Below are positions 1 through 64,000 of a stretch of DNA of 64,000 bases, one piece after another. The stretch covers positions 270,477 through 334,476 of the forward strand of contig JBAZKL010000002.1 of NCBI GenBank assembly GCA_041650835.1, in the 5' to 3' direction. A model generated the notes under the pieces. It saw only the letters and a list, made by a program, of their open reading frames with translations, did not search any database and had not been told where the DNA came from. Position numbers and translations under genes: made by a program. This DNA comes from Candidatus Omnitrophota bacterium. Lineage in GTDB: Bacteria > Omnitrophota > Gorgyraeia > Gygaellales > Profunditerraquicolaceae. The number at the start of each line of letters is the position of its first letter. Position 1 is the first letter of the stretch.

Positions 1-321
1 TTTAACATCCATATCAAAAAGCGTAAACGCAACCCCGCTCAATTCGATTTGGGGATGCTCGCAAAGGAAAGCACCGGATTCAGCGGCGCTGAGATCGAAC
101 AAGCGGTCATTTCGGCGATGTACGACGCGTTTCTTGAGAACAGGGACATATCGAATGCGGATATCGTCACAAGCATAAAACAAAGCATCCCCTTATCGGT
201 TACCATGAAAGAAAATATCGACCAGATCAGGGAATGGGCTAAATTCAGGGCTCGCTGCGCCAGCAAAGACGGGACAAAATCGCATTCCTGCGATAAAGAA
301 AGGAAATTGGAGCTGGAGTGA
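1..321 (+). CDS. AAA+ ATPase, C-terminal fragment; the gene starts upstream of the window
   Basis: Open frame from base 1 with no stop. The stretch ...GFSGAEIEQAVISAMYDAF... resembles the C-terminal lid region of classical AAA+ (FtsH/CDC48-type) ATPases. Confidence 0.55.
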   Translation, partial: FNIHIKKRKRNPAQFDLGMLAKESTGFSGAEIEQAVISAMYDAFLENRDISNADIVTSIKQSIPLSVTMKENIDQIREWAKFRARCASKDGTKSHSCDKERKLELE

Positions 322-1022
322 TCAAAAGATTCTTAAAAAGGTTCGAACGGCTGGAACATAACTCAAAAGAAAGGGTTTGTGGAGGGTATCTGCGGACTTC
401 AAAGCGCTTTGAATGCTTGGAAGTAGGCAATAAAAAGATTAAAATTGAGATAACCGATAAAGTCTCACCGCAGGAAACGGCCCCGGTGAAAGTCGATTAT
501 TCTTTTCTCTGCCCTTATTGCGGGGCTGAAAACTCTCCCCTTGCGGAAAAATGTTACTATTGCAGCGCTAACCTGGAGACTAAGTTCGCTAAAGACTACC
601 AAACAAAAGTAAAGGGATTAAAGAAATGCCCTGCCTGCGAAGCGGTAAACCAGTCCGATAGGATAAATTGCTGGGTTTGCGGGATGGACTTTAATCTATC
701 AGGGGATTTAAAGAACCTGAAAGAATCGGAAAATGTCATCGTTCTCAATATTGACGAAAAAATATATAGATCAACCGACAAAAATCTTCCCCCGGAAATT
801 TTCGCTCTCATGGGACGGATCCGTAAACAAGGGTACAGCTCCAAAGTCATCGAAGAGTGGCTTGACGAAAGGAACACGCTCACCCGGCAATCATCCTATG
901 ATATAAACCAGCGTTTAGAAAGCATTCGAAGAAGCCTGAGTTGGCGCATTATCGGCCTTATTGTGTTCCTGATCTTCATTGTTTTCCAATTCGGGTCTTG
1001 TTTCTTCAGGATATTACGGTAA
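318..1022 (+). CDS. Double zinc-ribbon, membrane-anchored hypothetical protein
   Basis: GTG start overlapping the upstream stop (GTGA). Two Cys4 pairs, CPYC...CYYC and CPAC...CWVC. A C-terminal hydrophobic helix LIVFLIFIVFQFGSCFF. No closer ATG start. Confidence 0.5.
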   Translation: MIKRFLKRFERLEHNSKERVCGGYLRTSKRFECLEVGNKKIKIEITDKVSPQETAPVKVDYSFLCPYCGAENSPLAEKCYYCSANLETKFAKDYQTKVKGLKKCPACEAVNQSDRINCWVCGMDFNLSGDLKNLKESENVIVLNIDEKIYRSTDKNLPPEIFALMGRIRKQGYSSKVIEEWLDERNTLTRQSSYDINQRLESIRRSLSWRIIGLIVFLIFIVFQFGSCFFRILR

Positions 1023-1138
1023 AATAATAAAGCACCCAGCGTTTTAGAGCACCCGGCGCAGATTGGAATTGCGCCGGTACGCGGCTTTCTGCCGCGGAAT
1101 TGCGTTGGTGTTTCGCTTGCTGCGAAAGGAGGTTACAG

Positions 1139-1528
1139 GTGTCGGGAGAAGGCATCATAGGATTAGAGATCCGCTGTCTGGCAGCCTTGATCAAATCGAT
1201 CGTGGACCTGGGAATGGAATACCGGGAACTATCAACGATGAAGGCCTCTGACGGCACAATCCATAAAGCCGACCTGGTCGTCACCGATAAAAACGGGAAA
1301 ACGATCGGCTTCGAAAAAACCGCAAAAGGCGACTATAAAGTAATTACCGATTGTTCGGGGTTAAGCCCCGCGCAGGTAAAGGACCAGCAAAATATCGTGA
1401 AAAAACTCCGCCAGCGCTACTCGTATAATGTAGTTATAGACCAGCTTAAAAAGCAGGGCTATGTTATCGCGCAGGAAGAAAAAGTAAAAAATAACACTAT
1501 CCGCCTCGTCGCGCGGAAATGGTCATAA
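1139..1528 (+). CDS. DUF1257 / Ycf35-like protein
   Basis: AGGAGG 7 nt upstream of GTG 1139. N-terminal LEIRCLAALIKSIVDLGMEY and C-terminal ...RQRYSYNVV...TIRLVARKW match the Ycf35/DUF1257 pattern as I recall it, ending ...IRLVVQRW. Confidence 0.55.
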   Translation: MSGEGIIGLEIRCLAALIKSIVDLGMEYRELSTMKASDGTIHKADLVVTDKNGKTIGFEKTAKGDYKVITDCSGLSPAQVKDQQNIVKKLRQRYSYNVVIDQLKKQGYVIAQEEKVKNNTIRLVARKWS

Positions 1529-1540
1529 TAAGGAGCCCCG

Positions 1541-1756
1541 ATGGCTGCGAAACAGGAAATCGAATTATTTATTTCTGATGACGGTCAATTAAAGGTGCAT
1601 ATTAAAGGAATGAAAGGCCCGGGCTGTTTAAAGGTCATCGAATCGATCACGAAAGAAGTGGGAACATTGCAGGAAAAACAATTAAGCAGCGAATATTACG
1701 AATTACCCGTCGCATCGCAGGCTTATGAAACAAAGCTCAGGAAAAAACAGCTTTAA
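1541..1756 (+). CDS. DUF2997-like small protein
   Basis: AAGGAG then ATG. IELFISDDGQLKVHIKGMKGPGCLKVIESITKEVG fits the DUF2997 signature I...DG.V...V.G.KG..C....E..LG. Small genes next to DUF1257 and an AAA ATPase typically belong to this family. Confidence 0.5.
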   Translation: MAAKQEIELFISDDGQLKVHIKGMKGPGCLKVIESITKEVGTLQEKQLSSEYYELPVASQAYETKLRKKQL

Positions 1757-1780
1757 CTTTTTCAACAGGACATTACTTCA

Positions 1781-4468
1781 ATGAATGAGATCCCAAAAGT
1801 TTATAACGCGAAAGAAGTAGAAGACAAATGGTACGCATCTTGGCAGGAGCAGGGATTATTTCACGCAAATCCTGATCCCGCGAAAGAACCGTTCTGCATA
1901 GTTATTCCCCCTCCGAATGTAACCGGGATCCTGCATATGGGACATGCCCTCAATAACAGTATTCAGGATATCTTGGCGCGGTATAACCGCATGAAAGGCA
2001 AGGTCAGCCTTTGGATGCCGGGGACAGACCACGCGGGAATAGCGACGCAAAATGTGGTTGAACGGTCCCTCGCGAAAGAAAACCTCAAACGCCAGGACCT
2101 CGGAAGGAAGAAATTCATTGAAAGAGTATGGCTGTGGAAGGAAGAATACGGACAAACCATTATCCGCCAGCTTAAAAAATTAGGTTCTTCCTGCGACTGG
2201 GAGCGTCTTCGCTTCACCATGGACCAGGATTATTCAGACGCTGTAAAAGAAGTATTTGTCAGCTTATATGAAAAAGGGCTTATTTACCAGGGAGATTACA
2301 TCATTAACTGGTGCCCCCGCTGCCAAACAGCCCTTTCTGACGAAGAAGCGCCGCACCGCCAATTACAGGGAAACCTCTATTATTTAAAATACCCTTTAAA
2401 GGATTCTCCCTCTGATTTTGTGAGCGTTGCGACTACCCGCCCGGAAACGATGCTCGGTGACACTGCGGTCGCGGTAAACCCCAAAGACAAACGATACAAA
2501 AAATTGATCGGAAAAAAACTTATTCTCCCCCTGGTAAACCGCGAAATCGAAATAATCGGCGATGAAATAGTCGACGCTCAATTCGGGACCGGCGCAGTAA
2601 AAGTCACTCCCGCTCACGACCCCAATGATTACGCGATGGGTAAAAAGCATAACCTGCAATTCATCAAAGTCATGTCCCCTGACGGCCGCATGAACGAAAA
2701 TGCCGCTGATTATAAAGAAATGGACCGCTTTGAAGCCCGGGAGGTCATTATAGAGGACCTCAAAGAAAAAGGGCTGCTTGAAAAAATACAACCGCATGAA
2801 CTGTCGGCGGGGCACTGCTACCGCTGCCATACCATTATCGAGCCATATTTATCAAAGCAATGGTTCGTTAAAATGGCTCCGCTGGCAAAACCGGCGATAG
2901 AAGCCGTCACAAAAGGAAAGATTAAATTCCACCCGAAACGCTGGACAAAAGTATACCTGAACTGGATGGAGAACATCCAGGACTGGTGTATTTCCCGGCA
3001 GATCTGGTGGGGGCACCGTATCCCGGTCTATTACTGTAGAGACTGCTTGGGCCAGAACAACGCCGCAAAAGGTGTCATCGTATCCCGGAAGCAGCCGGAT
3101 AATTGCCCGCGATGCGGGTCATCCGATATTTATCAGGATGAAGATGTGCTCGATACCTGGTTTTCAAGCTGGCTGTGGCCGTTCGCTACATTCTACTGGC
3201 CGTTTAATTCATTGCCCCGGGACCAACGAGAGCAGGCCGAGAAAGACCTGGGCTATTTCTATCCGACAGCGGTCCTGGTGACCGCCCCTGAAATTATCTT
3301 TTTCTGGGTTGCGCGTATGATCATGTCGGGACTGGAATTTATGCATGATATCCCCTTTAAAGACGTCTATATACACGGCACCGTCAGGGACATCGAAGGC
3401 AAGAAAATGTCGAAATCACTCGGCAACATTATCGATCCGCTTGAAATTATAAACGAATACGGGACTGACGCGCTGCGCTTCAGCCTCATCTCGATCACTG
3501 CGCAAGGCCAGGATGTTTATTTATCAAAGGAGCGTTTTGAACAAGGCAGGAACTTCGCGAACAAGATATGGAACGCTTCACGCTTTATCTTAATGAACCT
3601 TGATGCTACTTATATCAAACAGGACCTCTGCGTTTACGTTAAGAAGCATGAGCTCGACATCGTTAACCGCTGGATATTGAGCAGGCTGTATTCTGTCATA
3701 AAAGAAGCGAACAAAAACCTCGATACCTTTAAATTCAATGAAGCGGCGAATCTTTTATACGGGTTTTTCTGGCATGATTTCTGCGATTGGTACCTTGAAT
3801 TAATAAAAACCAACATCAAGGACCCTCATAATCAGCTTATCATGTATAAAGTGCTGGAAAAGTTCTTACGCGTCATTCATCCCTTCATGCCGTTCATTAC
3901 CGAAGAGATCTGGCATCTCCTTCACCCGGCAGCCGATTCTATCATGCTCCAGCCATCACCGCACCTGCAAACAAACCTCATGAGTAAGAAAATCGAAGAA
4001 AAAATGTCCCGGGTCTTCGCAGCGGTCACTGCTATACGTAACATACGGACTGAACTGGAGATACCGCCTGCCAGTGTCATCGATTTCAAGATTTTTGCTC
4101 CTTTAGACACGCAAAAACTCTTTCAATCTCTTGCGACGCATATTGAGAATGTTTCGAAAAACAGGCTTATGAGCACGGGGGATCAAACAGAATACGTCCA
4201 TGCGCCGGGACAATTCGATTTAGTCTTAAACGAAGCGCATATCGTTATTCCGCTTTCCGGAGTCCTGGATACCCAAAAGCATAAAAACAAGATAGATATT
4301 GAGATACAAAAGACCCTCGCTGAGATCAAAGCAAAAGAGGATCTTTTATCGAATGAAAACTTTGTAAAACGGGCGCCGCAGGAAATAGTGGAAAAAGAGA
4401 AAATAAAATTATCGGAACTTAACGAAAAGTTAAAAAAACAGAAGGAGGTGCGCGATGGACTCCAATAA
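1781..4468 (+). CDS. valS: Valine--tRNA ligase
   Basis: 895 aa. HIGH-type motif PPNVTGILHMGHALN, KMSKS motif KKMSKSLGN, editing-domain region and a C-terminal coiled coil typical of ValRS. Confidence 0.95.
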   Translation: MNEIPKVYNAKEVEDKWYASWQEQGLFHANPDPAKEPFCIVIPPPNVTGILHMGHALNNSIQDILARYNRMKGKVSLWMPGTDHAGIATQNVVERSLAKENLKRQDLGRKKFIERVWLWKEEYGQTIIRQLKKLGSSCDWERLRFTMDQDYSDAVKEVFVSLYEKGLIYQGDYIINWCPRCQTALSDEEAPHRQLQGNLYYLKYPLKDSPSDFVSVATTRPETMLGDTAVAVNPKDKRYKKLIGKKLILPLVNREIEIIGDEIVDAQFGTGAVKVTPAHDPNDYAMGKKHNLQFIKVMSPDGRMNENAADYKEMDRFEAREVIIEDLKEKGLLEKIQPHELSAGHCYRCHTIIEPYLSKQWFVKMAPLAKPAIEAVTKGKIKFHPKRWTKVYLNWMENIQDWCISRQIWWGHRIPVYYCRDCLGQNNAAKGVIVSRKQPDNCPRCGSSDIYQDEDVLDTWFSSWLWPFATFYWPFNSLPRDQREQAEKDLGYFYPTAVLVTAPEIIFFWVARMIMSGLEFMHDIPFKDVYIHGTVRDIEGKKMSKSLGNIIDPLEIINEYGTDALRFSLISITAQGQDVYLSKERFEQGRNFANKIWNASRFILMNLDATYIKQDLCVYVKKHELDIVNRWILSRLYSVIKEANKNLDTFKFNEAANLLYGFFWHDFCDWYLELIKTNIKDPHNQLIMYKVLEKFLRVIHPFMPFITEEIWHLLHPAADSIMLQPSPHLQTNLMSKKIEEKMSRVFAAVTAIRNIRTELEIPPASVIDFKIFAPLDTQKLFQSLATHIENVSKNRLMSTGDQTEYVHAPGQFDLVLNEAHIVIPLSGVLDTQKHKNKIDIEIQKTLAEIKAKEDLLSNENFVKRAPQEIVEKEKIKLSELNEKLKKQKEVRDGLQ

Positions 4469-5342
4469 GTATTTTCTTTCCCACGAAGAACCGAGCTTGG
4501 ACCAGAGCAAACTAGACAGTATTGTCAGGCATGCCTTATGCGAAGATATCGGCAAAGGGGATATCACCACGCAACTGACCATCCCCCAGGATAAGCATAT
4601 CAAAGCCGTCTTGGTCGCAAAAGACGATTGCGTCATCTGCGGGATGGAGGCGATCGAAAGGGTATTTGTCACGGTAGATAAGAATATAACGTTCACCCCC
4701 CGGGTAAAAGAAGGCCAGGGGATAAAAAAAGGAAAAAAGATAGCCCTTATCGACGGCAAAGCCCATAGTATCCTCAGCGCCGAGCGGGTCGGACTGAACC
4801 TTTTAAGCATGCTTTCGGGGATCGCGACAAAAACGAGGGAATATGTCGAGAAAGTAAAGCCGTATAAAGTCAAGATCACCGATACCCGTAAAACAATGCC
4901 GGGCTTGAGAGAGCTGCAAAAATACGCCGTGCGCATCGGAGGCGGCTTCAACCACCGTATGGCGTTGGATGAAATGATCTTGATAAAAGACAATCATATC
5001 CAGATCATGGACGGGTATCACCAATTCCCCAAAGTCCCGAAAGGGTATAAAATCGAGATTGAAGTGCAGAATATGCAGGAATTCAACCACGCGATGCGCT
5101 TTAAGCCGGATGTCATCATGCTGGACAACATGGAAATCGCGGATATTAAAAAAGCGGTAAAGATCCGCGATAACATTCGCTTTGACAGCCATCATCCCAA
5201 GACAAAGCTCGAAACTTCAGGAGGAGTCAATATTAAGATCGTAAAGAAACTTGCGGCAACCGGAGTTGATATTATTTCTGTCGGAGACTTGACCCATTCC
5301 TTTAAGTCGGCGGATATAAGCTTAGATATCCTCCCGGGATAA
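4455..5342 (+). CDS. nadC: Nicotinate-nucleotide pyrophosphorylase (carboxylating), i.e. quinolinate phosphoribosyltransferase
   Basis: 295 aa. Typical NadC motifs (ILDTRKT-like DTRKTMPGLR, IMLDNM). Overlaps the valS end by 14 nt. Confidence 0.9.
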   Translation: MDSNKYFLSHEEPSLDQSKLDSIVRHALCEDIGKGDITTQLTIPQDKHIKAVLVAKDDCVICGMEAIERVFVTVDKNITFTPRVKEGQGIKKGKKIALIDGKAHSILSAERVGLNLLSMLSGIATKTREYVEKVKPYKVKITDTRKTMPGLRELQKYAVRIGGGFNHRMALDEMILIKDNHIQIMDGYHQFPKVPKGYKIEIEVQNMQEFNHAMRFKPDVIMLDNMEIADIKKAVKIRDNIRFDSHHPKTKLETSGGVNIKIVKKLAATGVDIISVGDLTHSFKSADISLDILPG

Positions 5343-5414
5343 GCACAACCTTAAAAACCGCGATACGGTAAGAGACAGCCATTGATGAGGCGGTATCAAT
5401 GGCTGTTTGATTTC

Positions 5415-7400
5415 ATGGAAAAATTCTCGCTTTCCTCAGCACAATTTAAACCTTGCGGCGACCAGCCAAAAGCGATAGAAGACCTCGCCCGGTCAATACG
5501 GGAAGGAAACCCCTGTCAAACACTTTTAGGAGTGACCGGCTCAGGTAAAACCTTTACGCTCGCCAATGTCATTGAAAAGGTAAATCTTCCGACGCTGGTC
5601 ATCTCGCATAATAAAACCCTCGCCGCCCAGCTTTACGCGGAGTTCAAAGAATTCTTCCCGAATAACGCGGTAGAATATTTTGTCAGCTACTACGATTATT
5701 ACCAGCCGGAAGCCTATATACCTTCAACAGACACCTATATTGAAAAGGACTCTTCTATCAATGACCGGCTCGACCGCCTGCGCCTTTCGGCTACCACAAG
5801 CCTTATGTCGCGCTCTGATGTCTTGATCATAGCTTCGGTATCCTGTATCTATAACTTAGGCAATCCGGATGATTATAAAGATATGCTCGTTTTCCTCGAA
5901 CGGGGCCAGCGCATTGCCCGTGACGAGCTCTTGCTGCATTTTATCAAAATTCAATATGAACGTAACGACTATGAATTCATGCGTGGAAAATTCAGGGTGA
6001 GGGGGGATTGTATCGAAATATACCCTTCGTATCAGGAAAAAGCGCTGCGCGTGGAGTTACGCGACGATATCATCGAAAGAATATCTGAAATTAACCCTGT
6101 TTCAGCTGAGGTACTCACGCTTCTCCAACGCGTGGCGATATACCCGGCAAAACATTTTATAGTTTCCCAGGACAGTATTGGTCAGGCGAGCGCGACGATA
6201 CTCGCTGAGCTGGACCAACAATTGAGTGTTTTACGCGGCAGGAACAAATTACTGGAAGCCCAAAGGCTTGAATCCCGTACCCGTTACGACATGGAAATGC
6301 TTAAAGAGATCGGGTACTGCCGGGGAATAGAGAATTATTCGCGCCATCTTACCGGAAGGCCGGCAGGATCGCGTCCTTATTCGCTAATGGATTATTTCAA
6401 GGGAAAATTCCTAACGATCATTGATGAATCTCACGTTACCCTGCCCCAGATACGAGGCATGTATGAAGGAGATAAAGCAAGAAAAGAAACGCTTGTGGAA
6501 TACGGCTTCCGCCTTCCGTCGTGCCTGGATAACCGGCCGCTCACCTTCAACGAGTTTAACGAACTCATACAACAAACCATCTTTGTATCTGCAACGCCCG
6601 CCGATTATGAGATCAAGCGCAGCAAGGGAATGGTCGTTGAACAGATCATCCGCCCGACCGGGCTGATCGACCCTGAAATCATCATTAAGCCGACGAATAA
6701 CCAGCTTGATGATCTGATAAAAGAAGTCAAGGCGCGCTCCAAGCGCAATGAACGCACTCTGGTAACCACGCTCACAAAGAAAATGGCGGAAGATTTAACC
6801 GCCTATTTACAGGAAAAGGGTATCAGGGTAAAATACCTTCATTCCGAAATAGAGACCATTGAACGTTCAAAGATAATACGCCAGCTGCGTAAAAAAGATT
6901 TTGATTGTTTAGTCGGTATCAACTTGCTCAGAGAGGGCCTTGATCTGCCGGAAGTTTCTCTCGTGGCTATCTTAGACGCCGATAAAGAAGGGTTCTTACG
7001 GTCGGCGACATCGCTTATTCAGGTCTCCGGAAGGGCCGCGCGCAATATCAACGGCACCGTGATCATGTACGCTGATACAGTTACCGATTCCATGAAGAAA
7101 TCTATTTTTGAAAGCTCCCGGCGCCGCGCGATCCAGGTTGAATTCAACAGAAAGAATAAAATTACTCCCCGTTCGATTGAAAAAGCGATAAAAGAGGGGA
7201 TCGAAGATATCGCGGGCGCAGAAAGTTTTGTGCGGGAGCTCACGGGTGAGGATAAAGAGGATTACGAAATACATGAATATCTTGCCGGTTTAGAATATGA
7301 AATGGAGATGGCAGCAAGGAATTTACAATTTGAACAAGCAGCGTTACTTCGCGATAAGATCAACGCGTTAAAGGAAAAAACCCTCAAAAAAAAGGAATGA
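5415..7400 (+). CDS. uvrB: Excinuclease ABC subunit B
   Basis: FKPCGDQPKAIEDL N-terminus like E. coli UvrB, Walker A GVTGSGKTFT, helicase motifs and a C-terminal UvrB/UvrC interaction coiled coil. The start could also be the ATG at 5382. Confidence 0.9.
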   Translation: MEKFSLSSAQFKPCGDQPKAIEDLARSIREGNPCQTLLGVTGSGKTFTLANVIEKVNLPTLVISHNKTLAAQLYAEFKEFFPNNAVEYFVSYYDYYQPEAYIPSTDTYIEKDSSINDRLDRLRLSATTSLMSRSDVLIIASVSCIYNLGNPDDYKDMLVFLERGQRIARDELLLHFIKIQYERNDYEFMRGKFRVRGDCIEIYPSYQEKALRVELRDDIIERISEINPVSAEVLTLLQRVAIYPAKHFIVSQDSIGQASATILAELDQQLSVLRGRNKLLEAQRLESRTRYDMEMLKEIGYCRGIENYSRHLTGRPAGSRPYSLMDYFKGKFLTIIDESHVTLPQIRGMYEGDKARKETLVEYGFRLPSCLDNRPLTFNEFNELIQQTIFVSATPADYEIKRSKGMVVEQIIRPTGLIDPEIIIKPTNNQLDDLIKEVKARSKRNERTLVTTLTKKMAEDLTAYLQEKGIRVKYLHSEIETIERSKIIRQLRKKDFDCLVGINLLREGLDLPEVSLVAILDADKEGFLRSATSLIQVSGRAARNINGTVIMYADTVTDSMKKSIFESSRRRAIQVEFNRKNKITPRSIEKAIKEGIEDIAGAESFVRELTGEDKEDYEIHEYLAGLEYEMEMAARNLQFEQAALLRDKINALKEKTLKKKE

Positions 7401-7404
7401 TTTC

Positions 7405-8145
7405 ATGTTTCTCACAGCCGATATCGGGAATACCAATATTAACTTCGGAGTTTTTAAAGGAAAAAAACTGCTGAAACGCTTTATTATACAAACACAAAAA
7501 ACCTCCTACACGCAACCACTATCCAGGATATTGAAACATTATCCTGTCCGCAAGGCAATTATTTGCAGTGTCGTCCCTAAGAGCACCGCTCAGCTTGAAA
7601 AAACTCTGAAGCGATCCTTGAATACCTCCCCCCTCATTGCGGGACGCGATTATCAAGTCCCCATTAAAAACTTATACCGCTATCCGCGGCAGGTCGGACA
7701 GGACCGCCTGGTCAATGCCTATGCCGGGATAATGCTCTATGGAGCGCCGCTGATAGTCATTGATTTCGGCACCGCGGTCACGTTTGACGTTATTTCAAAA
7801 AGAAAAGAATATCTAGGAGGCATGATCCTCCCCGGTTTAAGTATTTCTCTCGACGCGCTCAATAAACGAACCGCGCTTTTACCTCGAATAAAGCTGCAGA
7901 AACCCGGAGAATTCATCGGTAAAGACACCAGGAACAGCATGTTGAGCGGTATAGTATACGGATTTGCCTGCCTTACCGACGACCTTGTTGAGCGAATAAA
8001 AGCTAAAATCGGGACAAACGCCCCGGTTGTCGCCACAGGAGGAAATATTCCCCTGATCCGCTCTTTCTGCAAGAAAATCGATAGGATCGATCAGGATTTA
8101 ACGTTGAAAGGGTTAGCTTTTCTCTATGAAAGATATTCTCAGTAA
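7405..8145 (+). CDS. coaX: Type III pantothenate kinase
   Basis: MFLTADIGNTNINFGVF N-terminus and the DFGTA motif are diagnostic of CoaX. Confidence 0.85.
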   Translation: MFLTADIGNTNINFGVFKGKKLLKRFIIQTQKTSYTQPLSRILKHYPVRKAIICSVVPKSTAQLEKTLKRSLNTSPLIAGRDYQVPIKNLYRYPRQVGQDRLVNAYAGIMLYGAPLIVIDFGTAVTFDVISKRKEYLGGMILPGLSISLDALNKRTALLPRIKLQKPGEFIGKDTRNSMLSGIVYGFACLTDDLVERIKAKIGTNAPVVATGGNIPLIRSFCKKIDRIDQDLTLKGLAFLYERYSQ

Positions 8146-8252
8146 ACCGGAATTATTCCCGCGAATAGCTTCAATTTAAAATACCTGCCACAAAAATTAA
8201 CTAAAAATTACCTAACTATAAATATCACTAAGCTTTAAAATGTAATTATCAT

Positions 8253-8280
8253 TGACAACAAGGGGTTTTCTTTGTATATT
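8253..8280 (+). promoter_or_regulatory. Sigma70-type promoter TTGACA-16-TATATT heading the 8.3-27.2 kb gene block
   Basis: TTGACA 8253-8258 and TATATT 8275-8280 in a 170-bp AT-rich intergenic region that follows 8 kb of packed housekeeping genes. Confidence 0.45.
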
Positions 8281-8316
8281 TATAACTATTCTAAATATGT
8301 CTAAACGAGGTGAACT

Positions 8317-8565
8317 ATGGCTGAAAACTCTAATGAAAACAAACCTATCATGACCACCAAAGAGGTCGCCGAATATTTAAACATTCACCCCTTGACCGTG
8401 AATAAATACGCGAGGGAAGGCAAGATCCCCGCGTTTAAAATAGGCACCGATTGGCGTTTCCACAAAAGTTATATTGAAAATTGGATCAAAGATAAAGTAA
8501 CTCATAATGTCGCGGGAAAAGAGCGAAGGAAGAGTGCGACTGCGGCTTTGAATCCTGAAGGATAA
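8317..8565 (+). CDS. Excisionase-family (MerR-superfamily HTH_17) DNA-binding protein
   Basis: TTKEVAEYLNIHPLTVNKYAREGKIPAFKIGTDWRF is a canonical excisionase-type helix-turn-helix. It is the first gene after the promoter. Confidence 0.6.
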   Translation: MAENSNENKPIMTTKEVAEYLNIHPLTVNKYAREGKIPAFKIGTDWRFHKSYIENWIKDKVTHNVAGKERRKSATAALNPEG

Positions 8566-8567
8566 CC

Positions 8568-9611
8568 ATGAAAACATTTGCCATTCTTTTGAATCCCGCT
8601 ACTATTGTCGAGCTCAAACGCTTACTGCCCGGGGCGCGCTTCCTTCCGAATGCGGCACTCGAATTCTTATTGCGGAAGAACCTCCCGCTTAAAGTAATCA
8701 GGCTTAAAGAAATCACTTCTTCGCGGGGAGAGAAAATCTCCGGATATCTGATCATTTGGCCGGTTTTGAGGAAAACTATCGCTTCGCTTGATAAAGAAAT
8801 AATCAAAGAAAAGATCATTGAAGCGGGTTTGCTCGCGGGGCGCTTAGGTGCCCGGATCATCGGCACCAATGGCTCATACGGGCTTTCTGCCCTGGACTTA
8901 ACGGGCGTCACCCGGAAGATCAAGATACCTTTTACCAGCGGGGAGTCCCTTTTAAGCTGGTCATTCTTTGAGTCTCTTTTTTTATCGACTCAAGAAATTG
9001 GCCTTGAACTCAAAGATGCTTCAATCGCCATAATCGGGGCCAATTCTACGCTCGGCATGCTTTGCGCCCGAAAGCTGGCTACCTGCGCTTTGAACATCAT
9101 ACTCGCGGATACTGACGTAGAAAAACTTAACGCGTTCAAGGAAACGCTTATCTCCCGGAAGGCACAAGAGGATAAACAAAGCTCTCTCACGGTGATCTCA
9201 ACCTATGAACTGCCTCAAAAAGCGGCTCATGCGGATATTTTCATCCCGGTATCCAATGCTGCTTGTGAACAACTTACCCATATCAACTTAAAACCGAAAA
9301 GCATCATTTGCGCTGTTTCTGATTGCCAATATCTCGAAACAATAGCAGCACTCCTCAAAGATGTCACGGTTATAAAAGGCGGCATTATTAAGATGCCGCC
9401 ATCGATTGACCTGGGAGTAGATCTCGGGTTACCCGGCAATTTAATAAACGCAGCGCTTGCCGAGCCGATCTTATTGGCATTTGAAGGTAAAACGGGGACT
9501 TTTTCTCTCGGGGAAGCGACAAATATTAACAGGCTTGAGGATATCGCCGATATCGCTGTTCAATACGGCTTTGAGATCTATAATCCCCTCAAGCAGTCAC
9601 TCGTTCATTAA
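8568..9611 (+). CDS. Acyl-ACP reductase (AAR)-like protein; divergent paralog lacking the putative catalytic Cys
   Basis: Collinear with the cyanobacterial AAR fold: Rossmann segment IAIIGANSTLGMLCARKLA and C-terminal LAFEGKTGTFSLGEATNINRLEDI...GFEIYNP versus AAR ...[23 protein letters not shown]...GFQP. The position matching the AAR C(FAE) cysteine reads AALAEP. Confidence 0.5.
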   Translation: MKTFAILLNPATIVELKRLLPGARFLPNAALEFLLRKNLPLKVIRLKEITSSRGEKISGYLIIWPVLRKTIASLDKEIIKEKIIEAGLLAGRLGARIIGTNGSYGLSALDLTGVTRKIKIPFTSGESLLSWSFFESLFLSTQEIGLELKDASIAIIGANSTLGMLCARKLATCALNIILADTDVEKLNAFKETLISRKAQEDKQSSLTVISTYELPQKAAHADIFIPVSNAACEQLTHINLKPKSIICAVSDCQYLETIAALLKDVTVIKGGIIKMPPSIDLGVDLGLPGNLINAALAEPILLAFEGKTGTFSLGEATNINRLEDIADIAVQYGFEIYNPLKQSLVH

Positions 9612-9626
9612 CTTATCGCTCAGTAT

Positions 9627-10223
9627 ATGTGGTATAAAATCTTTCGCACGGGATGCATTCTCTTCCTGAAGCTGTTTTTCCGGCTTAAAATAGAAGGCCG
9701 GGAGAATCTGCCCAAAAAGAGCAATTTTATCGTAGTGGCAAATCATTCCAGCTTTATGGATCCGTTTGTCGTCGCGGCGGCCATACCCGCAAAGATCTAT
9801 TGTATCGCTTCCCGCTCATTATACGCGTTCCCTCAGTTAAAATGGGCGCTGCGTAAGCTCGACTGCCTGCCGACAGGCGCATCATCCGAATGCGCCATCG
9901 ACCTTTTAGTTAAGAATAATATCGTAGGATTGTTCCCGGAAGGAGGGATAAGCAGAGACGGTAAATTACGCGATTTTAAACGGGGGGCGGCACTTTTAGC
10001 GATGAAAACCGGCCGGCCGATAGTTCCGTGCGCGATCTCAGGGACTTTCGAAGCGCTTCCCTTAAAAGCGAGATTCCCGCGCCTGGTCCCCATATCGATA
10101 ACCATATGCAAGCCCGTTTTTTTATTAAAAGAGTTCGAGGAAGTCATCGATGATACCGACCTGCAGGAAGGCGTCACGCGGATAAAAAACGCAATAAAGG
10201 AAAAGCTAAATGCAAAACAATGA
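9627..10223 (+). CDS. 1-acyl-sn-glycerol-3-phosphate acyltransferase family (PlsC/LPLAT)
   Basis: H(X)4D motif VVANHSSFMDP, motif III LFPEGGISRDG, and an N-terminal hydrophobic anchor. Confidence 0.75.
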   Translation: MWYKIFRTGCILFLKLFFRLKIEGRENLPKKSNFIVVANHSSFMDPFVVAAAIPAKIYCIASRSLYAFPQLKWALRKLDCLPTGASSECAIDLLVKNNIVGLFPEGGISRDGKLRDFKRGAALLAMKTGRPIVPCAISGTFEALPLKARFPRLVPISITICKPVFLLKEFEEVIDDTDLQEGVTRIKNAIKEKLNAKQ

Positions 10224-11805
10224 TCTCATAGAAATAAGCGTTTCAAAATTGATCCCCGCGAAAAAATGGAGGGTGATCAGGTTATTGACAAAAGTCAATG
10301 AATTCCCCAGCTACATGCCGAATGTCAAAGAAGCGACCGTACTGGAGAAAGTGCATAACACCATCAAAACCAGGTGGAAGATCCAGGTTGACAGCGTGCC
10401 CATCAGCTGGACGGAAGTCGATACGCTCAAGCTTACCCACAACGAGATCTCGTTTCATTCCACGGAAGGGGACCTTCAGGAATTTAAAGGCGCTTGGAAT
10501 TTCCAGGACGACCCGCAAGGGACGATCGTGAGCGTCAATGTTTCGCTTAAGATCGATATTCCCGCGATAAAAGAGTTCGCGGAAAGCTATATAAAAAAGC
10601 TGCTCACTAAAAACTTTGAAGCGATGTTGGAGGCGATCGAAAAGAAGATCATCTCTCTGCGCTACGATAGTTATAAACACGGCAACATTGACAAAGTCGC
10701 CGGATTTGGCATTATCGCTCATCCCTACGATTTCTCTCATTTAGAAAAATGCTTTAAGATGCTCAATCCCGGCTACAGCGTCAGCTCGCCTGAATTTGTC
10801 AGCCAGCTCTTCCATGTCAGCCCATCGTTTAAACTCTATGATATTAACGCTTTTAAATCTCAGACCGGGGAAACCGTGAACGGATCGTTCATGATCGCCA
10901 CCTTTATTCCCGATATGATGGAGAAGGACATCTGGAGCGTATTCTCAAAAGTGGTGCGTGCCTGCAAGATCGCCGAAAAACACGGCATCGGCATTGTCAC
11001 CTTAGGAGGGTTCACTTCTATCGTCGCTGAACGGATCGGGCAGGAGGTCGCCTCCGAGGTAGATATCGCGGTCACCTCGGGAAACACCTTTACGGCGGCA
11101 ATGGCTGTCGACGGGGTTAATAAAGCGGCGGATTTAGTAGGCCTTGATATCGGTAAATCCACTTTAACGATCATAGGCGGCACGGGAGATATCGGAAGCG
11201 CCTGCGCGAGGGTCTTTGCCGGTAAAGTAAAAAACCTTATCATTACCGGCAGGACAAAATCTCATTTAAGTAACCTAAGCGCTGAGCTCAAAAGAACCAA
11301 AAAAGCCCGCGTAACGGCATCACTTGACAATAAAAAAGCGGTTCAAGGAGCCGATATCATCATTGCCGTTGCCAGCGCTACAACACCCATCCTCGAGATC
11401 GATTGGTTTAAACCGGGAGCTCTCGTGTGCGATGTCGGCTATCCGAAGAATATTTCCCATGCTCCGACGCAAAGAAACGATATCTTTGTATTTTCCGGGG
11501 GATTAGCAAAAAGCCCGACTCCGGTGAGCTTTCCCATCGATTTTTCCCTCCCGTCGCCGCAGGTGATCTACGGGTGTTTCGCTGAAGGAATAATCCTAGC
11601 CCTGGAAAAACGCTTTGAGAATTACAGCTTTGGAAGAGGCAATATTACAACGGAAAAAATAGACGAGATACGCGCTTTAGGCAAAAAACACGGTTTTGTT
11701 GTCGCTGATTTTTATTGGGGCGACACCCTCATAGACGCTTCGCTTATAGAAAGGATCCAAAGCATCGTTCATGAAAATAAAACTCATCGCGCCCAAAAGG
11801 CTTGA
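10210..11805 (+). CDS. SRPBCC (START/Coq10-like lipid-binding) domain fused to an acyl-ACP reductase (AAR) domain
   Basis: N-terminal 150 aa has the SRPBCC pattern (…WKIQVDSVPISWTEVDTLK…FQEFKGAWNF). The C-terminal 340 aa aligns along its length with cyanobacterial AAR: LGGFTSIV, GGTGDIGSACARVF, VGYPKN, CFAEGIILALE, SFGRGNITTEKIDEI. Confidence 0.65.
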   Translation: MQNNDLIEISVSKLIPAKKWRVIRLLTKVNEFPSYMPNVKEATVLEKVHNTIKTRWKIQVDSVPISWTEVDTLKLTHNEISFHSTEGDLQEFKGAWNFQDDPQGTIVSVNVSLKIDIPAIKEFAESYIKKLLTKNFEAMLEAIEKKIISLRYDSYKHGNIDKVAGFGIIAHPYDFSHLEKCFKMLNPGYSVSSPEFVSQLFHVSPSFKLYDINAFKSQTGETVNGSFMIATFIPDMMEKDIWSVFSKVVRACKIAEKHGIGIVTLGGFTSIVAERIGQEVASEVDIAVTSGNTFTAAMAVDGVNKAADLVGLDIGKSTLTIIGGTGDIGSACARVFAGKVKNLIITGRTKSHLSNLSAELKRTKKARVTASLDNKKAVQGADIIIAVASATTPILEIDWFKPGALVCDVGYPKNISHAPTQRNDIFVFSGGLAKSPTPVSFPIDFSLPSPQVIYGCFAEGIILALEKRFENYSFGRGNITTEKIDEIRALGKKHGFVVADFYWGDTLIDASLIERIQSIVHENKTHRAQKA

Positions 11806-13234
11806 AACGTGGGATGAAAATTTCTGGGATTTAAGAACACTCTCTCAACTGACGCGCAAATACGCAGGAGGAGCGCCACTGGCGCTCCCCAGCTTAGCGG
11901 CACTGACTCCGAACGATGTTGAAGTAATACTTACCGATGAAAATGTTGAACCGGTCGATTTCGATGAAAAAGTCGACTTAGTAGGGATAACGGGAATGAC
12001 CTGCGTGATCCCGCGCGCCTACGCGATCGCGGATGAGTTCAGGAAAAGAAGGGTCCCGGTCATTATGGGAGGCATACACGCTTCTATGGTGCCGCAGGAA
12101 GCCGCGCAACACTGCGATTCGGTCGTTATCGGAGAAGCAGAAGATATATGGAAGCAGGTAATAGAAGATGCCCAGAAGGGCACTTTGCAAAAAACGTACC
12201 GCGCCCCCGGATTCCCCGACCTCACCCAAGCACCCGTCCCTCGCTGGGACCTCTTGAAAAACGAGCGCTATTGCTATTTCACCGTTCAAACCGGCCGCGG
12301 CTGCCCCTTTGATTGCGAGTTCTGTTCCGTGCAGAAATTCAACGGGAGGAATTACCGCTCCCGGGACATTGACCTGGTTTTAAAAGAAATATCCTTATTA
12401 AAGAGCTTTGATGAAAAAAGGTCGTTTTTCTTTGTCGACGATAATCTACTCGCGAGAAAGGATTACGCGAAAGACCTTTTCACGCGGCTCATTGAGTACC
12501 GGATAAAATGGTGGTGCCAGGCCTCAGTGGACAGCCTCAAAGACGATGAAACACTTACGTTGATGTTCAAATCAGGCTGCAGGGAAATATTCGTCGGCTT
12601 TGAATCAGTGCAGCAAAACAGTTTACGCGCGATGCACAAAACTCACATGAACAAGGCCGATGAATATAAAGACATTATTGCCAAAGCCCACGCTCATGGA
12701 TTATCGATCTTCGGATCATTCATCTTAGGAAGCGACTCTGACAATAGCGCTATTTTCCAAGAAACCCGAGATTTTATCAAAGAAACAAATATGGCTTTCG
12801 CTATGATCAACGTATTAACGCCTCCGCCCGGGACGGCGCTTTATTCGAGGCTGGAAAATGAGCAACGCCTTTTACCGTGCCCCTGGAATCAATACGACGG
12901 AGAACACGTGACCTTTACGCCTCATATCTTATCACTCCAGGAATTACGTGAAAAAAGGATCGAGCTCATAAAGGATCTTTACGCTTACAAAAATTTGTAC
13001 TCGAGGCTTTCACACCTCTGGAGCAAGGGAGTATTCTTACGGGAAAGAGGGCGCAAAGGATTATTTTCTAAAGGACGTATCTTATTTTCTCTCCTCATGA
13101 TCTTTCGCGCTTCCTGGTCCCAAACGGTCTTTACCTGGAAATGCTTATGGAGAAAAAACGCCACATCGGTCATAACAGTTTTACTTGCGATCAGTTTCCA
13201 TGATTATGCGCAGCGCCTTAAGGCAAAAAAATGA
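11771..13234 (+). CDS. B12-binding domain radical SAM protein
   Basis: N-terminal cobalamin-binding Rossmann domain (MKIKLIAP…VDLVGITGMT…MGGIHAS) followed by a radical-SAM CxxxCxxC (GCPFDCEFCS). Overlaps the upstream stop by 35 nt and the downstream start by 4 nt. Confidence 0.8.
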   Translation: MKIKLIAPKRLETWDENFWDLRTLSQLTRKYAGGAPLALPSLAALTPNDVEVILTDENVEPVDFDEKVDLVGITGMTCVIPRAYAIADEFRKRRVPVIMGGIHASMVPQEAAQHCDSVVIGEAEDIWKQVIEDAQKGTLQKTYRAPGFPDLTQAPVPRWDLLKNERYCYFTVQTGRGCPFDCEFCSVQKFNGRNYRSRDIDLVLKEISLLKSFDEKRSFFFVDDNLLARKDYAKDLFTRLIEYRIKWWCQASVDSLKDDETLTLMFKSGCREIFVGFESVQQNSLRAMHKTHMNKADEYKDIIAKAHAHGLSIFGSFILGSDSDNSAIFQETRDFIKETNMAFAMINVLTPPPGTALYSRLENEQRLLPCPWNQYDGEHVTFTPHILSLQELREKRIELIKDLYAYKNLYSRLSHLWSKGVFLRERGRKGLFSKGRILFSLLMIFRASWSQTVFTWKCLWRKNATSVITVLLAISFHDYAQRLKAKK

Positions 13235-15402
13235 ACTATACGTTTAACCTTTATTCGATACCGACATTTTTAACCGCACTTTTTCTTTTCAGCCTGGGTT
13301 TATCCGTTTTTTTACGGGATAAAAGGTCGGATATTAATTTCAGCTTTCTTTTAGTATGTTTATCCGCCACCATTTGGCAGATGGGTTATTCTTTCGTCTA
13401 TTTAAGCGCAGATCAACATACCGCGCGTATTTGGCAGAAATTCGTATATTTCGGGATCCCATTCCTATCCCCCGCGATGTACCACTTTTCAACCGCGTAC
13501 CTTAAACTGAAGCGGCAAAGGAAATATGTCATTTTATCTTATATTTTCGGCGTTTTCTTCCTTGTCATTAACCTTTTTTCGAATTTACTGGTAAGCGATG
13601 TAACGAAATATTTCTGGGGATATTATAAGAAAGCGGGGCCTTTGTACACCATTTTTCTCATTTTCTGGCTCGTCCCGGGAATTTCGACTATTTACAACTT
13701 ATACCGGGAGCGTAAAAAATTTACCAGCCCTCTTGAGCGGGAAAGAAGAAAATACATCTTTATCGCATTTTCCATCGTATTCATCGGATTCTGGGATTTC
13801 ATACCTGCCTATGGGGTTAATATTTATCCCTTTGGTTTTATCGGCGTAGTCGCATGCCTTTCCACGATAGCATACGCCATTGTGAAATACCGTCTTTTGG
13901 ATATTACCGTTGTTATCACGCGCGCGGCAGTATTTTTGGCGGTTTATTCCATAGTATTGGGGATCCCGTTTATTCTTTCCGCGGCACTCAAAGAATGGTT
14001 CATGAGGCACCTGGGCTCAAATTGGTGGATGGGGCCGTTTTCCGCCTTGGTCATCTTAGGTACCGGCGGGCCGTTTGTTTACGTTTACCTTGAAAAAAAG
14101 GCGCAATCGATACTATTACGGGAACAACGCCGTTATCAGGAAATTCTCAAGCATATAGCAGTTGATCTATCCCGGATACGCAATTTACAAAAACTGATCG
14201 ATTATATCGCTCTTACGGTAACCGATGTTGTCCGTATTTCCCACACGATCATATATGTTCATGATGCCAAAAAAGACGTTTTTCTTTTAAAAGCCGGCAC
14301 TCACTTAAAAGATTCCCAGCTGCAGGCGATCGACCGGAAGAATATCCTGATCTCCTGGCTTGAGAAAAAAAAGGAGCCGTTAGTATACGAAGAAATCAAG
14401 CACCGCGCTCATGAAACTGCCGATCCTGACTTTAAGAAGCTGGAAGATCAAATGAGAAAACTCAACGCCGCGGTTATTGTGCCCTGTTTCCTGCAGGAAA
14501 AAATAATGGACTTACTTGTCCTGGGAGAGAAAATCTCGGGAAAGATCTATAATTCAGACGATTTAACGAATTTTTCTTTTTTAGCCAGCGAAGCGGCCCT
14601 GGCAACAGAGAACGCTCAATTATACGGCAAGATCGAGGACGAAGTTAAACAGCGCACCGAAGAATTAGTCGATGTGCAGAAACAGCTTGTTCAAGCCGAA
14701 AAACTGGCTACCGTAGGCACCCTTGCCGGAGGAGTGGCCCATGAGATCAATAACCCGTTAACGGCGATATTGACTAATGTGCAAATACTCCTGATGAGCG
14801 GTGACACTCTGGATACCGATTCAAAAGAATCATTAGAGCTTATAGAAGAAGCAACGAAGCGCTGCCGAAACATTGTTCAAAAACTAATGGCATACGCGAA
14901 GAAGCCGCTGGAGGAGTCAAAGGTCGGCAGGGTATTGATATCCGACATATTAAATAAAGTGCTCGCGTTCTTAGGCTACCAGTTTGAACAAGATAACATA
15001 AAGATAGAAATAGAGGAAAGGGAAAAGAATTGTTTTGTTCTCGGCAACCAGAATGAATTAGAACAAGTACTAACGAATATCCTCATTAATGCCAAAGACG
15101 CTATCATAGGATTTAAAAAAGGCGGGACTATCGCTATTTCAGTAGCCAGAAGCGGCAAATGGATAAAAATCCAGATCAAAGACGAAGGTATCGGTATTCC
15201 CCGTGAGGTCATTCATAAAATATTTGACCCGTTCTTTACCACCAAGGATGTCGGCAAGGGATTAGGCCTCGGTTTATCGATATGCCAATCAATTATTGAA
15301 AAACACAAAGGGTTGGTCACGGTTGAGTCAGAAGTCAATAAAGGGACCATGTTCAACATTTTACTGCCGGATGCCAAAGAGATAAACGCCATTACAATCT
15401 AA
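13231..15402 (+). CDS. Sensor histidine kinase with N-terminal 7TM sensor, GAF-like, HisKA and HATPase_c domains
   Basis: Seven hydrophobic helices in the first 270 aa. Canonical H-box VAHEINNPL. HATPase N/G boxes (…NAKDAI…, GKGLGLGLS). Confidence 0.85.
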   Translation: MNYTFNLYSIPTFLTALFLFSLGLSVFLRDKRSDINFSFLLVCLSATIWQMGYSFVYLSADQHTARIWQKFVYFGIPFLSPAMYHFSTAYLKLKRQRKYVILSYIFGVFFLVINLFSNLLVSDVTKYFWGYYKKAGPLYTIFLIFWLVPGISTIYNLYRERKKFTSPLERERRKYIFIAFSIVFIGFWDFIPAYGVNIYPFGFIGVVACLSTIAYAIVKYRLLDITVVITRAAVFLAVYSIVLGIPFILSAALKEWFMRHLGSNWWMGPFSALVILGTGGPFVYVYLEKKAQSILLREQRRYQEILKHIAVDLSRIRNLQKLIDYIALTVTDVVRISHTIIYVHDAKKDVFLLKAGTHLKDSQLQAIDRKNILISWLEKKKEPLVYEEIKHRAHETADPDFKKLEDQMRKLNAAVIVPCFLQEKIMDLLVLGEKISGKIYNSDDLTNFSFLASEAALATENAQLYGKIEDEVKQRTEELVDVQKQLVQAEKLATVGTLAGGVAHEINNPLTAILTNVQILLMSGDTLDTDSKESLELIEEATKRCRNIVQKLMAYAKKPLEESKVGRVLISDILNKVLAFLGYQFEQDNIKIEIEEREKNCFVLGNQNELEQVLTNILINAKDAIIGFKKGGTIAISVARSGKWIKIQIKDEGIGIPREVIHKIFDPFFTTKDVGKGLGLGLSICQSIIEKHKGLVTVESEVNKGTMFNILLPDAKEINAITI

Positions 15403-15427
15403 AGGCAAGAAAAGGAGCGAACACGCT

Positions 15428-15802
15428 ATGAGTAAGAATATCCTGGTGATCGATGACGAAGATTTAGTGACGGAAAGCTTAAAACGCCTCCTTAAGAAGC
15501 AAGGGTATTTCGTCGCTGTTGCCGGTAATAACGCGGAAGCCATGAAAAAGATACAAGAACTCGATTTTGACCTCGTGGTATCGGATATACGGATTCCCGA
15601 AGTAAACGGGGTTGAAATTATCAAAAATATAAGGCATTATTATAAGGTATCCCAGAAAAAGCCCATACCGGAGATATTGATCACCGGATACTCCAGTGAT
15701 GAGCATTTGAAAGAGGCGCAGGCACTCAAAGTTGCCGATTATCTCTACAAGCCATTTGATATAAAAGATTTCCTGGAGATAATCAAAAAAAATCTAAAGT
15801 AA
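15428..15802 (+). CDS. Single-domain response regulator (receiver only)
   Basis: ILVIDDE…DLVVSDIRIPEVNG…K receiver motifs with no output domain. Confidence 0.8.
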   Translation: MSKNILVIDDEDLVTESLKRLLKKQGYFVAVAGNNAEAMKKIQELDFDLVVSDIRIPEVNGVEIIKNIRHYYKVSQKKPIPEILITGYSSDEHLKEAQALKVADYLYKPFDIKDFLEIIKKNLK

Positions 15803-15803
15803 T

Positions 15804-16274
15804 ATGAACCAACCGATATTTACCGCGGCCAAACAGCGCGAATTCGTCTTCGAACTCATCGTAACACAGGGGGATACGACCCCTTATGGAAGCGCTTCCT
15901 TTATTAACTATATCCGCTGGTACAATATTGCCCGGGACGCGCTCCTGGTCTGGAAAAACCTGGGGTTTGAGGACAGTTTAAAGCCGTTCATCGAAACCGA
16001 GGTTTCTTTCTGTGACGTGCAGTATAAGCGCGAAGCTGTTTTGCAGGACGAGATAGTCATTAAGGTCAACGCCGCGGATATAAAAGAAAAAGAATTTAAC
16101 CTGCTCTTCACCTTGATCCGTAAAGATAACGCGTTATTGATCAGCCTGGGGAAACAAAAGATATGCCTGCGCAACTCAAAAACAGGGGAAGTGGTCAATC
16201 TACCGGAAAATCTGGTCAAAAATATTTTGTCGCCTATTGCCGTCGATGAAAAATCACTGCTGTTCAAATATTAA
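15804..16274 (+). CDS. Hotdog-fold thioesterase-like protein (4HBT family)
   Basis: About 150 aa, secondary-structure pattern consistent with a hotdog fold. Assignment from weak family resemblance and context only. Confidence 0.4.
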   Translation: MNQPIFTAAKQREFVFELIVTQGDTTPYGSASFINYIRWYNIARDALLVWKNLGFEDSLKPFIETEVSFCDVQYKREAVLQDEIVIKVNAADIKEKEFNLLFTLIRKDNALLISLGKQKICLRNSKTGEVVNLPENLVKNILSPIAVDEKSLLFKY

Positions 16275-16281
16275 CGCTTAA

Positions 16282-16695
16282 ATGAAAACATTCAATGCGG
16301 GGTTTGATATCTATTTTGAGGACCTTTCAGCTTCAGGGAAAGTCCATTTGGAAAAGATCGGCGAATGGATGTCCATGACCCGCGAACAGTATTTTAAGTC
16401 TTCCTGCCCTGACCACCTCAAGTTCGTTGAAAGCCCCATACAGATGTTTACCATGGGATTGTCCATTACCGTAACGGGGAGCTCCCGCTGGGCGGATAGG
16501 ATCCAGGCGGTCCTTACGACCGCTAATATCAAAAAAATATCATTTGAAATGCATATAGACTTTAAAAACGAACGCACCGGCAAAGTGATCGCGAAAGGCG
16601 TGCAAAAGGTAGCCTTTGTCGATGTCGTAGCCAAGAAGTTCACTAATATTCCCGACGACATGAAACAGGTGATCATAAACTTTATTAACCCGTAA
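16282..16695 (+). CDS. Hotdog-fold thioesterase-like protein (4HBT family), second copy
   Basis: 137 aa paralog-like neighbour of the preceding gene. Weak assignment. Confidence 0.4.
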   Translation: MKTFNAGFDIYFEDLSASGKVHLEKIGEWMSMTREQYFKSSCPDHLKFVESPIQMFTMGLSITVTGSSRWADRIQAVLTTANIKKISFEMHIDFKNERTGKVIAKGVQKVAFVDVVAKKFTNIPDDMKQVIINFINP

Positions 16696-16727
16696 AAAAG
16701 GCGGCAAAGAAGTTTTACCATGGCTCT

Positions 16728-17429
16728 ATGAAAATATTAAATAATTTATACAAATACCTGGGCGATGTGTTGATCAAAACCTTCATCCTTTTCGCGGTAT
16801 TGATCATCCCCTTAACTGCGGTGGCCCTTAAATTCAAGTATGACTCTGTCGCTTACGGATGGTTTATGGTGGCTTTTATCTTTATTTTATCCATAGAAAG
16901 GACGTGGGAAACTTTCTATTCTTTTCAGGAAAAAAGAAAACATAAATTATACGGCGATTGGACGCTCGCGGTAGTATCAGTCGCTTATATACTTTTGATC
17001 TTTACGACCTTATTCGAGTTCTTTGTTTTTCCTGTCACCCTGAACATTACCCTCTCGCTCTATGGGTTATTCCTCTTTATTGCCGGGTTTTTACTGCGCT
17101 TATCGGGGATAAAAACCCTGAACCATCAATGGACAGTCCATGCAGTAGGAGCGAGCAAAATAAAAGATATTTACATTGTTAAATCGGGACCGTATAAATA
17201 TATGCGTCACCCGATCTATTTGGGCGTTATTCTCGAAGTCCTCAGTATCCCCTTGATCTGGAACGCTTACTTGGCTTTTTTTATCGCTTTAGCCTTAAAT
17301 GTGCCTTTGCAGATCATACGCGCTTATTTAGAAGAAAAAACATCGCTGCGGAGGTTCGGCGCAGATTTTACCAGGTACCTAAAAGAAACACCGGCATTCT
17401 TTCCTTATCGTATCACTAAAAGAAAATAA
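16728..17429 (+). CDS. Isoprenylcysteine carboxyl methyltransferase (ICMT)/PEMT-family membrane methyltransferase
   Basis: Multi-TM protein with the C-terminal SGPYKYMRHPIYLG…E……F core characteristic of ICMT/PEMT. Confidence 0.6.
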   Translation: MKILNNLYKYLGDVLIKTFILFAVLIIPLTAVALKFKYDSVAYGWFMVAFIFILSIERTWETFYSFQEKRKHKLYGDWTLAVVSVAYILLIFTTLFEFFVFPVTLNITLSLYGLFLFIAGFLLRLSGIKTLNHQWTVHAVGASKIKDIYIVKSGPYKYMRHPIYLGVILEVLSIPLIWNAYLAFFIALALNVPLQIIRAYLEEKTSLRRFGADFTRYLKETPAFFPYRITKRK

Positions 17430-19621
17430 TGTTCACCTCAATCAATCATTTCACCCTTTCAGCGCTCTTAACTTCAATAACTACGCTCTTCCTCGGGCTT
17501 TTTGTTCTGTTCAGGGGAGGGACGAAGCGAAAATCGTATTTCATTTTTACTCTTTACACGTTAAGCATCTCTTTATGGAGTTTTTCCGTTTCGCGCTTTG
17601 ACTCGACCCTCATTGATGACGTCCTGTTTTGGGGCCGCTTCCTCCATATGGGGGCGATCTTTATCCCTATTTTCGGACTACACTTTATACTTCACCTGCT
17701 TGAGATCAACAAACAAAATAAAGCAATTATTATAAGTTCCTACGCCGTCGGCGCGGTATTTACGTACTTTAATTTATTCACCTTGAAATTGATCAAGGGG
17801 ATCACCTATCGGTCAAATTATTCTTTTCCGACCCCCAGCACTTTATATCCGGCATTCTTTTTGTTTTTTGTTTTATGCACCGGATTCTGCTTAATGAAAT
17901 TATACTTCGGCTTTAAAGATTCAAAAAGCGAGATCGCGAATCAAAGAAAGTACCTTTTTTGGGGGTCATTGATCGGATACACCGGCGGGTTGAATAATTT
18001 CCTCATTACCGCTAATATTGAGATATTCCCGCTGCACCCATTCGGCGTTTACGCCATACTTATTTATGTCGCGATTTCCACGTACGCAATTATACGTTAC
18101 CGCCTTATGGACATATCGGTAGCCGTCACGAGAACGGGAGTATTTGTGGCAGTATACACCATAGTGCTGGGGATCCCGTTCGCGGTGGCTTATTTTTTAC
18201 GCTTGTGGCTGATCGGTATATTCGATATAAACTGGTGGGCAATACCGCTGTCGATAATGGCGGTTTTGGCTACCGTCGGACCGTTTATTTATATCTATTT
18301 TGAACGCAAGGCCGAAGACAGGCTTTTAAAAGAGCAAAAGCGCTATCAAAACACCCTGCGCCAGGCATCGATCGGCATGACGCGTATCCGCAGTTTACGC
18401 AAGTTGCTTGAGCTTATCGCGCATATAATCACGAAGACCGTGCGAATATCATTCGCCGCGGTATATCTTTTTCATGAAGCCGACGAAGAATACGTATTAC
18501 AGGTCTGCAGGGTCAAGAATAAAATGCTGGCGAGCAAACTATCGGCTCACTGCGCGTTGATCGAATGGATAAAAAACAACCAGGCCCCCTTGCTTTACGA
18601 AGAAATTAAACGCAAGATGATCGACGAAAAAAACACGGATTACCGATTGGTCGAAGAAGAGATGAGGCTCCTGGGTGCTTCGGTAATCCTTCCCAGTTTG
18701 CTGGAAAATAAGCTTTTAGGGCTATTGGTCCTGGGGAACAAACTTTCCGGCCGGATGTTCACCCCCGAAGACTTAAGCGTGTTCCAGGTCCTCGCCAGCC
18801 AGGCGGCCCTCGCCATTGAAAACGCCCAATTCTATGAAGATGCCAAAGAAATGCAGGGCCAGATCGCCCAGGCTGAAAAAATGGCTACTATCGGCACCAT
18901 GGCTGACGGATTGTCACACCAGATCAATAACCGCTTTTACGCGCTCTCCTTGATAGCGGGGGACACCATCGACACCATCAAAATGACCGACGCTTCAAAT
19001 TGTTCCACTGAGATCAAAGACATGTTAGGCCAGATCAACCACGCCCTTGAACGCATCCAATTCAATGTCCTCCAGGGAGGAGAGGTGGTCAAAGGTATCT
19101 TAAAATACACCCGTAAGGGCGATGAAGGCTTTGAAGCCCTTACCATGGACCAGGTCATTGACGGTACTTTAGCCATGGTGCAGTATAAAGTCAAATTAGC
19201 TGATTTCGACCTCATCCGGGAATACCCCTGCGACCTGGCGAAGATCAAAGGCAACCTCGTGCAACTGGAAGAAGTATTCTTCAACTTTATCGATAATGCC
19301 TATGATGCTATTGTAGAACGCAGATCAACGCTTAAAGAAGAAGGGTATCGGGGAAAAATAATCATCCGCGCCCAGGCACTGGATGCTGTTATGCGCATAG
19401 AGATACAGGATAACGGAATGGGAGTCAAAGAAGAAAACGCAAAAAAGCTCTTCACCCCTTTCTTTACCACTAAAGTATCTTCGCGCAGAGGCACAGGGCT
19501 GGGGTTATACGTCATCAACAAGATCATTACCGAAACCCATAAAGGCAAGATATTCATTGAATCACAGCATACAATCGGCACGAAATTCATCGTCGAGCTG
19601 CCTATCGCCGCACAAACGTAA
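17429..19621 (+). CDS. Sensor histidine kinase with 7TM sensor, GAF-like and atypical HisKA, plus HATPase_c
   Basis: Same architecture as 13231-15402. The H-box reads MADGLSHQINNRFYAL rather than HEINNP. ATP-lid GTGLGLYVINKI. The start overlaps the upstream stop (TAATG). Confidence 0.75.
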   Translation: MFTSINHFTLSALLTSITTLFLGLFVLFRGGTKRKSYFIFTLYTLSISLWSFSVSRFDSTLIDDVLFWGRFLHMGAIFIPIFGLHFILHLLEINKQNKAIIISSYAVGAVFTYFNLFTLKLIKGITYRSNYSFPTPSTLYPAFFLFFVLCTGFCLMKLYFGFKDSKSEIANQRKYLFWGSLIGYTGGLNNFLITANIEIFPLHPFGVYAILIYVAISTYAIIRYRLMDISVAVTRTGVFVAVYTIVLGIPFAVAYFLRLWLIGIFDINWWAIPLSIMAVLATVGPFIYIYFERKAEDRLLKEQKRYQNTLRQASIGMTRIRSLRKLLELIAHIITKTVRISFAAVYLFHEADEEYVLQVCRVKNKMLASKLSAHCALIEWIKNNQAPLLYEEIKRKMIDEKNTDYRLVEEEMRLLGASVILPSLLENKLLGLLVLGNKLSGRMFTPEDLSVFQVLASQAALAIENAQFYEDAKEMQGQIAQAEKMATIGTMADGLSHQINNRFYALSLIAGDTIDTIKMTDASNCSTEIKDMLGQINHALERIQFNVLQGGEVVKGILKYTRKGDEGFEALTMDQVIDGTLAMVQYKVKLADFDLIREYPCDLAKIKGNLVQLEEVFFNFIDNAYDAIVERRSTLKEEGYRGKIIIRAQALDAVMRIEIQDNGMGVKEENAKKLFTPFFTTKVSSRRGTGLGLYVINKIITETHKGKIFIESQHTIGTKFIVELPIAAQT

Positions 19622-19623
19622 TT

Positions 19624-20226
19624 ATGCACAGGTTCCTTACCGAGACAGTTTTTAGCTCTTTATACGGCATCATTACCGTTTTATTTGCCTGTGAACGCAT
19701 GACAGCCACGATATCCGCGGCACGGAAATCCGTAAAACAGCCCCCCCAGTTGCTCACCACTATCCCGTTGCTCACCTACTGCTTATTAGCTTTTGCGGCG
19801 GTCATTGAATATTTCATAGGGAGCAGGGCGCTCAATTACTGGATAAGCGCCTGCGGCTTCGCGATTTTTATGACCGGCATAAAACTTCGTACTGCAGCAA
19901 TTAAAGAATTTGCCGATAACTGGAATATACATATTACTGCCAAGTCCATAAAAAAGATCATAACTTCGGGGCCGTACTGTTTTGTCCGGCACCCGTATTA
20001 TTTAGCAGTCATACTTGAATTAACCGGTTTTTCATTAATTTCCAACTCATATTTTACCCTTACGGCGGTAGCGCTCATCCAACTGCCGCTGCTTTTAATG
20101 CGTATCGATCGGGAAGAAAAAGAGTTAGAAGATAAATTCCCCGGTATATATTTACCTTACAAGAAAACGGTTAACGCTTTATTGCCCGCCCTGCGGGGGC
20201 CGTTGAGGCAGACGAAAGGAAGATGA
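19624..20226 (+). CDS. ICMT/PEMT-family membrane methyltransferase, second copy
   Basis: SGPYCFVRHPYYLAVILE…REEKELEDKF core. Confidence 0.6.
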   Translation: MHRFLTETVFSSLYGIITVLFACERMTATISAARKSVKQPPQLLTTIPLLTYCLLAFAAVIEYFIGSRALNYWISACGFAIFMTGIKLRTAAIKEFADNWNIHITAKSIKKIITSGPYCFVRHPYYLAVILELTGFSLISNSYFTLTAVALIQLPLLLMRIDREEKELEDKFPGIYLPYKKTVNALLPALRGPLRQTKGR

Positions 20227-21266
20227 CCATGCATCAAGTATGCGATCTCATAAAGACTTTAGGAGCCAAGCAGGTAATTGATATTAAGAGGGCTCACGAA
20301 GAGATGTTAAAATATTCGCGCAGTTACATGACGCTCCATTGCATGGTCTGCCTCTTAAACGTCGGCTTCTTCGAAAGCATGGACGCGCAAGGAAAAGTAA
20401 ACTGCGCTGACTTCTCGCGACAGAAGCATTTAGAAAAAGAAATACTGGCTATCCTCTGTGAATACCTTTTTGCCACGCGCATGTTCGGCCGTTCGGGAAA
20501 CGACTATTTTCTAACAAAACAGGGCGCGTATTCGCTTACCTATGCTCAAGGGGCATTTTATTTCATCCACGCGTACGCTCCAATATTCGAGAACCTGGAT
20601 GCGCTGCTCAAAAAACAAAAAGTATACGGAAAAGATATTTTCCGCAGGGAAAGATCTGTTTCTAAAGCAAGCGCGGAAACCGAAAAATGGCTGCCATTCC
20701 CCATCGCCTGCGACATCATCAGGAAATACAAATTTAAAAGAGTGCTGGATCTCGGATGCGGGAGCGCCGAATTCCTCATGAGCCTCTGCAGCCGGGAAAA
20801 AGGGCTGTACGCCTGCGGCATTGATGTCTCCGCGGAATCCATCCAGTATGCCCAAGGCTTGATCAATAAGCGGGGAATGGACAAAAAAATAAGATTACTT
20901 GTTGGAGATATCTTTAAAATTGATACAATAGATGAGGATTTAGGTACTGTCGATGCCATTACCAGCATGTATGTCGTGCATGAGTTTATCGGAGATGACT
21001 TAACAAAAATAACCGAGCTTTTCAAAAAAATCAGGGCCCGATTCAGGGGCGCCTCCGTCATCATCTGCGAGCTCTGCAGGCAGCCCTCGGCACTAATACG
21101 CAAAAACGCTTCCGCTATCGCTGAACATCATCTCTTTCACGCGCTGGCCAAGCAACGCCTTCTCTCCCGGGAAGAGTGGAGGGAATTATTCAAGAAAACT
21201 GGTTATGAGGTCGTTGAAGAACGGCGCTTTGATTTCGCCAGCCAATGTTATTTTGTCTTAAAATAA
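20223..21266 (+). CDS. Class I SAM-dependent methyltransferase (O-methyltransferase-like)
   Basis: Motif I VLDLGCGSAEFL and post-I acidic LLVGDIF, with an N-terminal helical domain like small-molecule O-MT dimerisation domains. Confidence 0.65.
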   Translation: MTMHQVCDLIKTLGAKQVIDIKRAHEEMLKYSRSYMTLHCMVCLLNVGFFESMDAQGKVNCADFSRQKHLEKEILAILCEYLFATRMFGRSGNDYFLTKQGAYSLTYAQGAFYFIHAYAPIFENLDALLKKQKVYGKDIFRRERSVSKASAETEKWLPFPIACDIIRKYKFKRVLDLGCGSAEFLMSLCSREKGLYACGIDVSAESIQYAQGLINKRGMDKKIRLLVGDIFKIDTIDEDLGTVDAITSMYVVHEFIGDDLTKITELFKKIRARFRGASVIICELCRQPSALIRKNASAIAEHHLFHALAKQRLLSREEWRELFKKTGYEVVEERRFDFASQCYFVLK

Positions 21267-21273
21267 AGAAATT

Positions 21274-23454
21274 ATGAACAATTTCGCAATTTCAGCCTTA
21301 TTAACTTCCCTGACCACGTTATTTTTGGCATTATTCGTATTTATCAAGAACCCTAATGCCAAACTAAACAGGATTTTCACGCTTTATTCCTTGTGCATCG
21401 CTGTGTGGAGCTTCTTTGTCTCAATACACGGCTTTACCAGAAGCCAGGCGACATCAATGTTTGCGGCGCACGCCCTGCATATCGGCGCGGCATCTATTCC
21501 CGTCACTTTTGTGCATTTTGTCATGGTATTCCTTAACGATATAATCACCCCGTTCAAAAAATGGCTCCTGCGGCTCATGTATCTCATAGCCTGCGTATCA
21601 GCAACGGCAGGATTTACCCCTTTATTCGTAAAAGAGGTCACTGCCCGGCATAACGTCCTCTATCTCATGAAGCCCGGTGGGGTATGGTACCATCTTTTTG
21701 TATTTTATTTTGCTGCCTGCGTTTCTTACGGTTTATACCGCCTTTTCCTGGAATATATACGCTCAAAAGGCCTGCGGCATAACCAGATGAAATACCTCTT
21801 CTGGAGCTCGCTCTTTGGGTTTATCGGCGGGATCAATAATTTCCTTATCATCTATGATATCGATATATTCCCCTTGAACCCCTACGGCACGTACGCCGTA
21901 CCGCTTTATGTGTGCGTCGCCACCTATGCCATCATCAAATACCGTTTCATGGATATTAAAGTTGCCATAACCCGCACCGGTATTTTTGTGCTTGTTTACA
22001 CTTTTGTTTTAGGGATCCCCTTTGCGGTAGCATTATTGGCGAAATATTGGCTGATCAGCGTATTTAACCTTAATTGGTGGGCGGTCCCCTTGATCTTAAT
22101 GGCGGTTTTAGCGACTGTCGGCCCGTTCATTTATATTTACTTAGAAAGCAAAGCGGAGGGGAGGATCCTCAAAGAACAAAAAAGGTACCAGGACACGTTA
22201 AAACAGGCCTCGATCGGAATGACGCGCATTAGAAGCCTGCGCAGGCTTTTGGACCTGATCACCCACATCATTACCAAAACGGTGAGGATTTCTTTTGCGG
22301 CGATCTATCTTTTTCACGCGGATGAGCAGGAATTCACTTTACAGGTATGCAGGGACAGGGGAAGAGTGCTTACTAAAAAATTACCGGCGAGAAATCCTCT
22401 CTTTACCTGGCTCAACAAAAACAGGCAGCCGCTGGTATATGAAGAAGTAAAGAGGAAAATGCAGGACTTTAATGAACCGGTATACAAAACGCTGGAAGAG
22501 AACATGCGCCTGTTGACCGCGGCAGTCATAATCCCCAGCTTCCTGGAAAACAAGCTTTTAGGCTTTATTGTGCTCGGAGATAAACTTTCCGGCCAAATTT
22601 ACACGCTTGAAGACCTCAATGTTTTCCAGGTCCTTGCCAGCCAGGCAGCCTTAGCCATTGAAAACGCGCAATTCTATGAAGAAGCCAAAGAAATGCAGAG
22701 CCAGATCGCCCAGGCTGAGAAGATGGCTACTATCGGCACTATGGCTGACGGATTGTCGCACCAGATCAATAACCGCTTTTACGCGCTCTCCTTGATCGCG
22801 GGCGACACCATCGATACTATCAAAATGACCGATACTTCAGCCTGCTCCAAAGAAATAAAAGACATGTTTGAACAGATAAACCACGCCCTTGACCGCATCC
22901 AGACCAATGTTTTACAGGGAGGCGAAGTAGTGCGAGGCATCTTAAAATATACCCGTAAAGGAGATGAAGGCTTTGAAGCCCTGACCATGGACCAGATAAT
23001 CGACGGGACTCTCGCTATGGTCCAATACAAAATAAAACTTTCTGAAATAGACTTTGTCCGCGAATACCCGCAAGATCTGGCAAAAATAAAAGGCAACCTC
23101 GTACAGTTAGAAGAAGTATTCTTTAATTTTATCGATAATGCCTATGACGCTATTGTTGAACGCCGCACCATGCTCAAAGAACCGGGCTACAAAGGAAAGC
23201 TCGTCATCCACGCGAGGCGACAAGACAATATTATCCGCATAGAGGTGCAAGACAACGGGATGGGAGTAAAAGAAGAGAACTTGAACAAGCTTTTCGCACC
23301 CTTCTTTACGACAAAAGTATCTTCAAGGAGGGGGACAGGGCTTGGTTTATATGTTATCAACAAGATCATCACTGAGACCCATACTGGAAAGATATTCATA
23401 GAATCCACGCATAAATCGGGCACCCGCTTTATCGTAGAGCTGCCTGCCGCCTAA
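21274..23454 (+). CDS. Sensor histidine kinase, recent paralog of 17429-19621
   Basis: C-terminal 1.1 kb is roughly 90% identical in nucleotide sequence to 18.5-19.6 kb (…QAALAIENAQFYEEAKEMQSQIAQAEKMATIGTMADGLSHQINNRFYALSLIAGDTIDTIKMTD…). The 7TM sensor region has diverged. Confidence 0.75.
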   Translation: MNNFAISALLTSLTTLFLALFVFIKNPNAKLNRIFTLYSLCIAVWSFFVSIHGFTRSQATSMFAAHALHIGAASIPVTFVHFVMVFLNDIITPFKKWLLRLMYLIACVSATAGFTPLFVKEVTARHNVLYLMKPGGVWYHLFVFYFAACVSYGLYRLFLEYIRSKGLRHNQMKYLFWSSLFGFIGGINNFLIIYDIDIFPLNPYGTYAVPLYVCVATYAIIKYRFMDIKVAITRTGIFVLVYTFVLGIPFAVALLAKYWLISVFNLNWWAVPLILMAVLATVGPFIYIYLESKAEGRILKEQKRYQDTLKQASIGMTRIRSLRRLLDLITHIITKTVRISFAAIYLFHADEQEFTLQVCRDRGRVLTKKLPARNPLFTWLNKNRQPLVYEEVKRKMQDFNEPVYKTLEENMRLLTAAVIIPSFLENKLLGFIVLGDKLSGQIYTLEDLNVFQVLASQAALAIENAQFYEEAKEMQSQIAQAEKMATIGTMADGLSHQINNRFYALSLIAGDTIDTIKMTDTSACSKEIKDMFEQINHALDRIQTNVLQGGEVVRGILKYTRKGDEGFEALTMDQIIDGTLAMVQYKIKLSEIDFVREYPQDLAKIKGNLVQLEEVFFNFIDNAYDAIVERRTMLKEPGYKGKLVIHARRQDNIIRIEVQDNGMGVKEENLNKLFAPFFTTKVSSRRGTGLGLYVINKIITETHTGKIFIESTHKSGTRFIVELPAA

Positions 23455-23541
23455 CAGATCAATCCGCTGTATTTTTATTTCAAAAGCCCCCGTTCAAATC
23501 GTCATTGAAAAGAAAAAATATTTTTACTCCGAACTCAAAAA

Positions 23542-23550
23542 TGATATAAT
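23542..23550 (+). promoter_or_regulatory. Extended -10 element TGATATAAT upstream of the DUF2079 gene
   Basis: TG-n-TATAAT at 23542-23550, 79 nt before ATG 23629, in a 170-bp gap after the third kinase. Confidence 0.35.
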
Positions 23551-23628
23551 TGTTCATTGATCCGGAATTTAGCCATGCCGCGTATTACTTTTCGCAATTA
23601 CCGCGGCTTAAAGATATAGATAACACTC

Positions 23629-25542
23629 ATGCCTACTCGGCCGATATCCGATATAAAAGAACGCAGCGTTATTATATTTCTTACCACGAGCGTCATTCTC
23701 TATGTAGCCTTTTTAACCGTTCTTTGTTTCCTCAAATACCGCGCCTTTACGTACTGGGATTTTGACCTTGCGGTTCACTCTCAGATCATGTGGAATATGC
23801 TCCACGGATCACTCGATAGCTCTATTTTAGGGGTAAATTTCTTCGGCAACCACGTCCATCCCGTTTCCTTCTTATTTGCGCCGGTGTACATGCTGTTTCC
23901 GCATCCTCTTACACTCCTGTTCTTACAGTCCTTGGCGTTAGGAGCGGGCGCCTTCCCGCTCTACTATCTGGCAAGGCTGCTGGTTGGCTACCGATGGGCT
24001 TTGGTTATCGCATTACTATACCTTATCAATCCCTTAACGGCATATATTAATTTATACGAATTCCATCCTGTAGCTTTCTCTATCTTTTTCCTGCTCTGCG
24101 CGCTTTATTACTACCAAAAAGGCAATTTCAGGAACTACTTGCTATTTCTCTTACTCTCAATGGCCTGCCAGGAAAATATCGCTCTTGCCGCTATAGCGCT
24201 CGGCTTACACGCGCTCTCCAAACATAAAAGCCGCTCCTGGATAATCACGCCGATACTTTTAGGAACGGCTTATTTTTTACTGTGCATATTCCTCATCATA
24301 CCGCACTGCGCCAAAGGTATAATAGAATTCATTAATATATACAAACATCTCGGCGATTCATATACCGGCATCCTGCTCAAGATCGTTACCCAGCCCGGAG
24401 AAATTTTAAAGATCATGTTCTCCTGGGGGAAACTCAAGTACCTCAATGAGCTTTTCGCGTTGTTCCTGTACCTGCCGCTCTGGTCGCCTTCAAGTCTGTT
24501 TCCGGCGCTTCCTTTTCTTATTCAGCATTTATTATCCATACGGGATTCGGAAACCATGATCATGTTCCATTATACCGCGGAAATGATACCATTTCTTCTT
24601 TTCGCGTATGTCAACGGCTTAAAAAAGGTACTCTCTCAGGAATGGGTTAAAAAGAATAAACCGGCGGCGGCGGCGGCTATATTCTTAACTTCTTTTTTCC
24701 TAAGCGCTCATATGGGGCCGTATATCGGTTTGATAAACAAATATAACATTTACCTGCAAAAAAGCCCGCTCGACCTGGACAAGGAGCTCATCCTGAAGGA
24801 AATCTCACCTCATGAACCCGTAATTGCCACCTTTGAATTCCTGCCGCATCTTACTCACCGTAAATCTCTCTATTCTTTTCATCATTTATATATCGGGGTC
24901 CACACTATGTCGAAAAAGAAATATTATTTACCCCCTGACGCCCGCTCGGCATTGATAGATTTTAACGACCCTCAGACTTTCTACGCTTTTTTCAAGGATA
25001 AACCCGTGTCTACCTTTAACACCTTTATTAACTCTGACGAATGGAAAGCGCAGCGGGTGATCAATAACCTCGTTTTATTTCAAAAGGGAGAGAGCGAAAA
25101 ATACCCGCTTTACGAAATACTCAAAACGAATTCCGAAATTGAAAATAACAACCCCTGCGCGCTTAGCTGTTCAATTGAATTACTGGGACACGGCCCGGTC
25201 AAAATAAATAATACCTGTTTGGACTTTGCCGTATATTGGCGCTCCACGGGAAAAACAAACAAAGACATCGGCGTTTACTATGCCGTCGAAGATGTTGCCG
25301 GGGAAAAATGTTTTTTTAATTTATTTTCTCCGTTATGCTACACGATATTTCCCGCATATTTATGGGAACCCGGCTGTATCATAAAAGAATACAAGTATTT
25401 AAAACTGCCGAACGGCCTGCCGGAGGGAAGGTATAAACTGCTGATCACGTTCATTGACAAAATCACGAACGAAACCATAAAACCGCCGCGCGCGGATCCA
25501 AACGGGATGATCTTGTTAACCGAGTTTACCATTAATGAGTGA
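23629..25542 (+). CDS. DUF2079-family polytopic membrane protein (GT-C-like fold) with a large C-terminal soluble domain
   Basis: About 10 TM helices with the motifs …YRAFTYWDFDLAVHSQIMWN…GVNFFGNHVHP…YMLFPHP…PLYYLAR…, which I recognise as DUF2079. Confidence 0.5.
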   Translation: MPTRPISDIKERSVIIFLTTSVILYVAFLTVLCFLKYRAFTYWDFDLAVHSQIMWNMLHGSLDSSILGVNFFGNHVHPVSFLFAPVYMLFPHPLTLLFLQSLALGAGAFPLYYLARLLVGYRWALVIALLYLINPLTAYINLYEFHPVAFSIFFLLCALYYYQKGNFRNYLLFLLLSMACQENIALAAIALGLHALSKHKSRSWIITPILLGTAYFLLCIFLIIPHCAKGIIEFINIYKHLGDSYTGILLKIVTQPGEILKIMFSWGKLKYLNELFALFLYLPLWSPSSLFPALPFLIQHLLSIRDSETMIMFHYTAEMIPFLLFAYVNGLKKVLSQEWVKKNKPAAAAAIFLTSFFLSAHMGPYIGLINKYNIYLQKSPLDLDKELILKEISPHEPVIATFEFLPHLTHRKSLYSFHHLYIGVHTMSKKKYYLPPDARSALIDFNDPQTFYAFFKDKPVSTFNTFINSDEWKAQRVINNLVLFQKGESEKYPLYEILKTNSEIENNNPCALSCSIELLGHGPVKINNTCLDFAVYWRSTGKTNKDIGVYYAVEDVAGEKCFFNLFSPLCYTIFPAYLWEPGCIIKEYKYLKLPNGLPEGRYKLLITFIDKITNETIKPPRADPNGMILLTEFTINE

Positions 25543-27244
25543 GCATAACGATACGTTCAGCCAGGAGTATGTTTGTTGCAATTTATGCGGCGCCGATAAT
25601 TATACCATCGTCTATAAATCTTACTCCGGGGATATATCGGCGCTCAAGAAGGATTACGCGATAACCGACCACACGCTTGAGCCCCCGCCGCGCCTTGTCA
25701 AATGCCGGCATTGTGATCTTATATATGCTAATCCCCGTCAGCCTGCGCAAGTATTAAGTTCAACCTATAAAAGCATGAGGGACGAAGCTTATATCCAGGA
25801 GGAGAAAGGAAGGCGCTTAGCGGACCGGGCGATCTTGCGGGTACTCAAAAAAATGGGAAAAACAGGCCGGCTGCTGGAAATAGGATGCGCGACCGGGTTT
25901 TTTTTGGACGAAGCGCGAAAATCCGGATGGGAGGTTTACGGCGTGGAATTGTCATCCTGGGCAGTCAGCTATGCTCACGACAACCTTAAAATAGATTCTA
26001 TCTTCGAAAGCTCCTTGCAGGAAAAACGCTTTAACGCCAATTACTTTGACGTTGTTTTAATGAAAGACACTTTAGAACATGTCGTTGACCCCCGGGGGCT
26101 TCTCAATGAATCCAGAAGGATACTGAAAAATAACGGTATCATCTGCATTACTACCCCCGATATAGACAGCCTGATCAGCAGGATATTAAAAGCGCGCTGG
26201 TGGGGGATTAAACAGTACCATATCTATTATTTTACGCGCAAGACTTTATTCGCGATGTTAGGCGCTTGCGGTTTTATCCCGGTTAAGAACAAATCGCATA
26301 CCCGGATATTCAGCCTGCGCTATTGGATCAGCAGATTTAAATCGTATAACCGGTTCCTGCACGACTTTTTTATATTTCTCATTCAACGCCGCATAATACG
26401 CGACGTGTTGTTTCCAGTCGACTTTAAAGACCAGATCGAAGTTTACGCGAAGAAATCACGTAAGCTGGAATACTTGGAAGAGTTGGAAGCACAGCCTGAG
26501 AAAGAACACAGGAACAACCTTAAAACCGTAGTAGTACTGCCCGCGTATAACGCGGCGTTGACCCTCGCTAAGACCGTAGCTGATATTCCCCGTGAAGTTG
26601 TCGATGACATTATCCTTGTCGATGATGCCTCAACCGACCATACCGTTGCAACAGCGCGGCAATTGAAGCTGAAAGTATTTACGCACGAAAAAAACAAAGG
26701 CTACGGAGCAAACCAAAAAACCTGCTATAAAAAGGCTTTAGAACTCGGCGCAGACATTGTCATTATGGTCCACCCTGATTACCAGTACGACCCGAAAGCG
26801 ATCCGCGAGCTCATCACTCCGATAAAACAGGGTAAGGCAGATGCCGTTTTTGGCTCCCGGATGATGAAGGGGGGGGCACTCATCGGCGGCATGCCCCTCT
26901 GGAAGCAGAATGTCAATATAATCCTTACTGCTCTTCTCAATATTTCTTTCAGCACATTTCTTACGGAATATCACTCCGGCTTCAGGGCATATTCGGCAAA
27001 AGCGCTTCATTCGATCCATTACCCCTTAAATAGCGATACTTTCGTTTTTGACACCGAGATCATCGCGCAGATATTACTTCGCGGCCTTAAGATCGAAGAG
27101 ATCCCCATTCGGACCAGGTACTTTGACGAGGCGTCAACGATTAAATTCTTGCCTGCCGTTTTTTACGGCCTCGGGATATTATTAACTATCGGGAAATATA
27201 TTTTACACACGCGTACTTTTATACGCTTCAGACAATTTAAATAA
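25535..27244 (+). CDS. Fusion: class I SAM methyltransferase (N-terminal) and family-2 glycosyltransferase (C-terminal)
   Basis: N-terminal zinc-ribbon-like CCNLCG…CRHC, then MT motif I LLEIGCATGFFL. The C-terminal half carries GT2 signatures VVVLPAYNAALTL…ILVDDASTDHT…. Confidence 0.7.
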   Translation: MSEHNDTFSQEYVCCNLCGADNYTIVYKSYSGDISALKKDYAITDHTLEPPPRLVKCRHCDLIYANPRQPAQVLSSTYKSMRDEAYIQEEKGRRLADRAILRVLKKMGKTGRLLEIGCATGFFLDEARKSGWEVYGVELSSWAVSYAHDNLKIDSIFESSLQEKRFNANYFDVVLMKDTLEHVVDPRGLLNESRRILKNNGIICITTPDIDSLISRILKARWWGIKQYHIYYFTRKTLFAMLGACGFIPVKNKSHTRIFSLRYWISRFKSYNRFLHDFFIFLIQRRIIRDVLFPVDFKDQIEVYAKKSRKLEYLEELEAQPEKEHRNNLKTVVVLPAYNAALTLAKTVADIPREVVDDIILVDDASTDHTVATARQLKLKVFTHEKNKGYGANQKTCYKKALELGADIVIMVHPDYQYDPKAIRELITPIKQGKADAVFGSRMMKGGALIGGMPLWKQNVNIILTALLNISFSTFLTEYHSGFRAYSAKALHSIHYPLNSDTFVFDTEIIAQILLRGLKIEEIPIRTRYFDEASTIKFLPAVFYGLGILLTIGKYILHTRTFIRFRQFK

Positions 27245-27310
27245 GCATCCCCGTCCTTCAAAAGGAAAAACTATGCCCGGAATACGCTTACCAATACCCA
27301 AGAGCGTTAT

Positions 27311-27339
27311 TTGAAATTTCTTCACGCCTATGCTATACT
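27311..27339 (+). promoter_or_regulatory. Sigma70-type promoter TTGAAA-17-TATACT
   Basis: TTGAAA 27311-16 and TATACT 27334-39. It lies inside the 5' end of the tabulated ORF 27311-28474, so that ORF's true start is downstream. Confidence 0.4.
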
Positions 27340-27391
27340 TGGTATATTAGTTTTTCCCCAAAACAAACTCAAGAGAAACCATACAAAAAGG

Positions 27392-28474
27392 ATGCCGGCC
27401 ATGAAGAAACCCATACAGGTATTAATAGCGTTCATTGCTACCGTAATGCCTTTTTACGCGTATAGCGCCCCCATTAGACTGGAGAACAATCCCGCCTGGA
27501 AGGCTCAAATGTTCCTGGCTCAACAGATCAAAGGGATCGGGCTGATAGATTCTTACCAGGAAGACAATACAAATATCAGTTACGTCTATGACAATGCGCT
27601 GGCCGCGATCGCATCAACGGTCATGGGGAATTACGGACTGGCAAAAGAGATCCTCGTCACCTTAAGCGCCGAGGTAAAGCCTTGCGTTGACAATGTGCCG
27701 TACGAAAGTTATATGTTTTCCGATATCGCGGGGACCGGAAGCGGAGCTTCGTATTGCGGGAATTCCGCGTGGTTACTGCAAGCATATAATATTTACCAGA
27801 AACATACGAACTCGAAAGAATTTCTTACCACTCAAAAAGCGCTTGCCGATTTCCTGCTCAAGCTTCAAGACCCCAATGACGGCGGGCTGCGCGGCAGCTT
27901 CTATGACTCCTGGAAGAGCACTGAACATAATATTATCGCCTGCGCCGCGCTCTCTAATTACGGCCGGTTAAACAATCTTGTCTCATATTACAATAAAGCT
28001 CAACAAATCAAAAAGTTCATTATACGCGCCGCAATATGGGACGGCACACGCTTTAACCGCGGCCCCTATGACTCAACCGAAGTCACCGATACACAGGCAC
28101 TCGGGGTCCTCCTTTTAGGAGCAAAATACAAAGCCGCCTTAACATGGGCGGAAAATAACCTCACCTTGACTAAACCGGTAAACAATTCTACAGTGCTCAT
28201 TAAAGGGTTCGATTATAACAGCCATTTAGACACCGTCTGGATCGAAGGAACGCTCCAAATGTCATTGGCGTTCCGCAGGGCTCAAGTAACTGAAAAATAC
28301 AGCTTTTATCTCAATGAAGCCGTGAAAGCCCAGCAAAAAGACGGATCGGTCTTATTAGCGACAAACACCGGTGATGCTTCCGACTTCTGGATGCTCCAGC
28401 CTTGGAAGGCGGCCGCGCCGACAAGCTGGCTTATTTTCAATAAACTCAAGTTCAATCCTCTTGTCCTTTATTAA
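27392..28474 (+). CDS. Secreted hypothetical protein
   Basis: Signal peptide MKKPIQVLIAFIATVMPFYAYSAP. No family recognised. The start is placed downstream of the promoter. Confidence 0.5.
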   Translation: MPAMKKPIQVLIAFIATVMPFYAYSAPIRLENNPAWKAQMFLAQQIKGIGLIDSYQEDNTNISYVYDNALAAIASTVMGNYGLAKEILVTLSAEVKPCVDNVPYESYMFSDIAGTGSGASYCGNSAWLLQAYNIYQKHTNSKEFLTTQKALADFLLKLQDPNDGGLRGSFYDSWKSTEHNIIACAALSNYGRLNNLVSYYNKAQQIKKFIIRAAIWDGTRFNRGPYDSTEVTDTQALGVLLLGAKYKAALTWAENNLTLTKPVNNSTVLIKGFDYNSHLDTVWIEGTLQMSLAFRRAQVTEKYSFYLNEAVKAQQKDGSVLLATNTGDASDFWMLQPWKAAAPTSWLIFNKLKFNPLVLY

Positions 28475-28590
28475 CTCATACGACAAGCCAGGACATATTA
28501 TAATACGCCCCCGCAACCGGCGATACCATTTTAGCTTCGTTCATCTAATTTTACCCCTTCTTTATGCGGCGGCAGGTTCGAAACTTCTTC

Positions 28591-28619
28591 TTTACATTCC
28601 AAATCATATACCGTATAAT
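28591..28619 (+). promoter_or_regulatory. Sigma70-type promoter TTTACA-17-TATAAT for the secretion/pilus cluster
   Basis: TTTACA 28591-96 and TATAAT 28614-19, followed by SD AAGGGGGAGG and ATG 28642. Confidence 0.45.
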
Positions 28620-28641
28620 TTTTCGTAGATAAGGGGGAGGC

Positions 28642-30357
28642 ATGTCCACAAAATCCACAGTAATGATCGGTACGTTGCTGCTCGATCAAGGCATTATCAC
28701 CCAGGAACAGTTAGAAGCGGGCTTAAAAGAACAGAAGAAAACAAACGAACATATCTGCACAACCCTGGTGAGGCTCGGATTTGCGCTCGAGGAAAGGATA
28801 TTCACCGTACTTTCCCGTCAACTCAACGTCCCGTACGTCAAATTAAACGAATTAGAAATTCCCTCCGCAGTGATCCAAAAGGTCACTCCGAAATTCTCAA
28901 GCCATTATAAGATCATCCCTATTGATTTGACCGAAAACACACTGACCATCGCCATAGCAGACCCTCTGGATACCCGCACCCTTGACGACCTGCGGTTGCT
29001 GCTGGGTTTCGAGGTAAAAGGCGTCTTGACCAGTGAATTCCAGATCCAGGAAGCTATAAGGAAATATTACGGGGTTGGAGCTGAAACGCTTGAAAAAATG
29101 ATCCAGCAAAAGCTTCCCGATGAAGGGGTCAACCTCGATATTCAGAAGACTGAAGACCTTGAAGCCCTGGCTGAAGGCGCCTCGATCATAAAATTCGTCA
29201 ATCAAATACTGACCGAAGCCATTAAAGACCGGGCGACCGATATCCATCTGGAGCCGTTTGAAGGCGAATTACGCACGCGCTTTCGCATTGACGGGATACT
29301 CTATAATATCAACACTCCCAAAACGATCAGTTCGTTCCATCAAGCGATCGTTTCACGCATTAAGATCATGGCGAGCCTTAATATCGCGGAACACAGGCTG
29401 CCGCAGGATGGAAGGATCAAGATCGGCGTTAATAACACCGAACTTGACCTGCGTATTTCCACGCTGCCGACAGCTTTCGGGGAAGCGGTGCATATCAGGA
29501 TCTTAAGCCAGCGGTTTTTCCTTGAACTTGAGAAATTAGGGCTCCTGCCGCAGGACCTTGCGATCATCGAACAAGTGATCAAAAAACCGCACGGGATCAT
29601 TTTCGTAACCGGCCCTACCGGTTCAGGAAAATCAACCACACTCTATGCCAGCCTCGCGCGGATCAATTCCGATTCGGTTAAGATCATAACCATAGAAGAC
29701 CCCATAGAATATCAGCTCAAAGGCGTCAACCAAATGCAGGTCATCCCTAAGATCGGCCTCGATTTTGCCATGGGACTGAGGCACATGCTTCGCCATGACC
29801 CGGACATCATGATGATCGGGGAAGTCAGGGATTATGAGACCGCGGAAATCGCAATTCGCGCCGCGTTAACAGGGCACCTCGTTTTTTCAACCCTGCATAC
29901 CAATGACGCGCCCGGGGCGGTAACGCGCCTCGTCGACATGGGAATCGAACCATTTTTAGTATCCTCTTCGCTTGAATGCCTTATTGCCCAGCGTTTAGTG
30001 CGTATGATCTGCCCAAAATGTAAAGCTGCATTACCGGCAAAGAAAGCGATCCTTGGACGGGTCGATGATATGAATATGCCCCATAAAAACACGGTATTTT
30101 ATGAAGGCAAAGGTTGTGAAGAATGCCGTTTTACCGGATACCAGGGGAGGACCGCGATCTATGAGATCCTCACGATCACCGAAGCTATAAGAGACATGAT
30201 CATAAATCACTCCTCAAGCCAGCAGATTAAGCAAAAAGCCATTTCTCAAGGAATGCGCACGATGCGGCAAAACGGCATGCAAAAAGTAGAACTCGGCATC
30301 ACCACGTTCACTGAAGTTGTCCGCGTCACCCAACAGGAAGAATTACCTGAAGAATAA
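28642..30357 (+). CDS. gspE: Type II secretion / type IV pilus assembly ATPase
   Basis: N-terminal GSPII_E_N domain, Walker A GPTGSGKSTT, Asp/His boxes and a C-terminal tetracysteine (CPKC…CEEC). Confidence 0.9.
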   Translation: MSTKSTVMIGTLLLDQGIITQEQLEAGLKEQKKTNEHICTTLVRLGFALEERIFTVLSRQLNVPYVKLNELEIPSAVIQKVTPKFSSHYKIIPIDLTENTLTIAIADPLDTRTLDDLRLLLGFEVKGVLTSEFQIQEAIRKYYGVGAETLEKMIQQKLPDEGVNLDIQKTEDLEALAEGASIIKFVNQILTEAIKDRATDIHLEPFEGELRTRFRIDGILYNINTPKTISSFHQAIVSRIKIMASLNIAEHRLPQDGRIKIGVNNTELDLRISTLPTAFGEAVHIRILSQRFFLELEKLGLLPQDLAIIEQVIKKPHGIIFVTGPTGSGKSTTLYASLARINSDSVKIITIEDPIEYQLKGVNQMQVIPKIGLDFAMGLRHMLRHDPDIMMIGEVRDYETAEIAIRAALTGHLVFSTLHTNDAPGAVTRLVDMGIEPFLVSSSLECLIAQRLVRMICPKCKAALPAKKAILGRVDDMNMPHKNTVFYEGKGCEECRFTGYQGRTAIYEILTITEAIRDMIINHSSSQQIKQKAISQGMRTMRQNGMQKVELGITTFTEVVRVTQQEELPEE

Positions 30358-30359
30358 GC

Positions 30360-31568
30360 ATGCAGAAATATATTTATACCGCGAAATCAAGGCCGGGAGA
30401 GACTATTCAGGACAGCATTGAAGCGGAAACTGAAGAAGACGCCATAAATAAAATAACCCAGTTGGGATATTTTCCGGTTTCTATTCAGAACTCAGCGCCC
30501 CGCCTTCAAAAATCAGGTTTTCGCAGGCTCTTAAAGATATCCGATAAGAATATCGCCCTTTTCACCGTTCAACTCGCAAGCCTCTTGGAATCGGGCGTCA
30601 CCATTTTAAACAGCCTCACCATTGTATCCAATCAAACTGCCGATGCGTACTTTAAATCGGTATTACAGGATATCGCTCATAAGATCAGGAACGGAAAATC
30701 TTTATCGGAGAGTTTTGCCGAATATCCCGGGTTGTTCGCGCCGTTATACATCTCCATGATCCACTCAGGCGAAGTCAGCGGAGCGGTGGAGCCCTCACTC
30801 AAACGGCTGGCAGAATTCATGGAAAAAGAGGAGGAATTCAAAAGTTCGCTCTGGGCTGCGTTAACCTATCCGTTTTTTCTCTTAGCGGTCAGTATCATAA
30901 CGGTTTTGGTCCTTTTAGGGTTTGTTATTCCCCGGCTGGTCTCTATGTTCTCCGATATGGGACAGGTTTTACCGTTGCCGACACAAATTTTAGTTAATTT
31001 CTCGGCATTCTTGCGTAACTACTGGCTCATTATAGGATTAATCCTTATAACGATGGTTTTCATTATCCGCCAGCTCTACCTAAAACCTGAAGGGAGGCTC
31101 ATCTTTGACCGTTTCAAGATCCATATGCCGGGATTAGGGACCATTATCTTAAAGACTGAGATCAGCCGTTTCGTCCGCACGTTATCTCTTTTAATTTCAG
31201 GAGGGATCCCGATCGTATACGCGCTGGATGTCACCACTGCATCTATCCAAAACGTACTTTTAAAAAAAGAGGTCTTAACCTTTAAAGAAAAACTATCGCA
31301 TGGAACAAGCCTTTCCCAATGCCTCAAGGATTCCCGCTTATTCCCTGCCTTAGTTACTAACATCGTCAATACGGGGGAGGAATCGGGAAACCTGGAAAAA
31401 GCTCTTTTAAGGATCGCCATAGATTATGAAAAAGAGGTCGACCGCGTCATTAAAACGTTAACCCGGCTTTTAGAGCCGGTCATAATCTTGATCATGGGAT
31501 TAGTCGTCGGGTTTATCGTCATCTCAATGCTCTTGCCTATATTCCAGATCAATTTAATCGTGAGATAG
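30360..31568 (+). CDS. gspF: Type II secretion system F-family inner-membrane platform protein
   Basis: 402 aa with two T2SSF repeats and three TM segments. Confidence 0.85.
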   Translation: MQKYIYTAKSRPGETIQDSIEAETEEDAINKITQLGYFPVSIQNSAPRLQKSGFRRLLKISDKNIALFTVQLASLLESGVTILNSLTIVSNQTADAYFKSVLQDIAHKIRNGKSLSESFAEYPGLFAPLYISMIHSGEVSGAVEPSLKRLAEFMEKEEEFKSSLWAALTYPFFLLAVSIITVLVLLGFVIPRLVSMFSDMGQVLPLPTQILVNFSAFLRNYWLIIGLILITMVFIIRQLYLKPEGRLIFDRFKIHMPGLGTIILKTEISRFVRTLSLLISGGIPIVYALDVTTASIQNVLLKKEVLTFKEKLSHGTSLSQCLKDSRLFPALVTNIVNTGEESGNLEKALLRIAIDYEKEVDRVIKTLTRLLEPVIILIMGLVVGFIVISMLLPIFQINLIVR

Positions 31569-31572
31569 CCGA

Positions 31573-31992
31573 ATGGAACTAAAAACCTCGCCAAAACCTC
31601 ATCAAGCCTTTACCTTGATCGAATTGATCCTCGTCATAGTCATCATCGGGGTCTTAGCCGCGATGGTCGCTCCCCGGCTCGTGGGACGTTCTGAGCAGGC
31701 GAAGACCGCCGCCGCCCAATCAGAAATAAACGCAACCATCGCCCTGGCATTAGACGCGTTTGAAACCGATAATGACCGTTATCCCACGACCGCAGAAGGA
31801 CTCCAGTCGCTTATCGCTGACCCCGGATCGCTGCCTGGATGGAAAGGGCCGTACCTGAAAAAGATCCCCCATGACCCCTGGGGCCGGGCATACGCTTATA
31901 CCTCTCCCGGAACGCATAACCAGGATTATGATCTTTCATCTGCCGGCACCAACCTGATCGAAGGGGATAATGACGATATTGTTAACTGGTAA
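31573..31992 (+). CDS. gspG: Major pseudopilin GspG
   Basis: Prepilin leader plus GFTLIELILVIVIIGVLAA and the GspG hallmark DPWGRAYAY. Confidence 0.85.
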   Translation: MELKTSPKPHQAFTLIELILVIVIIGVLAAMVAPRLVGRSEQAKTAAAQSEINATIALALDAFETDNDRYPTTAEGLQSLIADPGSLPGWKGPYLKKIPHDPWGRAYAYTSPGTHNQDYDLSSAGTNLIEGDNDDIVNW

Positions 31993-31999
31993 GACAGCT

Positions 32000-32440
32000 A
32001 TGCGCAAAACGCCCGCGCGGGACGGTTTCACCTTCATTGAACTGCTTATCGTCATAACGCTGCTGGGGATCCTGACCGCCTTATCAATTCCCCAATTCAA
32101 GCGTTCCGCCGAAAACATGCAATTAACAAACAGCTCCGGGCAATTACAATCATATATTAATTTCCTGATCCAACGTTCACTCGTCGAAACAGTGCCGATA
32201 CGCCTGGTCCTGGACACGCAAAAAAACAGTTACCGGGCGCAAAGAAAAGAAGATATCGGTTACTTCCGGAATTTCCCGCTGCCCGAGGGGATAAAAATGG
32301 CAGCCGACAAACAGGAAATATTCGTATATCCTGACGGAACGATAGATAAGATCACGATCACGCTTACCAACAGGCAGAATAAGAGCATTACGCTCACCAC
32401 GCAAGGGGTGTTCGGTGGGACCAGGATCAAAACGCAATAA
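32000..32440 (+). CDS. Minor pseudopilin (GspH-like)
   Basis: MRKTPARDGFTFIELLIVITLLGIL prepilin N-terminus. An alternative upstream ATG at 31970 exists. Confidence 0.6.
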   Translation: MRKTPARDGFTFIELLIVITLLGILTALSIPQFKRSAENMQLTNSSGQLQSYINFLIQRSLVETVPIRLVLDTQKNSYRAQRKEDIGYFRNFPLPEGIKMAADKQEIFVYPDGTIDKITITLTNRQNKSITLTTQGVFGGTRIKTQ

Positions 32441-32789
32441 AAAAGCATTTTCATTACTGGAATTATTGCTCTCTATAGCGATACTTTCAACAGGTATCGT
32501 GGTCATCTTACAGGGTTTCACTTTTTCAACCCGCTCAGCGGCATTATCCTCCGACATGATACAAGCTATTTTCCTGGCGAAAGACAAACTGCAAGAGCTC
32601 GAATTCAAGGAAAATAACGCCCTTATCGCTTTTGAACCCCCTGACAGCCGCAAAACCGTTGGAAGGTTCCAAATGCGCTTTCTCAATGAACTCAACAAAG
32701 ACCTAAACCTATATACCTTAAACGCTGAAATAGCCTGGAAAAGGTCAAAAAGGGAAGAAAAGATGACCATGCAAACATATTTACGATGA
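32415..32789 (+). CDS. Minor pseudopilin (GspI-like)
   Basis: Short basic leader followed by AFSLLELLLSIAILSTGIVVI. Ala rather than Gly at the predicted cleavage site. Confidence 0.5.
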   Translation: MGPGSKRNKKAFSLLELLLSIAILSTGIVVILQGFTFSTRSAALSSDMIQAIFLAKDKLQELEFKENNALIAFEPPDSRKTVGRFQMRFLNELNKDLNLYTLNAEIAWKRSKREEKMTMQTYLR

Positions 32790-33364
32790 CCAATAAATAC
32801 CGGGGATTCACGCTTATAGAATTACTCATTGCCTCAACGCTCTTAGTCATCGTAGCCCTCAGTATTTTTTCTGCGCTCCAAACGGGGATATTTGGCTACG
32901 GGAACATTGACGAAACCCTCAACGGTTATTCAACAGGAGGGTACATATTAGAACGCATCAATACCGACTTAAGAAATGCGTTCTTGTTCTCAAAAAGCAA
33001 GCCTCATTTCTCGGGAACCGCGGCTGAAATCAGTTTTCTGACTATACTCGACAGCTACGAAGGGAACAGTCGTTCTAAAGATTTCGCGTTTATTTCCTAT
33101 AAACTTTCTGATAAGAAACTGTTGCGGTTATGCCGGAAGAACGCGGAAAGCCTCAACGAAAATTCCAGCATCCAACCTGAAGAAATGGTAGGTGATATCG
33201 ACACGATCTTGTTTTCGTACGGCTTGGCTGCCGACCCGAAAGAACCGCTCCTGTGGCAGGCGACCTGGAGCGCTCAAGAGAAATTGCCGAACGCGGTAAA
33301 GGTGATCCTGTCGATAAAGCAAAAAACACCGATTACCTTGGAACGGACTATTTATCTGCCTTAA
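32786..33364 (+). CDS. Minor pseudopilin (GspJ-like)
   Basis: MTNKYRGFTLIELLIASTLLVIVAL prepilin N-terminus. About 190 aa. Confidence 0.55.
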   Translation: MTNKYRGFTLIELLIASTLLVIVALSIFSALQTGIFGYGNIDETLNGYSTGGYILERINTDLRNAFLFSKSKPHFSGTAAEISFLTILDSYEGNSRSKDFAFISYKLSDKKLLRLCRKNAESLNENSSIQPEEMVGDIDTILFSYGLAADPKEPLLWQATWSAQEKLPNAVKVILSIKQKTPITLERTIYLP

Positions 33365-33388
33365 GGATAATAACCGGTCACGACATCG

Positions 33389-34360
33389 ATGATACGAAAT
33401 AAAGCGCAAGCGCTGATAATTACTCTCTGGACACTTATTATTTTAGCGATACTTGCAATAAGTATCGCCCACCGGGTTTCATTTTCACTCAAGGCCAGCA
33501 ATTTCCATAAAAACAAGCTTAAAGCTCAATACTGCGCTCACGCGGGATTAAACCGCGCGATCAGGGAGATCGATAATGACCAGACGCCGGATCGCGACTC
33601 CTTGAGAGAAAGCTGGGCGAACAACAAAGATATATTTGGAAAGATCGCCTTTAGTCAAGACTCAGGCAGCTTCTCAAGCGTCAGCTATCAGGCGGCCAAC
33701 ACCCAGGAAAATAGCCTGGTATTCGGGGTACGCGATGAAGAACGTTCGATCAACATCAATACCGCTTCCCGGGAATTATTGCTTTCTCTGTTTGAAAATT
33801 GCCAGATCCCTAACCCGAATGATCTTATTGATAATATCCTGATCTGGAGGGGAGACAAGGCCGACGAAAATAAAATTTATGAAAAAGCGGGTTATCCCTG
33901 TAAAGCGGATAAATTCAGCGTTCTTGAAGAATTACTCCTGGTTAAAGATTTCACCAAAGAATATCTGGAGAAACTAAGGATTTTTATAACCACCTATGGC
34001 AGCAATTCAACGGATGCGATCAATATAAACACCGCTTCACCTGAAACCCTGAAGGTCTTCTGCCGGTATGTCGCCCGTACCCTTGCGGAACCGCTCGAAG
34101 ACAATTACGCGGACGCGGTCGCGTCCAAAATAATAGAATTGCGCGACACTCAAGGTGAATTCCTTGATAAGAACGGGATCACCATAACGCTCTCCGGAGA
34201 TGAAGAAACCAACATATTCAACAGCCTCGTTGAAAAAGTTGAATTTAAATCCAACTATTTTTTAATTGAAGTTACCGGAAATACGGGTACAATAAAGAGT
34301 GGCATTGCCGCGGTTTACAACCGGGAAGAAAAGAAAATAATATCCTTTCATGAAAGCTAA
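33389..34360 (+). CDS. GspK-like minor pseudopilin
   Basis: N-terminal ALIITLWTLIILAILAISIA and two ININTAS helix-hairpin-helix-like segments typical of GspK. Confidence 0.6.
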   Translation: MIRNKAQALIITLWTLIILAILAISIAHRVSFSLKASNFHKNKLKAQYCAHAGLNRAIREIDNDQTPDRDSLRESWANNKDIFGKIAFSQDSGSFSSVSYQAANTQENSLVFGVRDEERSININTASRELLLSLFENCQIPNPNDLIDNILIWRGDKADENKIYEKAGYPCKADKFSVLEELLLVKDFTKEYLEKLRIFITTYGSNSTDAININTASPETLKVFCRYVARTLAEPLEDNYADAVASKIIELRDTQGEFLDKNGITITLSGDEETNIFNSLVEKVEFKSNYFLIEVTGNTGTIKSGIAAVYNREEKKIISFHES

Positions 34361-35792
34361 AGCTAAAAATCAGATTTTTGTCTGCCAGGTGATCGAAAAT
34401 ACCGTCAGGGTGCTTACATGCGCTCCCGAGCGTACTGGCCCCTTTGATTTTACCGCATTAGAAGTCATAGCATTGCCCGCCGATGAGGGAGCGGACGAAA
34501 AAAAGATCGCGCAAACATTAGCTGAAACCTTAAAAAAACTCGGATTCCAAAGGCAGGAGATCATTCTTTCTTTCCCTCGCGCGAACACGACCTGCCGGTA
34601 TCTCAAATTCCCCACAAACATACCCGAAGAAATAGATAAAATGCTTTCTTTACAAGCTTCACAATACCTGCCGTACCCCACGCAAGAATTGATCACCGCC
34701 TATCAGGTGATTGATCAAGATAAAAACGGCTTTACGCTGATCAACGCGGTTATCGCCCATGCAGAATCTGTCAAGCGCTCTCTCCGTATCTTTAACAACC
34801 TCAAATACTCTAAACTTTCGCTTATCTTAAGTTCCTACGGCATTAATAATCTTTTTTGCGCTTTATTCCCCCGGGAGACCGATCCCGTGATGCTTCTGGA
34901 TATTGACGGACAACAGGTAGAATTGATCGTCACCGGTAACGGTAAGATAATCTTCAACCGGTACTTTAAATTAAGCGGCGACTCATCCTTCTGGAAAAAC
35001 CTGCTGCGAGAAGAGATCCTAAAGACCCAGGATGCCTTTATAAAAGAAATAGGAAGACCGGCTCCTCAAAAAATGGTCTGTTTAGGGACCAAACAATCAC
35101 TGGCGCGGATCAACGAAATGCTCGATGAACAGTCCATCGCGTCCTGTGAAATGCGGCTCTTCCCCGATAAATTAAGATTATCCGATGCGGTAAACGAAGT
35201 ACTCTCTCAAACGCCGTTTTCTTATGCCGGTTTATTCGGCCTGGGCAAAAGCGAACCGGAAGAATCCTTAAAGCTCATCCCTCAGGATATCAAATCAGTA
35301 CATAAAAGGCTCACCCGGCGCTCTGAATATATCCGCGTTTCTCTCATGACCCTTGGCATCATATTCATGGTAGGCGCCGGAATAAACAAGTTCCTTGCTA
35401 CAAAAGCCGATTATTTAACCCGCTTAAAAAATGAACTTTCAAAGCTGGAAGCGCAGGCAAAACCGCTTGAAGAGATCGATACCAGACTTAAGATATTAGC
35501 AAGCAGGGCGGAAAAGCGGCTTTCAAGCCTTCAAGTATTCTATGAATTGAACAAAGCGCTCCCCGGGGCGATATCATTAACCAGCTTCACCTATGAAGAA
35601 AATTCGCAGATCATATTACACGGCCAAGCGCAAACCTTAAGTATCATATTCGAATTTGTATCTCAAATAGAAAAACAGCCGGTATTCAAGAATTTCACGG
35701 TAAAAGTAAAATATGCTACCCAGAATAAAAGCCAAACCGGCGATATAGTGGATTTTGAAATCACCTGTAACAATACTCCGGGAAAACAGTAA
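34350..35792 (+). CDS. PilM/GspL-like actin-fold protein fused to a PilN/GspM-like bitopic segment
   Basis: Roughly the first 330 aa have a PilM-like pattern. A TM helix RVSLMTLGIIFMVGAG then a coiled coil and a C-terminal periplasmic domain follow, as in PilN. Confidence 0.55.
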   Translation: MKAKAKNQIFVCQVIENTVRVLTCAPERTGPFDFTALEVIALPADEGADEKKIAQTLAETLKKLGFQRQEIILSFPRANTTCRYLKFPTNIPEEIDKMLSLQASQYLPYPTQELITAYQVIDQDKNGFTLINAVIAHAESVKRSLRIFNNLKYSKLSLILSSYGINNLFCALFPRETDPVMLLDIDGQQVELIVTGNGKIIFNRYFKLSGDSSFWKNLLREEILKTQDAFIKEIGRPAPQKMVCLGTKQSLARINEMLDEQSIASCEMRLFPDKLRLSDAVNEVLSQTPFSYAGLFGLGKSEPEESLKLIPQDIKSVHKRLTRRSEYIRVSLMTLGIIFMVGAGINKFLATKADYLTRLKNELSKLEAQAKPLEEIDTRLKILASRAEKRLSSLQVFYELNKALPGAISLTSFTYEENSQIILHGQAQTLSIIFEFVSQIEKQPVFKNFTVKVKYATQNKSQTGDIVDFEITCNNTPGKQ

Positions 35793-36319
35793 TGCAGAAA
35801 ATACTCACTCAAAGAGAAAAAACCACTTTATTCGCTACAATAGGGATAGTCTTCTTGAGCATATTGTATAATTTTACCATAACACCCGTCATCCGGAAAA
35901 ACAGCCTTTTAAATAAAGATATCCTCAGTACAAGAATGAAATTGAAAAAATACCTTATACTTTTAAGCCAAAAACAAAGCCTGCAAACAAAATACAACTA
36001 TTTAAACGTTGAAAAACCGGCTTCCGGGGTAAAAGAGAATTCAACGCTTATAACCCTTTCAGAAATTGAGAATATGGCGAATACCGCTCATATCCGTATC
36101 TTAGATATCAGGCCTCAATTGCGAAAAACTGAAGGCAGTTACGATGAAATCCTGATCGAATTAAGGACAGAAGGCTCACTCAATGATTATATTAAATTCA
36201 TTTATGACCTGGAGAACTCACTTTTATTATTACGGATCAAGCGATTTCAATTCAACTCCCGCAGTAACTCCGCGTTGCTTGAAGCGAATTTCAGCGTTTC
36301 CAAACTTGCTATTGATTAA
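35792..36319 (+). CDS. PilO/GspM-like inner-membrane protein
   Basis: N-terminal TM LFATIGIVFLSILYNF, a coiled coil and about 175 aa. Sits where pilO is expected. Confidence 0.5.
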   Translation: MQKILTQREKTTLFATIGIVFLSILYNFTITPVIRKNSLLNKDILSTRMKLKKYLILLSQKQSLQTKYNYLNVEKPASGVKENSTLITLSEIENMANTAHIRILDIRPQLRKTEGSYDEILIELRTEGSLNDYIKFIYDLENSLLLLRIKRFQFNSRSNSALLEANFSVSKLAID

Positions 36320-36381
36320 ACCATCCAAACCATAGATCACAAGAACATAATTATTACTCCCAAAAGCTTACTCAATAATTC

Positions 36382-36409
36382 TTGACAAATACGCAGGAAC
36401 TGATATACT
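36382..36409 (+). promoter_or_regulatory. Sigma70-type promoter TTGACA-16-TATACT with an overlapping perfect palindrome
   Basis: TTGACA 36382-87 and TATACT 36404-09. TACTCTC-N6-GAGAGTA at 36406-36425 overlaps the -10 and the transcription start. Confidence 0.5.
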
Positions 36410-36432
36410 CTCCAACTAGAGAGTAAAGGGAG

Positions 36433-36660
36433 GTGGCTATTTCTAACACTTACTTAATAAAAGATTTAGCTCGCATTACCGGTTATTCAATTCACACCAT
36501 AAAGTTTTACCTCAAGATCGGCCTTCTGCAAGAGATCAGCCGGAGCCCTGAAACCCATTATCGGTATTTCAATGATTCCAGCGTTGAAACTTTAAAAGCA
36601 ATCCGCAATTTACGTAAACAAGGCAAATCAATAAAAGAAATAAAAAATGAGTTACTTTAA
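36433..36660 (+). CDS. MerR-family HTH transcriptional regulator (short, 75 aa)
   Basis: YLIKDLARITGYSIHTIKFYLKIGLL is a MerR-type HTH. GTG start directly after AAGGGAGG. Confidence 0.6.
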   Translation: MAISNTYLIKDLARITGYSIHTIKFYLKIGLLQEISRSPETHYRYFNDSSVETLKAIRNLRKQGKSIKEIKNELL

Positions 36661-37459
36661 GGTTTTAGGCCTTGAAAAAGAACCCTTTTCCACCAGCCCT
36701 GACCCTTCGTTTCTGTATCGTTCCGTCAGCCACGACACCGCGCTCAAACGCATCGAGATCGCCATACGGCTGCGCAGAGGCTTAAGTTTGATCTTAGGTG
36801 ACGTCGGCATGGGTAAAACAACGCTCTCTCGCACGCTCCTGCAAACTTTTAAAAGCGAAAATGACTTTGTCTTCCACATGATACTCGACCCGGGGTACAA
36901 ATCAGAATTTCAGTTCTTATTGAGCCTGACAAAGATTTTCGGGATAAGATCGACTTTTAAATCTACATTGACCTTTAAGGAAGACCTGGAAAAATATTTG
37001 TTTCATGCCGGTATTAACGAAAATAAAACGATCATTCTCCTAATTGATGAAGGGCAAACCATCTCGACCGAGAACCTCGAAGTCTTACGCATGCTGCTTA
37101 ACTATGAAACCAATGAATTCAAGCTTTTACAACTGGTGATCTTAGCGCAAATGGAACTCCTGCCGAGGATCAAGAGGATCAATAACTTCGTCGATCGTAT
37201 CGCCCTTAAATACACTATTAATCCGTTCGATGAAACAGAAGTAAAAGAAATGATCGTATTCCGGCTTCTGCAGGCAGGGCATAAGTCTCCCGACGAGTTA
37301 TTTTCACCGGGCGCGATCCGCTTGATCCATGAGCAAACTCAAGGGCATCCCCGAAAGATAGCGCTGCTCTGCCATGATGCCCTCGAGACTATCGTCATGC
37401 AGGATAAACACACAGTCAACGAAGAAATTATCCAAAATCTATTAAAGGCGCGGGTCTAA
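36647..37459 (+). CDS. ExeA/GspA-like AAA ATPase
   Basis: LGLEKEPFSTSPDPSFLY…LGDVGMGKTTL and the LLIDEGQ Walker B are characteristic of the ExeA family. Confidence 0.7.
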   Translation: MSYFKVLGLEKEPFSTSPDPSFLYRSVSHDTALKRIEIAIRLRRGLSLILGDVGMGKTTLSRTLLQTFKSENDFVFHMILDPGYKSEFQFLLSLTKIFGIRSTFKSTLTFKEDLEKYLFHAGINENKTIILLIDEGQTISTENLEVLRMLLNYETNEFKLLQLVILAQMELLPRIKRINNFVDRIALKYTINPFDETEVKEMIVFRLLQAGHKSPDELFSPGAIRLIHEQTQGHPRKIALLCHDALETIVMQDKHTVNEEIIQNLLKARV

Positions 37460-37461
37460 TT

Positions 37462-38097
37462 ATGGCTGACAACATTTCCCCTGAAGAAAAACTTTTACGG
37501 CTTATACGAAATGAGCCCAAACGGCAGCTTCCCCCGGAAAAACAATCGGTACTGCAAACCGGAAGGGTCAACCCTGTCCAAGAACCAGTTAGCCGGGCAA
37601 AAAAAGAAAAGTTAACGGCCAACCTGCGGAAAAAGATCTTATCATTGAATCCGTCAAGAATAGTATTGATCTGTTTTTTTATTTCTCTGGCTTATTTTAC
37701 CGGCTCCTTCGTTTATCCTGTTTTGATCCCTTCCCGGATCAAGATTCCTGACATACAGCAACAAAACATCAAGCAGGAGCCTGTTATAGATCAAAGCTCC
37801 ATAAAACCGCTTGAGTTTTACCGGATGGGCATCGCCAATCAAGAGATGTTTCACAGCCAACCCGCGCAGGAAACAGCCGCGAGCGCCTCAGCAGTCAATC
37901 ACGACATCCTCAATGACATAAACCTTATTGGGGTCATTGCCGGCGATAACCCGCAGGCAGTCATAGAAGACAAAAAAACAGGCAAGACCTTTTATGTTTC
38001 CAAAGGACAACTCATAGGAGATCTTCAGGTAGAAGATATACTTGACGGCAAAATAATCCTTAATCTTAAGGGACAGAAATTTGAACTCTATTTATAA
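37462..38097 (+). CDS. PilP/GspC-like bitopic protein (HR-domain candidate)
   Basis: N-terminal TM, Pro/Gln-rich linker and a C-terminal beta-rich segment LIGVIAGDNPQAVIEDKKTGKTFYVSKGQLIGDLQVEDI…. Lies immediately upstream of the secretin. Weak assignment. Confidence 0.4.
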   Translation: MADNISPEEKLLRLIRNEPKRQLPPEKQSVLQTGRVNPVQEPVSRAKKEKLTANLRKKILSLNPSRIVLICFFISLAYFTGSFVYPVLIPSRIKIPDIQQQNIKQEPVIDQSSIKPLEFYRMGIANQEMFHSQPAQETAASASAVNHDILNDINLIGVIAGDNPQAVIEDKKTGKTFYVSKGQLIGDLQVEDILDGKIILNLKGQKFELYL

Positions 38098-38346
38098 ATG
38101 GGACACCCCGGTACAAAGGACCGCAGGGTATTACGCTTACTGCGGAATGTTTCACTTGCTGTTTTACACCCCGCGCTCATAGCACCCCAGCTTATCGGAT
38201 TGCTGGGTATGCCGCCTTCTGCCCAGAAAGGGCGCACCCAGTATACCTATGAGCTGGAGTGCTGCGGCAGAATTGCGCGGGTGTTTCACTTGCTGTTTTA
38301 CACCCCGCGCTTAAGAGGAATTGCGCGGGTGTTTCACTTGCTGTGA
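38098..38346 (+). repeat. Hairpin-forming tandem repeat array (family shared with 56590-56775)
   Basis: Unit GAATTGCGCGGGTGTTTCACTTGCTGTTTTACACCCCGCGCT at 38262-38311. A truncated copy at 38140-38177 and a partial copy at 38316-38344. Shared leader GGGTATGCCGCCTTCTGC at 38205-38222. Stems GCGCGGGTGT / ACACCCCGCGC. Confidence 0.8.
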
Positions 38347-38359
38347 AAGGAGAAAAAAG

Positions 38360-40255
38360 ATGAAAAAAACAATTACCGCATATTTATGTTTACTCATACT
38401 CCTCTTGAACATACGGGCCTTCGCGCAGGAAAAGCCCTTAAGCCCGCAGCAGAGGCAAATGGAAATATCAAAGCCAACCGAACAAAACAAAATTTCCCTT
38501 GATATCAAAGGCATGGACATTACCGATGTCCTTAAGATGCTGGCGACACGGTCCGGCTTAAATATCATCGTCGGCAAGAATGTAACGGGTAAAGTGACCC
38601 TTTTCCTGAAAGATGTCGACCTGTGGGAAGCCTTTCAGATACTCTTATCCGCCAATGAATTGGCTTATGACAAGAAAAACGATATAATCAACGTCATGAC
38701 GCAAAGGGATTATGAACTTATTAACGGTGAACGCTTCCAGGACAAAAAAAGGGTACAGGTATTCCATTTAAAGAATGCCAAAGCTGCCGACTTATCAAAA
38801 GCCATATTGCAGCTCAAATCGAATATCGGTAAAGTTGTGGTCGATGAAGGTTCAAATACCCTGACCATTGTCGATACGCAGGAGAAGATGGAAGAAATAG
38901 GAAGCTTTATCGAGAAAACAGACTTACCCCTGGAAACCAGGATATTTGAGCTTCAATACGCCACGGCGGAAAAGATCAGCGCAAAGCTTGCTGAATCGAT
39001 CACAAAATCAATCGGTTCCATGAAGATCGATGAACGGACAAATAAGATCGCGGTAACCGATTACCCTGATAAGCTCAATGAAATAGCAAGGATCATCACT
39101 GCCTTTGATGAAAAGACACAACAGGTCTTAATAGACGCCCAGATCATTGAGATCAGCCCTCAAAAAGACCAGTTCACCATGGGAATTGACTGGGATTACT
39201 GGCTTAAAAACAATGTCCGCCTCGTCAGCTCGCTTGCCGCGCCCTCTTTAAGCGATGTTACCTCCATACCGAACAAGTTATCTTTCGGAGTCGCCGCTGC
39301 AAACGAAACAGTAAATACACAAGGCGATTATAAAGCGGTGATCGACCTTCTCAGAACAATAGGAAAGACCAAGATCCTTTCGAGCCCCCGGATCATGGCC
39401 CTGAACAACCAGGAAGCAAAGATCCTCGTTGGGACGAAAGAGGCCTATATCACTTCCGCGATCACGCAATCGGGAGAATCGGCAGTCACTTCTCAATCTG
39501 TGAATTTTGTGGATGTCGGCATCAAGCTCTATGTTACCCCTACGATAAACCGGGATGGGTTCGTCACCATGAAAATAAAACCGGAGATCAGCTCTGCCAA
39601 ACGCACGGATATAACTGCCGACGGGAAGATCACTCAAATCCCCATCGTTACCACATCTGAATCAGAAACAACGATCATGGTAAAAGACGGCACAACCATT
39701 ATTATCGCCGGCCTCAAAAAAGACCAGCAGGAAAAAGAAGAAAAGAAGATCCCCATCCTGGGTGATATACCGATCCTGAACCTTTTCACGAAAAATAAAA
39801 GGACCGAGAACATCAAGACCGAGCTCGTTATATTTATTACCCCGCATGTGATCAGCGGAGCTGAACCCCTGGATTACAACAGCCTCACCGGGGATAAAGA
39901 TATAAGCTATATCCAGTCTTTTGCCCAAGCCCACGGACTGGACAATGCCGCCGGGAATGAAGAGGCGGAGCCCGACTCATTAGAAGCATACAAATCATCC
40001 ATTAAAAATAAGATAAAAGCCGTTATGAAGGCAAAAATACGCCCCGATGCGGCTCAAAAAGGCAAAGTCTATTTGTCTTTTACCCTTGACGATACAGGTA
40101 ATGTCAAAGGCCCGGTAAACATTATTTCCTCCACTAACCAGAATTTAAACGTTATTGCTGAACTCAGCGTATTAGAAGCATCTCCATTCTCACCGATGCC
40201 CGCGAAACTGGGAAGACCGGAAGAAAATTTTTCATTGACGCTGACATTTGAATAA
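38360..40255 (+). CDS. gspD: Secretin (GspD/PilQ family) with a C-terminal TonB-C-like domain
   Basis: Signal peptide after AAGGAG. N0/N1 domains and a secretin core (…ILSSPRIMALNNQEAKILVG…). The last 100 aa or so (…KGKVYLSFTLDDTGNV…ASPFSPMPAKL…FSLTLTFE) match the C-terminus of the TonB-like protein at 56814-57503. Confidence 0.85.
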   Translation: MKKTITAYLCLLILLLNIRAFAQEKPLSPQQRQMEISKPTEQNKISLDIKGMDITDVLKMLATRSGLNIIVGKNVTGKVTLFLKDVDLWEAFQILLSANELAYDKKNDIINVMTQRDYELINGERFQDKKRVQVFHLKNAKAADLSKAILQLKSNIGKVVVDEGSNTLTIVDTQEKMEEIGSFIEKTDLPLETRIFELQYATAEKISAKLAESITKSIGSMKIDERTNKIAVTDYPDKLNEIARIITAFDEKTQQVLIDAQIIEISPQKDQFTMGIDWDYWLKNNVRLVSSLAAPSLSDVTSIPNKLSFGVAAANETVNTQGDYKAVIDLLRTIGKTKILSSPRIMALNNQEAKILVGTKEAYITSAITQSGESAVTSQSVNFVDVGIKLYVTPTINRDGFVTMKIKPEISSAKRTDITADGKITQIPIVTTSESETTIMVKDGTTIIIAGLKKDQQEKEEKKIPILGDIPILNLFTKNKRTENIKTELVIFITPHVISGAEPLDYNSLTGDKDISYIQSFAQAHGLDNAAGNEEAEPDSLEAYKSSIKNKIKAVMKAKIRPDAAQKGKVYLSFTLDDTGNVKGPVNIISSTNQNLNVIAELSVLEASPFSPMPAKLGRPEENFSLTLTFE

Positions 40256-40321
40256 GGAGAGGCGGGCAATAAAAAAACTTTCAAATCTTAACGAAGTACG
40301 CTATATTAATAAGGAGGAATA

Positions 40322-40690
40322 ATGGCAAAATTATTGATCGTTGATGACGAAGAAGATGTCAGGGAATTCGCGGCGAGTTTCTTCCGCAAGCGTAAAATCG
40401 AAGTTTTGACCGCGGCCAGCGGCAATGAAGCGTTAGAAAAAATAGACAAAGAACGCCCTCAGTTGGTATTACTTGACATCAAAATGGACGGCAAAGACGG
40501 CATCGAAACGTTACAATGCATAAAGGAAAAGAACAAGGATATTCAAGTCATCATGGTAACCGGCAAAAAACCGGAAGAAGAAGAAATATTCAAAAAATGC
40601 ATCAACCTGGGAGCTTCCGACTATATCCATAAACCTTTAGAACTTGAAGAACTTGAAAAGATAGTTTTGTCTTTTTTAAAGAAAACGTAG
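40322..40690 (+). CDS. Single-domain response regulator
   Basis: LLIVDDEEDV…LVLLDIKMDGKDG…K receiver motifs. Confidence 0.8.
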   Translation: MAKLLIVDDEEDVREFAASFFRKRKIEVLTAASGNEALEKIDKERPQLVLLDIKMDGKDGIETLQCIKEKNKDIQVIMVTGKKPEEEEIFKKCINLGASDYIHKPLELEELEKIVLSFLKKT

Positions 40691-40696
40691 GAGAAC

Positions 40697-41866
40697 ATGG
40701 GCATTAACTATAAGAAAGAACTGGAAGCAGCCGCAAAAAGCATGATACTGGTGCATGAGCCGGACCTCTTGATAAAAATGATCGTCAGGCTCGTTGTGCA
40801 AAAGGTACAAGTCCGCCACGCAGGTATCTTGTTGCATCATCCGGAACAAAACACCTACATTCTTACCGTATCTCGCGGGCCGCTCGGGTTAAAGGTACCG
40901 GCAGGATTTGCCCGCCTCGACATGGATAATCCTTTGATCCGCTTCTTCCGTGAACATAAAGAGAAAGCGCTTTTTAACCATGAAGCCCTTGTCTACAGGG
41001 AAGCCGAACGCATTTTAAAAAAAGATAAAACCATGGACGCGCAGTTGCGGACGCTCCTCGAGCGGGTGCTCTATCAGCTCGACATCTTTGATGTCGCAGT
41101 TTGTATCCCGAGCTTTTACCGGGAAGACCTCATCGGAATACTCTTTTTAGGGAACAAGAAGAACAAGAGGGCTTTCGGTCATGATGAATTGGCATTTTTC
41201 AACGCACTCACTTCTGATGTTGCTATGGCAATACGCAACGCCCGCCTCTTTAAACAGCTGGAGGTCGAGTTAGACAAAAGGCAGAAACTTTTCATGAACA
41301 CAACAGTCGCCCTTGCTGCCGCAGTCGAAGCCAAAGACCGCTACACCCACGGCCATACTGAACGGGTAACGCATTACAGCGTTGAAATCGCTAAAACAGT
41401 TATCCAGGAGCAATCCGCGAACTTATCCGATAAATTCTACGAGGACCTGCATATTGCCGCGCTGCTCCATGACATCGGCAAGATCGGCATACCGGAAAGC
41501 ATCTTGAACAAAGAAGCGCCTCTGACTGCTGAAGAGTGGAAAAAAATGCAGACACACCCCACGATCGGCGCTAATATCCTCCAATCCATCGGTGAGCTGG
41601 GAAACGCCATTTTAGGGGTAAAATACCATCATGAACGCTATGACGGCAAGGGTTACCCCGAAGGCTTACGTGAAGACAACATCCCCTTAATCGCCGCCAT
41701 TATCGCAGTTGCGGATAGCTTCGATGCCATGACAACGGACAGGCCCTATCGTAAAGCGAAAGAAAAAGAAGCGGCGCTTCAAGAAATAAAGAGCCTCGCC
41801 GGCCAACAATTCAACCCTGCCGTTGTAAATGCATTTACAAAAGCATATCAAGAAGGAAAGATCTAA
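40697..41866 (+). CDS. GAF-like sensor fused to an HD-GYP phosphodiesterase
   Basis: HD motif LLHDIGKIG and HHERYDGKGYPEGL, which is the HD-GYP signature. Confidence 0.8.
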   Translation: MGINYKKELEAAAKSMILVHEPDLLIKMIVRLVVQKVQVRHAGILLHHPEQNTYILTVSRGPLGLKVPAGFARLDMDNPLIRFFREHKEKALFNHEALVYREAERILKKDKTMDAQLRTLLERVLYQLDIFDVAVCIPSFYREDLIGILFLGNKKNKRAFGHDELAFFNALTSDVAMAIRNARLFKQLEVELDKRQKLFMNTTVALAAAVEAKDRYTHGHTERVTHYSVEIAKTVIQEQSANLSDKFYEDLHIAALLHDIGKIGIPESILNKEAPLTAEEWKKMQTHPTIGANILQSIGELGNAILGVKYHHERYDGKGYPEGLREDNIPLIAAIIAVADSFDAMTTDRPYRKAKEKEAALQEIKSLAGQQFNPAVVNAFTKAYQEGKI

Positions 41867-41868
41867 CT

Positions 41869-42987
41869 ATGGCAAAAAAACGAGTGATTCTCATGTACAT
41901 CTCTGAAACTTCCGGGCACCACAGCGCCACACTTGCGATCGAGAAAACCCTCAAGATATTATCCCCGGATACCGAGATCCTCAACATCAATGCCTTTAAT
42001 TACACAAACCCGATCTCAGAAAAAATAGTTAACAGCATTTACATGAGCATTATTAAACGGACCCCGAAGATCTGGGACTACCTTTACGATAACCCCTCCA
42101 TAGCAAAAAAGATCGCTAAAATAAAAGAGGTGATCCACAAATTCAATTCACCGAAGCTCAAGAACCTTTTTGACCGTTTTAAACCAGACGTCGTTGTCTG
42201 CACCCAGGCATTCCCCTGCGGGATGGTCGCGGATTACAAAAAAACCTACGCTTCCCCCATACCGCTTATCGCCGTATTGACCGACTACGTCCCTCATTCA
42301 TACTGGGTTTACGATGCGGTCAATTATTATATTACCCCCTCGGAAGAGGTGTCGCAAAATCTCGTTAAAAAAGGCATAGCCCCGGTGAAGATAAAAGATT
42401 TAGGGATCCCCTTTGACCCGAAGTTCAACGAGCCGGTTGACCGCGACAAAACAATCAAAAAACTTAAACTTGACCCTGAAGCGACAACGCTCTTGATCAT
42501 GGGGGGAGGCCAGGGACTCGGGCCCATTAAAACGATCGTTAAATCTTTAGAAAAAGTAACAAAGAATATTCAAGAGATCATCGTTACCGGGACAAATAAA
42601 AAACTGAATAAATCTTTAAAGCGAAAAATAAAAAAATACAAAAAAAAGATAGTTCTTTTCGGGTATACCGACGCTATTAACGAACTTATGACTATCGCGG
42701 ATATCATTATCACTAAACCCGGAGGGATCACCACCGCGGAAGCATTGGCCAAAAAGCTCCCCTTGATCATCGTAAAACCCATACCGGGGCAGGAGATCAA
42801 TAATACCCTTTATTTAACTCAAAAACACGCGGCGATCAAAATAGACAAACCCAACAAAATTAATTTTACGATCGATGAATTAAGCGGGAACCGGCAGGTC
42901 CTTGAAGCATTACGCGAATCCGCCGGGGCGATCAGCAAGCCAAATTCCAGCATTGATATTAGCAAATTGATATTAAGCCTTAAATAA
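41869..42987 (+). CDS. Monoglycosyl-diacylglycerol synthase-like glycosyltransferase (MGDG_synth N-domain plus GT28 C-domain)
   Basis: ILMYISETSGHHSATLAIEKTLK N-terminus like UgtP/MGDG synthases, with a GT-B C-terminal half. Confidence 0.65.
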   Translation: MAKKRVILMYISETSGHHSATLAIEKTLKILSPDTEILNINAFNYTNPISEKIVNSIYMSIIKRTPKIWDYLYDNPSIAKKIAKIKEVIHKFNSPKLKNLFDRFKPDVVVCTQAFPCGMVADYKKTYASPIPLIAVLTDYVPHSYWVYDAVNYYITPSEEVSQNLVKKGIAPVKIKDLGIPFDPKFNEPVDRDKTIKKLKLDPEATTLLIMGGGQGLGPIKTIVKSLEKVTKNIQEIIVTGTNKKLNKSLKRKIKKYKKKIVLFGYTDAINELMTIADIIITKPGGITTAEALAKKLPLIIVKPIPGQEINNTLYLTQKHAAIKIDKPNKINFTIDELSGNRQVLEALRESAGAISKPNSSIDISKLILSLK

Positions 42988-43015
42988 CAGGGATTAAATC
43001 CGTAATTGTCTTAAT

Positions 43016-43912
43016 ATGTTTAATTATATACTTTACCGTTTAGGGCAATTTTTAGTATTATCGCTGCCCTTGAAGCTGAGTTATCGCCTGGCGATATTCA
43101 TCTCCGACGTGCATTTCCTTTTCGCGAACATTGACCGTAAAACGGTAAAAGAGAACCTGAAGGCTATCTTTCCTGAAAAGACCCTCCGGGAACGCAAGAA
43201 GATACGCCTGGAGATGTTCAGGAATTTCGCGAAGTACCTCGTGGATTTCTTCAGGTTTTCTATTCTCAACAAAGAATATATCAAGAATAACATCTCTATA
43301 GAAAACCTGCACTACCTGGATGAAACTTTAAAAAAAGGAAAGGGCGGCATAATTTTAACCGCGCATATCGGCAATTGGGAATTAGGAGGGGTCGTTGTCG
43401 CGCAATTGGGATATCCATTTTGGGCGGTCGCGCTCCCGCACAAAAACAAGAAAGTAAATGATTTCTTCAATTTCCAAAGAGGGATAAAGAACGTTAAGAT
43501 CATACCCTTTGGAAAAGCAGTCAGGCAAAGCCTGACCGTCTTAAAAGAAAATAAGCTGCTGGCGCTGGTAGGTGACAGGGATTTCACCAAAGAAAAAGGA
43601 ATAGCGGTAGATTTCCTGAACAAATGCACAACCTTACCGAAGGGCCCGGCAGCGTTCGCGCTCAAGACAGGAGCTGCGATCATTCCCGGATTCATGCTGC
43701 GTAACCCCGATGACAGCTTTACCCTCAGGTTTGAAAAACCGATCGATCTACCCGAGCATACGTTAAACAGCCAGCACCAGAACAGCGGCTTTGATCTAGA
43801 TGAAAAAAAACTCAAAGAGATCACCATCCTTTATAAAACAATTATTGAAACATATATCAAAAAATACCCGGAGCAATGGTATATGTTCAGAAAATACTGG
43901 ATAGACCCGTAA
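43016..43912 (+). CDS. Lipid A biosynthesis (LpxL/HtrB-type) lysophospholipid acyltransferase family
   Basis: N-terminal TM plus the LTAHIGNWELGG HX4(D/E)-type motif of the Lip_A_acyltrans family. Confidence 0.65.
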   Translation: MFNYILYRLGQFLVLSLPLKLSYRLAIFISDVHFLFANIDRKTVKENLKAIFPEKTLRERKKIRLEMFRNFAKYLVDFFRFSILNKEYIKNNISIENLHYLDETLKKGKGGIILTAHIGNWELGGVVVAQLGYPFWAVALPHKNKKVNDFFNFQRGIKNVKIIPFGKAVRQSLTVLKENKLLALVGDRDFTKEKGIAVDFLNKCTTLPKGPAAFALKTGAAIIPGFMLRNPDDSFTLRFEKPIDLPEHTLNSQHQNSGFDLDEKKLKEITILYKTIIETYIKKYPEQWYMFRKYWIDP

Positions 43913-43914
43913 AT

Positions 43915-44586
43915 ATGAGATCATGCGTTATCATGCCTGCCTATAACGAATCACGCGCCATAGAAGGCCTCATCAAGTGCCTGCGGGAACAAAACCTCGC
44001 TACAATAGTGATCGACGATGGCTCATCGGATAACACTGCTTCCCTCGCAAAGCTGTCCGGGGCAGTTGTCCTGGAAAACCCTCAGAATATCGGTAAAGGC
44101 GCGTCATTAACCAAAGGCTTTGATTACGCCCTCTCACAGGGATTTGACGCTGTTGTTACCATGGACGGTGACGGCCAGCACCTTCCGGAGGAAGCAGCCC
44201 ACTTTATTACGGTCGCCGAGCGATCAAACGCCGGCATATTGATCGGCAATCGCATGAATCAGGTCCAAAATATGCCCTTCATACGCGTCCAGACTAATAA
44301 ATTCATGTCCTGGATCATATCCCGGTTATGCAGGCAAATGATCCCTGATACGCAGTGCGGCTTTCGGCTCATACGAAGCGAAGTTTTGAAAAAGATCAGC
44401 CTCAGAACGTATAAATACGAAGCTGAATCCGAGATCCTCATTCAAGCGGCACGATTGGGATTCAGTATTGAATCGGTCCCGGTCAAAACAATCTACCGGG
44501 ATGAAAAAAGCAGCATCCACCCGGTCTGGGACACTATCCGTTTCATCAGGTTCATTCTCAGAGAACTATGGATTACACGGCATTAA
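43915..44586 (+). CDS. Family-2 glycosyltransferase (polyprenyl-phosphate/Dpm1-like)
   Basis: CVIMPAYNESRAI…IVIDDGSSDNT…VVTMDGDGQH GT2 signatures. Start taken at the ATG after the upstream stop. Confidence 0.7.
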   Translation: MRSCVIMPAYNESRAIEGLIKCLREQNLATIVIDDGSSDNTASLAKLSGAVVLENPQNIGKGASLTKGFDYALSQGFDAVVTMDGDGQHLPEEAAHFITVAERSNAGILIGNRMNQVQNMPFIRVQTNKFMSWIISRLCRQMIPDTQCGFRLIRSEVLKKISLRTYKYEAESEILIQAARLGFSIESVPVKTIYRDEKSSIHPVWDTIRFIRFILRELWITRH

Positions 44587-45227
44587 GAAAACGTATGGTT
44601 GAAGAGCAGATCGTTGCGCGGGGCGTCAATAATAAGAGGGTCATTGACGCCTTCAGAAAAGTCGAACGTCACCGCTTCATCCCTGTCGATAAAAGGGCGA
44701 GCGCTTACGCTGATTTCCCCATTTCTATCGGAGAAGGACAAACCATCTCACAACCCTACATTGTCGCGGTCATGACGCAATCTCTGGACTTAAGCGGAGC
44801 CGAAAAAGTGCTTGAGATCGGCACAGGCTCAGGGTATCAAACGGCAATACTTGCGGAATTGGCGAAAGAGGTCTTTACCATCGAACGCCTTCAAAAGCTC
44901 TCGTCACATGCGGCTTCTACCCTCGCTGAAATGGGGTATAAGAATATCCATTTCTTAGCGGGGGACGGGACATTAGGATGGCAAGAAGAAGCTCCTTTTG
45001 ACCGGATCATTATCACGGCAGCCAGCCCTCAGATACCGCTGCCGTTAACCGAACAGCTTATCGAATCCGGCAAACTTGTTTTACCCTTAGGGCCTCAAGG
45101 CAGCCAAATGTTAACATTGGTAAAAAAAGAAAACCATAAACTTGAATCCACCTATATCTGCGGCTGTATTTTTGTCCCTTTGATAGGGAAGTTCGGGAAT
45201 ACCGGCAGCGACGCGCGTAATAACTAA
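44568..45227 (+). CDS. pcm: Protein-L-isoaspartate O-methyltransferase
   Basis: VDAFRKVERHRFIP, the LEIGTGSGYQTA SAM motif and overall PCMT collinearity. Confidence 0.8.
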   Translation: MDYTALRKRMVEEQIVARGVNNKRVIDAFRKVERHRFIPVDKRASAYADFPISIGEGQTISQPYIVAVMTQSLDLSGAEKVLEIGTGSGYQTAILAELAKEVFTIERLQKLSSHAASTLAEMGYKNIHFLAGDGTLGWQEEAPFDRIIITAASPQIPLPLTEQLIESGKLVLPLGPQGSQMLTLVKKENHKLESTYICGCIFVPLIGKFGNTGSDARNN

Positions 45228-45260
45228 AACAAAGACTACTTCACAGGAAGAAGGCTTCAC

Positions 45261-45758
45261 ATGTTAAATGAAATACTTCAAGGATTGCGGGACTTACCGA
45301 AAGAATGGATCGTATTTATTGTGGCGGCATTGCCTGTTTCAGAATTAAGAGGGGCGATCCCTTTAGGGCTATCTTTGGGAATGCCTTTATCTAAAGCCTT
45401 CTGGCTGTCAATTTTGGGAAACGCCAGCTTTGTCGCGCCAGCGCTTTTTTTATGCGACCCGATTTCACGGAAATTAAGGAGATTATCCTGGTTCGCGCGT
45501 TTTTTTACCTGGATCGAGAAACGCACCATGAAAAATGCCGATTCCATACAAAAATACGAAGCACTCGGCCTTGCCATTTTTGTAGGAATCCCCCTACCCA
45601 TGACCGGAGCCTGGAGCGGAGTGATCGCTGCTTCTCTTTTTAAGATACGCTTTCGATACGCCTTTCTTTCGATCATGGCAGGAATAATCGGCGCGGGGAC
45701 AATCGTCAGTGTACTCTGCGCGCTGGGGATCATGAGCTGGAAGGCGGTAACACAATGA
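45261..45758 (+). CDS. Small polytopic membrane protein (COG2426 / small multidrug-export-like)
   Basis: Four predicted TM helices, 165 aa. Weak family resemblance only. Confidence 0.35.
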   Translation: MLNEILQGLRDLPKEWIVFIVAALPVSELRGAIPLGLSLGMPLSKAFWLSILGNASFVAPALFLCDPISRKLRRLSWFARFFTWIEKRTMKNADSIQKYEALGLAIFVGIPLPMTGAWSGVIAASLFKIRFRYAFLSIMAGIIGAGTIVSVLCALGIMSWKAVTQ

Positions 45759-46258
45759 TCCACGTTTATACCGGGGATGGTAAAGGAAAGACCACCGCGG
45801 CCTTAGGGTTAGCGCTGCGCGCCGCAGGCGCCGGGCTCAAAGTATATATCTGCCAGTTCTTAAAGAGCCGGCCGACCAGCGAGTTGACGGCGTTACATAA
45901 GCTCAAAAAGATCACGGTCAAACAATGCGGCAGCCAATGTTTTATCCGGAAATCGCCGGCAAAAAAAGATATTGAACTCGCGCAAGGCGGTTTCCAAGCC
46001 GCGCGCAAAGCGATAGCCTCAGGCGCTTACAGCGTAATCATCCTTGATGAGATCAATTGCGCGGTCAACCTGAAGCTTATCGGAATAGAAGAGGTCGTTT
46101 CATTGCTAAAAGGTACGCCTTCCTGCGTAGAACTGGTCCTTACCGGCAGGAACGCCCCAAAACAGATTAAGGACTGCGCTGACCTGGTCAGCGAGATCAA
46201 GGAAATCAAACACTATTTCAAAAAAGGGATAAACGCCCGCAAGGGCATAGAATATTAA
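45755..46258 (+). CDS. cobO: Cob(I)yrinic acid a,c-diamide adenosyltransferase
   Basis: MIHVYTGDGKGKTTAALGLALRAAGAG P-loop N-terminus typical of CobA/CobO/BtuR. Confidence 0.8.
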   Translation: MIHVYTGDGKGKTTAALGLALRAAGAGLKVYICQFLKSRPTSELTALHKLKKITVKQCGSQCFIRKSPAKKDIELAQGGFQAARKAIASGAYSVIILDEINCAVNLKLIGIEEVVSLLKGTPSCVELVLTGRNAPKQIKDCADLVSEIKEIKHYFKKGINARKGIEY

Positions 46259-46263
46259 AAGCC

Positions 46264-46494
46264 ATGGACTCTTTCAACCTGACCAGCGAATACCTTGAAC
46301 TCTTTAAAATACTTAAAATTACCGGACTCTTTGAAAGCGGAGGCACCGCTAAATATTCCATCGCTTCAGGCCTCGTTAAGGTCGACGGAAAGGTTGAAAC
46401 GCGTAAAGCGGCGAAGATCCGCACTGGACAGCGCATTGAATATAACGGAAACGTGATACTTATTACCCGTGACCTTAAAAAAGATCCCGTTTAA
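46264..46494 (+). CDS. S4-domain RNA-binding protein
   Basis: 76 aa. …ASGLVKVDGKVETRKAAKIRTGQRIEYNG… fits the S4 fold. Confidence 0.55.
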   Translation: MDSFNLTSEYLELFKILKITGLFESGGTAKYSIASGLVKVDGKVETRKAAKIRTGQRIEYNGNVILITRDLKKDPV

Positions 46495-46499
46495 ACCAG

Positions 46500-46880
46500 A
46501 TGCTCCTGACAAAGATCATTTATCTGATTATCGGAGGCTCCCTCGGTACAGTCGCCCGGTATTTTATCTCGAACGCGACCTACCAATTATTCGGCAGCGG
46601 CTTCCCCTACGGGACTCTCACCGTTAACCTCCTGGGTTGTTTTATCATGGGGCTGCTTGCGGCACTCAGCGATTACAAGCTCTTACTTGGGCCGTCCGCG
46701 CGTTTACTCTTGATGATAGGCTTCTGCGGAGCTTTTACGACCTTTTCCACATTGATCTTTGAAACAAACAATCTTATAAAAGACGGCCAAGACTTACGCG
46801 CGCTGGCGAATATTATGGTAAGCGTCATTGCCGGCTTTATTATATTTCGCATCGGCATTTTCTTAGGAAGGATTTTATAA
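46500..46880 (+). CDS. crcB: Fluoride ion channel CrcB/Fluc
   Basis: 126 aa, four TM helices, with the GSLGTVARY and FCGAFTTFST motifs. Confidence 0.8.
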   Translation: MLLTKIIYLIIGGSLGTVARYFISNATYQLFGSGFPYGTLTVNLLGCFIMGLLAALSDYKLLLGPSARLLLMIGFCGAFTTFSTLIFETNNLIKDGQDLRALANIMVSVIAGFIIFRIGIFLGRIL

Positions 46881-46892
46881 AAAGGGGGAGCC

Positions 46893-47228
46893 ATGAAAAT
46901 TCCCGCAGAAGGAAAATTACTGCGCATCTTTATCGATGAAACAGATACCTGGAACGGAAAACCGCTGTATGAAGAACTTATTCTGCTCGCCCGCAAGCAA
47001 GGCTTAGCCGGGGCTACCGCTATAAAGGGTTTTATGGGGTTTGGGTGTCAAAGCCGCTTACACACGACAAAACTACTTGAACTCTCTGAAGACCTGCCGG
47101 TTATTATTGAGATCGTTGACAGCGAAGAAAAGATCAATGAATTCATTCCTTCGATCGACACGATGGTTGCTGAAGGCTTGATTACACTTGAAAGGATAAA
47201 TGTCATCATGTACCGCGCCAGGAAATAA
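46893..47228 (+). CDS. DUF190 (PII-like) protein commonly linked to crcB
   Basis: LLRIFIDETDTWNGKPLYEELI…GATAIKGFMGFG pattern. Confidence 0.6.
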   Translation: MKIPAEGKLLRIFIDETDTWNGKPLYEELILLARKQGLAGATAIKGFMGFGCQSRLHTTKLLELSEDLPVIIEIVDSEEKINEFIPSIDTMVAEGLITLERINVIMYRARK

Positions 47229-47252
47229 CTCATGCTTCAAATAAACTGATCG

Positions 47253-47549
47253 ATGAAAATAAAACACGTAATTCTCGGTGGCCTCTGTGTCTTAATACCA
47301 ATCCTTATCGTAGTGAGGGCGAAACTTATTTACTCCGAAGGGCCCCGCATCATACAAGAACTTGAAGCGTACAAACAAATTGAAGGGAGCTACCCCGCCG
47401 CCCTGGATGCTGCGAAGATCAAAAGCAGCTTTTACCCGCGCTATTACTATAATCAAACGCAAGGGGCTTATATAGTATTATATTCCATTTTTGCCTACTG
47501 GCGGTGGTGTTATGATTCACGCACTCAGTCCTGGATGCATTTAGATTAA
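47253..47549 (+). CDS. Small hypothetical membrane-anchored protein
   Basis: ORF with an N-terminal TM helix and no family recognised. Could be non-coding. Confidence 0.3.
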   Translation: MKIKHVILGGLCVLIPILIVVRAKLIYSEGPRIIQELEAYKQIEGSYPAALDAAKIKSSFYPRYYYNQTQGAYIVLYSIFAYWRWCYDSRTQSWMHLD

Positions 47550-47589
47550 AAGATAATTTTCTTGACACAACAGGATAATTCAGTTAGGC

Positions 47590-47830
47590 TATACACAGGT
47601 AAGGGAAGCTTGTGAAATTCAAGCACAGTCCCGCTGCTGTAAGGAAGTACGAAATTCCGCTATTTGAGCCACTGGAGGAACACTCCGGGAAGGCGCGGAA
47701 AAGTAGGATCATCTCCGAGTCAGAACACCTCACCTGCATATTGGTAATACCTCGAGGACAAGGCTTTAAAACAGGGTGCAACCCCGAGCACAGTTTCGTA
47801 GAAATAACTGGCCGGGGGTTTTTTGTTTTT
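47590..47830 (+). promoter_or_regulatory. Cobalamin riboswitch with an intrinsic terminator, upstream of btuFCD
   Basis: AAGGGAAGCTTGTGAAATTCAAGCACAGTCCCGCTGCTGTAAGG core and the B12-box GAGCCACTGG. P1 arms ACAGGT (47594) and ACCTG (47731). A GC hairpin plus T-run at 47780-47830. Confidence 0.75.
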
Positions 47831-48052
47831 CCGCTCTCACACTTAATTTTGGCGGAAAAACCATCCCGAGTTTACGCTGAAAATTCATCAAGATTCACCC
47901 GCTCCCCATACAGAATCTTTATGAATTTTCAAGTGCTTAAACGAGGGATACAAGTATTTAACAGTTAAAGTAAATTTCTTAATTTAGTTAAAAAGTGATC
48001 CACAAGCCGATTTTTGCGGCGGTGCTTAAGCGCGGAATATATACATACTCAC

Positions 48053-48901
48053 ATGAAAAAAACCATTATCAGTATCTGTTTACTTTTCATAAGCGTCAGC
48101 CCGCTGTTTGCCGCGCAAAATTCCCGTTACATTTCATTAGCGCCGTCAACCACGGAAATCCTTTTTGCTTTAGGCCTTGATGATGAAATTGCGGGTGTCA
48201 GCTCCTTTTGCGATTATCCGCCAAGAGCCAAAAACAAAGAAAAAGTGGGAGATTTTAGTTCTCCCAATATTGAAAAGATCCTCTCGCTTAAGCCGGATTA
48301 CATATTTTGTACCGGACTGGAGCAAAACCCGACAATTGAAAGTTTAAAGCGATACGGGCTTCCGGTGTATGTGGCTGACCCGCAAAATATTCATGAATTG
48401 CTCGCATCTATTATGGAAATAGGCCGCCTGACAAAAAAAGACGTTCAGGCCCAGCAATTGACAGACGTTATGCGCGCTGAAATCGGCAATATTAGCCGGC
48501 AAACACGGGATATCCCTGAAGCTCAACGCCTCAAAGTATTCATCGAGATATGGTTCGAGCCTCTTACTACGGCGGGAAGCCCTTCATTTATTGATGAACT
48601 CATTACTTTAGCGGGAGGGGTCAATATCGCGAAAGACACGCTGCGTCCGTATAGTATTTTTAGCGCGGAAGAAGTCATCAAACGTAATCCCGACTGCATA
48701 TTCTTAGCCTATATGACTGAAGAAAAACCGGTTGAAATGGTCAAAAAACGTTTTGGATGGCAACGGATCAATGCCGTCAAGAATAACCGGATCTATAACG
48801 ACATTGAACCGGACATAATACTGCGGCCGGGACCGCGTATCACCCAGGGACTCAGGCTATTATATGAGAAATTGTACCTGTCCGGGGAACAAAAACATTA
48901 A
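48053..48901 (+). CDS. btuF: Periplasmic cobalamin/siderophore-type ABC substrate-binding protein
   Basis: Signal peptide MKKTIISICLLFISVSPLFA, class III PBP pattern (ISLAPSTTEILFALG…). Lies downstream of the B12 riboswitch. Confidence 0.75.
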   Translation: MKKTIISICLLFISVSPLFAAQNSRYISLAPSTTEILFALGLDDEIAGVSSFCDYPPRAKNKEKVGDFSSPNIEKILSLKPDYIFCTGLEQNPTIESLKRYGLPVYVADPQNIHELLASIMEIGRLTKKDVQAQQLTDVMRAEIGNISRQTRDIPEAQRLKVFIEIWFEPLTTAGSPSFIDELITLAGGVNIAKDTLRPYSIFSAEEVIKRNPDCIFLAYMTEEKPVEMVKKRFGWQRINAVKNNRIYNDIEPDIILRPGPRITQGLRLLYEKLYLSGEQKH

Positions 48902-49051
48902 GTTAATTTTAAAGGTTAAAATCTAAAGAACAAAGGAAATTCAAAGAATAAAGGTTAAATCTTAAAATTTACACATTAAACCTTTAATCTTCCTTTGTTA
49001 TTTAATCTTTATCATTTAAACTTACGAACAGGCTCTCTTTCTATAAAACAG

Positions 49052-50020
49052 ATGAATATCAATCTTAAAAGAACATTACTCTGGCTGGGGGCAATATTAG
49101 TCATCGCGGTCATCATCGGCATCGTCAAAGGCGCCGTCCATCTCACGATCAAAGAATTACTGAGCAAGGAGAACCAGCCGATCCTGACGCTGCGCCTCTA
49201 CCGGATATTGGTCGCGATAGTAGCCGGCAGCGGTTTAGCTGTGTCCGGATTAGTGCTCCAGGCTATTCTACGCAATCCTCTTGCCGAACCATACCTCCTG
49301 GGGACCTCAAGCGGAGCGGGACTGGCAGCGGTTATCGGGCTGATGGCCGGAATATCCCGCATCTACTTTCCTTTCACGGCATTTTTCGGGGCGATCTCCA
49401 GCTGCATTTTAGTCTATACGCTGGCCAAACAAAACAATAAGATACAAGAACAATCGCTGATACTTTCAGGAGTCATCGTATCGGTCGCGCTTTCGGCGAT
49501 CATAGTTTTTCTGGTCTCTATTTCCGGGAATGAAACCCTGCATGGTATTACCTGGTGGCTCTGGGGAAGCCTGCAGGTATATGATGTTACCCTGATCATT
49601 CTGGTCGCGGCCCTGGTTTGCGCGGGCATTGCCTCACTTTACATATTTTCTCAGGACCTCAACGCGATAAGCCTTGGGGAAGAAGAAGCGCTGCACGTAG
49701 GCGTTAACGTCGAAAGCGTTAAAAAAATATTACTCACCATTACCTCGCTTATTACCGCAGGGATCGTTTGCATATGCGGGATCATCGGTTTTGTCGGATT
49801 GATCATTCCCCATATCATGCGTTTATTGGTAGGATCAAATCACAAAATACTTATTCCCACGACCTGCCTGGCGGCAGCGGCATTCATGGTCACCTGCGAT
49901 ACCGTTTCCCGGACCATATATCCGCCTTTAGAAATACCCATCGGCGTCATCACAGCGATCATAGGCGCGCCGGTATTCATTATACTGCTCAAAAAGAGCC
50001 AACGAGTTCAAGAAAAATGA
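49052..50020 (+). CDS. btuC: FecCD-family ABC permease
   Basis: Nine or ten TM helices and the conserved FecCD loop LLGTSSGAGLAAV. Confidence 0.8.
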   Translation: MNINLKRTLLWLGAILVIAVIIGIVKGAVHLTIKELLSKENQPILTLRLYRILVAIVAGSGLAVSGLVLQAILRNPLAEPYLLGTSSGAGLAAVIGLMAGISRIYFPFTAFFGAISSCILVYTLAKQNNKIQEQSLILSGVIVSVALSAIIVFLVSISGNETLHGITWWLWGSLQVYDVTLIILVAALVCAGIASLYIFSQDLNAISLGEEEALHVGVNVESVKKILLTITSLITAGIVCICGIIGFVGLIIPHIMRLLVGSNHKILIPTTCLAAAAFMVTCDTVSRTIYPPLEIPIGVITAIIGAPVFIILLKKSQRVQEK

Positions 50021-50820
50021 TCAGCATAAGCAACTTAAACGCGGGTTATTACACGGCGGACATATTACGCGATATTTCCCTCCAGATCAATAAAGGAGAT
50101 TTTATGGGAATAATCGGCCCGAACGGCTCAGGCAAAACAACATTCCTACGCGTACTGAGCCGCTCTTTAAAACCGCGCCAAGGCTTGATTATGCTTAACG
50201 GTAGAGAAACCGCGCGCATGGAACTCAAGGAATTCTGCCGGCAAGCCGCGTTCGTCGCCCAGGATACCGCGGTTAATTTTTCATTTTCCGCCTTTGAAAT
50301 TGTTCTCATGGGAAGGATACCTCATCAAAAACGCCTATCCTGGCAAACAAAAGAGGACCTGGCAGCCGCGCATGAAGCCATGATACTGACAGATACCGAA
50401 ACGCTTAAAGACAAACAGATCAACGAATTAAGCTCCGGGGAACGCCAACGCGTGTTTATCGCCAAAGCGCTCGCTCAAGAGCCGACGGTATTATTCCTCG
50501 ATGAACCGACATCCCACCTGGATATCGGGCACCAAATACAAATATTAGATATGCTCAAAACCCTCAACCGCGACAAAAAACTCACCATCGTCATTATAAT
50601 GCACGATTTAAATCTTGCCGCGGAGTATTGCAATCGTCTTGTTTTGCTCGACAAAGGAAAGATCTTTGCCGCCGGCTCTCCCGAAACGGTACTGACCTAC
50701 CAAACGATCGAATCGGTATATAAAACGGTGGTGGTCGTTGATAAAAACCCGATAAACAACAAACCGTATGTGCTCCTAGTTTCTCGCACGGATAAATGCC
50801 CGGGGAGGCAGGTAAAATAA
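50017..50820 (+). CDS. btuD: ABC transporter ATP-binding protein
   Basis: Walker A GPNGSGKTT, signature LSSGERQRV and Walker B LFLDEPTSHLD. The start overlaps the btuC stop (ATGA). Confidence 0.85.
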   Translation: MISISNLNAGYYTADILRDISLQINKGDFMGIIGPNGSGKTTFLRVLSRSLKPRQGLIMLNGRETARMELKEFCRQAAFVAQDTAVNFSFSAFEIVLMGRIPHQKRLSWQTKEDLAAAHEAMILTDTETLKDKQINELSSGERQRVFIAKALAQEPTVLFLDEPTSHLDIGHQIQILDMLKTLNRDKKLTIVIIMHDLNLAAEYCNRLVLLDKGKIFAAGSPETVLTYQTIESVYKTVVVVDKNPINNKPYVLLVSRTDKCPGRQVK

Positions 50821-50822
50821 TT

Positions 50823-51467
50823 ATGCCCTCAACAACACTCTTTTTGATCAGGCATGGCCAAACCGCGTGGAATGTTCAGAAGAAATATTGCGGATATAAA
50901 GACATAGCGCTCAATGCCGCGGGAAAAAAACAGGCAGCGCTACTGCGCGTAAGGCTCAAAAATGAGCCGATCCATAAGATTTATGCCAGCGATAAAAAAC
51001 GCGCTATACAAACCGCTCAAATAATCTTTAAGAACAGGAAAATAGAAAAGATCGCGGGCCTGCGCGAAATGCACTTCGGATGTTTTGAAGGCCTCAAACA
51101 CCCGCAAATCATGAAAAAATACACAGCGCTCTATTCCGCGTGGCTCAAAGACCCTTTTAGCGTATCTATTCCACAGGGAGAGAAAGTAACTGATTTCAGG
51201 AAGCGTGTAGTAAAAGCCATTAAGGATATTGCCGCGGACAATGCCGGTAAAACAGCGGCAATCGTATGCCACGGGGGTACGATCAGTATCTATATTACCC
51301 ATCTCTTGAAAACCCGTGATTTCTGGAAGCAGATACCGCGTTCAACAGCGGTAAGCATTATTGATTACCGTAATAATAAGCCTCGGATAAAGGTCTTTAA
51401 CAATACCGATCATTTAATACCGGATCAGGCGATCAGGAAAGATAAGGAAGTTAAAAGAAATGGGTAA
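50823..51467 (+). CDS. cobC: Alpha-ribazole phosphatase (histidine phosphatase family)
   Basis: LIRHGQTAWN catalytic motif. Position within cobUTS. Confidence 0.7.
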   Translation: MPSTTLFLIRHGQTAWNVQKKYCGYKDIALNAAGKKQAALLRVRLKNEPIHKIYASDKKRAIQTAQIIFKNRKIEKIAGLREMHFGCFEGLKHPQIMKKYTALYSAWLKDPFSVSIPQGEKVTDFRKRVVKAIKDIAADNAGKTAAIVCHGGTISIYITHLLKTRDFWKQIPRSTAVSIIDYRNNKPRIKVFNNTDHLIPDQAIRKDKEVKRNG

Positions 51468-51975
51468 GATCACCTTCATTGTGGGGGGAGCAAGAAGCGG
51501 CAAAAGCAGCCATGCCCTGGAGTTAGCCGCAGGCTATACAAAAGTCGCCTACATTGCTACCGCGGAAGCTAAAGATAAAGAGATGCAACAGCGCATTAAG
51601 CGCCATAAACGATCCCGCCCGGCCCACTGGAAGACTTTTGAAGAATCACTCGATCTTGAAAAAACAGTAAAAAGCAAAGATTTTAATTTCGAATGCGTTA
51701 TCATCGATTGTTTAACGCTTTTAGTGTCAAATCTCATGTTAGCGGGCGCAGCGCCGAAAGTCATTCAAAAAACGATGTCTTCGTTAGCGGATACGCTTCA
51801 AAAACTGCCCGCGCGCGTGGTAATCGTTTCTAACGAAGTCGGACTGGGCATCGTACCGGCTAACGCATTAGCAAGAACTTTCCGGGATACCGCAGGATCA
51901 GTCAATCAACTTTTCGCCAAGAAATCGGCGAATGTTATTTTCATGGTCTCCGGATTACCGATCAAGGTGAAATGA
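51460..51975 (+). CDS. cobU: Adenosylcobinamide kinase / adenosylcobinamide-phosphate guanylyltransferase
   Basis: P-loop FIVGGARSGKSSHA. About 170 aa. Confidence 0.8.
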   Translation: MGKITFIVGGARSGKSSHALELAAGYTKVAYIATAEAKDKEMQQRIKRHKRSRPAHWKTFEESLDLEKTVKSKDFNFECVIIDCLTLLVSNLMLAGAAPKVIQKTMSSLADTLQKLPARVVIVSNEVGLGIVPANALARTFRDTAGSVNQLFAKKSANVIFMVSGLPIKVK

Positions 51976-51976
51976 T

Positions 51977-53038
51977 ATGGATATACTTAATGCCACATTA
52001 AAGAAAATAACCGCCATTGACCGCGCGCTTATGCGGGAGACGCAAAAAAGGCTAGACAATCTCACTAAACCCCAAGGAAGCTTAGGCAGGTTGGAAGAAC
52101 TGGCAAAACAGATCACCGGGATCACCGGATCGAAAAACCCTGAAATTTCCCGCAAGGTCATATTCACCCTTGCCGCCGACCACGGTGTTACTGAGGAAAA
52201 AGTAAGCGCTTACCCGAAAGAAGTAACCGCTCAAATGGTCTACAATTTCCTCGAGGGAGGTGCCGGGATCAATGTATTGGCCAAACATGCGGGAGCCAAA
52301 GTCATCGTCGCCGACCTGGGCGTCGCCTGCGATCTGACGCACAAAGATGGCCTGATCATGAAAAAGATCGCCTGCGGCACGGGCAATATGGCAAAAACCG
52401 CCGCGATGTCAAGAAGCCAGGCGATCCGGGCGCTTGAAACCGGCATTGAGATCTTTGAAGCTGAATTTAAACACGGTCTTGATATTATCGGCACCGGTGA
52501 AATGGGCATCGGAAATACCACCGCATCAAGCGCTGTCACCGCGGTATTGACTCAAAGCTCAGCCGAAGCGGTAACCGGAAGAGGCACCGGGATCACTGAT
52601 GCGGCGCTTACCCATAAGATCGCCGTTATAAAAAAAGCTCTCCAGGTCAATAAGCCGGATGAGCGTGACCCCATAGATGTCTTATCAAAAATCGGAGGCT
52701 TTGAGATCGGAGGGATCGCGGGTATCATCCTGGCAGCCGCGGCACATAAGGTCCCTGTTGTTATAGACGGCTTCAATTCAGGCGCGGCCGCGCTTATCGC
52801 TTATAAACTGCAGCCGCTCGCCAAAGAATATATGATCGCCAGCCATGAATCGGTTGAAATCGGGCATGCCGTAATTTTAAAGGAAATCGGCCTGCAACCT
52901 ATTTTAAATTTAGGATTGCGCCTTGGAGAAGGGACCGGAGCCGCGTTAGCTATGCCGATTATCGACGCTTCGATAAAAATATTGACCCAAATGGCCTCTT
53001 TTGAGAGCGCCAAAGTTTCTCAAAAACTGCCGCAATGA
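51977..53038 (+). CDS. cobT: Nicotinate-nucleotide--dimethylbenzimidazole phosphoribosyltransferase
   Basis: GIGNTTASSAV, GEMGIGNT and overall CobT collinearity. Confidence 0.9.
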   Translation: MDILNATLKKITAIDRALMRETQKRLDNLTKPQGSLGRLEELAKQITGITGSKNPEISRKVIFTLAADHGVTEEKVSAYPKEVTAQMVYNFLEGGAGINVLAKHAGAKVIVADLGVACDLTHKDGLIMKKIACGTGNMAKTAAMSRSQAIRALETGIEIFEAEFKHGLDIIGTGEMGIGNTTASSAVTAVLTQSSAEAVTGRGTGITDAALTHKIAVIKKALQVNKPDERDPIDVLSKIGGFEIGGIAGIILAAAAHKVPVVIDGFNSGAAALIAYKLQPLAKEYMIASHESVEIGHAVILKEIGLQPILNLGLRLGEGTGAALAMPIIDASIKILTQMASFESAKVSQKLPQ

Positions 53039-53766
53039 AACAATTACTCTTTGCTATTCAGTTCTTAACTATTCTCCCGGTAAAACTGCGCGCGCTGCCC
53101 GCAGATACAGTATCGGGATCATTAGCCTATTTTCCCCTTGTAGGGTTATTACTCGGCGCCGCATTATGCCTTGTTCAGTCACTCGGCAACGTTATCGGAT
53201 TACCGGCGCTCTCGAATGATATTGTCCTGGTGATCTCACTTGCGATGCTCACCGCTGCAATGCACCTTGACGGGCTGGCTGACACCGCGGACGGATTCTT
53301 AAGCGGCAAGAGTAAAGAAGAGGTCTTAAATATCATGAAAGACCCCCATATCGGCGTTATGGGAGTAGTCGGTATCATAAGCGTCTTTTGCCTCAAGATC
53401 GCTTTTTTATATTCTATCGCGACTGAGTTAAAGCCGGCAGCGCTCATCCTGATGTGCATGCTCAGCAGATGGGCTTTAGTTTGGAATATATTCCTATTTC
53501 CTTACGCGCGTAAAGAGGGGAAAGCGTTGCTTTTCTTTAACGGGATAACCCCTGCAACCGTGCTCAAAGCCGCGCTGATCGCGTTAACCTGCGCTCTTAT
53601 CATCGGCGGATTAAAAGGTTTCTTACTTTTTTTCATCATCACTATTGCCGCCTATTACTTAGGCTCGTTATTTTCACGTAAGATCGGCGGTATGACAGGC
53701 GATACGCTGGGAGCAGTCAACGAAATAAGCGAAATAATCGTTTTATTATGGCTTTGTATATTATAA
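53035..53766 (+). CDS. cobS: Adenosylcobinamide-GDP ribazoletransferase (cobalamin synthase)
   Basis: Polytopic, with LAIQFLTILP and the …DGLADTADG motif. Confidence 0.8.
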   Translation: MKQLLFAIQFLTILPVKLRALPADTVSGSLAYFPLVGLLLGAALCLVQSLGNVIGLPALSNDIVLVISLAMLTAAMHLDGLADTADGFLSGKSKEEVLNIMKDPHIGVMGVVGIISVFCLKIAFLYSIATELKPAALILMCMLSRWALVWNIFLFPYARKEGKALLFFNGITPATVLKAALIALTCALIIGGLKGFLLFFIITIAAYYLGSLFSRKIGGMTGDTLGAVNEISEIIVLLWLCIL

Positions 53767-53784
53767 ACCAAGGAGGTTTCCCCC

Positions 53785-54492
53785 ATGGATACTATGACAA
53801 AAACCAGACTAAAAACAACCGCGATTGCTTCCTGGAGCGGCGGGAAAGACAGCTGCCTGGCATACTACAAATCCCTTAAAGCGGGATACCGGGTCTCATG
53901 CCTTTTAAACTTCATATCAAGCGGCTCAAAACGGGGTTGTTTTCACGGGCTCGAAGGAAAACTGCTTCAACTGCAGGCTGAATTGATCGGAGTTCCCCTG
54001 GTGCAGAAAGAAGTCAGTCCCGACATGCAGAAATATGAAGAAGAATTTAAATCAGCGGTAAATGAATTTCTCCCTCAGGGCGTTACCTCAATGGTATTCG
54101 GGGATATTTATCTCTTAGACCACCAAAGCTGGGTTGAGCGCGTCTGCAAAGAAATAGGTATACAAGCGGTTGAACCGCTCTGGGAGATCCCTACGGAAGA
54201 TTTAATCAAAGAATTCCTGGATCTGGGATTCAAAGCCGTTATTGTCAGCGCGAAAGCGGATATCATGGGCAAAGAATATATCGGCAGGGAAATAAACCTC
54301 CCCCTGGTGGAAGAACTTAAGAAAAAAGGCATCTGTCCCTGCGGTGAAAACGGCGAATACCACACCCTGGTCATTGACGGGCCGATCTTCAAAAGAAAAT
54401 TGAAGATCGTTAAAGCATCACCGCTCTTAAAAGAAGGCTTCTGGAAGCACTGGTTCCTTGACATAAAAGAATACACGAGCAGCGAAAAATAA
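53785..54492 (+). CDS. PP-loop ATP pyrophosphatase of the MJ0570/Dph6-like (diphthine-ammonia-ligase-type) family
   Basis: SWSGGKDS PP-loop and EGE motif. About 235 aa. Confidence 0.6.
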   Translation: MDTMTKTRLKTTAIASWSGGKDSCLAYYKSLKAGYRVSCLLNFISSGSKRGCFHGLEGKLLQLQAELIGVPLVQKEVSPDMQKYEEEFKSAVNEFLPQGVTSMVFGDIYLLDHQSWVERVCKEIGIQAVEPLWEIPTEDLIKEFLDLGFKAVIVSAKADIMGKEYIGREINLPLVEELKKKGICPCGENGEYHTLVIDGPIFKRKLKIVKASPLLKEGFWKHWFLDIKEYTSSEK

Positions 54493-54499
54493 TTAACCC

Positions 54500-54640
54500 C
54501 GATAGGTGAAGGAAGTGCAAAGAGCGCCTGCACAGGAGACAGGCACTTTCAAGGGAAAAACAAATTCCCCGCCACTGCCCCGCAACGGTAAACTCTTACC
54601 GCGGTAAGAGAAGTCCGGTCTATCACCTATGAAGGAAGTA
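54500..54640 (+). promoter_or_regulatory. Second, more divergent cobalamin riboswitch upstream of btuB
   Basis: P1 arms TAGGTGA (54503) and TCACCTA (54623). AAGGGAAAAACAAATTCCCCGCCACTGCCCCGC core with the CCGCCACTG B12-box. Confidence 0.55.
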
Positions 54641-54666
54641 CTTTCGACGGAAAGGAAAGGATAGAA

Positions 54667-56511
54667 ATGAAAACACGCAGCAAGAAAACAATTCTCACCG
54701 CGCTAACGCTTTTATGCTTTTATGGGGCCGCGCGCAGCCAGGACCTGTCATTAGAAAAGATTGTCGTAACCCCTTCACGCATCGAAGAACCATCGGGAAA
54801 TACCCCTCAAAAGGTCGATACGATAACTTCAAAAGACCTTGAGAAATCAGGTTCAAACGGCCTCACCGAGCTTCTCACGCAATTCACCGCGGTCAATATA
54901 AGTAATTACGGAGGGCCGGGGGCGACCAAAAACATCCGCATGCGCGGGGCAAGCGCGGCGCAAACTTTAGTCATGGTCGACGGCAGGCCTATCAACAGCC
55001 CGAGAGACGGAGAAGCGGACCTAAGCATGATCCCGCTTGATACGGTAGATACGATAGAAATTGTGCATGGGCCGGCATCCCATCTCTACGGATCAAGCGC
55101 CATGGGCGGGGCAATTAACATCCTCACCAAAGATCCTCCGCTCAAAAGCCCGAAAACAGAACTATATTCCAGCATCGGGACTTACCGCACTTATACCCAG
55201 CGAATGGTCAATGGGAACGCAAACTCGATTTTCGGATACCTTATTACCCATGGATATACCCATTCAGACGGCTTCCGGGAAAACGCGTTATTCAACGCGC
55301 AGGATTATAACGCGAAATTCAAATACACGCCTCAAGATGCCCACGCGATCGTATTCAATTCAGGATTTTATTCCAGCAACCTCGGCTCACCCGGCACAAT
55401 ATCCCAGCCTGATACCGATGACAAGCAAAATACTCTAAAGAATTTTCAGGACCTCACCTGGAAATATACACCCGATGAATCGGCCGGATTATCGTTGAAA
55501 TCCTATCATAGTTACGATAAATTGATCTTCAGCGAGAACACGGCAGGGTCTTTTTTTGATACCGCAAATAAAAGAGATATCCATACGACCAACGTAACGG
55601 GCTTTGACCTGGGAGGCAATAAAAAATTCTTCCAGGAGCGCTTGCACCTTATATGCGGCTTTAACTATATCGGCAACACCAATGACAGCACTAATTCCCA
55701 AAAGCATAACTACCACGTCGTAGCCGGATATTTAGAGGACAAATTCATTGCTTTAGAGGACCTGGAATTCAACTTCGGCGCAAGATTCGACGATTATTCA
55801 AATTTCGGGACTCAATGCAATCCCAATTTTTCTTTTCTTTACCGCTTCAGTCCATCCTTAAAATTCCACGGATTGATCAGCCGGTCTTTTCGCGCGCCTA
55901 CTTTTAACGATCTATACTGGCCTGACGAAGGATGGGCAAAGGGAAATCCCGCATTAAAACCGGAAAAAGGAATAACAGGAGAGATCGGCACAACCATATC
56001 GTGCGGCGGCTTTCTCACTACGCGCCTGGGGTATTTCAGGAACGCCTTTCATGACCTCATCAACTGGGCGGAGGCAGGGGGAGTTTGGATGCCGCAAAAT
56101 GTAGGATCGGCGCTCACCGACGGCATAGAATTCGAGAATAAGGTATCGTTTACAAAAAATATCCAGTTTAATACCGGATATACCTTCTTACGCGCGAAAG
56201 ATGCCAAAACAAATAAATATCTTGTCTATCAACCAAAACATAAAGCTGATTGTTCGCTTTCGTACGCTGATCTACGCGGCTTTTCCATAAAAATAAACGC
56301 TCAATTTACCGACAAGCGCTACCATGATGCCGCCAACTCGGTTAAAGTTAAAAGATTTTACGTATTCGGGATCCAAGCAGCAAAGAAATTCAAGCAGAAT
56401 TACACTTATTTCTTTTCTATTGAAAACCTCAGCAACCAAAAATATGAGGTGATCCGGGAATTCCCTATACCGGGATTCACGGTCACCAACGGCATGAAAA
56501 TAGAGTTTTAA
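54667..56511 (+). CDS. btuB: TonB-dependent outer-membrane receptor (cobalamin receptor candidate)
   Basis: Signal peptide, TonB box IVVTPSR, plug domain, 22-strand barrel and a C-terminal …KIEF aromatic terminus. Preceded by a B12 riboswitch. Confidence 0.8.
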   Translation: MKTRSKKTILTALTLLCFYGAARSQDLSLEKIVVTPSRIEEPSGNTPQKVDTITSKDLEKSGSNGLTELLTQFTAVNISNYGGPGATKNIRMRGASAAQTLVMVDGRPINSPRDGEADLSMIPLDTVDTIEIVHGPASHLYGSSAMGGAINILTKDPPLKSPKTELYSSIGTYRTYTQRMVNGNANSIFGYLITHGYTHSDGFRENALFNAQDYNAKFKYTPQDAHAIVFNSGFYSSNLGSPGTISQPDTDDKQNTLKNFQDLTWKYTPDESAGLSLKSYHSYDKLIFSENTAGSFFDTANKRDIHTTNVTGFDLGGNKKFFQERLHLICGFNYIGNTNDSTNSQKHNYHVVAGYLEDKFIALEDLEFNFGARFDDYSNFGTQCNPNFSFLYRFSPSLKFHGLISRSFRAPTFNDLYWPDEGWAKGNPALKPEKGITGEIGTTISCGGFLTTRLGYFRNAFHDLINWAEAGGVWMPQNVGSALTDGIEFENKVSFTKNIQFNTGYTFLRAKDAKTNKYLVYQPKHKADCSLSYADLRGFSIKINAQFTDKRYHDAANSVKVKRFYVFGIQAAKKFKQNYTYFFSIENLSNQKYEVIREFPIPGFTVTNGMKIEF

Positions 56512-56589
56512 TTCTACGGTTATCGGTTCGAGGTAATTTTTGTCCGATAACCGAACACCGATAACCCCCGGCGCAGATCGCACCCCTCC

Positions 56590-56775
56590 TTATTGGAATG
56601 GCGGGGTATGCCGCCTTCTGCGGCAGAATTGCGCGGGGTGTGCTGCTTTCTGCTTTACACCACCGCGCTGATCGGAATTGCGCGGGGTGTGCTGCTTTCT
56701 GCTTTACACCACCGCGCTGATCGGAATTGCGCGGGGTGTGCTGCTTTCTGCAGCACCGATAACCGAAACAGCATA
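56590..56775 (+). repeat. Hairpin-forming tandem repeat array with a 49-bp unit (family shared with 38098-38346)
   Basis: GAATTGCGCGGGGTGTGCTGCTTTCTGCTTTACACCACCGCGCTGATCG at 56626-56674 and 56675-56723, plus a partial third copy. Leader GGGTATGCCGCCTTCTGCGGCAGAATTGCGCGG at 56604-56636. Flanked by CCGATAACCGAA at 56553-64 and 56756-67. Confidence 0.85.
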
Positions 56776-56813
56776 TTTCTTGCAAAATAGGCGCGATATG
56801 TTAACCTAATATC

Positions 56814-57503
56814 ATGTCACCGAATAAAATATTCCCTCTGTCACTTACTGTTTCTATTCTCGCTCATAGCTTGGTTTTCTTCCAATATTCCGGGCTGCTG
56901 CATAAACCGGAAAAAAAGAAGAGGCAGGAGCTTCATATCAGCTATGTAAAACGCCTGCCTGCCCAGGAAATACCCGTCAAGAACATTTCACTTAAAAACC
57001 AGCCGCTGGCAGCGTTGCCTCCTAAAGTAACCGCCGATGAAACAATAACGGCTTCAGCTAACACAAAGAATAACGTGCAAAATATTTTTTCAAAGAATAT
57101 AGAGAACATGCGGCGCCCATCCCCTTTCATTAAACCGGCATTGATCAAGCCGGACACGATACCGATCAAGAAAAAGATCTCCTTGCCGCCGGTAGAGCCC
57201 GACAAGATCAAAAATCCTTCGTACATGGGATATTACCAATTCGTCAGAGAAAAGATAAGGCGAGCCGCGTATTACAATTACGTGCGCACCGTAACCGGAG
57301 AAGTATATCTTTCATTTGTCATTGCCAATGACGGGAAGCTGCTCGACCTAAAGTTCCTCGAAGACAAATCTTCGGGGAATGGCTATTTAAAGCAGACCGC
57401 GATCAAAAGCATCAAAGATTCTTCCCCGTTCCCGGCTTTTCCCAAAGAGCTCGATTATCCGCAACTATCATTTACCGTCATAATTTCCTTTGAAGTTGAA
57501 TAA
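56814..57503 (+). CDS. tonB: Energy transducer TonB-family protein
   Basis: N-terminal TM with the S…H signature (SILAHSLVF), a Pro/Lys-rich spacer and a C-terminal TonB_C domain (…GEVYLSFVIANDGKL…). Confidence 0.7.
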   Translation: MSPNKIFPLSLTVSILAHSLVFFQYSGLLHKPEKKKRQELHISYVKRLPAQEIPVKNISLKNQPLAALPPKVTADETITASANTKNNVQNIFSKNIENMRRPSPFIKPALIKPDTIPIKKKISLPPVEPDKIKNPSYMGYYQFVREKIRRAAYYNYVRTVTGEVYLSFVIANDGKLLDLKFLEDKSSGNGYLKQTAIKSIKDSSPFPAFPKELDYPQLSFTVIISFEVE

Positions 57504-57515
57504 GAGGGGGTTGGT

Positions 57516-58559
57516 TTGAGCGCTGAAAAACATTTACAGGGCTTTGATACAATGCGCTTTTTCGCGATCTTTGCCGTTATCTGCATTCATACTTCGCCTT
57601 ACAATTTCAGCGCGGAGAAACTTGATAGCGGCGCCCTCTGGGCGCTTAATTTCATTATAGATAAACTCTGTCGCTTTGCCGTTCCGTACTTTTTCATCGT
57701 TTCCGGATATTTTTTCGGGAAATCCCTGCAAAAAAAACCGCCCTTTGCCGCCTTTAAACAATACGCGCGCAGGATATTCTCAATTTTTGCCGGCTGGGTA
57801 GTCCTTTACGGTATCATCACTGAAACAACATTGGTATCGATCCTTAAAAAAGGCTTCCCCGGGTATGTAAAAGCCTTCTTTACCGATACGGTCGGCTTTA
57901 TAGGAAACCACCCTGTTTTATTCCTGCTCCAGGGCAGCAGGCTGCATTTATGGTTCCTACCGGCGCTCATAATCGCTTTAGCGATCATTACCTGCTGCGT
58001 GGCAACCAAGAAAGAAAAATATGTTTTATACATATGCGCCGCACTCTATATTTTTGGTTTGCTTGCGGGTGTATATTCCAAATCGCCGATAGGCATTTCC
58101 CTGCACCTTAACGTGAGAAATGGGCCGTTTTTCGGGGCGATATTCACGGCGATCGGCTGGAAGCTCTCCGGCCGTAATTCCTTTAATTTCAGGATAGCGC
58201 TCTATATTTTATTGGCAGGAATGATCTTACAGCTGACTGAAGCATACTTTCTGGCAAGGTCTTTCGGCATCCAGAAATTCGATTTTAGCCTGGCGACCCT
58301 GCCGTTTGGTTTAGGAGCATTTCTCCTGGTATTAGCCCGTCCCTGCCTGGGAAAAAACAGCATTATTGAACGGTATTCTTCATTAACCTTAGGCATTTAC
58401 GTAAGTCATTATCTGATCCTCGAATCACTCATGCCAATACGCTTTTGGATCAATCCGCTCATCTATGATTCAAGCATAAGTTTTATTATTTTAATACTCT
58501 CTATAATCAGCGTAATGACGCTCAAGAAATACAAACCCACCAGGCACCTGGTTGAGTAA
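57516..58559 (+). CDS. Acyltransferase family 3 (OafA-like) membrane O-acyltransferase
   Basis: FDTMRFFAIFAVICIHTSPY N-terminus and about 10 TM helices. Confidence 0.7.
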   Translation: MSAEKHLQGFDTMRFFAIFAVICIHTSPYNFSAEKLDSGALWALNFIIDKLCRFAVPYFFIVSGYFFGKSLQKKPPFAAFKQYARRIFSIFAGWVVLYGIITETTLVSILKKGFPGYVKAFFTDTVGFIGNHPVLFLLQGSRLHLWFLPALIIALAIITCCVATKKEKYVLYICAALYIFGLLAGVYSKSPIGISLHLNVRNGPFFGAIFTAIGWKLSGRNSFNFRIALYILLAGMILQLTEAYFLARSFGIQKFDFSLATLPFGLGAFLLVLARPCLGKNSIIERYSSLTLGIYVSHYLILESLMPIRFWINPLIYDSSISFIILILSIISVMTLKKYKPTRHLVE

Positions 58560-58861
58560 TACATCTTTCATTCATACGCTTCATTAAAGAACGCTTTGTT
58601 TAAGCAGCGCTTTCCCCTTAAGCCGGTCCCGGTGTTTATAAAACGAATACGAGAAAATACTTATGAATACAATTTTCATCATTATTTCTCTTCTAAAAAA
58701 AGCAGCATGAAATAATCTAATGCTCCTGATCATAACCCCTTGTATAATAACAGGTATTAAAAACTGTAAAAAGAAGGGCCACACGCCATTCTTGGCACGG
58801 AATATGCTGCTTAAATGAATGGAGGAGTCTTTTCAAAATTTTTAACGAGCAACTCTCAAAT

Positions 58862-59965
58862 TTGAAAAGGGTTGCTTTTATTATTATGAGATACAAGAGA
58901 AAGATCGACCTTTTTATCCCGTTATGCTTAATCACCTGCCTTATTTGTTTTGCGGGAGGTTTTTTGTTTGCTGCGCTGCTGGCCAAGAAAACTCAACACA
59001 AAAAAGAAAGCAAACAGATCGAATATAAATGCAAGCTCGAAGGGATCAGCCAGAAGATCATTAATAACACGAATTTATCATTGGAAATCCTTGAAAAAAC
59101 TTCAAAGATCTGGAATGCCGCTTTAAAAGATAATCATGATTTCCAAGGCGCCATTGGAGATTTTATGCGGGATAATAAAAACCTCTATGAAACACTCCAA
59201 ACCAATCAAGCGCTTATTGAGATCGGTATCAATGATTTTAGAAAAGACGCGGGGACCAACCTCAATACTTCCGACATTCTCATGGAGCTTTATACTGTTT
59301 ATAAGAACGCCTACCAGCTTAACGGGAACAAAAACCTTAGCCTTGAAGCCTTGGATTCTCAAATACATGATTTAAAATCAGATTTTAAAACTTTGGTTAA
59401 AAACCTTAAGATCTATTTACCGGACTTGCAAACGTGCGAGCTTACCGATAAAACGACACTCTCCTCAAGCAACATCGAGATCACGAAGAATATGCCGTCA
59501 GAACCGACAGATGATCAACTCGCCTTAACCGGCTCAACTCCAGGGGCCGAAGAAGCAAGTATCCCGGAGCAAACAATCAATGCTTTTCCGGACCATAGCG
59601 ATAGCCAAACTATCCTCCCGGGAGAGCCTCAGTCCGATACCCAAAAGGCTGAAATCAACAAAATCGCCCGGATCAACAGCAGCGTTGACATAAAACAGTC
59701 CGAGCCATTACCGGAAACAACTAACCAGGCACCTCAAATAAACCCCGCAGATGAGGCGGCCAAATTTAAAATGCTCTCCTCGAATATGGGGTTTACTCAG
59801 GTTGAAAGATTATTGGGAGTTCCTCTCGTGAAGAATAAACTGCTCAAAAACAAGGAAGTATGGCATTATCCTTCTTTAAAAAGCGGTTTTCAGCATCAGG
59901 TTTTCTTCGTGGATACTAAATTTCTTAAATGGAAGCATGTTGCCCTAAAGACAAACCGCGAATAA
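58862..59965 (+). CDS. Membrane-anchored hypothetical protein with a BamE/SmpA-OmlA-like C-terminal domain
   Basis: N-terminal TM. The C-terminal …ERLLGVPLVKNKLLKNKEVWHYPS…VFFVD… resembles BamE-like lipoprotein folds. Weak assignment. Confidence 0.35.
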   Translation: MKRVAFIIMRYKRKIDLFIPLCLITCLICFAGGFLFAALLAKKTQHKKESKQIEYKCKLEGISQKIINNTNLSLEILEKTSKIWNAALKDNHDFQGAIGDFMRDNKNLYETLQTNQALIEIGINDFRKDAGTNLNTSDILMELYTVYKNAYQLNGNKNLSLEALDSQIHDLKSDFKTLVKNLKIYLPDLQTCELTDKTTLSSSNIEITKNMPSEPTDDQLALTGSTPGAEEASIPEQTINAFPDHSDSQTILPGEPQSDTQKAEINKIARINSSVDIKQSEPLPETTNQAPQINPADEAAKFKMLSSNMGFTQVERLLGVPLVKNKLLKNKEVWHYPSLKSGFQHQVFFVDTKFLKWKHVALKTNRE

Positions 59966-60127
59966 AATGCCTTTTACGAGTAATTTCAAGGCGCATACAA
60001 AACACTTCTAAAACACTATAGCAGGGATTCCCGCCGAAAATTTTTATTTTTAACTTGCAAAACCGCCATTAAAATAGTATATTATAGTACTGTGTTTTTA
60101 AGGAAAACTATTACCTTGAGTATGTTA

Positions 60128-60199
60128 GGGCCCATAGCTCAGTGGTAGAGCAGGTGACTCATAATCACTTGGTCGGAGGTTCGATACCTTCTGGGCCCA
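60128..60199 (+). tRNA. tRNA-Met (anticodon CAT). Elongator type. tRNA-Ile2 (lysidine) cannot be excluded
   Basis: Cloverleaf with a 7-bp acceptor stem GGGCCCA/TGGGCCC, anticodon loop CTCATAA and T-arm GGTTCGATACC. No encoded CCA. Confidence 0.85.
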
Positions 60200-60254
60200 T
60201 GGTATCTCATAAAAAGTACCGTTTATCACATTTTTCGAAGGCTTAAATAGTTTT

Positions 60255-60328
60255 GGGTGCATGGCTCAGTTGGTTAGAGCGCCACATTCACATTGTGGAG
60301 GTCGAAGGTCCGAGTCCTTCTGCGCCCA
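60255..60328 (+). tRNA. tRNA-Val (anticodon CAC)
   Basis: Acceptor stem GGGTGCA/TGCGCCC, anticodon stem CCACA/TGTGG with loop TTCACAT, T-arm GGTCCGAGTCC. Confidence 0.85.
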
Positions 60329-60373
60329 TTTATAACTTTATTTAAAGAAAAACTACCATAAAAGGAGCTCAGA

Positions 60374-61102
60374 TTGCCTACGGTCAATTTAAAAGAACAA
60401 CTTAAGATGCTCTCTGAATTACAGAAAATTGACAGTCAAATTTATAAGTTAAAAGAAAAAAAAGAGGTAATGCCCCAGGAAATAAATGCCTTAGAAGCGT
60501 CATTTGAAGAAAAGAAACAAAAACTCCAGGCCCTTGAGAAAACATCACTGGATCTTCAAAAACTAAAAAAAGAAAAAGATCTGGAGTTGGGCGTAAAAGA
60601 AGAAGCCACTAAGAAACTCCAGGGCCAGCTTTTCGCGCTTAAAACCAACAAAGATTACCATACGATGCTCCAGCAGATCAATGCCTCAAAAGCTGATGCC
60701 TCGGTGATTGAGGACCAGATCTTGGAATCATTCGAAAAGATCGATACGATCAAAAGCCAGATAGAACAAGAAAAACAGAATTTACAGCAGGAAGAAAAGA
60801 TCTTTCAAGACCAAAAAACACAAGTTCAAGGCAAGATAAAGGAAATCGACTCGCAGTTAACGCAATTAGAATCGCAAAGGGGTCATATCATTCCCGGCAT
60901 TGCTAAAAACATACTTACTCAGTATGAAAGAGTATTAGCCATCCGGGAAGGCCAGGCGATTGCCGGCATAAAAGATAATACGTGCCTGGGATGCCACATG
61001 AGCGTTTCCCCCCAAACTATCAATCTGGTGCAAATGTATGAGAACATCATTACCTGTGACGTCTGTAACCGGATATTGTATATAGAAGATACCCCTTCAT
61101 AA
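60374..61102 (+). CDS. COG1579-type zinc-ribbon / coiled-coil protein
   Basis: AAAGGAG then TTG start. Long coiled coil followed by C-terminal CLGCHM…CDVC. Confidence 0.6.
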   Translation: MPTVNLKEQLKMLSELQKIDSQIYKLKEKKEVMPQEINALEASFEEKKQKLQALEKTSLDLQKLKKEKDLELGVKEEATKKLQGQLFALKTNKDYHTMLQQINASKADASVIEDQILESFEKIDTIKSQIEQEKQNLQQEEKIFQDQKTQVQGKIKEIDSQLTQLESQRGHIIPGIAKNILTQYERVLAIREGQAIAGIKDNTCLGCHMSVSPQTINLVQMYENIITCDVCNRILYIEDTPS

Positions 61103-61139
61103 CCGCACGTATGCATGAGCTCAAAGGCAATAAATCATC

Positions 61140-61547
61140 ATGAAAGAGCTGACGATCTACATTGACGGGGCATCAAAAGGAAATCCCGGGCACAGCGGGA
61201 TAGGAATAGTCATCTGGCACAACGGCCAGGTGATCAAGAATATTTCTCATTATATCGGATTGGCGACAAACAATATCGCGGAATATTCAGCCTTTATTTG
61301 CGGGCTGCAGGAATGCCTTCTCTTAAAAGCTGACCGCGTAGATTTCTATACCGATAGCGAGCTGTTATTCCGCCAGATACGTAAGGTTTACAAGGTAAAA
61401 AACCCGCATATCCAGGCATTGTACGATCAGGCGGTACGCCTGATATCCGGTTTTCAAGGCTTTACGATACAGCATATACCGCGGGAGAAAAACCAGGATG
61501 CTGACGCGCTGGCAACGAAAGCGGTAAAAGAAACGCTCAAGAAATAA
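61140..61547 (+). CDS. rnhA: Ribonuclease H (RNase HI fold)
   Basis: IYIDGASKGNPGHSGIGIV…E…D…D… catalytic DEDD-type arrangement. 135 aa. Confidence 0.6.
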   Translation: MKELTIYIDGASKGNPGHSGIGIVIWHNGQVIKNISHYIGLATNNIAEYSAFICGLQECLLLKADRVDFYTDSELLFRQIRKVYKVKNPHIQALYDQAVRLISGFQGFTIQHIPREKNQDADALATKAVKETLKK

Positions 61548-61567
61548 TTCAGTATTCTTTGACAATG

Positions 61568-62060
61568 AGGGCAGGCAGAAGGTGATCACCCCAGATATCC
61601 TGCATATCGGGGAGGAAAGTCCGGGCTCCAGAGGATAACGCGCTCTTTAAGCAAGAGCACTGTTGCGTTTTTTAGAAATAAAAAACGGCGCAGTCGGGAA
61701 AGTGCCACAGAAAATAAACTTCCTTACTGCTTTACCGCGGTGAGGTAAAGGTGAAAAGGCAGTGTAAGAGACTACCGTAAGCCATAGCGATATGGTTTGC
61801 ACGGAAAACCCCGCGCGGAGCAAGGTAAAATAGTTCTATCCATTATTCCGGATTTTCCGGAGTAGATAAGAATGATCCGTTTGAAATCCCAACGCTTACC
61901 GCGGGGGGATGGGTAGAAGGGTTTACTGCTTGAGTCCCCCTGGCAACAGAGGGATCGAGAGAAATGATCGCCATAACCACAGAAATAACGCTCAATTCGC
62001 ATGAGTTTACCTTACTCGATTTATGTGGTTATACAAAACTCGGCTTATCTCTGCCTGTTC
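61568..62060 (+). ncRNA. rnpB: RNase P RNA, bacterial type A, unusually long
   Basis: P4 5' strand GGGGAGGAAAGTCCGGGCTCCA at 61617-38. P4 3' strand ACAAAACTCGGCTTATC at 62033-49. GGTAAAGGTGAAAAGGCAGTGTAAGAG and CGGAGCAAGGTAAAATAG motifs. P1 pairs 61572-79 with 62050-57. Confidence 0.7.
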
Positions 62061-62185
62061 TTTTTTATATCAGGTAACAGTTTATACCGGATCTTCGGGC
62101 CAGAGCTACGCTTTGAGCCGGAATTGAAAAGGATTATAGACTTTAAACAAATAAAACGTTAATTGAAATCAATAAGGAGGAAATC

Positions 62186-62944
62186 ATGTCAGGTCATTCT
62201 AAATGGGCTGGAATTAAACACAAAAAAGCAGCCACAGACGCAAAAAAAGGCGCAGTTTATACAAAATTAATCAAAGAAATCACCATGGCCGCGCGCGATG
62301 GCGGCGGTAACCCGGAAATGAACTCAAGCCTTCGAGCCGCGATTGCAAAGGCCAGAGAACAAAATATGCCTTCTGACAACGTCAAAATGGCGATCAAGCG
62401 CGGCACCGGAGAACTCCCGGGAGTCACCTACGAGTCAATCATGTACGAATCTTACGGGCCGGGAGGAGTTGCGATCTTGATCGAAGCCTTCACCGATAAT
62501 AAAAACCGCACAACCGCTGAAGTGCGGAATATTTTATCAAAAAAAGGCGGCAGTATGTCAGGGACAGGCGCGGTAAACTGGATGTTCTCTAAAAAAGGCT
62601 ACATCCTCATCGACAAAAAAGAAGTCGCCGAAGACGAATTAATGAACATCGCCCTTGATGCCGGAGCCGAAGACATAAAACAGGACGATAAGAATTTTGA
62701 GATCTTTACGGTTCCCGCTGACCTGGAAAAAGTAAAGCAAGCGCTTCAGGCGAAAGGTGTCAAATGGCAGACCGCAGAACTCACCATGCTTCCGTCATCA
62801 TCGATCAAATTAGCAGGGCCGGAAGCAAAACAGGTATTAACTTTGATCGAGGCGCTTGAAAACCATGATGACGTGCAGGCAGTCTATGCCAATTTTGATA
62901 TCCCTGATGAAATATTAGAGCAAATAGCTTCTTCTAATCAATAG
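62186..62944 (+). CDS. yebC: YebC/PmpR-family transcriptional regulator
   Basis: [16 protein letters not shown]-terminus diagnostic of YebC. Confidence 0.9.
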
Positions 62945-62987
62945 CTGATTTGATATAATTGATATAACAAGAAGACACGGCCAACGC

Positions 62988-63497
62988 ATGAGAATCATAG
63001 GAATCGACCCGGCATTAGCAATTACCGGCTACGGTATCATTGATTGCTGCAAAAACAGGGTATCATTGCTAAAAGCAGGAGCGGTCATCACACTCTACCG
63101 GCAAAGATTGCCCGAACGTTTAAATATAATTTATGAAAAAATACTTGCATTGATCTCTGAATACAAACCGGATGTTCTGGTCCTTGAAAAAGTCTATGTG
63201 CATTACCATCATCAGACAACGGCATTCCTTTTAGGCCAGGCACGCGGGATCATCTGCCTTGCCTGCGCGAAGGGGAATATACCCCTGAAGGAATATGCAG
63301 CTACACAGATAAAAAAAGCGATTGTAGGCAAAGGGCAGGCTTCAAAAGAACAAGTCCAACACATGGTGCTGCGCACCTTAAAGCTCAAAAGTATTCCCCG
63401 GTATCACGACGTAACTGACGCTTTGGCATTAGCCCTGGCGTACAGTTATTTTGAAAAAGCTGATTCGCTTATAAAACAAGGGTCATCAAAAGCATGA
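62988..63497 (+). CDS. ruvC: Crossover junction endodeoxyribonuclease RuvC
   Basis: MRIIGIDPALAITGYGII with catalytic D/E/D/D positions conserved. Confidence 0.9.
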   Translation: MRIIGIDPALAITGYGIIDCCKNRVSLLKAGAVITLYRQRLPERLNIIYEKILALISEYKPDVLVLEKVYVHYHHQTTAFLLGQARGIICLACAKGNIPLKEYAATQIKKAIVGKGQASKEQVQHMVLRTLKLKSIPRYHDVTDALALALAYSYFEKADSLIKQGSSKA

Positions 63498-64000
63498 TCA
63501 CCGGCATTTCAGGCACAATAGTTGAAAAAGGACCGAATTATATCCTCATCTCAACCGGAGGATTTACCTATGAAGTCTTGATACCGGTAACCGTCATGCA
63601 ACGGTTAGGGGAAGGTATATCTGCCGATAATACGATCAAACTTATTACGTATCACTATTTACAGGTTGACCAATCAAAAAGCATACCTGTGCTCATCGGA
63701 TTCTTAAATGAGCTGGAGAAAGAATTTTTCGAGATCTTTATTACCGTTTCGGGGATCGGGCCCCGGGCAGCCCTCAAAGCGTTGAATCAGCCGATCTCTT
63801 TGATCGCCCAGGCCATTGATGAAGCTAATATTGAATTCTTAAAATCGCTGCCGGGAATAGGGCAGCAGCGCGCCAAAGAAATTATCGCGAAGCTGCAAAA
63901 TAAAATCGGGAAATTCGGCCTTATCCAGGACTCCGCAGACAAGGCCAAGCCGGAAAGCGCTCTGCCCATTGAAGAAGAAGCGTTGGCTGTATTAATGCAG
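63494..64000 (+). CDS. ruvA: Holliday junction helicase subunit RuvA, N-terminal part; continues beyond the window
   Basis: MITGISGTIVEKGPNYILISTGGFTYEV… OB-fold start, then HhH motifs …LPGIGQQRAKEII…. The ATGA overlap with ruvC is classic. Confidence 0.85.
   Translation, partial: MITGISGTIVEKGPNYILISTGGFTYEVLIPVTVMQRLGEGISADNTIKLITYHYLQVDQSKSIPVLIGFLNELEKEFFEIFITVSGIGPRAALKALNQPISLIAQAIDEANIEFLKSLPGIGQQRAKEIIAKLQNKIGKFGLIQDSADKAKPESALPIEEEALAVLMQ

Follow-up and report, generated by a model that had tools for sequence, protein, structure and literature searches.

Genes of the locus and architecture of the kinases

The window, that is, the whole 64,000-nucleotide stretch of Omnitrophota DNA analyzed here, carries five tightly packed genes, ICMT1-K2-ICMT2-MT-K3, within a conserved Omnitrophota lipid-tailoring operon (Table 1). 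The operon around them encodes acyl-ACP-reductase-like proteins, a PlsC-type acyltransferase, a START fusion, a B12-radical-SAM enzyme, and two thioesterases, the last of which are part of a recurrent REC-TE-TE-ICMT-kinase block. The order of K1 and the receiver (REC) gene behind it is kept in relatives. The reading frames and domains of K1, ICMT1, K2, and K3 are those described in the earlier note (Pfam). Each of K2 and K3 had also been said to follow an ICMT gene with an overlap of 1–4 nt, which holds for K2 (1 nt with ICMT1) but not for K3, which is preceded by a class-I SAM methyltransferase gene with a gap of 7 nt, the 4-nt overlap of ICMT2 being with that gene. Behind the GAF-HD gene lie MGDG-synthase-like, LpxL-like, and GT2 genes (41869–44586).

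Table 1. Coordinates of the genes and features discussed, in window positions.
Feature	Position	Strand	Description
K1	13231..15402	+	7TM kinase, canonical HisKA H-box AHEINNPL
REC-only response regulator (REC 15428)	15428..15802	+	K1-following type
Two 4HBT-type thioesterase genes	15804..16695	+	15804–16274 and 16282–16695
TE2-ICMT1 intergenic spacer	16696..16727	+	Left junction of replaced cassette
Replaced cassette	16724..~18140	+	ICMT1 and 7TM sensor domain of K2 (aa 1 to about 235)
ICMT1	16728..17429	+	233 aa, polytopic, ICMT/PEMT-family methyltransferase
K2	17429..19621	+	730-aa sensor kinase
K2, 7TM domain	17429..18100	+	aa 1–224
K2, two conserved TM helices			aa 235–292
K2, GAF			aa 321–465
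K2 transmitter, DHp			aa 466–600
K2 transmitter, CA			aa 601–730
Junction motif of K2	18083..18180	+	YAIxRYRLMDI..TRTG..VLGIPF, after TM7
Apparent gene-conversion tract in K2	18812..18954	+	Over H-box; phospho-accepting His497 codon 18917–18919
ICMT2	19624..20226	+	200 aa, ICMT/PEMT-family methyltransferase
MT	20223..21266	+	347 aa, class-I SAM methyltransferase, between ICMT2 and K3
K3	21274..23454	+	726-aa paralogue of K2
Partner of the tract in K3	22654..22796	+	His codon 22759–22761
Second REC-only response regulator (REC 40322)	40322..40690	+
GAF-HD (HD_5) protein	40697..41866	+	Conserved third gene of kinase-REC-HD module

ICMT1 and ICMT2 reach the Pfam gathering scores, with 53.6 and 60.7 bits for PF04140 and 44.1 and 37.1 bits for PF04191, respectively, and contain the C-terminal RHPxY...EE cofactor-binding motifs. 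Both resemble Ma-ICMT (4a2n), to which they align over the cofactor-binding C-terminal half (for ICMT1, E = 1.4e-8 with the RHPxY and EE motifs aligned), and ICMT2 weakly matches the Leptospira lipid A methyltransferase LmtA at a sub-threshold level (1.9e-9). Both fall below every equivalog cutoff; for instance, NF040696, the equivalog for protein-S-isoprenylcysteine O-methyltransferase, gives 45.7 and 57.9 bits against a cutoff of 160. With scores far below the NCBIfam equivalog cutoffs, the predicted assignment is one at the ICMT/PEMT family level only. To our knowledge, protein prenylation is not known in bacteria of this kind, so a lipid substrate is likelier than isoprenylcysteine for both enzymes. 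They are distant paralogues with 33% amino acid identity (64/195), and about 85 homologues of ICMT1 were found. MT matches Methyltransf_23/31/25/11 and is 2-ketoarginine methyltransferase-like at 117 bits against a cutoff of 425. ICMT2, MT, and K3 are kept together in the related loci L002, L003, and L081.

The family of K2 and K3 is composed of HisKA_7TM, two TM helices, GAF, a divergent HisKA-class DHp, and CA, of which Pfam calls HisKA_7TM, GAF, and HATPase_c in both proteins. PF16927 (HisKA_7TM; gathering score 28.6 bits) gives 34.2 bits for K2, 59.7 for K3, and 58.1 for K1, and PF02518 (HATPase_c) gives 77.8 and 81.4 bits for K2 and K3, respectively. PF00512 (HisKA) matches K1 at 51.6 bits and neither K2 nor K3 at E ≤ 0.01. 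The AF2 model places seven N-terminal helices at aa 7–224 (pLDDT 80–95), in agreement with a hydropathy scan, and the DHp helices at 446–518 and 527–562, the latter with low confidence as a monomer. The best Foldseek matches are DHp-CA structures. The transmitter aligns with those of ThkA, CckA, FixL, and ZraS, His on His and with the CA boxes intact, His497 facing the phospho-accepting His of ThkA (AHEIRNP) and CckA (AHDFNN). The DHp hairpin, the CA fold, the Asn at H+4, and all ATP-lid boxes are shared with ThkA (3a0r), CckA (5idj), FixL/YF1 (4gcz), ZraS (9jfj), and LvrB (8vc9), whereas HQINNRF in place of HEIRNPL (Gln for Glu/Asp and Phe for Pro) and a longer inter-helix DHp loop set K2 and K3 apart from these HisKA structures.

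The H-box of K2 and K3 reads SHQINNRFYALSL, as opposed to AHEINNPL in K1, and in this contrast the earlier note was right. It is not a local novelty but a family-wide trait, the SHQINNR H-box (GLSHQINNR) occurring in 81/81 locus kinases and 120/120 top database hits. The family is large: a database search gave over 1200 hits, and a collection of species-representative genomes contains 506 matching stretches. The residue at H+1 is Gln (Gln498 in K2 and its equivalent in K3), and an acidic residue after the His is absent from all 81 locus kinases and all 120 top hits. In tested HisKA kinases, the acidic residue at H+1 is needed for autokinase activity, and a role of Thr/Asn at H+4 has been described (PMC3510030). 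The residue at H+4, Asn501 in HQINN, is invariant and is one of the two residues, Thr or Asn, of the phosphatase motif. Furthermore, an Asp at H-4 is invariant in the family, the N, G1, F, and G2 boxes are present, and NFIDNAYDA, DNGMGV, FTPFFTTK, and GTGLGL do not vary.

Exchange of ICMT1 and the K2 sensor domain as one cassette

The window is collinear with L001 in blastn at about 85–88% nucleotide identity up to 16723 and again from 18098, and no nucleotide homology to L001 was found by blastn between these positions. At the left junction, the spacer in front of ICMT1 matches L001, L081, and L002 through 'AAGxAGTTTTACxATGG' and then diverges, retaining the Shine-Dalgarno sequence and the ATGG start context of the receiver gene that is sited there in relatives. 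At the right junction, identity changes stepwise at aa 226–240 of K2; the 7TM domain is 35% identical to that of the nearest relatives, while the rest of the protein (aa 240–730) is 92–98% identical. L001 and L081 possess at this site a REC gene, a gene for a 710-aa Polyketide_cyc/Acyl_transf_2/methyltransferase protein, and an unrelated 7TM domain. What is new here is the recognition of ICMT1 plus the K2 7TM domain as a replaced cassette, which in this genome took the place of the receiver gene, the START/acyltransferase/methyltransferase gene, and the other 7TM domain. GC3 in the cassette is slightly below that of its flanks. In L082 and L163, the ICMTs are 49–54% identical to ICMT1 and the 7TM domains 59–61% identical to that of K2, while the cytoplasmic parts of these kinases are no closer to K2 than to K3. 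The junction motif after TM7 is conserved at the nucleotide level in K1 (13873–13970), K2, and K3 (21925–22022) at 68–72% and is likely the crossover site.

The same junction is met elsewhere. L009 and L015 are 97% identical in the cytoplasmic part, 22% in the 7TM domain, and 39% in the upstream enzyme; similarly, L056 and L063 are 87%, 24%, and 39% identical in these parts. In both pairs, as in the window and L001, the variable block takes in the enzyme gene together with the sensor half of the kinase and stops where the sensor and kinase parts meet. The flanks of such swap pairs are about 85–90% identical in nucleotides, which places the swaps between species; the sole same-species pair is L026/L029, which has a breakpoint in the same kinase gene and shares the cassette while differing in the transmitter. 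Across the family, 7TM identity is about 26% regardless of cytoplasmic identity (r = 0.14). In the 80 context loci, which were picked for their resemblance to K2 and are not independent in phylogenetic terms, pairs sharing the type of upstream gene gain 9.9 points in 7TM similarity (reached in 0/5000 permutations) and 2.2 points in cytoplasmic similarity, and upstream-protein identity correlates with 7TM identity at r = 0.57–0.66 and with cytoplasmic identity at r = 0.36–0.46. The 7TM domain and the gene or genes directly upstream are inherited and exchanged as a single cassette, with the crossover in the conserved motif just after TM7.

The adjacency of ICMT and kinase genes, whose recurrence in related genomes had been proposed as a test of their pairing, does recur. 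Of the 13 ICMT1-clade loci examined, seven distinct ones have the ICMT gene immediately in front of a HisKA_7TM kinase gene and five more have it one to three genes away (12/13), compared with a nearby kinase in only 2 of about 70 generic ICMT loci, and ICMT1-clade genes keep adjoining a 7TM kinase across three different transmitter types. The ICMT-kinase pairing exemplifies something more general: these kinases follow genes for lipid-tailoring enzymes of various kinds. The types encoded upstream are FAD desaturase-like, ketoacyl synthase, methyltransferase, acyl-reductase-like, aldehyde dehydrogenase, GDSL lipase, and AfsA.

Age and mosaicism of K2 and K3

K2 and K3 lie in direct orientation, 3842 nt apart, and had been taken for recent duplicates with roughly 90% nucleotide identity over their GAF, DHp, and catalytic halves. 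The measured values are 56–69% in GAF and 63–86% in DHp/CA (mean about 80%), and a repeat search returned 71% over 300 nt spanning GAF and DHp. The divergence of the 7TM domains had been seen correctly (42% in amino acids, 37–60% in nucleotides); at the protein level, GAF, DHp, and CA are 69%, 87%, and 81% identical, with 66% overall. The pS between K2 and K3 is saturated at 0.78–0.82 across the 7TM domain, linker, and GAF, and dS is 0.8 in DHp and 1.5 in CA. The first two thirds of the gene are thus saturated at synonymous sites, which makes the duplication old. Only one tract, that over the H-box, reaches 95% nucleotide identity (136/143); third-position identity there is 41/47, against 71/126 (p = 1.3e-4), and pS at the H-box is 0.27, the value found between K2 and its own orthologue, against a family median of 0.83. 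This 143-nt tract looks like a short gene conversion. Both kinases are old paralogues within a large family that is confined almost entirely to Omnitrophota, and both are mosaics whose sensor halves have deeply diverged while the transmitter halves were kept similar.

A recent tandem duplication of an ICMT-kinase unit followed by fast divergence of the sensors is very improbable. It would account for the direct orientation and short spacing of K2 and K3, their common unusual H-box, a 38-nt exact match, the 95% tract, and the ICMT-family gene upstream of each. However, nucleotide identity varies from 37% to 95% along the kinases and is not uniform, and the synonymous-site and orthologue comparisons led to its rejection: pS is saturated over the sensor and GAF regions, and K3 is far closer to its orthologues in L003 (95%) and L002 (86%) than to K2. 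By position, K3 corresponds to its orthologue in L003 and to the only kinase of L002, a locus that carries ICMT2-MT-K3 without K2. The H-box is invariant throughout the family, and the two units are not copies of one cassette, as ICMT1 and ICMT2 have only the low identity given above and an extra methyltransferase gene precedes K3. What the earlier note observed is partly confirmed and its interpretation is partly supported, while its recent-duplication reading was wrong.

Candidate lipid sensing, output, and alternative readings

The explanation that we prefer, with a probability of roughly 0.6 for the whole, is that K2 and K3 are old mosaic paralogues with exchangeable cassettes of enzyme and 7TM domain that serve in lipid sensing. 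Each 7TM domain would act inside the membrane and recognize a lipid that the neighboring enzyme produces or modifies; for K2, ICMT1 would supply this ligand as a lipid with a methylated carboxyl or phosphate. The functional couple suggested earlier withstands the refuting condition set for it, since the linkage recurs and ICMT1 and the 7TM domain were exchanged as one block; we infer that the kinase likely senses a membrane lipid of the neighboring enzyme, which in the case of K2 would be methylated. Many of the upstream enzymes are soluble, which counts against this reading of the ligand.

The output is suggested by the receivers. The claim of a single receiver for three kinases is accurate for 13–24 kb, but a second REC-only gene lies further downstream. 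A REC gene follows the kinase in 53/80 family kinases of the fetched loci; REC 40322 belongs to this kinase-following type, with a mean identity of 60% to these 53, compared with 29% for REC 15428, which is 86–89% identical to the post-K1 REC in L001 and L002. The GAF-HD protein is 62% identical to its homologue in L082. REC 40322 is the probable partner of K2 and K3, although it sits 17 kb away from them in this genome. DHp helix 1 is identical in sequence in K2 and K3; therefore, both probably converge on this receiver and its GAF-HD partner, which would place their output beside glycolipid and acyltransferase genes and give several lipid sensors one constant output.

In ComQXPA of Bacillus subtilis, high variability is shared by the modifying enzyme and the N-terminal multi-TM sensor of the adjacent kinase, which vary together, whereas the cytoplasmic kinase part is conserved (PMC4008528). 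The present locus is alike in that ICMT1 and the 7TM domain are swapped in front of a nearly constant kinase part, and it differs in having no peptide pheromone gene, enzymes of lipid or small-molecule tailoring types rather than ComQ, a HisKA-class kinase with GAF rather than a HisKA_3 kinase, and variation between related species rather than strains. In staphylococcal agr, the hypervariable block (agrB-agrD-agrC sensor half) ends in the receptor kinase gene at the sensor/kinase boundary, the constant kinase half is common to the specificity groups, a peptide thiolactone serves as the signal, and AgrC, a kinase of the HPK10 type, has six to seven TM helices. The block at K2 ends at the same kind of boundary, whereas agr has a secreted signal and no signal gene was identified at the present locus. 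A pherotype-like system, in which a diffusible lipid-like signal would be tailored by the variable enzymes and received by the matching 7TM domain, so that a swap would change the signaling group, is suggested by this shared layout of variable enzyme and sensor (for ComP, PMC4008528), by AfsA-hotdog, LuxD-like acyltransferase, ketoacyl synthase, and thioesterase types in the enzyme repertoire, and by the within-species breakpoint of L026/L029. We regard it as improbable; no signal precursor, exporter, or synthase-receptor pair is demonstrated, the swaps seen are between genomes about 85% identical in nucleotides and not between alleles of one species, strains near the window carry the same ICMT1 (96% identical in P0122), and the downstream envelope glycolipid enzymes fit homeostasis as well as signaling.

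Co-inheritance of the 7TM domain and the upstream gene is expected from adjacency and a recombination hotspot even without functional coupling. It could hence be linkage only, with a kinase gene straddling the edge of a variable island, the post-TM7 motif as a convenient crossover, and a 7TM domain varying for unrelated reasons (general membrane sensing, for instance, or a diversifying pressure directed at the surface). The motif is conserved in nucleotides even in K1 and so offers homology for recombination, the cassette GC3 is slightly lowered, and several pairs (L052/L051 and L039/L042, for example) have the same upstream enzyme family with unrelated 7TM domains. Such linkage is nevertheless an unlikely full account, as 7TM similarity is tied more closely to the type and sequence of the upstream gene than to the remainder of the kinase itself, ICMT1-clade genes stay with 7TM kinases whichever of the three transmitters follows, and the 7TM domain is under purifying selection within a type (pN/pS about 0.1 for K3 and L003). 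The Gln at H+1 may mean that K2 and K3 are not ordinary kinases, and they could, compatibly with the other models, be mainly phosphatases or pseudokinases, with Gln for the catalytic acidic residue beside the His and Asn at H+4 in every relative compared. We hold this to be rather unlikely; the invariant boxes of the CA domain argue for continued ATP use, and the invariant Asp at H-4 could substitute for the acidic residue. HisKA_2/HWE families without an acidic residue at H+1 still autophosphorylate.

The lipid-sensing explanation can be extended, doubtfully but still conceivably, to an Omnitrophota network in which recombination at the fixed post-TM7 junction would join interchangeable cassettes of a lipid-tailoring enzyme and its matched HisKA_7TM domain to a GAF-DHp(HQINNR)-CA transmitter that does not vary, with all kinases feeding one receiver/HD-phosphohydrolase output over envelope glycolipid genes. 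If true, the uncharacterized HisKA_7TM domain would have its first ligand class, peptide pherotype loci would have a lipid-based counterpart, and a HisKA lineage would be known to work without an acidic residue beside the phospho-histidine.

DesK (des), CqsS (CqsA), and BceS (BceAB) are intramembrane-input kinases encoded beside the enzyme, synthase, or transporter that they monitor. K2 and K3 have no sequence relationship to them, their 7TM input is hypervariable and modular, and their partners differ by locus. PrsK (TIGR02916) of XrtA/PEP-CTERM systems has a similar layout, in which GAF, DHp, and CA follow a polytopic N-terminal membrane region, and its gene likewise lies among genes for envelope or exopolysaccharide biosynthesis. 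The PrsK model aligns along the whole length of K1 and over aa 320–725 of K2 and K3; membership was rejected at 86–100 bits against a cutoff of 300 and with a different H-box, and no exosortase gene or PEP-CTERM context occurs among the neighbors scanned. In NCBI, the K2-type protein goes by the name 'ATP-binding protein' only.

Gene neighbourhood and the kinase family

The region was mapped by Pfam and NCBIfam searches, and the genes around the three 7TM sensor kinases (K1, K2, and K3) all lie on the + strand with tight spacing. A promoter and terminator scan of 8000-27500 gave no enrichment over shuffles (44 vs. 33.8 ± 6.4 and 21 vs. 23.5 ± 5.3), so gene spacing is what supports an operon structure. 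The earlier note had K2 and K3 each preceded by an ICMT/PEMT-family methyltransferase, which holds for K2 with ICMT1, while K3 is directly preceded by a class-I methyltransferase; it had also counted a single receiver (REC) for the three kinases, and the window has two REC genes. The lipid-type gene set at 8568-16695, upstream of K2 and K3, is syntenic across many Omnitrophota loci and may make up a pathway for fatty aldehydes or alcohols, or for unusual lipids.

Genes of the kinase region and of the REC/GAF-HD module, with coordinates in the window
Feature	Coordinates	Strand	Basis
Acyl-ACP-reductase-like protein	8568-9611	+	TIGR04058-like, sub-threshold
PlsC-type acyltransferase	9627-10223	+	Pfam/NCBIfam
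START/polyketide-cyclase domain fused to acyl-ACP-reductase-like domain	10210-11805	+	TIGR04058-like, sub-threshold
B12-binding radical-SAM enzyme	11771-13234	+	HpnJ/PhpK/ladderane-rSAM-like, sub-threshold
K1 (HisKA_7TM + HisKA + HATPase_c)	13231-15402	+	Pfam/NCBIfam
REC-only regulator	15428-15802	+	Pfam/NCBIfam
Two 4HBT thioesterases (TE1, TE2)	15804-16274, 16282-16695	+	Pfam/NCBIfam
ICMT1	16728-17429	+	Pfam/NCBIfam
K2	17429-19621	+	Pfam/NCBIfam
ICMT2	19624-20226	+	Pfam/NCBIfam
Class-I SAM methyltransferase	20223-21266	+	Pfam/NCBIfam
K3	21274-23454	+	Pfam/NCBIfam
DUF2079 membrane protein	23629-25542		Pfam/NCBIfam
Methyltransferase-GT2 fusion	25535-27244		Pfam/NCBIfam
Type II secretion/type IV pilus cluster	28642-40255		Pfam/NCBIfam
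Second REC	40322-40690		Pfam/NCBIfam
GAF-HD protein	40697-41866		Pfam/NCBIfam
MGDG-synthase-like, LpxL-like, and GT2 genes	41869-44586		Pfam/NCBIfam

K1 carries the H-box AHEINNPL, while K2 and K3 both carry SHQINNRFYALSL, as the earlier note had observed. The motif SHQ[IVL]NNR is present in 81/81 kinases of the fetched loci and in all of the top 120 matches of a protein search (of >1200), so the "non-canonical H-box" is a family signature. These 120 proteins are all ~720 aa with the same domain set, and GLSHQINNR, most of DHp helix 1, and the ATP-binding boxes are invariant in a 24-sequence alignment. A species-representative genome collection returned 506 matching stretches, of which the best 80 come nearly all from genomes labelled Omnitrophota or from unclassified bins submitter-labelled Planctomycetales. 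A DHp-only protein search returned short fragments of the same family only and was uninformative on distribution. Literature searches on HisKA_7TM and on Omnitrophota kinases turned up no account of the family, and an NCBI protein 100% identical to K2, from a Candidatus Omnitrophota MAG, is annotated just as "ATP-binding protein".

The AF2 model of K2 (mean pLDDT 75) has seven confident TM helices at aa 7-224 and two more conserved TM helices at aa 235-292, followed by GAF, DHp, and CA. The transmitter is HisKA-class by sequence and fold; it aligns with ThkA, CckA, FixL/YF1, ZraS, and LvrB, and His497 of K2 falls on the phospho-accepting His of the aligned structures. An acidic residue at H+1 and the Pro that kinks the helix are both missing from it, and the loop joining its DHp helices is longer, which is why the Pfam HisKA model misses K2 and K3.

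K2 and K3 as old paralogues with converted transmitters

K2 and K3 had been taken for recent duplicates with ~90% nucleotide identity over their GAF, DHp, and catalytic halves. Their proteins are 66% identical, and in 30-codon windows the nucleotide identity is 37-60% in the core 7TM, 56-69% in GAF, and 63-86% in DHp/CA, with one window at 94%; a repeat search found 71% over 300 nt. The divergence of the sensor domains claimed in the same note is thus borne out. High identity (95%) is confined to a tract of 143 nt (K2 18812-18954 vs. K3 22654-22796; 136/143 matching), while the remainder of the transmitter stands at 74-80%. By the Nei-Gojobori method, pS is saturated (0.78-0.82) in 7TM, linker, and GAF, and dS is 0.8 in DHp, 1.5 in CA, and 0.30 in 46 H-box codons, with dN/dS ~0.1 where measurable. 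Recent duplication is rejected by this saturation together with the closer orthologues in other genomes (table below; the L081 kinase is the same as that of L001), and a duplicated ICMT-kinase cassette does not agree with the 33% identity of ICMT1 and ICMT2.

Amino acid identity by domain between K2, K3, and kinases of loci from related genomes
Pair	7TM	Linker/GAF	DHp	CA
K3 vs. L003 (MAG CAZPNW01)	97%	96%	95%	91%
K3 vs. L002	87%	88%	84%	82%
K2 vs. K3	42%	69%	87%	81%
K2 vs. L001 (CAZPNW01)	35%	92%	98%	95%

Over the H-box tract, K2 and K3 have a pS of 0.27, the same as K2 and its own orthologue, while for K3 and its own orthologue the value is 0.42. Third codon positions are identical at 41/47 sites within the tract vs. 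71/126 outside it (p = 1.3e-4). A codon or nucleotide constraint behind this tract was rejected, as the same invariant peptide has a family-wide median pS of 0.83 between genomes. K2 and K3 are therefore an old paralogue pair whose transmitter has been kept similar by conversion; the sequence comparisons indicate exchange between the transmitter halves, including a recent short conversion tract. For annotation, a likeness confined mostly to the transmitter half does not speak for a recent duplication.

The related locus L002 has a single kinase of this family (10004-12205), whose N-terminal half (7TM, GAF) is K3-like (87-88%) and whose transmitter is nearer to K2 than to K3 (DHp 94% vs. 84%, CA 88% vs. 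82%). No single scenario was derived for its history, and simple unequal crossing-over does not yield the mosaic. Two family kinases in tandem were also found in other Omnitrophota, at L018 (6421-12163) and L062 (2976-6885), so tandem paralogues are recurrent in the family.

Exchange of sensor and upstream enzyme at an intragenic junction

By blastn, the window is collinear with L001 at 85% for 9256-16723 and again at 88% for 18098-19815, and the gap corresponds to ICMT1 plus K2 aa 1-~225. L001 and L081 fill this site with a REC gene, a gene for a 710-aa Polyketide_cyc/Acyl_transf_2/methyltransferase protein, and an unrelated 7TM domain. The left-hand junction falls in the spacer between TE2 and ICMT1. 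This spacer can still be aligned to the REC start of L001, L081, and L002 (Shine-Dalgarno sequence plus ATGG), which makes the arrangement in the window the derived one. On the right, the junction falls at K2 aa 226-240; nucleotide identity rises there from ~0.5-0.67 to 0.93, within the motif YAIxRYRLMDI..TRTG..VLGIPF, which is kept at the nucleotide level even in K1. In more distant genomes, loci L082 and L163 share the gene order TE-TE-ICMT-kinase; their ICMTs are 49-54% identical to ICMT1 and 31-36% to ICMT2, their 7TM domains 59-61% to K2 and 41-43% to K3, and their cytoplasmic parts are not closer to K2 than to K3. GC3 is 0.48-0.53 in the cassette vs. 0.59 in the flanks, too weak a difference to call a foreign origin, the K1 7TM part being equally low.

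Recurrence was tested by window-by-window pS/pN profiles along kinase pairs. The identity step at aa 225-250 is also present in L009/L015 (cytoplasmic part 97%, 7TM 22%, upstream acyl-reductase-type proteins 39% identical) and in L056/L063 (87%, 24%, and 39% for the upstream protein), while the profiles of the control pairs K3/L003 and K3/L002 are uniform along the gene. At the nucleotide level, L009 and L015 have no homology upstream of codon ~219 and 90% identity over 10 kb downstream. A sensor-plus-enzyme cassette is thus exchanged at a fixed intragenic junction. In L026 and L029, single-cell genomes from the same species (~2000-12500; ~97% identical otherwise), 9 kb are 100% identical up to kinase ~aa 300, followed by 89-92% over the remaining kinase and the REC gene; this breakpoint looks like a recent within-species recombination in the same gene.

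The ORFs upstream of 70 family kinases with an identifiable upstream ORF belong to many unrelated families, including FAD amine-oxidase/desaturase-like proteins (15), class-I methyltransferases (12), ketoacyl synthases (11), NAD-binding reductase-like proteins (7), acyl-reductases (NAD_binding_4; 5), aldehyde dehydrogenases (3), GMC oxidoreductases (2), GDSL lipases (2), and an AfsA hotdog protein (1). The mean 7TM identity is 26%, independent of cytoplasmic identity (r = 0.14). With statistics that ignore phylogenetic kinship, a shared upstream family raises 7TM identity by 9.9 points (reached by 0/5000 label permutations) and cytoplasmic identity by 2.2 points only (104/5000). In the same uncorrected statistics, the nearest neighbour shares the upstream family in 45/64 cases by 7TM vs. 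26/64 by the cytoplasmic part; within upstream families, upstream-protein identity correlates with 7TM identity at r = 0.57-0.66 and with cytoplasmic identity at r = 0.36-0.46.

The ICMT-kinase adjacency, expected by the earlier note to recur, depends on the gene from which it is viewed. Anchored on the kinase, an ICMT adjoins in 3/80 loci (best 80 of 506), from two genomes and all close relatives, and the adjacency was rejected as a feature of the kinase family at large. The ICMT1 clade comprises ~85 proteins, 34-54% identical save three close copies (87-100%), and a HisKA_7TM kinase lies downstream in 12/13 of its anchored loci, making the ICMT-7TM linkage recurrent. In L082, L083/L168, L085, L086, L163/164, L167, and L169/170 the kinase follows the ICMT directly, and the two often overlap by 4 nt; one gene separates them in L087-L090 and three do so in L165/166. 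Some of the linked kinases have a canonical HisKA H-box or are without GAF, so the pairing spans differing transmitter types. A metagenome scan with an ICMT alignment, whose search patterns included GPYxxxRHP, a motif of the whole family, for that reason drew mostly generic ICMTs and serves as a rough background only; among ~70 such loci, many on short contigs, a kinase was nearby in 2.

In L169, a bAvd/23S_rRNA_IVP-family gene (9079-9444) directly follows the ICMT-linked 7TM kinase; bAvd is an accessory protein of diversity-generating retroelements. On the groundwater contig L167, the REC-TE-TE-ICMT-kinase block is closely preceded, at 1-3778, by an IS110 transposase and a giant gene (4192 aa) whose matches to RHS/TcdB are faint and to peptidase C39 weak.

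Receivers, output, and proposed function

Of the 80 family kinases in the fetched loci, 53 have a REC gene behind them; next usually comes the gene of a ~390-aa GAF-HD protein, ahead of genes for glycosyltransferases and acyltransferases. The counterpart in the window is the module at 40322-44586, separated from K3 by the DUF2079, methyltransferase-GT2, and secretion genes; since the module adjoins the kinase in most relatives, the lineage of the window has been rearranged, and L002 likewise. The REC at 40322 has a mean identity of 60% to kinase-following RECs vs. 29% for that at 15428, which groups with RECs following K1. The DHp helix-1 region bears much of the partner-determining surface of HisKA kinases, and K2 and K3 are identical over the His and the next 25 residues of this helix, so they probably share one receiver partner.

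HisKA_7TM is a widespread sensor domain whose ligand is not known (PMC5847659). The 7TM domain would read a membrane lipid made by the adjacent enzyme, and several 7TM sensors would converge on a single REC/GAF-HD output near envelope glycolipid genes. A pherotype-like signal-receptor system is an alternative to such lipid sensing, in which the co-varying enzyme and 7TM would be signal and receptor parts; mere linkage at a recombination hotspot is another. Part of the association between 7TM and upstream gene is to be expected from adjacency by itself; set against this are the permutation results and the stronger correlation of the upstream protein with 7TM than with the cytoplasmic part. A further alternative concerns activity. 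In tested HisKA kinases, kinase activity requires an acidic H+1 and phosphatase activity requires T/N at H+4 (PMC3510030); the family has Gln at H+1 and Asn at H+4, and K2 and K3 might accordingly be phosphatase-biased or pseudokinases, while their phospho-accepting His and ATP-binding boxes are kept. The invariant Gln beside this His contradicts the rule established for HisKA kinases and marks a large protein group overlooked by Pfam HisKA and left by NCBI under its generic name.

The system falls within two-component signalling, as a distinctive variant that is readily open to experiment, and holds nothing categorically new. A HisKA_7TM domain swapped along with an identifiable enzyme gene points to specific candidate ligands and supplies naturally domain-swapped variants for testing. 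With a fixed crossover site and conversion over the partner-specificity helix, paralogous kinases can vary their inputs and keep one output, which bears on how cross-talk is avoided or used in two-component networks.

The T2SS/T4P-like cluster between K3 and the REC/GAF-HD module is complete (GspE, GspF, pseudopilins, PilM/N, and secretin), and 23629-40255 also holds a 387-aa protein of unknown type beside the DUF2079 and methyltransferase-GT2 genes. Elsewhere in the window, a DUF1257 protein (1100-1528) adjoins a double zinc-ribbon protein (318-1022), and the ORFs 48995-50020 and 49768-50820, which lie on the same strand, share ~250 nt. A frameshift, a wrongly called start, or a genuine overlap could account for this. 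The tRNA-Met(CAT) and tRNA-Val(CAC) genes adjoin at 60128-60329, and a valyl-tRNA synthetase gene lies at 1781-4468 of the same window.

What the first reader, a model, noticed from the sequence alone, without database searches (positions are those of the whole stretch)
38360..40255. Secretin with a C-terminal TonB-C/TolA-C-like domain
After the conserved secretin core, the last 100 aa or so (…YKSSIKNKIKAVMKAKIRPDAAQKGKVYLSFTLDDTGNVKGPVNIISSTNQ…ASPFSPMPAKL…FSLTLTFE) are clearly homologous to the C-terminal domain of the TonB protein at 56814. The shared blocks are VYLSF, SPFP.FPKEL and SFTVIISFE. I do not recall secretins with this fusion. It could tether the secretin to peptidoglycan or to the outer membrane the way TonB/TolA C-domains do, or let it bind TonB-box partners. 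Both genes carrying this domain share the upstream repeat element.
Basis: seen in the sequence. Interest (0 to 1): 0.65.

Follow-up and report, generated by a model that had tools for sequence, protein, structure and literature searches.

The report
Secretin carrying a TonB-type tail domain
The outer-membrane channel protein (secretin) of a type II secretion/pilus machine in a Candidatus Omnitrophota genome ends in a real TonB/TolA-type docking domain; the fusion is conserved across that phylum, I found no paper describing it, and its role is unknown, most likely anchoring or assembling the channel.

Summary
ORF 38360-40255 encodes a 631-aa secretin: signal peptide, N0/STN, two Secretin_N domains, then a secretin core (Pfam E 4e-45). 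After the core come one helix and a short disordered linker, and residues 541-631 form a TonB/TolA-type C-terminal domain.

Evidence for the tail:
- BLASTP against the window's TonB gives E 9e-8.
- A profile of 51 homologous tails hits that TonB at E 1e-19 and solved H. pylori TonB-CTD at E 2e-7.
- The AlphaFold model (pLDDT 85) has an alpha-beta-beta-alpha-beta fold, and its top 27 PDB matches are all TonB/HasB/FusB/TolA C-domains.

The window is Candidatus Omnitrophota. The fusion is common there: 70 of 80 species-level genomes and 49 of the 150 best 50%-identity clusters have it. Variants lack the tail, carry three tails, or carry TPR repeats instead.

It is not a TonB. It has no inner-membrane anchor and no long spacer, so NCBI's "energy transducer TonB" names for homologues are misnomers.

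The most likely role is a passive periplasmic docking or anchoring module at the position of the pilotin-binding S-domain. This is inferred, not shown.

The shared upstream repeat is real. It is a REP/REPIN-like palindromic element that also precedes an unrelated gene.

Verdict: new variant of a known kind, moderate interest.

The parts
38360..40255 (+). Whole gene: 631-aa secretin with a C-terminal TonB/TolA-type domain
   Evidence: ORF list. 100% identical to P0001, named 'secretin N-terminal domain-containing protein [Candidatus Omnitrophota bacterium]'.
38360..38428 (+). Sec signal peptide (MKKTITAYLCLLILLLNIRAFA|QE). There is no lipobox, so it is not a liposecretin.
   Evidence: Read directly from the translation. 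The model has a helix at residues 2-19 followed by a disordered stretch at 21-41.
38489..38725 (+). N0 / STN domain (residues 44-122)
   Evidence: Pfam type_II_gspD_N0 E 2e-7 and STN E 1e-5. Secondary structure in the full-length model.
38747..39106 (+). Two ring-building Secretin_N domains (residues 130-249)
   Evidence: Pfam Secretin_N E 1.6e-23, two stretches. Model.
39122..39853 (+). Secretin beta-barrel core (residues 255-498)
   Evidence: Pfam Secretin E 4.1e-45. The best solved relatives are PilQ 4av2 (E 1.5e-34) and GspD 5wln. All these alignments stop at query residues 498-523.
39896..39949 (+). Post-core helix (residues 513-530, DKDISYIQSFAQAHGLDN) at the position of a secretin S-domain
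   Evidence: Full-length AlphaFold model helix H513-530. The segment is conserved as 'KDIxxIQSLAKAE' in linker type A, and tail-less orthologues keep it.
39950..39979 (+). Disordered linker of variable length (residues 531-540)
   Evidence: pLDDT below 50 at residues 528-536. Length varies by about 10-25 residues and identity is 24% among homologues.
39980..40252 (+). TonB/TolA-type C-terminal domain (residues 541-631), fold alpha-beta-beta-alpha-beta
56814..57503 (+). Genuine TonB (229 aa). It has an N-terminal membrane helix with an SxxxH motif (SILAH), and its C-domain is the window's closest relative of the secretin tail.
   Evidence: Pfam TonB_2 E 1.7e-7. NCBIfam tonB_Cterm 33.1 bits, above the 27.1 cut-off. 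120 Omnitrophota homologues of about 227 aa.
54667..56511 (+). TonB-dependent receptor (Plug plus barrel) directly upstream of the TonB gene, at the end of a cobalamin salvage and transport operon
   Evidence: Pfam hits. Cobalamin riboswitch at 47602-47730.
28642..36319 (+). Upstream type II secretion / type IV pilus-like genes: GspE/MshE ATPase, GspF, GspG, minor pseudopilins, GspJ, GspK, a PilM-PilN fusion and a PilO/GspM-like protein
   Evidence: Pfam hits.
36433..38097 (+). Conserved three-gene module just before the secretin: a 75-aa MerR-like HTH protein, a 270-aa ExeA/MshM-like AAA ATPase with no peptidoglycan-binding domain, and a 211-aa GspC/GspB-like protein
   Evidence: Conserved synteny in 51, 59 and 71 of 80 related loci respectively.
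38098..38359 (.). REP/REPIN-like palindromic repeats between the GspC-like gene and the secretin. They include an inverted pair (38186-38258) and GAATTGCGCGGGTGT...ACACCCCGCGC hairpins.
   Evidence: RNA fold z = -4.2. The spacer is much shorter in the close relatives L001 and L002.
56512..56813 (.). The same element family between the receptor and the TonB gene: one two-hairpin copy (about 56580-56625) plus three 49-bp tandem units (56626-56772)
   Evidence: RNA fold z = -7.0. A related copy sits at the same place in a relative genome (L201).

Best explanation
**What it is (shown).** This is the outer-membrane secretin of a complete type II secretion / type IV pilus-like system in a Candidatus Omnitrophota bacterium. 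Its polypeptide continues past the beta-barrel core. After the core come one helix (513-530) and a short flexible linker. The chain then ends in a folded domain of about 90 residues that is homologous to the C-terminal domains of TonB and TolA. Its closest relative is the C-domain of the Omnitrophota TonB family.

**How it most likely works (inferred).** In solved secretins the C-terminus emerges on the outside of the barrel, just under the outer membrane. Each of the 12-15 subunits would therefore hang one TonB-type domain in the outer periplasm. All well-characterised TonB/TolA C-domains bind a short partner peptide as an extra beta-strand. I therefore propose that the tail is a passive, non-energised docking module. 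It would capture a strand of a partner protein at the inner face of the outer membrane. That would target, assemble or anchor the secretin ring, a job otherwise done by the S-domain plus pilotin, by AMIN domains, or by the 'TonB-like' assembly factor ExeB/GspB.

It cannot be an energy transducer, because it is not connected to an ExbB/ExbD motor in the inner membrane.
For: **Identity**
- Domain architecture and gene context.
- Homology of the tail to TonB: pairwise E 9e-8; tail profile against the window TonB, E 1.1e-19; tail profile against solved H. pylori TonB-CTD 6sly/5lw8, E 2-3e-7, and HasB, E 0.008; 42/51 and 39/51 homologous tails hit Pfam TonB_2 and TonB_C.
- Fold: AlphaFold pLDDT 85 with helix 19-39, strands 48-57 and 62-71, helix 74-87, strand 101-110. 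Foldseek ranks 1-27 are all TonB/HasB/FusB/TolA C-domains.

**Selection**
- 116 of the 120 closest homologues carry a C-terminal extension of >=100 residues after the secretin core, and the tail HMM hits 116 of the 120. 70 of 80 species-representative genomes do too: 69 in frame and one in another frame. The domain's structural residues (G48, F54, G60, F104, the PF..P motif) are invariant or nearly so.

**Accessory, position-specific role**
- Orthologues without the tail stop right after the post-core segment.
- Other relatives carry three tandem tails or TPR repeats at the same position. From my own knowledge, TPR is the fold of type IV pilus pilotins and of MshN.
- No solved secretin aligns beyond residue ~523.

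**Need for an anchor**
- This secretin has no AMIN domain, no lipobox and no pilotin gene in the locus. Its ExeA-like ATPase lacks the peptidoglycan-binding half.
- N-terminal extensions are frequent in tail-less relatives (40/89) and rare in tail-bearing ones (3/29). At least two of the ten tail-less extensions scanned contain AMIN domains.

**Precedent**
- ExeB was described as TonB-like and binds the secretin N0-N1 domains during assembly. N0 itself resembles the signalling domain of TonB-dependent receptors (PMC4098917).
- AMIN domains on PilQ are an accepted localisation and anchor module (PMC2572700).
Against: - No partner has been identified.
- The mature N-terminus of the secretin has no conserved TonB-box-like motif (consensus).
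- No gene in the 80 related loci tracks tail presence, and no split TonB_C gene sits near the tail-less secretins.
- The tail evolves fast: 37.5% mean identity, against 73% for the secretin core and 74% for the C-domains of the genuine TonB family. At least 8 of 80 species have lost it. So it is dispensable, and it is not under the constraint expected of a domain that must recognise many TonB boxes.
- For this one sequence the Pfam TonB_C score is 1 bit under the curated cut-off.
- The position of the C-terminus relative to the membrane is taken from solved secretins of other families, not measured here. The monomer model gives no reliable inter-domain geometry (pTM 0.44).
- The contrast in N-terminal extensions is confounded by phylogeny.
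Confidence: 0.5

Rival explanations
1. Peptidoglycan anchor. The tail binds the cell wall rather than a protein. It would fix the secretin ring in the envelope, as AMIN domains do for PilQ and as the periplasmic domain of full-length ExeA does for the Aeromonas secretin.
For: - This secretin has no AMIN domain, and the locus's ExeA-like ATPase (270 aa) lacks the periplasmic peptidoglycan-binding half.
- Tail-less relatives more often have N-terminal extensions, some with AMIN.
- AMIN is described as a secretin localisation module in PMC2572700.
- One review's model treats TonB as anchored to peptidoglycan (PMC9389320).
Against: - No wall-binding family is hit: TonB_C and TonB_2 are the only significant matches in the tail.
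- The documented ligands of TonB/TolA C-domains in the matched PDB entries are protein strands: the BtuB, FhuA and FoxA TonB boxes, the TolB N-terminus, phage g3p and colicins.
- Peptidoglycan binding by TonB C-domains is, to my knowledge, weakly supported. I could not find a primary source in the library.
Confidence: 0.2
2. Self-association or assembly brace. The tails bind each other, or bind a strand of the neighbouring subunit or of the subunit's own N0/STN domain. This could form a peripheral collar that stabilises the multimer, or it could act as an intramolecular chaperone before membrane insertion.
For: - The local concentration of tails around a 12-15-mer ring would be high.
- One relative has three tandem tails, which suits avidity or collar formation.
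- The same polypeptide contains an STN/N0 domain, the fold that sits next to TonB boxes in TonB-dependent transducers. ExeB-N0 binding was proposed to mimic the TonB-receptor interaction (PMC4098917).
Against: - No conserved strand motif is visible in the variable linker or in the mature N-terminus.
- The linker is only about 10-25 residues. By my estimate, not a measurement, that is too short to reach the N0 ring in an assembled channel.
- Tail-less orthologues evidently assemble without it.
Confidence: 0.15
3. TonB-box capture. The tail binds the TonB boxes of TonB-dependent receptors. This would either cluster uptake receptors around the secretion channel or compete with TonB as a decoy.
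For: - The tail's nearest relative is the lineage's own TonB C-domain: 65 bits against 34 bits for H. pylori TonB.
- The genome encodes TonB-dependent receptors.
- From knowledge of solved secretins, the secretin C-terminus lies at the same depth of the envelope as TonB boxes.
Against: - The tails are far more divergent than the TonB C-domains (37.5% against 74% identity) and form a separate clade. That does not fit a shared, conserved set of TonB-box ligands.
- No receptor gene is linked to the secretin locus in 80 genomes.
Confidence: 0.1

Closest known systems
GspD / PilQ / MshL secretins with a C-terminal S-domain and cognate pilotin
   Same: It has a signal peptide, N0/STN, Secretin_N ring domains and a secretin barrel. 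The gene lies at the end of a GspE-F-G...K-L/M-like operon. A short helix follows the barrel where the S-domain begins.
   Different: - It reaches no NCBIfam equivalog cut-off: PilQ 252 bits against 284, GspD 246 against 351, MshL 187 against 250.
- After the helix comes a folded TonB-type domain rather than a pilotin-binding helix.
- No pilotin gene is present in the locus.
- No solved secretin aligns past residue ~523.
TonB, HasB, FusB and TolA C-terminal domains (Pfam TonB_C PF03544 / TonB_2 PF13103)
   Same: The fold and the conserved core residues are the same. There is significant profile similarity and a structural match.
   Different: - It is attached to the C-terminus of an outer-membrane beta-barrel protein, not to an inner-membrane anchor plus a periplasm-spanning spacer.
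- It cannot be coupled to ExbB/ExbD or TolQ/TolR.
- It evolves about twice as fast as the TonB C-domain of the same phylum.
ExeA/ExeB (GspA/GspB) secretin assembly factors of Aeromonas and Vibrio
   Same: An ExeA-like ATPase gene and a small bitopic GspC/GspB-like gene sit directly upstream of the secretin. ExeB was described as TonB-like and binds the secretin periplasmic domains (PMC4098917).
   Different: - Here the true TonB-type domain is on the secretin itself, not on the assembly factor.
- The ExeA-like protein is only the cytoplasmic ATPase half.
- The ExeB resemblance to TonB concerns overall layout and the proline-rich region, not a demonstrated TonB_C fold.
AMIN domains of PilQ, and TsaP/LysM or ExeA peptidoglycan-binding modules
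   Same: The concept is the same: an accessory periplasmic domain that positions or anchors a secretin. AMIN-bearing N-terminal extensions occur in tail-less relatives.
   Different: The fold, the end of the protein and the depth in the envelope all differ. No wall binding is shown for the tail.
Other non-TonB proteins carrying TonB_C, such as Bacteroides Peptidase_M56-TonB_C proteins and Myxococcus GltG/GltJ (AgmX/PglI)
   Same: These show that TonB_C is a mobile interaction module reused outside iron uptake (Table 1 of PMC10350073). There is a weak NCBIfam hit to the AgmX/PglI C-terminal domain, E 0.0098.
   Different: Those proteins are still anchored in the inner membrane. Here the carrier is an outer-membrane channel.

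Membership tests
Secretin superfamily (PF00263) | C-terminal secretin beta-barrel domain | tested here: met
   Pfam Secretin E 4.1e-45, residues 331-498 covering profile positions 2-168 of 169. PDB PilQ and GspD hits at E 1e-34 to 1e-26.
Secretin superfamily (PF00263) | N0/STN domain plus one or more Secretin_N ring-building domains, and a Sec signal peptide | tested here: met
   type_II_gspD_N0 E 2e-7, STN E 1e-5, and Secretin_N E 1.6e-23 in two stretches. The signal peptide is read from the sequence. The model agrees.
Secretin superfamily (PF00263) | Encoded with type II secretion / type IV pilus assembly genes | tested here: met
   GspE, F, G, J and K, PilM-N and PilO-like genes at 28642-36319. 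The synteny is conserved in related loci.
Specific secretin subfamilies (GspD, PilQ, MshL equivalogs) | Score above the NCBIfam curated cut-off | tested here: not met
   PilQ 252.2 bits against 284.35, GspD 245.8 against 351.35, MshL 187.4 against 250.2. It is a secretin of unresolved subtype.
Secretin superfamily (PF00263) | Forms a 12-15-mer gated channel in the outer membrane | not testable with these tools
   Only monomer prediction is available. Lipid A acyltransferase (43016-43912) and TonB-dependent receptor genes show that the organism has an outer membrane.
TonB_C / TolA-C domain superfamily | Significant match to the TonB_C or TonB_2 profiles | tested here: inconclusive
   For this sequence alone the result is inconclusive: TonB_C 23.6 bits (E 7.5e-5) against a 24.6-bit cut-off, and TonB_2 15.3 bits against 22. 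For the family it is met: 42/51 and 39/51 tails match at E<=1e-3, best 5e-10, and many homologues carry precomputed PF03544/PF13103.
TonB_C / TolA-C domain superfamily | Profile-level homology to experimentally solved TonB C-domains and to a genuine TonB of the same genome | tested here: met
   Tail profile against 6sly E 1.9e-7, 5lw8 E 3e-7 and 2m2k E 0.008. Against window TonB 56814, E 1.1e-19.
TonB_C / TolA-C domain superfamily | alpha-beta-beta-alpha-beta fold with a three-stranded sheet | tested here: met
   AlphaFold pLDDT 85 and pTM 0.71. The Foldseek top 27 PDB hits are all TonB/HasB/FusB/TolA C-domains, with TM 0.35-0.60 normalised to the query.
TonB_C / TolA-C domain superfamily | Binds a partner peptide by beta-strand augmentation | not testable with these tools
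   No complex prediction or binding assay is available.
TonB energy-transducer proteins (the name NCBI gives some homologues) | N-terminal inner-membrane anchor with an SxxxH motif that couples to ExbB/ExbD | tested here: not met
   The N-terminus is a cleavable signal peptide followed by N0. By contrast, the genuine TonB at 56814 has the SILAH anchor.
TonB energy-transducer proteins (the name NCBI gives some homologues) | Long proline-rich or charged spacer that crosses the periplasm | tested here: not met
   Only one helix and a 10-25-residue variable linker separate the barrel from the domain.
Pilotin-dependent secretins (S-domain) | C-terminal S-domain helices and a cognate pilotin lipoprotein gene | tested here: inconclusive
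   One helix (513-530) follows the core. One GspD alignment runs to residue 523. No pilotin-like gene was recognised in the window, but one could be encoded elsewhere.
REP / REPIN elements (for the shared upstream repeat) | Short GC-rich imperfect palindromes in extragenic DNA, often as inverted pairs, with copy number that varies between relatives | tested here: met
   Hairpin units and an inverted pair at 38186-38258. Tandem 49-bp units. Expanded relative to L001 and L002. Stems covary while the loops are conserved.
REP / REPIN elements (for the shared upstream repeat) | Many copies genome-wide and an associated RAYT transposase | not testable with these tools
   Only 64 kb of the genome is available, and it holds three sites. 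The collection scan of a 15-mer was swamped by chance matches.

The most novel reading that the evidence does not exclude
The secretin uses its own TonB-type domains to grab TonB-box-like strands of other outer-membrane proteins. The partners could be TonB-dependent receptors or an unrecognised partner. This would build a fixed supercomplex in which the secretion or pilus channel and the uptake receptors are physically coupled, with no proton-motive force involved. It would be a natural 'Rosetta stone' for the long-suspected TonB-like/secretin (ExeB-ExeD, N0/STN) interaction.
Probability: 0.15. Interest if true: 0.75.

Novelty: new variant of a known kind. Interest (0 to 1): 0.5.

Why it matters
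- Secretins are studied as drug targets and as models of outer-membrane channel assembly. How they are targeted and anchored differs between systems (pilotins, AMIN domains, ExeAB, TsaP).
- A phylum-wide secretin clade with a TonB/TolA-type domain at the S-domain position adds a fourth solution.
- It gives a testable handle on the old idea that TonB-like strand capture plays a part in secretin assembly.
- It matters for annotation. Several homologues are named 'energy transducer TonB' or 'TonB family protein' in NCBI and JGI, which is wrong for an outer-membrane channel.
- It concerns the envelope machinery of Omnitrophota, a little-studied phylum known almost entirely from metagenome-assembled genomes and described as having a host-dependent metabolic profile.

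Tried and rejected
- The search for related loci with the tail alignment A1 failed because no stretch was conserved enough. I used the full-length alignment A2 instead.
- The listing of cluster members returned almost no names for the divergent tail-bearing representatives. I could not settle whether the fusion exists outside Omnitrophota. 18 of the 80 genome records carry other labels (Planctomycetales, Planctomycetia, Patescibacteria, Deltaproteobacteria, Cyanobacteriota, 'bacterium'). One 'Planctomycetales' record is 89% identical to this Omnitrophota protein, so I treat those labels as unreliable.
- RNAalifold on the MAFFT alignment of repeat copies recovered only 3 pairs, because stem lengths differ and the alignment is out of register. 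A hand-written descriptor scan worked better.
- Rfam has no family at either repeat region.
- Rejected: that the tail is a canonical S-domain. It gives no such match, and its fold is TonB-like.
- Rejected: that the fusion is an assembly or frameshift artefact. The single ORF recurs in 69 genomes.
- Rejected: that the protein is a TonB. It has no inner-membrane anchor.
- Rejected: that the shared repeat marks co-regulation of TonB_C genes. A copy also precedes a DUF1257 gene.
- Rejected: that a split TonB_C gene compensates in tail-less loci. None was found.
Full report
**1. The observation**

The ORF list shows a 644-codon frame opening at TTG 38321. The ATG at 38360 follows AAAGGAGAAAAAAG and starts a typical signal peptide (MKKTITAYLCLLILLLNIRAFA|QE). 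The 631-aa product is identical to a database protein named 'secretin N-terminal domain-containing protein [Candidatus Omnitrophota bacterium]' from an 868-kb contig.

Pfam gives N0/STN (48-112), Secretin_N x2, and Secretin (331-498, E 4e-45). At the very end it gives TonB_C (565-620, 23.6 bits, E 7.5e-5, cut-off 24.6) and TonB_2 (543-627, E 0.022).

BLASTP of the last 111 residues against ORF 56814-57503 gives 29% identity over 105 residues, E 9e-8.

ORF 56814 is a genuine TonB:
- It is 229 aa with an N-terminal helix carrying SILAH.
- TonB_2 scores E 1.7e-7, and NCBIfam tonB_Cterm scores above its cut-off.
- It sits right after a Plug-plus-barrel TonB-dependent receptor, at the end of a cobalamin salvage and transport operon headed by a cobalamin riboswitch.

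**2. Is the tail really a TonB-type domain?**

I aligned the tails of 51 diverse homologues (A1).
- As an HMM, this profile finds only two ORFs among all 453 six-frame ORFs of the window: the secretin (95 bits) and the TonB (65 bits, E 1.1e-19).
- Against all PDB sequences it finds only TonB proteins: H. pylori TonB-CTD 6sly (E 1.9e-7) and 5lw8 (E 3e-7), and HasB 2m2k (E 0.008).
- Scanned one by one, 42 of 51 tails hit TonB_2 and 39 of 51 hit TonB_C at E<=1e-3. No other family appears.
- AlphaFold on A1 gives a confident model (pLDDT 85, pTM 0.71) with helix 19-39, strands 48-57 and 62-71, helix 74-87 and strand 101-110.
- Foldseek against the PDB returns only TonB, HasB, FusB and TolA C-terminal domains in ranks 1-27.

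**3. Architecture of the whole protein**

The full-length model (113-sequence alignment, pLDDT 73) shows:
- N0 (44-122)
- two ring domains (130-187, 192-249)
- the barrel (255-498)
- a helix (513-530)
- a disordered stretch around 528-540
- the TonB-type domain (541-630)

Solved PilQ and GspD sequences align only up to residues 498-523. NCBIfam does not place the protein in GspD, PilQ or MshL at equivalog level.

The gene closes a full GspE-F-G-(pseudopilins)-J-K, PilM/N, PilO-like operon. It is immediately preceded by a 75-aa MerR-like protein, a 270-aa ExeA/MshM-like ATPase and a 211-aa GspC/GspB-like protein. That three-gene module is conserved in 51, 59 and 71 of 80 related loci respectively.

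**4. Distribution**

- Of the 120 closest proteins (52-94% identity), 116 carry a C-terminal extension of >=100 residues after the core, and the tail HMM hits 116 of them. The four without one include at least one annotated as partial.
- In one genome per species (GTDB), 511 relatives were detected. The best 80 loci are overwhelmingly Omnitrophota MAGs. 69 have the tail in frame, one has it in another frame, two are cut by contig ends, and eight truly lack it.
- Among the 150 best 50%-identity cluster representatives of 1.8 billion proteins, 49 have the tail.
- There are two linker types, and both occur with and without the tail.
- Variants at the same position include three tandem tails (P0158) and TPR repeats (P0226 and P0246).
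- Tail-less relatives more often have N-terminal extensions: 40/89 against 3/29, Fisher p 7e-4, though phylogenetically confounded. Two of the ten tail-less extensions scanned contain AMIN domains.
- I found no paper describing a secretin-TonB_C fusion.

**5. Relation to TonB**

The Omnitrophota TonB family (120 proteins) has C-domains that are 74% identical to each other. The secretin tails are 37.5% identical to each other and 30% identical to the TonB domains, and the two groups separate cleanly.

Both groups share the same core pattern: Y..V..KI, G.V...F.L...G.L, SS, L...A...IK.ASPFP.FP, F.I.L.Y.

The tail is thus an old, separately evolving offshoot of the TonB-type domain. It is under looser constraint than the domain that must recognise many TonB boxes.

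**6. Mechanism**

*Shown:* identity, fold, position in the chain, conservation and modular replaceability.

*Taken from established secretin structures* (GspD, PilQ, InvG; my own knowledge): the C-terminus lies on the outside of the barrel, just beneath the outer membrane. The multimer would therefore display 12-15 copies there.

*Taken from established TonB/TolA biology and the PDB entries matched:* these domains bind partner peptides by strand addition.

*Inferred:* the tail is a passive docking or anchoring module that takes the place of the S-domain/pilotin, AMIN or ExeB-type helpers. It cannot transduce energy because it has no inner-membrane anchor.

*Rivals:* a peptidoglycan anchor, a self-associating collar or intramolecular chaperone, and capture of receptor TonB boxes. 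None can be separated with the available tools.

*Precedent for a TonB-like/secretin link:* ExeB is 'TonB-like', binds secretin N0-N1, and N0 resembles the signalling domain of TonB-dependent receptors (PMC4098917).

**7. The upstream repeat**

The element is a family of GC-rich palindromes with two hairpins. The stems differ and covary between copies:
- stem 1: CCCAGC/GCTGGG, CCGGCGCAG/TTGCGCCGG, CCGCGC/GCGCGG
- stem 2: GCCGCC/GCGGC, GCCAC/GTGGC, CCCCCC/GGGGG, GCTGC/GCAGC

The loops are conserved (T(T/A)AT(C/T)GGA(A/T)T and (C)TTTCT).

Upstream of the secretin, two copies are inverted and fold into one long hairpin (z = -4.2). Upstream of TonB there are three 49-bp tandem units.

The close relatives L001 and L002 have much shorter versions. 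A third window copy precedes a DUF1257 gene. This is REP/REPIN-like behaviour, not a link between TonB_C genes.

One point remains unexplained. In the other genomes where the element was found inside a secretin locus (L002, L020, L070), it again sits at the GspC-like/secretin junction. In the genome of L002 it is also upstream of TonB.

**8. Verdict**

It is a phylum-wide domain architecture that automatic annotation has seen, and sometimes misnamed, but that no paper in the library describes. It is a new variant of a known kind (secretin plus accessory anchoring/assembly domain). Its mechanism is open, and interest is moderate.

Noticed in passing
window 1040-1130, 38098-38359, 56512-56813; L002 5890-5990; L201 2780-2860; L020 5550-5610; L070 5930-5990: A dispersed two-hairpin palindromic element with covarying stems and conserved loops (T(T/A)AT(C/T)GGA(A/T)T and (C)TTTCT). 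It has no Rfam family. It behaves like a REP/REPIN, with inverted pairs, tandem units and variable copy number. In four genomes, however, it sits exactly at the GspC-like/secretin junction, and in two of those genomes it also lies upstream of TonB. It might be an mRNA-stabilising or processing signal.
   Followed up: partly
window 36433-36660: A 75-aa MerR-type HTH gene overlaps the start of the ExeA-like ATPase gene inside the secretion operon. It is conserved at 45-90% identity in 51 of 80 related loci, which is better than the neighbouring GspC-like gene. That is an unusual constant member of a type II secretion locus.
   Followed up: partly
proteins P0226, P0246 and P0158 (relatives, not in the window): Related secretins carry other C-terminal additions at the same position: TPR repeats (extensions of 392-615 aa) or three tandem TonB-type domains. 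The secretin C-terminus looks like a hot spot for accessory-domain fusion in this clade.
   Followed up: partly
window 36647-37459: The ExeA/MshM-like ATPase is only 270 aa, with no membrane or peptidoglycan-binding half. Its best NCBIfam match is the XrtA/PEP-CTERM system-associated ATPase (167 bits, below the 324.5 cut-off).
   Followed up: no
window 47602-57503: A cobalamin riboswitch (83 bits) heads a long same-strand run of genes: periplasmic binding protein, FecCD permease, ABC ATPase, histidine phosphatase-family protein (His_Phos_1), CobU, CobT-like DBI_PRT, CobS, a diphthamide-synthase-like protein, a BtuB-like TonB-dependent receptor and TonB.
   Followed up: no
window 13231-23454: Three paralogous sensor kinases of about 725 aa (HisKA_7TM N-terminus, two of them with GAF) are spaced regularly, with small genes and methyltransferases between them. 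This looks like a tandemly duplicated signalling module.
   Followed up: no
window 38098-38346 and 56593-56790 (+), 56483-56785 (-): The ORFs listed here (82, 65 and 100 aa) lie wholly or mainly inside the palindromic repeats. Their translations repeat themselves (for example RIARVFHLL twice). They are almost certainly not genes.
   Followed up: yes
loci L001, L008, L011, L026, L041, L047 and others: Eighteen of the 80 genome records with this secretin are labelled Planctomycetales/Planctomycetia, Patescibacteria, Deltaproteobacteria, Cyanobacteriota or just 'bacterium'. L001 ('uncultured Planctomycetales') is 89% identical and syntenic to this Omnitrophota locus, so these labels are probably coarse or wrong.
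   Followed up: partly
window 61570-62063, 60128-60328: Bacterial RNase P RNA class A (216 bits) and two tRNA genes.
   Followed up: no
window 34350-35792: PilM-like and PilN-like domains are fused in one 480-aa protein, followed by a PilO/GspM-like gene. This is a GspL-like arrangement within an otherwise Gsp-type operon.
   Followed up: no

Follow-up and report, generated by a model that had tools for sequence, protein, structure and literature searches.

A two-hairpin repeat family set against Shine–Dalgarno sequences in Candidatus Omnitrophota, and its tandem array between btuB-like and tonB-like genes

The REP/BIME repeats of Enterobacteria and Pseudomonas, which are associated with RAYT, are short, GC-rich, imperfect palindromes of 30–40 nt with a bulge that recur many times in a genome, chiefly between co-transcribed genes, form mosaic arrays and vary between strains; they are transcribed and affect mRNA stability. 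Rickettsia palindromic elements (RPE), of 100–150 bp, are dispersed palindromes that are also found in frame within coding genes. ERIC/IRU and the Neisseria Correia repeats are small and non-autonomous, and are co-transcribed in operons, where their hairpins alter mRNA processing and stability in an orientation-dependent manner. A further parallel is provided by 5′ stabilizers and insulators of the ribosome-binding site (the ompA 5′ hairpin, the Bacillus 5′ stabilizers and RiboJ-type parts), in which a stable hairpin stands directly 5′ of an unpaired Shine–Dalgarno (SD) sequence. The Omnitrophota are uncultured, very small bacteria, the gene regulation of which is, to our knowledge, essentially unknown. 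Nothing on such repeats in Omnitrophota was found in the accessible parts of the literature, including a 2025 survey of REPs.

In this study, a 64-kb window (the entire stretch of Omnitrophota DNA that was analyzed, 64 000 nt) was found by repeat searches and a covariance model (CM) to hold three loci of one repeat family, all on the + strand, at 1050–1132, 38098–38359 and 56567–56754. The original prediction had described the last two, upstream of gspD and tonB, as members of the same family; the CM, the repeat search and a motif search agree that they are, and the locus at 1050–1132 is a third. It is considered reasonably probable that, taken as a whole, the array between btuB and tonB is a locally amplified cluster of an Omnitrophota-specific, short, dispersed two-hairpin repeat that is mobile-like, sense-oriented and SD-adjacent. 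The family is absent from Rfam and from the accessible literature, small structured dispersed repeats being a kind that is already known; the distinguishing feature is a fixed sense placement against the SD sequence. The family provides a handle on operon expression in Omnitrophota, on the spread of small structured repeats, and on assembly breaks and strain variation in metagenome-assembled genomes (MAGs).

The family unit comprises ∼47–49 nt and consists of a first hairpin (H1) followed by a second (H2). H1 is GC-rich and reads ACACC-C-CGCGC, a loop of 11–12 nt ending in GGAATT, and then GCGCGGGTGT, with outer pairs ACACC/GGTGT, a covarying inner stem and one bulged base; in the 5′ arm, ACACCCCGCGC, the bulged base is C in the family and A in the btuB–tonB array. 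The H1 variants that were found by the CM only are compensatory (ATACC/GGTAT, CCTGCGC/GCGCAGG, CAACGC/GCGTTG, CGACGC/GCGTCG and CTGGCGC/GCGCCAG), and their loops still end in GGAATT or GGTATT; the perfect H1 arms of the large set are partly a matter of ascertainment, because the search pattern required them. H2 lay outside the metagenome search pattern, and its properties are therefore unbiased. Its stem of 4–7 bp varies in sequence from copy to copy and is always complementary: on direct folding, from which the H2 statistics were taken since the CM-derived alignment handles the variable-length H2 poorly, it forms at least 4 bp in 82 of the 88 units (mean z of −6.1; 54 distinct sequences), and the four H2 pairs given by RNAalifold were changed on both sides in 10, 35, 17 and 34 sequences. 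The sense RNA was the more stable in 41 of the 54 H2 types, as against eight for the antisense RNA (p ∼ 1e-6), and neither the paired fraction nor the covariation score was equalled in any of 500 shuffles. The unit accordingly has a covariation-supported structure on the transcribed strand, and, as far as these patterns can be read, the units appear to be transcribed and their structure to be selected in RNA.

Several known classes of element were tried and set aside. No Rfam 15 model matched the repeats in the window at the gathering threshold, the best E value in a permissive search of 56450–56850 being 1.6. An intrinsic terminator or attenuator would need a T-run, which follows neither H1 nor H2, and three terminator-like calls from a scan are unconvincing, being 5-bp stems inside H1 followed by TGCTTTCTGC. 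A double-stranded operator for a dimeric regulator leaves unexplained both the compensatory changes in H1 and H2 and the asymmetry between sense and antisense. The σ54 promoter pattern GG-N10-GC fits the subfamily in the window (GGTGTTTCACTTGC), but most family members carry other H2 sequences. By eye, R′/R′′ core sites of an integron attC and the three-way catalytic core of a minimal hammerhead are absent, the `spacers' that CRISPR repeats would have are identical, and the neighbours are housekeeping genes.

The resemblance to REP/BIME begins with H1, an extragenic, multi-copy, imperfect palindrome of 32–34 nt with a bulge. However, a GTAG or CGTC tag at the end of the palindrome is absent from either strand of the 88-unit alignment, in which the ends are ACACC … GGTGT and conservation does not extend to the 8 nt 5′ of H1. 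Furthermore, the arrays are built from units in direct orientation, whereas those of REP/BIME alternate; the unit has a second, sequence-free hairpin; it is fixed at 0–1 nt 5′ of an SD sequence in the sense orientation, whereas REPs are mostly found 3′ of genes and may face either way; and one H1 sequence is common to many species. The occurrence of copies in frame within coding genes, here of RsmD-like and MacB-like proteins, recalls RPE, although these are of unrelated sequence and are not SD-adjacent, and intragenic copies are the exception in the Omnitrophota family. ERIC and Correia repeats are 120–160 bp in length and have terminal inverted repeats, a TA duplication and both orientations, in contrast to a unit of ∼48 nt with no terminal inverted repeats and no consistent duplication. 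Unlike in a MITE, each inverted repeat lies within a single hairpin, and the two termini of the unit bear no relation to each other; a possible target-site duplication, ACCGATAACC, flanks the btuB–tonB array, and none is present at the insertions in L134, the RsmD-like gene or the MacB-like gene. With the 5′ stabilizers and insulators the family shares the position of its stable hairpin; these are, however, single-gene features or synthetic parts, whereas the family is repeated, mobile-like and shared across the phylum.

A pattern scan of the GTDB species genomes found nine loci in five MAGs, eight loci under the title Candidatus Omnitrophota or Omnitrophica and one under Planctomycetales, and a search of JGI metagenomes, with a pattern of the two H1 arms only, gave at least 119 stretches; viral contigs scanned for the family pattern gave no matches. 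The 64-kb window has three loci, and there are several units per 8–20-kb locus elsewhere. An SD core lies 13–15 nt after H1, which is 0–1 nt after H2, and a start codon lies 23–28 nt after H1 in 87 of the 121 assessable units (∼72%), and these start codons open real ORFs. Most of the other units are inner members of arrays, of which the last unit abuts the SD and ATG. The two other loci in the window obey this rule. In the locus before gspD the last unit is canonical, with H1 at 38300–38332, H2 (TTCAC-TTGCT-GTGAA) at 38333–38347 and the SD sequence AGGAG at 38348–38352, and is followed by the ATG (38360) of a secretin (gspD-like) gene confirmed by Pfam; in the predicted fold of this locus the SD and ATG stay unpaired. 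The locus at 1050–1132 consists of a variant H1 (CACCCGGCGC … GCGCCGGT, 1050–1078), an H2 (CGCGGC-TTTCT-GCCGCG, 1080–1096), a lone 3′ arm (1097–1111), a second H2 (TTTCGC-TTGCT-GCGAAA, 1111–1127) and the SD sequence GGAGG (1128–1132), after which comes the GTG (1139) of a DUF1257 gene (Pfam).

Upstream, 72 units have a co-directional neighbour and 12 a divergent one; the stop codon of the neighbour and H1 are separated by a median of 23.5 nt, and frequently by 0–8 nt. Between flanking ORFs of at least 100 amino acids, 72 units lie in sense between co-directional genes (+,+ relative to the unit), compared with three in antisense (−,−). A σ70-like promoter, with the end of its −10 box 8–29 nt before H1, precedes ∼10 of 123 units and places H1 within ∼0–20 nt of the predicted transcript start. 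The family is an intercistronic or 5′-leader module set against the ribosome-binding site. The proteins encoded downstream (78, with 82 Pfam families) include three ACPs, two Hsp70 (DnaK) proteins, two SSBs, EF-Tu, several PPIases, IlvC, ThyX, YebC and a secretin; as these genes are mutually unrelated, the family is not a regulon-specific signal. Neither a coherent gene set nor conservation at orthologous positions was found, the element being missing at the orthologous tonB, gspD and cobS sites in relatives. In the window, all ORFs of at least 120 amino acids, apart from those nested within longer ones, are on the + strand, an extreme co-orientation over 64 kb that bears on how the orientation bias of the repeat is interpreted; the bias could come in part from replication-strand bias in genomes with strongly co-oriented genes.

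The array that is the subject of the original prediction is the single strong array detected by Tandem Repeats Finder (TRF) in the 64 kb (Table 1), and its TRF consensus is exactly that quoted in the prediction, so that the perfect tandem duplication is borne out. The 16-mer motif GAATTGCGCGGGGTGT, with up to three mismatches, occurs six times in the window against 0.56 expected, a number reached by none of 100 shuffles, and five of the six matches fall in this array and in the element upstream of gspD. In the fold of the array unit, GCGCGGGGTGT and ACACCACCGCGC form 11 bp plus one bulged A, in agreement with the predicted stems of 11–12 bp, and the 302-nt gap between the two genes has a minimum free energy (MFE) of −131 kcal/mol (z of −6.96 versus shuffles). 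The register conserved in the family is ACACCACCGCGC, the loop TGATCGGAATT and then GCGCGGGGTGT; the 49-nt unit as first described is the family unit in another register, and within a tandem array the 3′ arm of an H1 is also able to pair with the 5′ arm of the copy that follows. Although the repeat is real, it does not extend over 56590–56775 as had been proposed: repeat-derived DNA covers ∼56567–56754 (188 nt), and 5′ of the perfect repeat lies a diverged unit nested within another unit.

The cluster begins with this composite nested unit, continues with two more H1 hairpins with truncated H2 and closes with a final complete H2 (56740–56754). The outer H1 of the composite is formed by the 5′ arm CCCCCGGCGC (56565–56574) and the 3′ arm GCGCGGGGTGT (56631–56641), and its loop (AGATC … GAATT) contains a diverged H1 (56581–56607, with a weak CM match at 56582–56607) and an H2 (GCCGC-CTTCT-GCGGC, 56610–56624). 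The first full H1 is followed by the truncated H2 GCTGCTTTCTGC (56691–56702). The closing H2 is the only complete terminal H2 of the array and has no SD sequence after it. The btuB–tonB cluster is thus atypical of the family, lacking this SD and lying upstream of the promoter-like block of tonB itself. The tandem copy number is that of a single assembly (k = 141). A second, independent assembly from this strain (L002, Logan SRR8542065, 1–78) ends inside the last repeat unit, which indicates that the family breaks short-read assemblies of these genomes.

Table 1. Positions of the features described, all within the 64-kb window
Feature	Positions	Strand	Evidence and remarks
Locus upstream of the DUF1257 gene	1050–1132	+	Repeat searches; CM match 1051–1078, 15.4 bits
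Locus before gspD, nested and tandem array	38098–38359	+	CM match 62.5 bits, E 1.6e-16
Hairpin CGGTTATCGG … CCGATAACCG	56517–56553	+	Read from the sequence; outside the repeat family; no T-run after it
ACCGATAACC, 10-nt direct repeat, left copy	56557–56566	+	Brackets the array; single copy in the array-free strain L131
Composite nested unit	56565–56641	+	MFE fold; outer stem encloses both inner hairpins
Perfect tandem repeat, period 49 nt, 2.6 copies	56626–56751	+	TRF score 252, 100% matches; independent repeat-family search agrees
First full H1: ACACCACCGCGC, loop TGATCGGAATT, GCGCGGGGTGT, bulged A	56657–56690	+	CM match 29.2 bits, E 1e-06
Second full H1 (56706–56739) and H2 GCTGC-TTTCT-GCAGC (56740–56754)	56706–56754	+	CM match 56698–56781, 30 bits
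ACCGATAACC, right copy of the flanking direct repeat	56755–56764	+	Comparison with L131
Promoter-like block: TTGCAA 56780–56785, TGTTAACCT 56799–56807	56780–56813	+	Conservation only

The genes on either side are those that had been named. The upstream gene encodes a TonB-dependent receptor (Plug and β-barrel) and closes the B12 operon, and the downstream gene encodes a TonB_2 protein (Pfam); the tonB-like ORF starts at the predicted ATG, 56814, with an in-frame stop codon 12 nt upstream, the ORF calls being mechanical. A cobalamin riboswitch (47602–47730, 83 bits) heads the + strand operon, the order of which is a B12-binding protein, a FecCD permease, an ATPase, CobC-, CobU-, CobT- and CobS-like proteins, Diphthami_syn_2 and the TonB-dependent receptor. 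The position of the receptor at the end of a cobalamin-riboswitch operon supports the btuB-like label. Directly 3′ of its stop codon (56509–56511) stands a separate hairpin (Table 1), of which the array-free strain L131 has a longer version.

Comparison with relatives shows turnover. In L131, the TonB of which is 99% identical, the btuB–tonB gap measures 111 nt and holds no array, with flanks near-identical to those of the window; ACCGATAACC, which brackets the array, occurs once at this empty site. A strain with 86% identical TonB (L132, JGI contig Ga0376277_0000172) has a different composite at a different point of the gap, and relatives at 52–53% identity have gaps of 52–55 nt with no element. 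Arrays before gspD are present at 85–100% identity with varying composition (the relatives at 94 and 85% and the window have only part of their units in common), and relatives at 66 and 59% have gaps of 17–23 nt with no array. In L134 a unit exactly fills the space from the cobS stop codon to AAGGAGG; the same gap in the window, L131 and L132 consists of the stop codon, 3–6 nt and the SD sequence, with no unit. No target-site duplication is seen when L134 is compared with the window, nor at the RsmD and MacB insertions, and the flanking 10-nt repeat ACCGATAACC may stem from local duplication or deletion instead.

Units are also inserted into one another and into genes. At 38168–38332, at 56565–56641, in L010 and in L132, a further H1 plus H2 is enclosed by an H1 stem, inserted into its loop directly before GAATT, and a reverse-oriented unit lies inside an H2 in the locus at 38098–38359 and in L137. 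A sense unit is in frame in a gene for an RsmD-like 16S rRNA methyltransferase (L009, 2413–3015, − strand), where it encodes the peptide TPRVDGNCAGVPLSAA after the DPPY motif, inside a ∼21-residue segment (query residues 124–147) without a counterpart in the solved homologue 2esr; an antisense unit is in frame in the linker between the nucleotide-binding and transmembrane domains (NBD–TM) of a MacB-like ABC transporter (L008, 135–1574, + strand; peptide LFAESETPAQFRLARGV). Perfect tandem arrays of 47, 49 and 119 nt occur in unrelated contigs, and the array in the window is one instance of this general tandem habit. With copies at multiple sites, strain variation, stacking, nesting and in-gene copies, the units behave like small non-autonomous mobile DNA.

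In the reading of these data that is favoured here, the RNA of the unit would form a stable hairpin module by which the adjacent ribosome-binding site is kept free and the downstream cistron is buffered or delimited against 5′-end-dependent or intercistronic decay. The conserved, bulged H1 would be the probable recognition site of a sequence-specific factor, whether a protein that binds RNA or the enzyme responsible for copying the element. Distant orthologues do without the element, and any benefit must therefore be small or conditional. The 3′ flank is purine-rich even in copies that have no SD, and the H1 loop, AAGGAATT, is SD-like; together these suggest a preference for the 5′ edge of an SD-like sequence, which should be taken as a lead and not as a result. 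A more far-reaching version can be offered only tentatively and is doubtful as it stands: H1–H2 would be a phylum-wide portable expression cassette, placed by itself or by an enzyme at the 5′ edge of the SD, with H1 read by an Omnitrophota-specific protein. Reading of H1 in the mRNA would then set the translation or decay of the downstream cistron, and nesting would be explained by targeting of the SD-like AAGGAATT loop in the family's own copies. If true, the family would be mobile DNA that targets the ribosome-binding site itself.

The same turnover can be accounted for by purely selfish DNA (a REP/RAYT-like, IS200/IS605-derived or other MITE) that is copied as single-stranded DNA by a host-encoded transposase and has no role as RNA, the SD adjacency and orientation arising from a preference for purine-rich targets of the AAGGAG type and from strand-specific insertion. 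Presence/absence polymorphism, nesting, tandem stacking and in-frame intragenic copies all fit such an origin, as does the lack of a target-site duplication at L134 and RsmD, which HUH Y1 enzymes predict. The copies without an SD precede A-rich purine runs (AAGACC, AGAAAG, AAATTA, AAAAAA and AAGTTT) and nested units precede AGAATT, and the SD-like loop AAGGAATT would account for self-targeting. However, no Y1 transposase was found by tblastn in 942 kb of genome fragments around 130 loci (queries IS608 TnpA and Escherichia coli RAYT; best E of 0.6), a weak negative, and the GTAG or CGTC tag is absent. The sense bias of 72 to three exceeds what gene-strand bias alone would give, and the distance from H2 to the SD is fixed at 0–1 nt, whereas that from the stop codon to H1 is broad. 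Furthermore, the H2 stem is free in sequence yet complementary in 54 variants, for which selection on each copy is a better fit than copying from a master. An exclusively selfish origin is thus held to be rather unlikely, without being negligible.

Reading of the module by a CsrA/Rsm-type protein is improbable. A dimer would bridge the GGA of the H1 loop and that of the SD ∼30 nt downstream and thereby control translation, and arrays with no gene, such as the present one, would serve as decoys. GGA is present in 63 of the 88 H1 loops, usually as GGAATT at the 3′ side, the SD (AAGGAGG) lies at a fixed distance and the multi-hairpin arrays are similar to sponges of the CsrB/RsmZ type; nevertheless, 16 of the loops have GGT and nine have neither, and at 11–12 nt they contrast with the short loops of CsrA targets. 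What the family conserves is the bulged H1 stem sequence, a feature that CsrA does not recognize, and the elements come and go between strains. A search of the genome fragments around the loci (942 kb) for homologues of CsrA, Hfq and ProQ was negative, although this is a weak test on parts of genomes.

Two proposals concern the btuB–tonB gap itself. An element of the btuB operon 3′ end, selected here as a barrier to exonucleases in the manner of REP/BIME or as a partial terminator, would suit an array that lies 56 nt after the btuB stop codon and upstream of the next promoter-like block and consists of GC-rich, very stable hairpins, and other copies with no SD (L003, L004 and L005) are also in 3′ or intergenic positions. 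Against this, the array is dispensable in a near-identical strain and lacks a U-tract, another hairpin is already present in the gap at 56517–56553 and the usual position of the family is 5′ of genes, so that selection at this locus is given a low probability. The cis-regulatory element of tonB that was originally envisaged, which could be for example an operator array or an attenuator working through alternative hairpin registers, is highly improbable: the array does lie 59 nt upstream of the tonB ATG and its tandem units are able to pair in two registers, but it is missing in the strain with 99% identical TonB and in relatives at 52–53%, a conserved promoter-like block lies downstream of it, the same family stands before dozens of unrelated genes and no hairpin is followed by a T-run.

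The promoter-like block, TTGCAA-N15-(TG)TTAACCTAA-N4–7-ATG, is found directly 5′ of the tonB start in all five gaps compared (the window, L131, L132, L133 and L134), and its TTGCAA … TGTTAACCTAA form stands without an SD in each of them. In the window the sequence before the ATG reads TTGCAA-N15-TTAACC-N7; TGTTAACCT stops 6 nt short of the start codon, and the array lies upstream, with 25 nt between its end and the block. The block was not called by a simple σ70 scan, and no SD sequence precedes the ATG at 56814. The lack of an SD, together with a conserved block so close to the ATG, suggests a leaderless or near-leaderless mRNA; tonB probably has its own promoter and a transcript with no leader or a very short one. 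The array was supposed to occupy the tonB promoter or leader region. As it lies upstream of this block and the orthologous site is empty in a near-identical strain, the case for such a role is removed and the promoter/leader reading is not supported. The comparison of orthologous gaps had been named beforehand as the one that could tell against a regulatory reading, and its outcome, an array missing in relatives, weakens that reading and, as foreseen, leaves the repeat call unaffected. The array at this gap is most likely a recent, dispensable insertion that then underwent perfect tandem duplication, and it is probably inert or acts on the 3′ end of the btuB mRNA, adding at most 3′-terminal hairpins to that transcript. 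It should not be annotated as a regulatory element of tonB or of B12 metabolism.

A good test case for array growth is provided by a 9.5-kb metagenome contig (L062, Ga0210019_1006395), in which more than ten family units form three clusters (680–1650 and 5260–5560) with multi-level nesting and two perfect tandem arrays. A second short palindrome, AAGACC(C/G)GGTCTT, lies beside family units in the JBAZTA MAG (L003, 6430–6560; L005, 20–75; L132, 1340–1480), and a long inverted repeat, GGGAAATGAGGGAATTTT …, follows the unit of L132; these two may be further repeat families. Elsewhere in the window, a class A RNase P RNA (61570–62063, 215.6 bits) extends over 494 nt against a model of 367 positions and thus has sizeable insertions. 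Three paralogous genes of ∼2.2 kb (723–730 amino acids; 13873–15402, 18083–19621 and 21925–23454) are spaced at 3.8–4.2 kb and share 68–72% DNA identity in blocks; by their motifs they look like sensor histidine kinases, as does the HisKA_7TM gene in L139.
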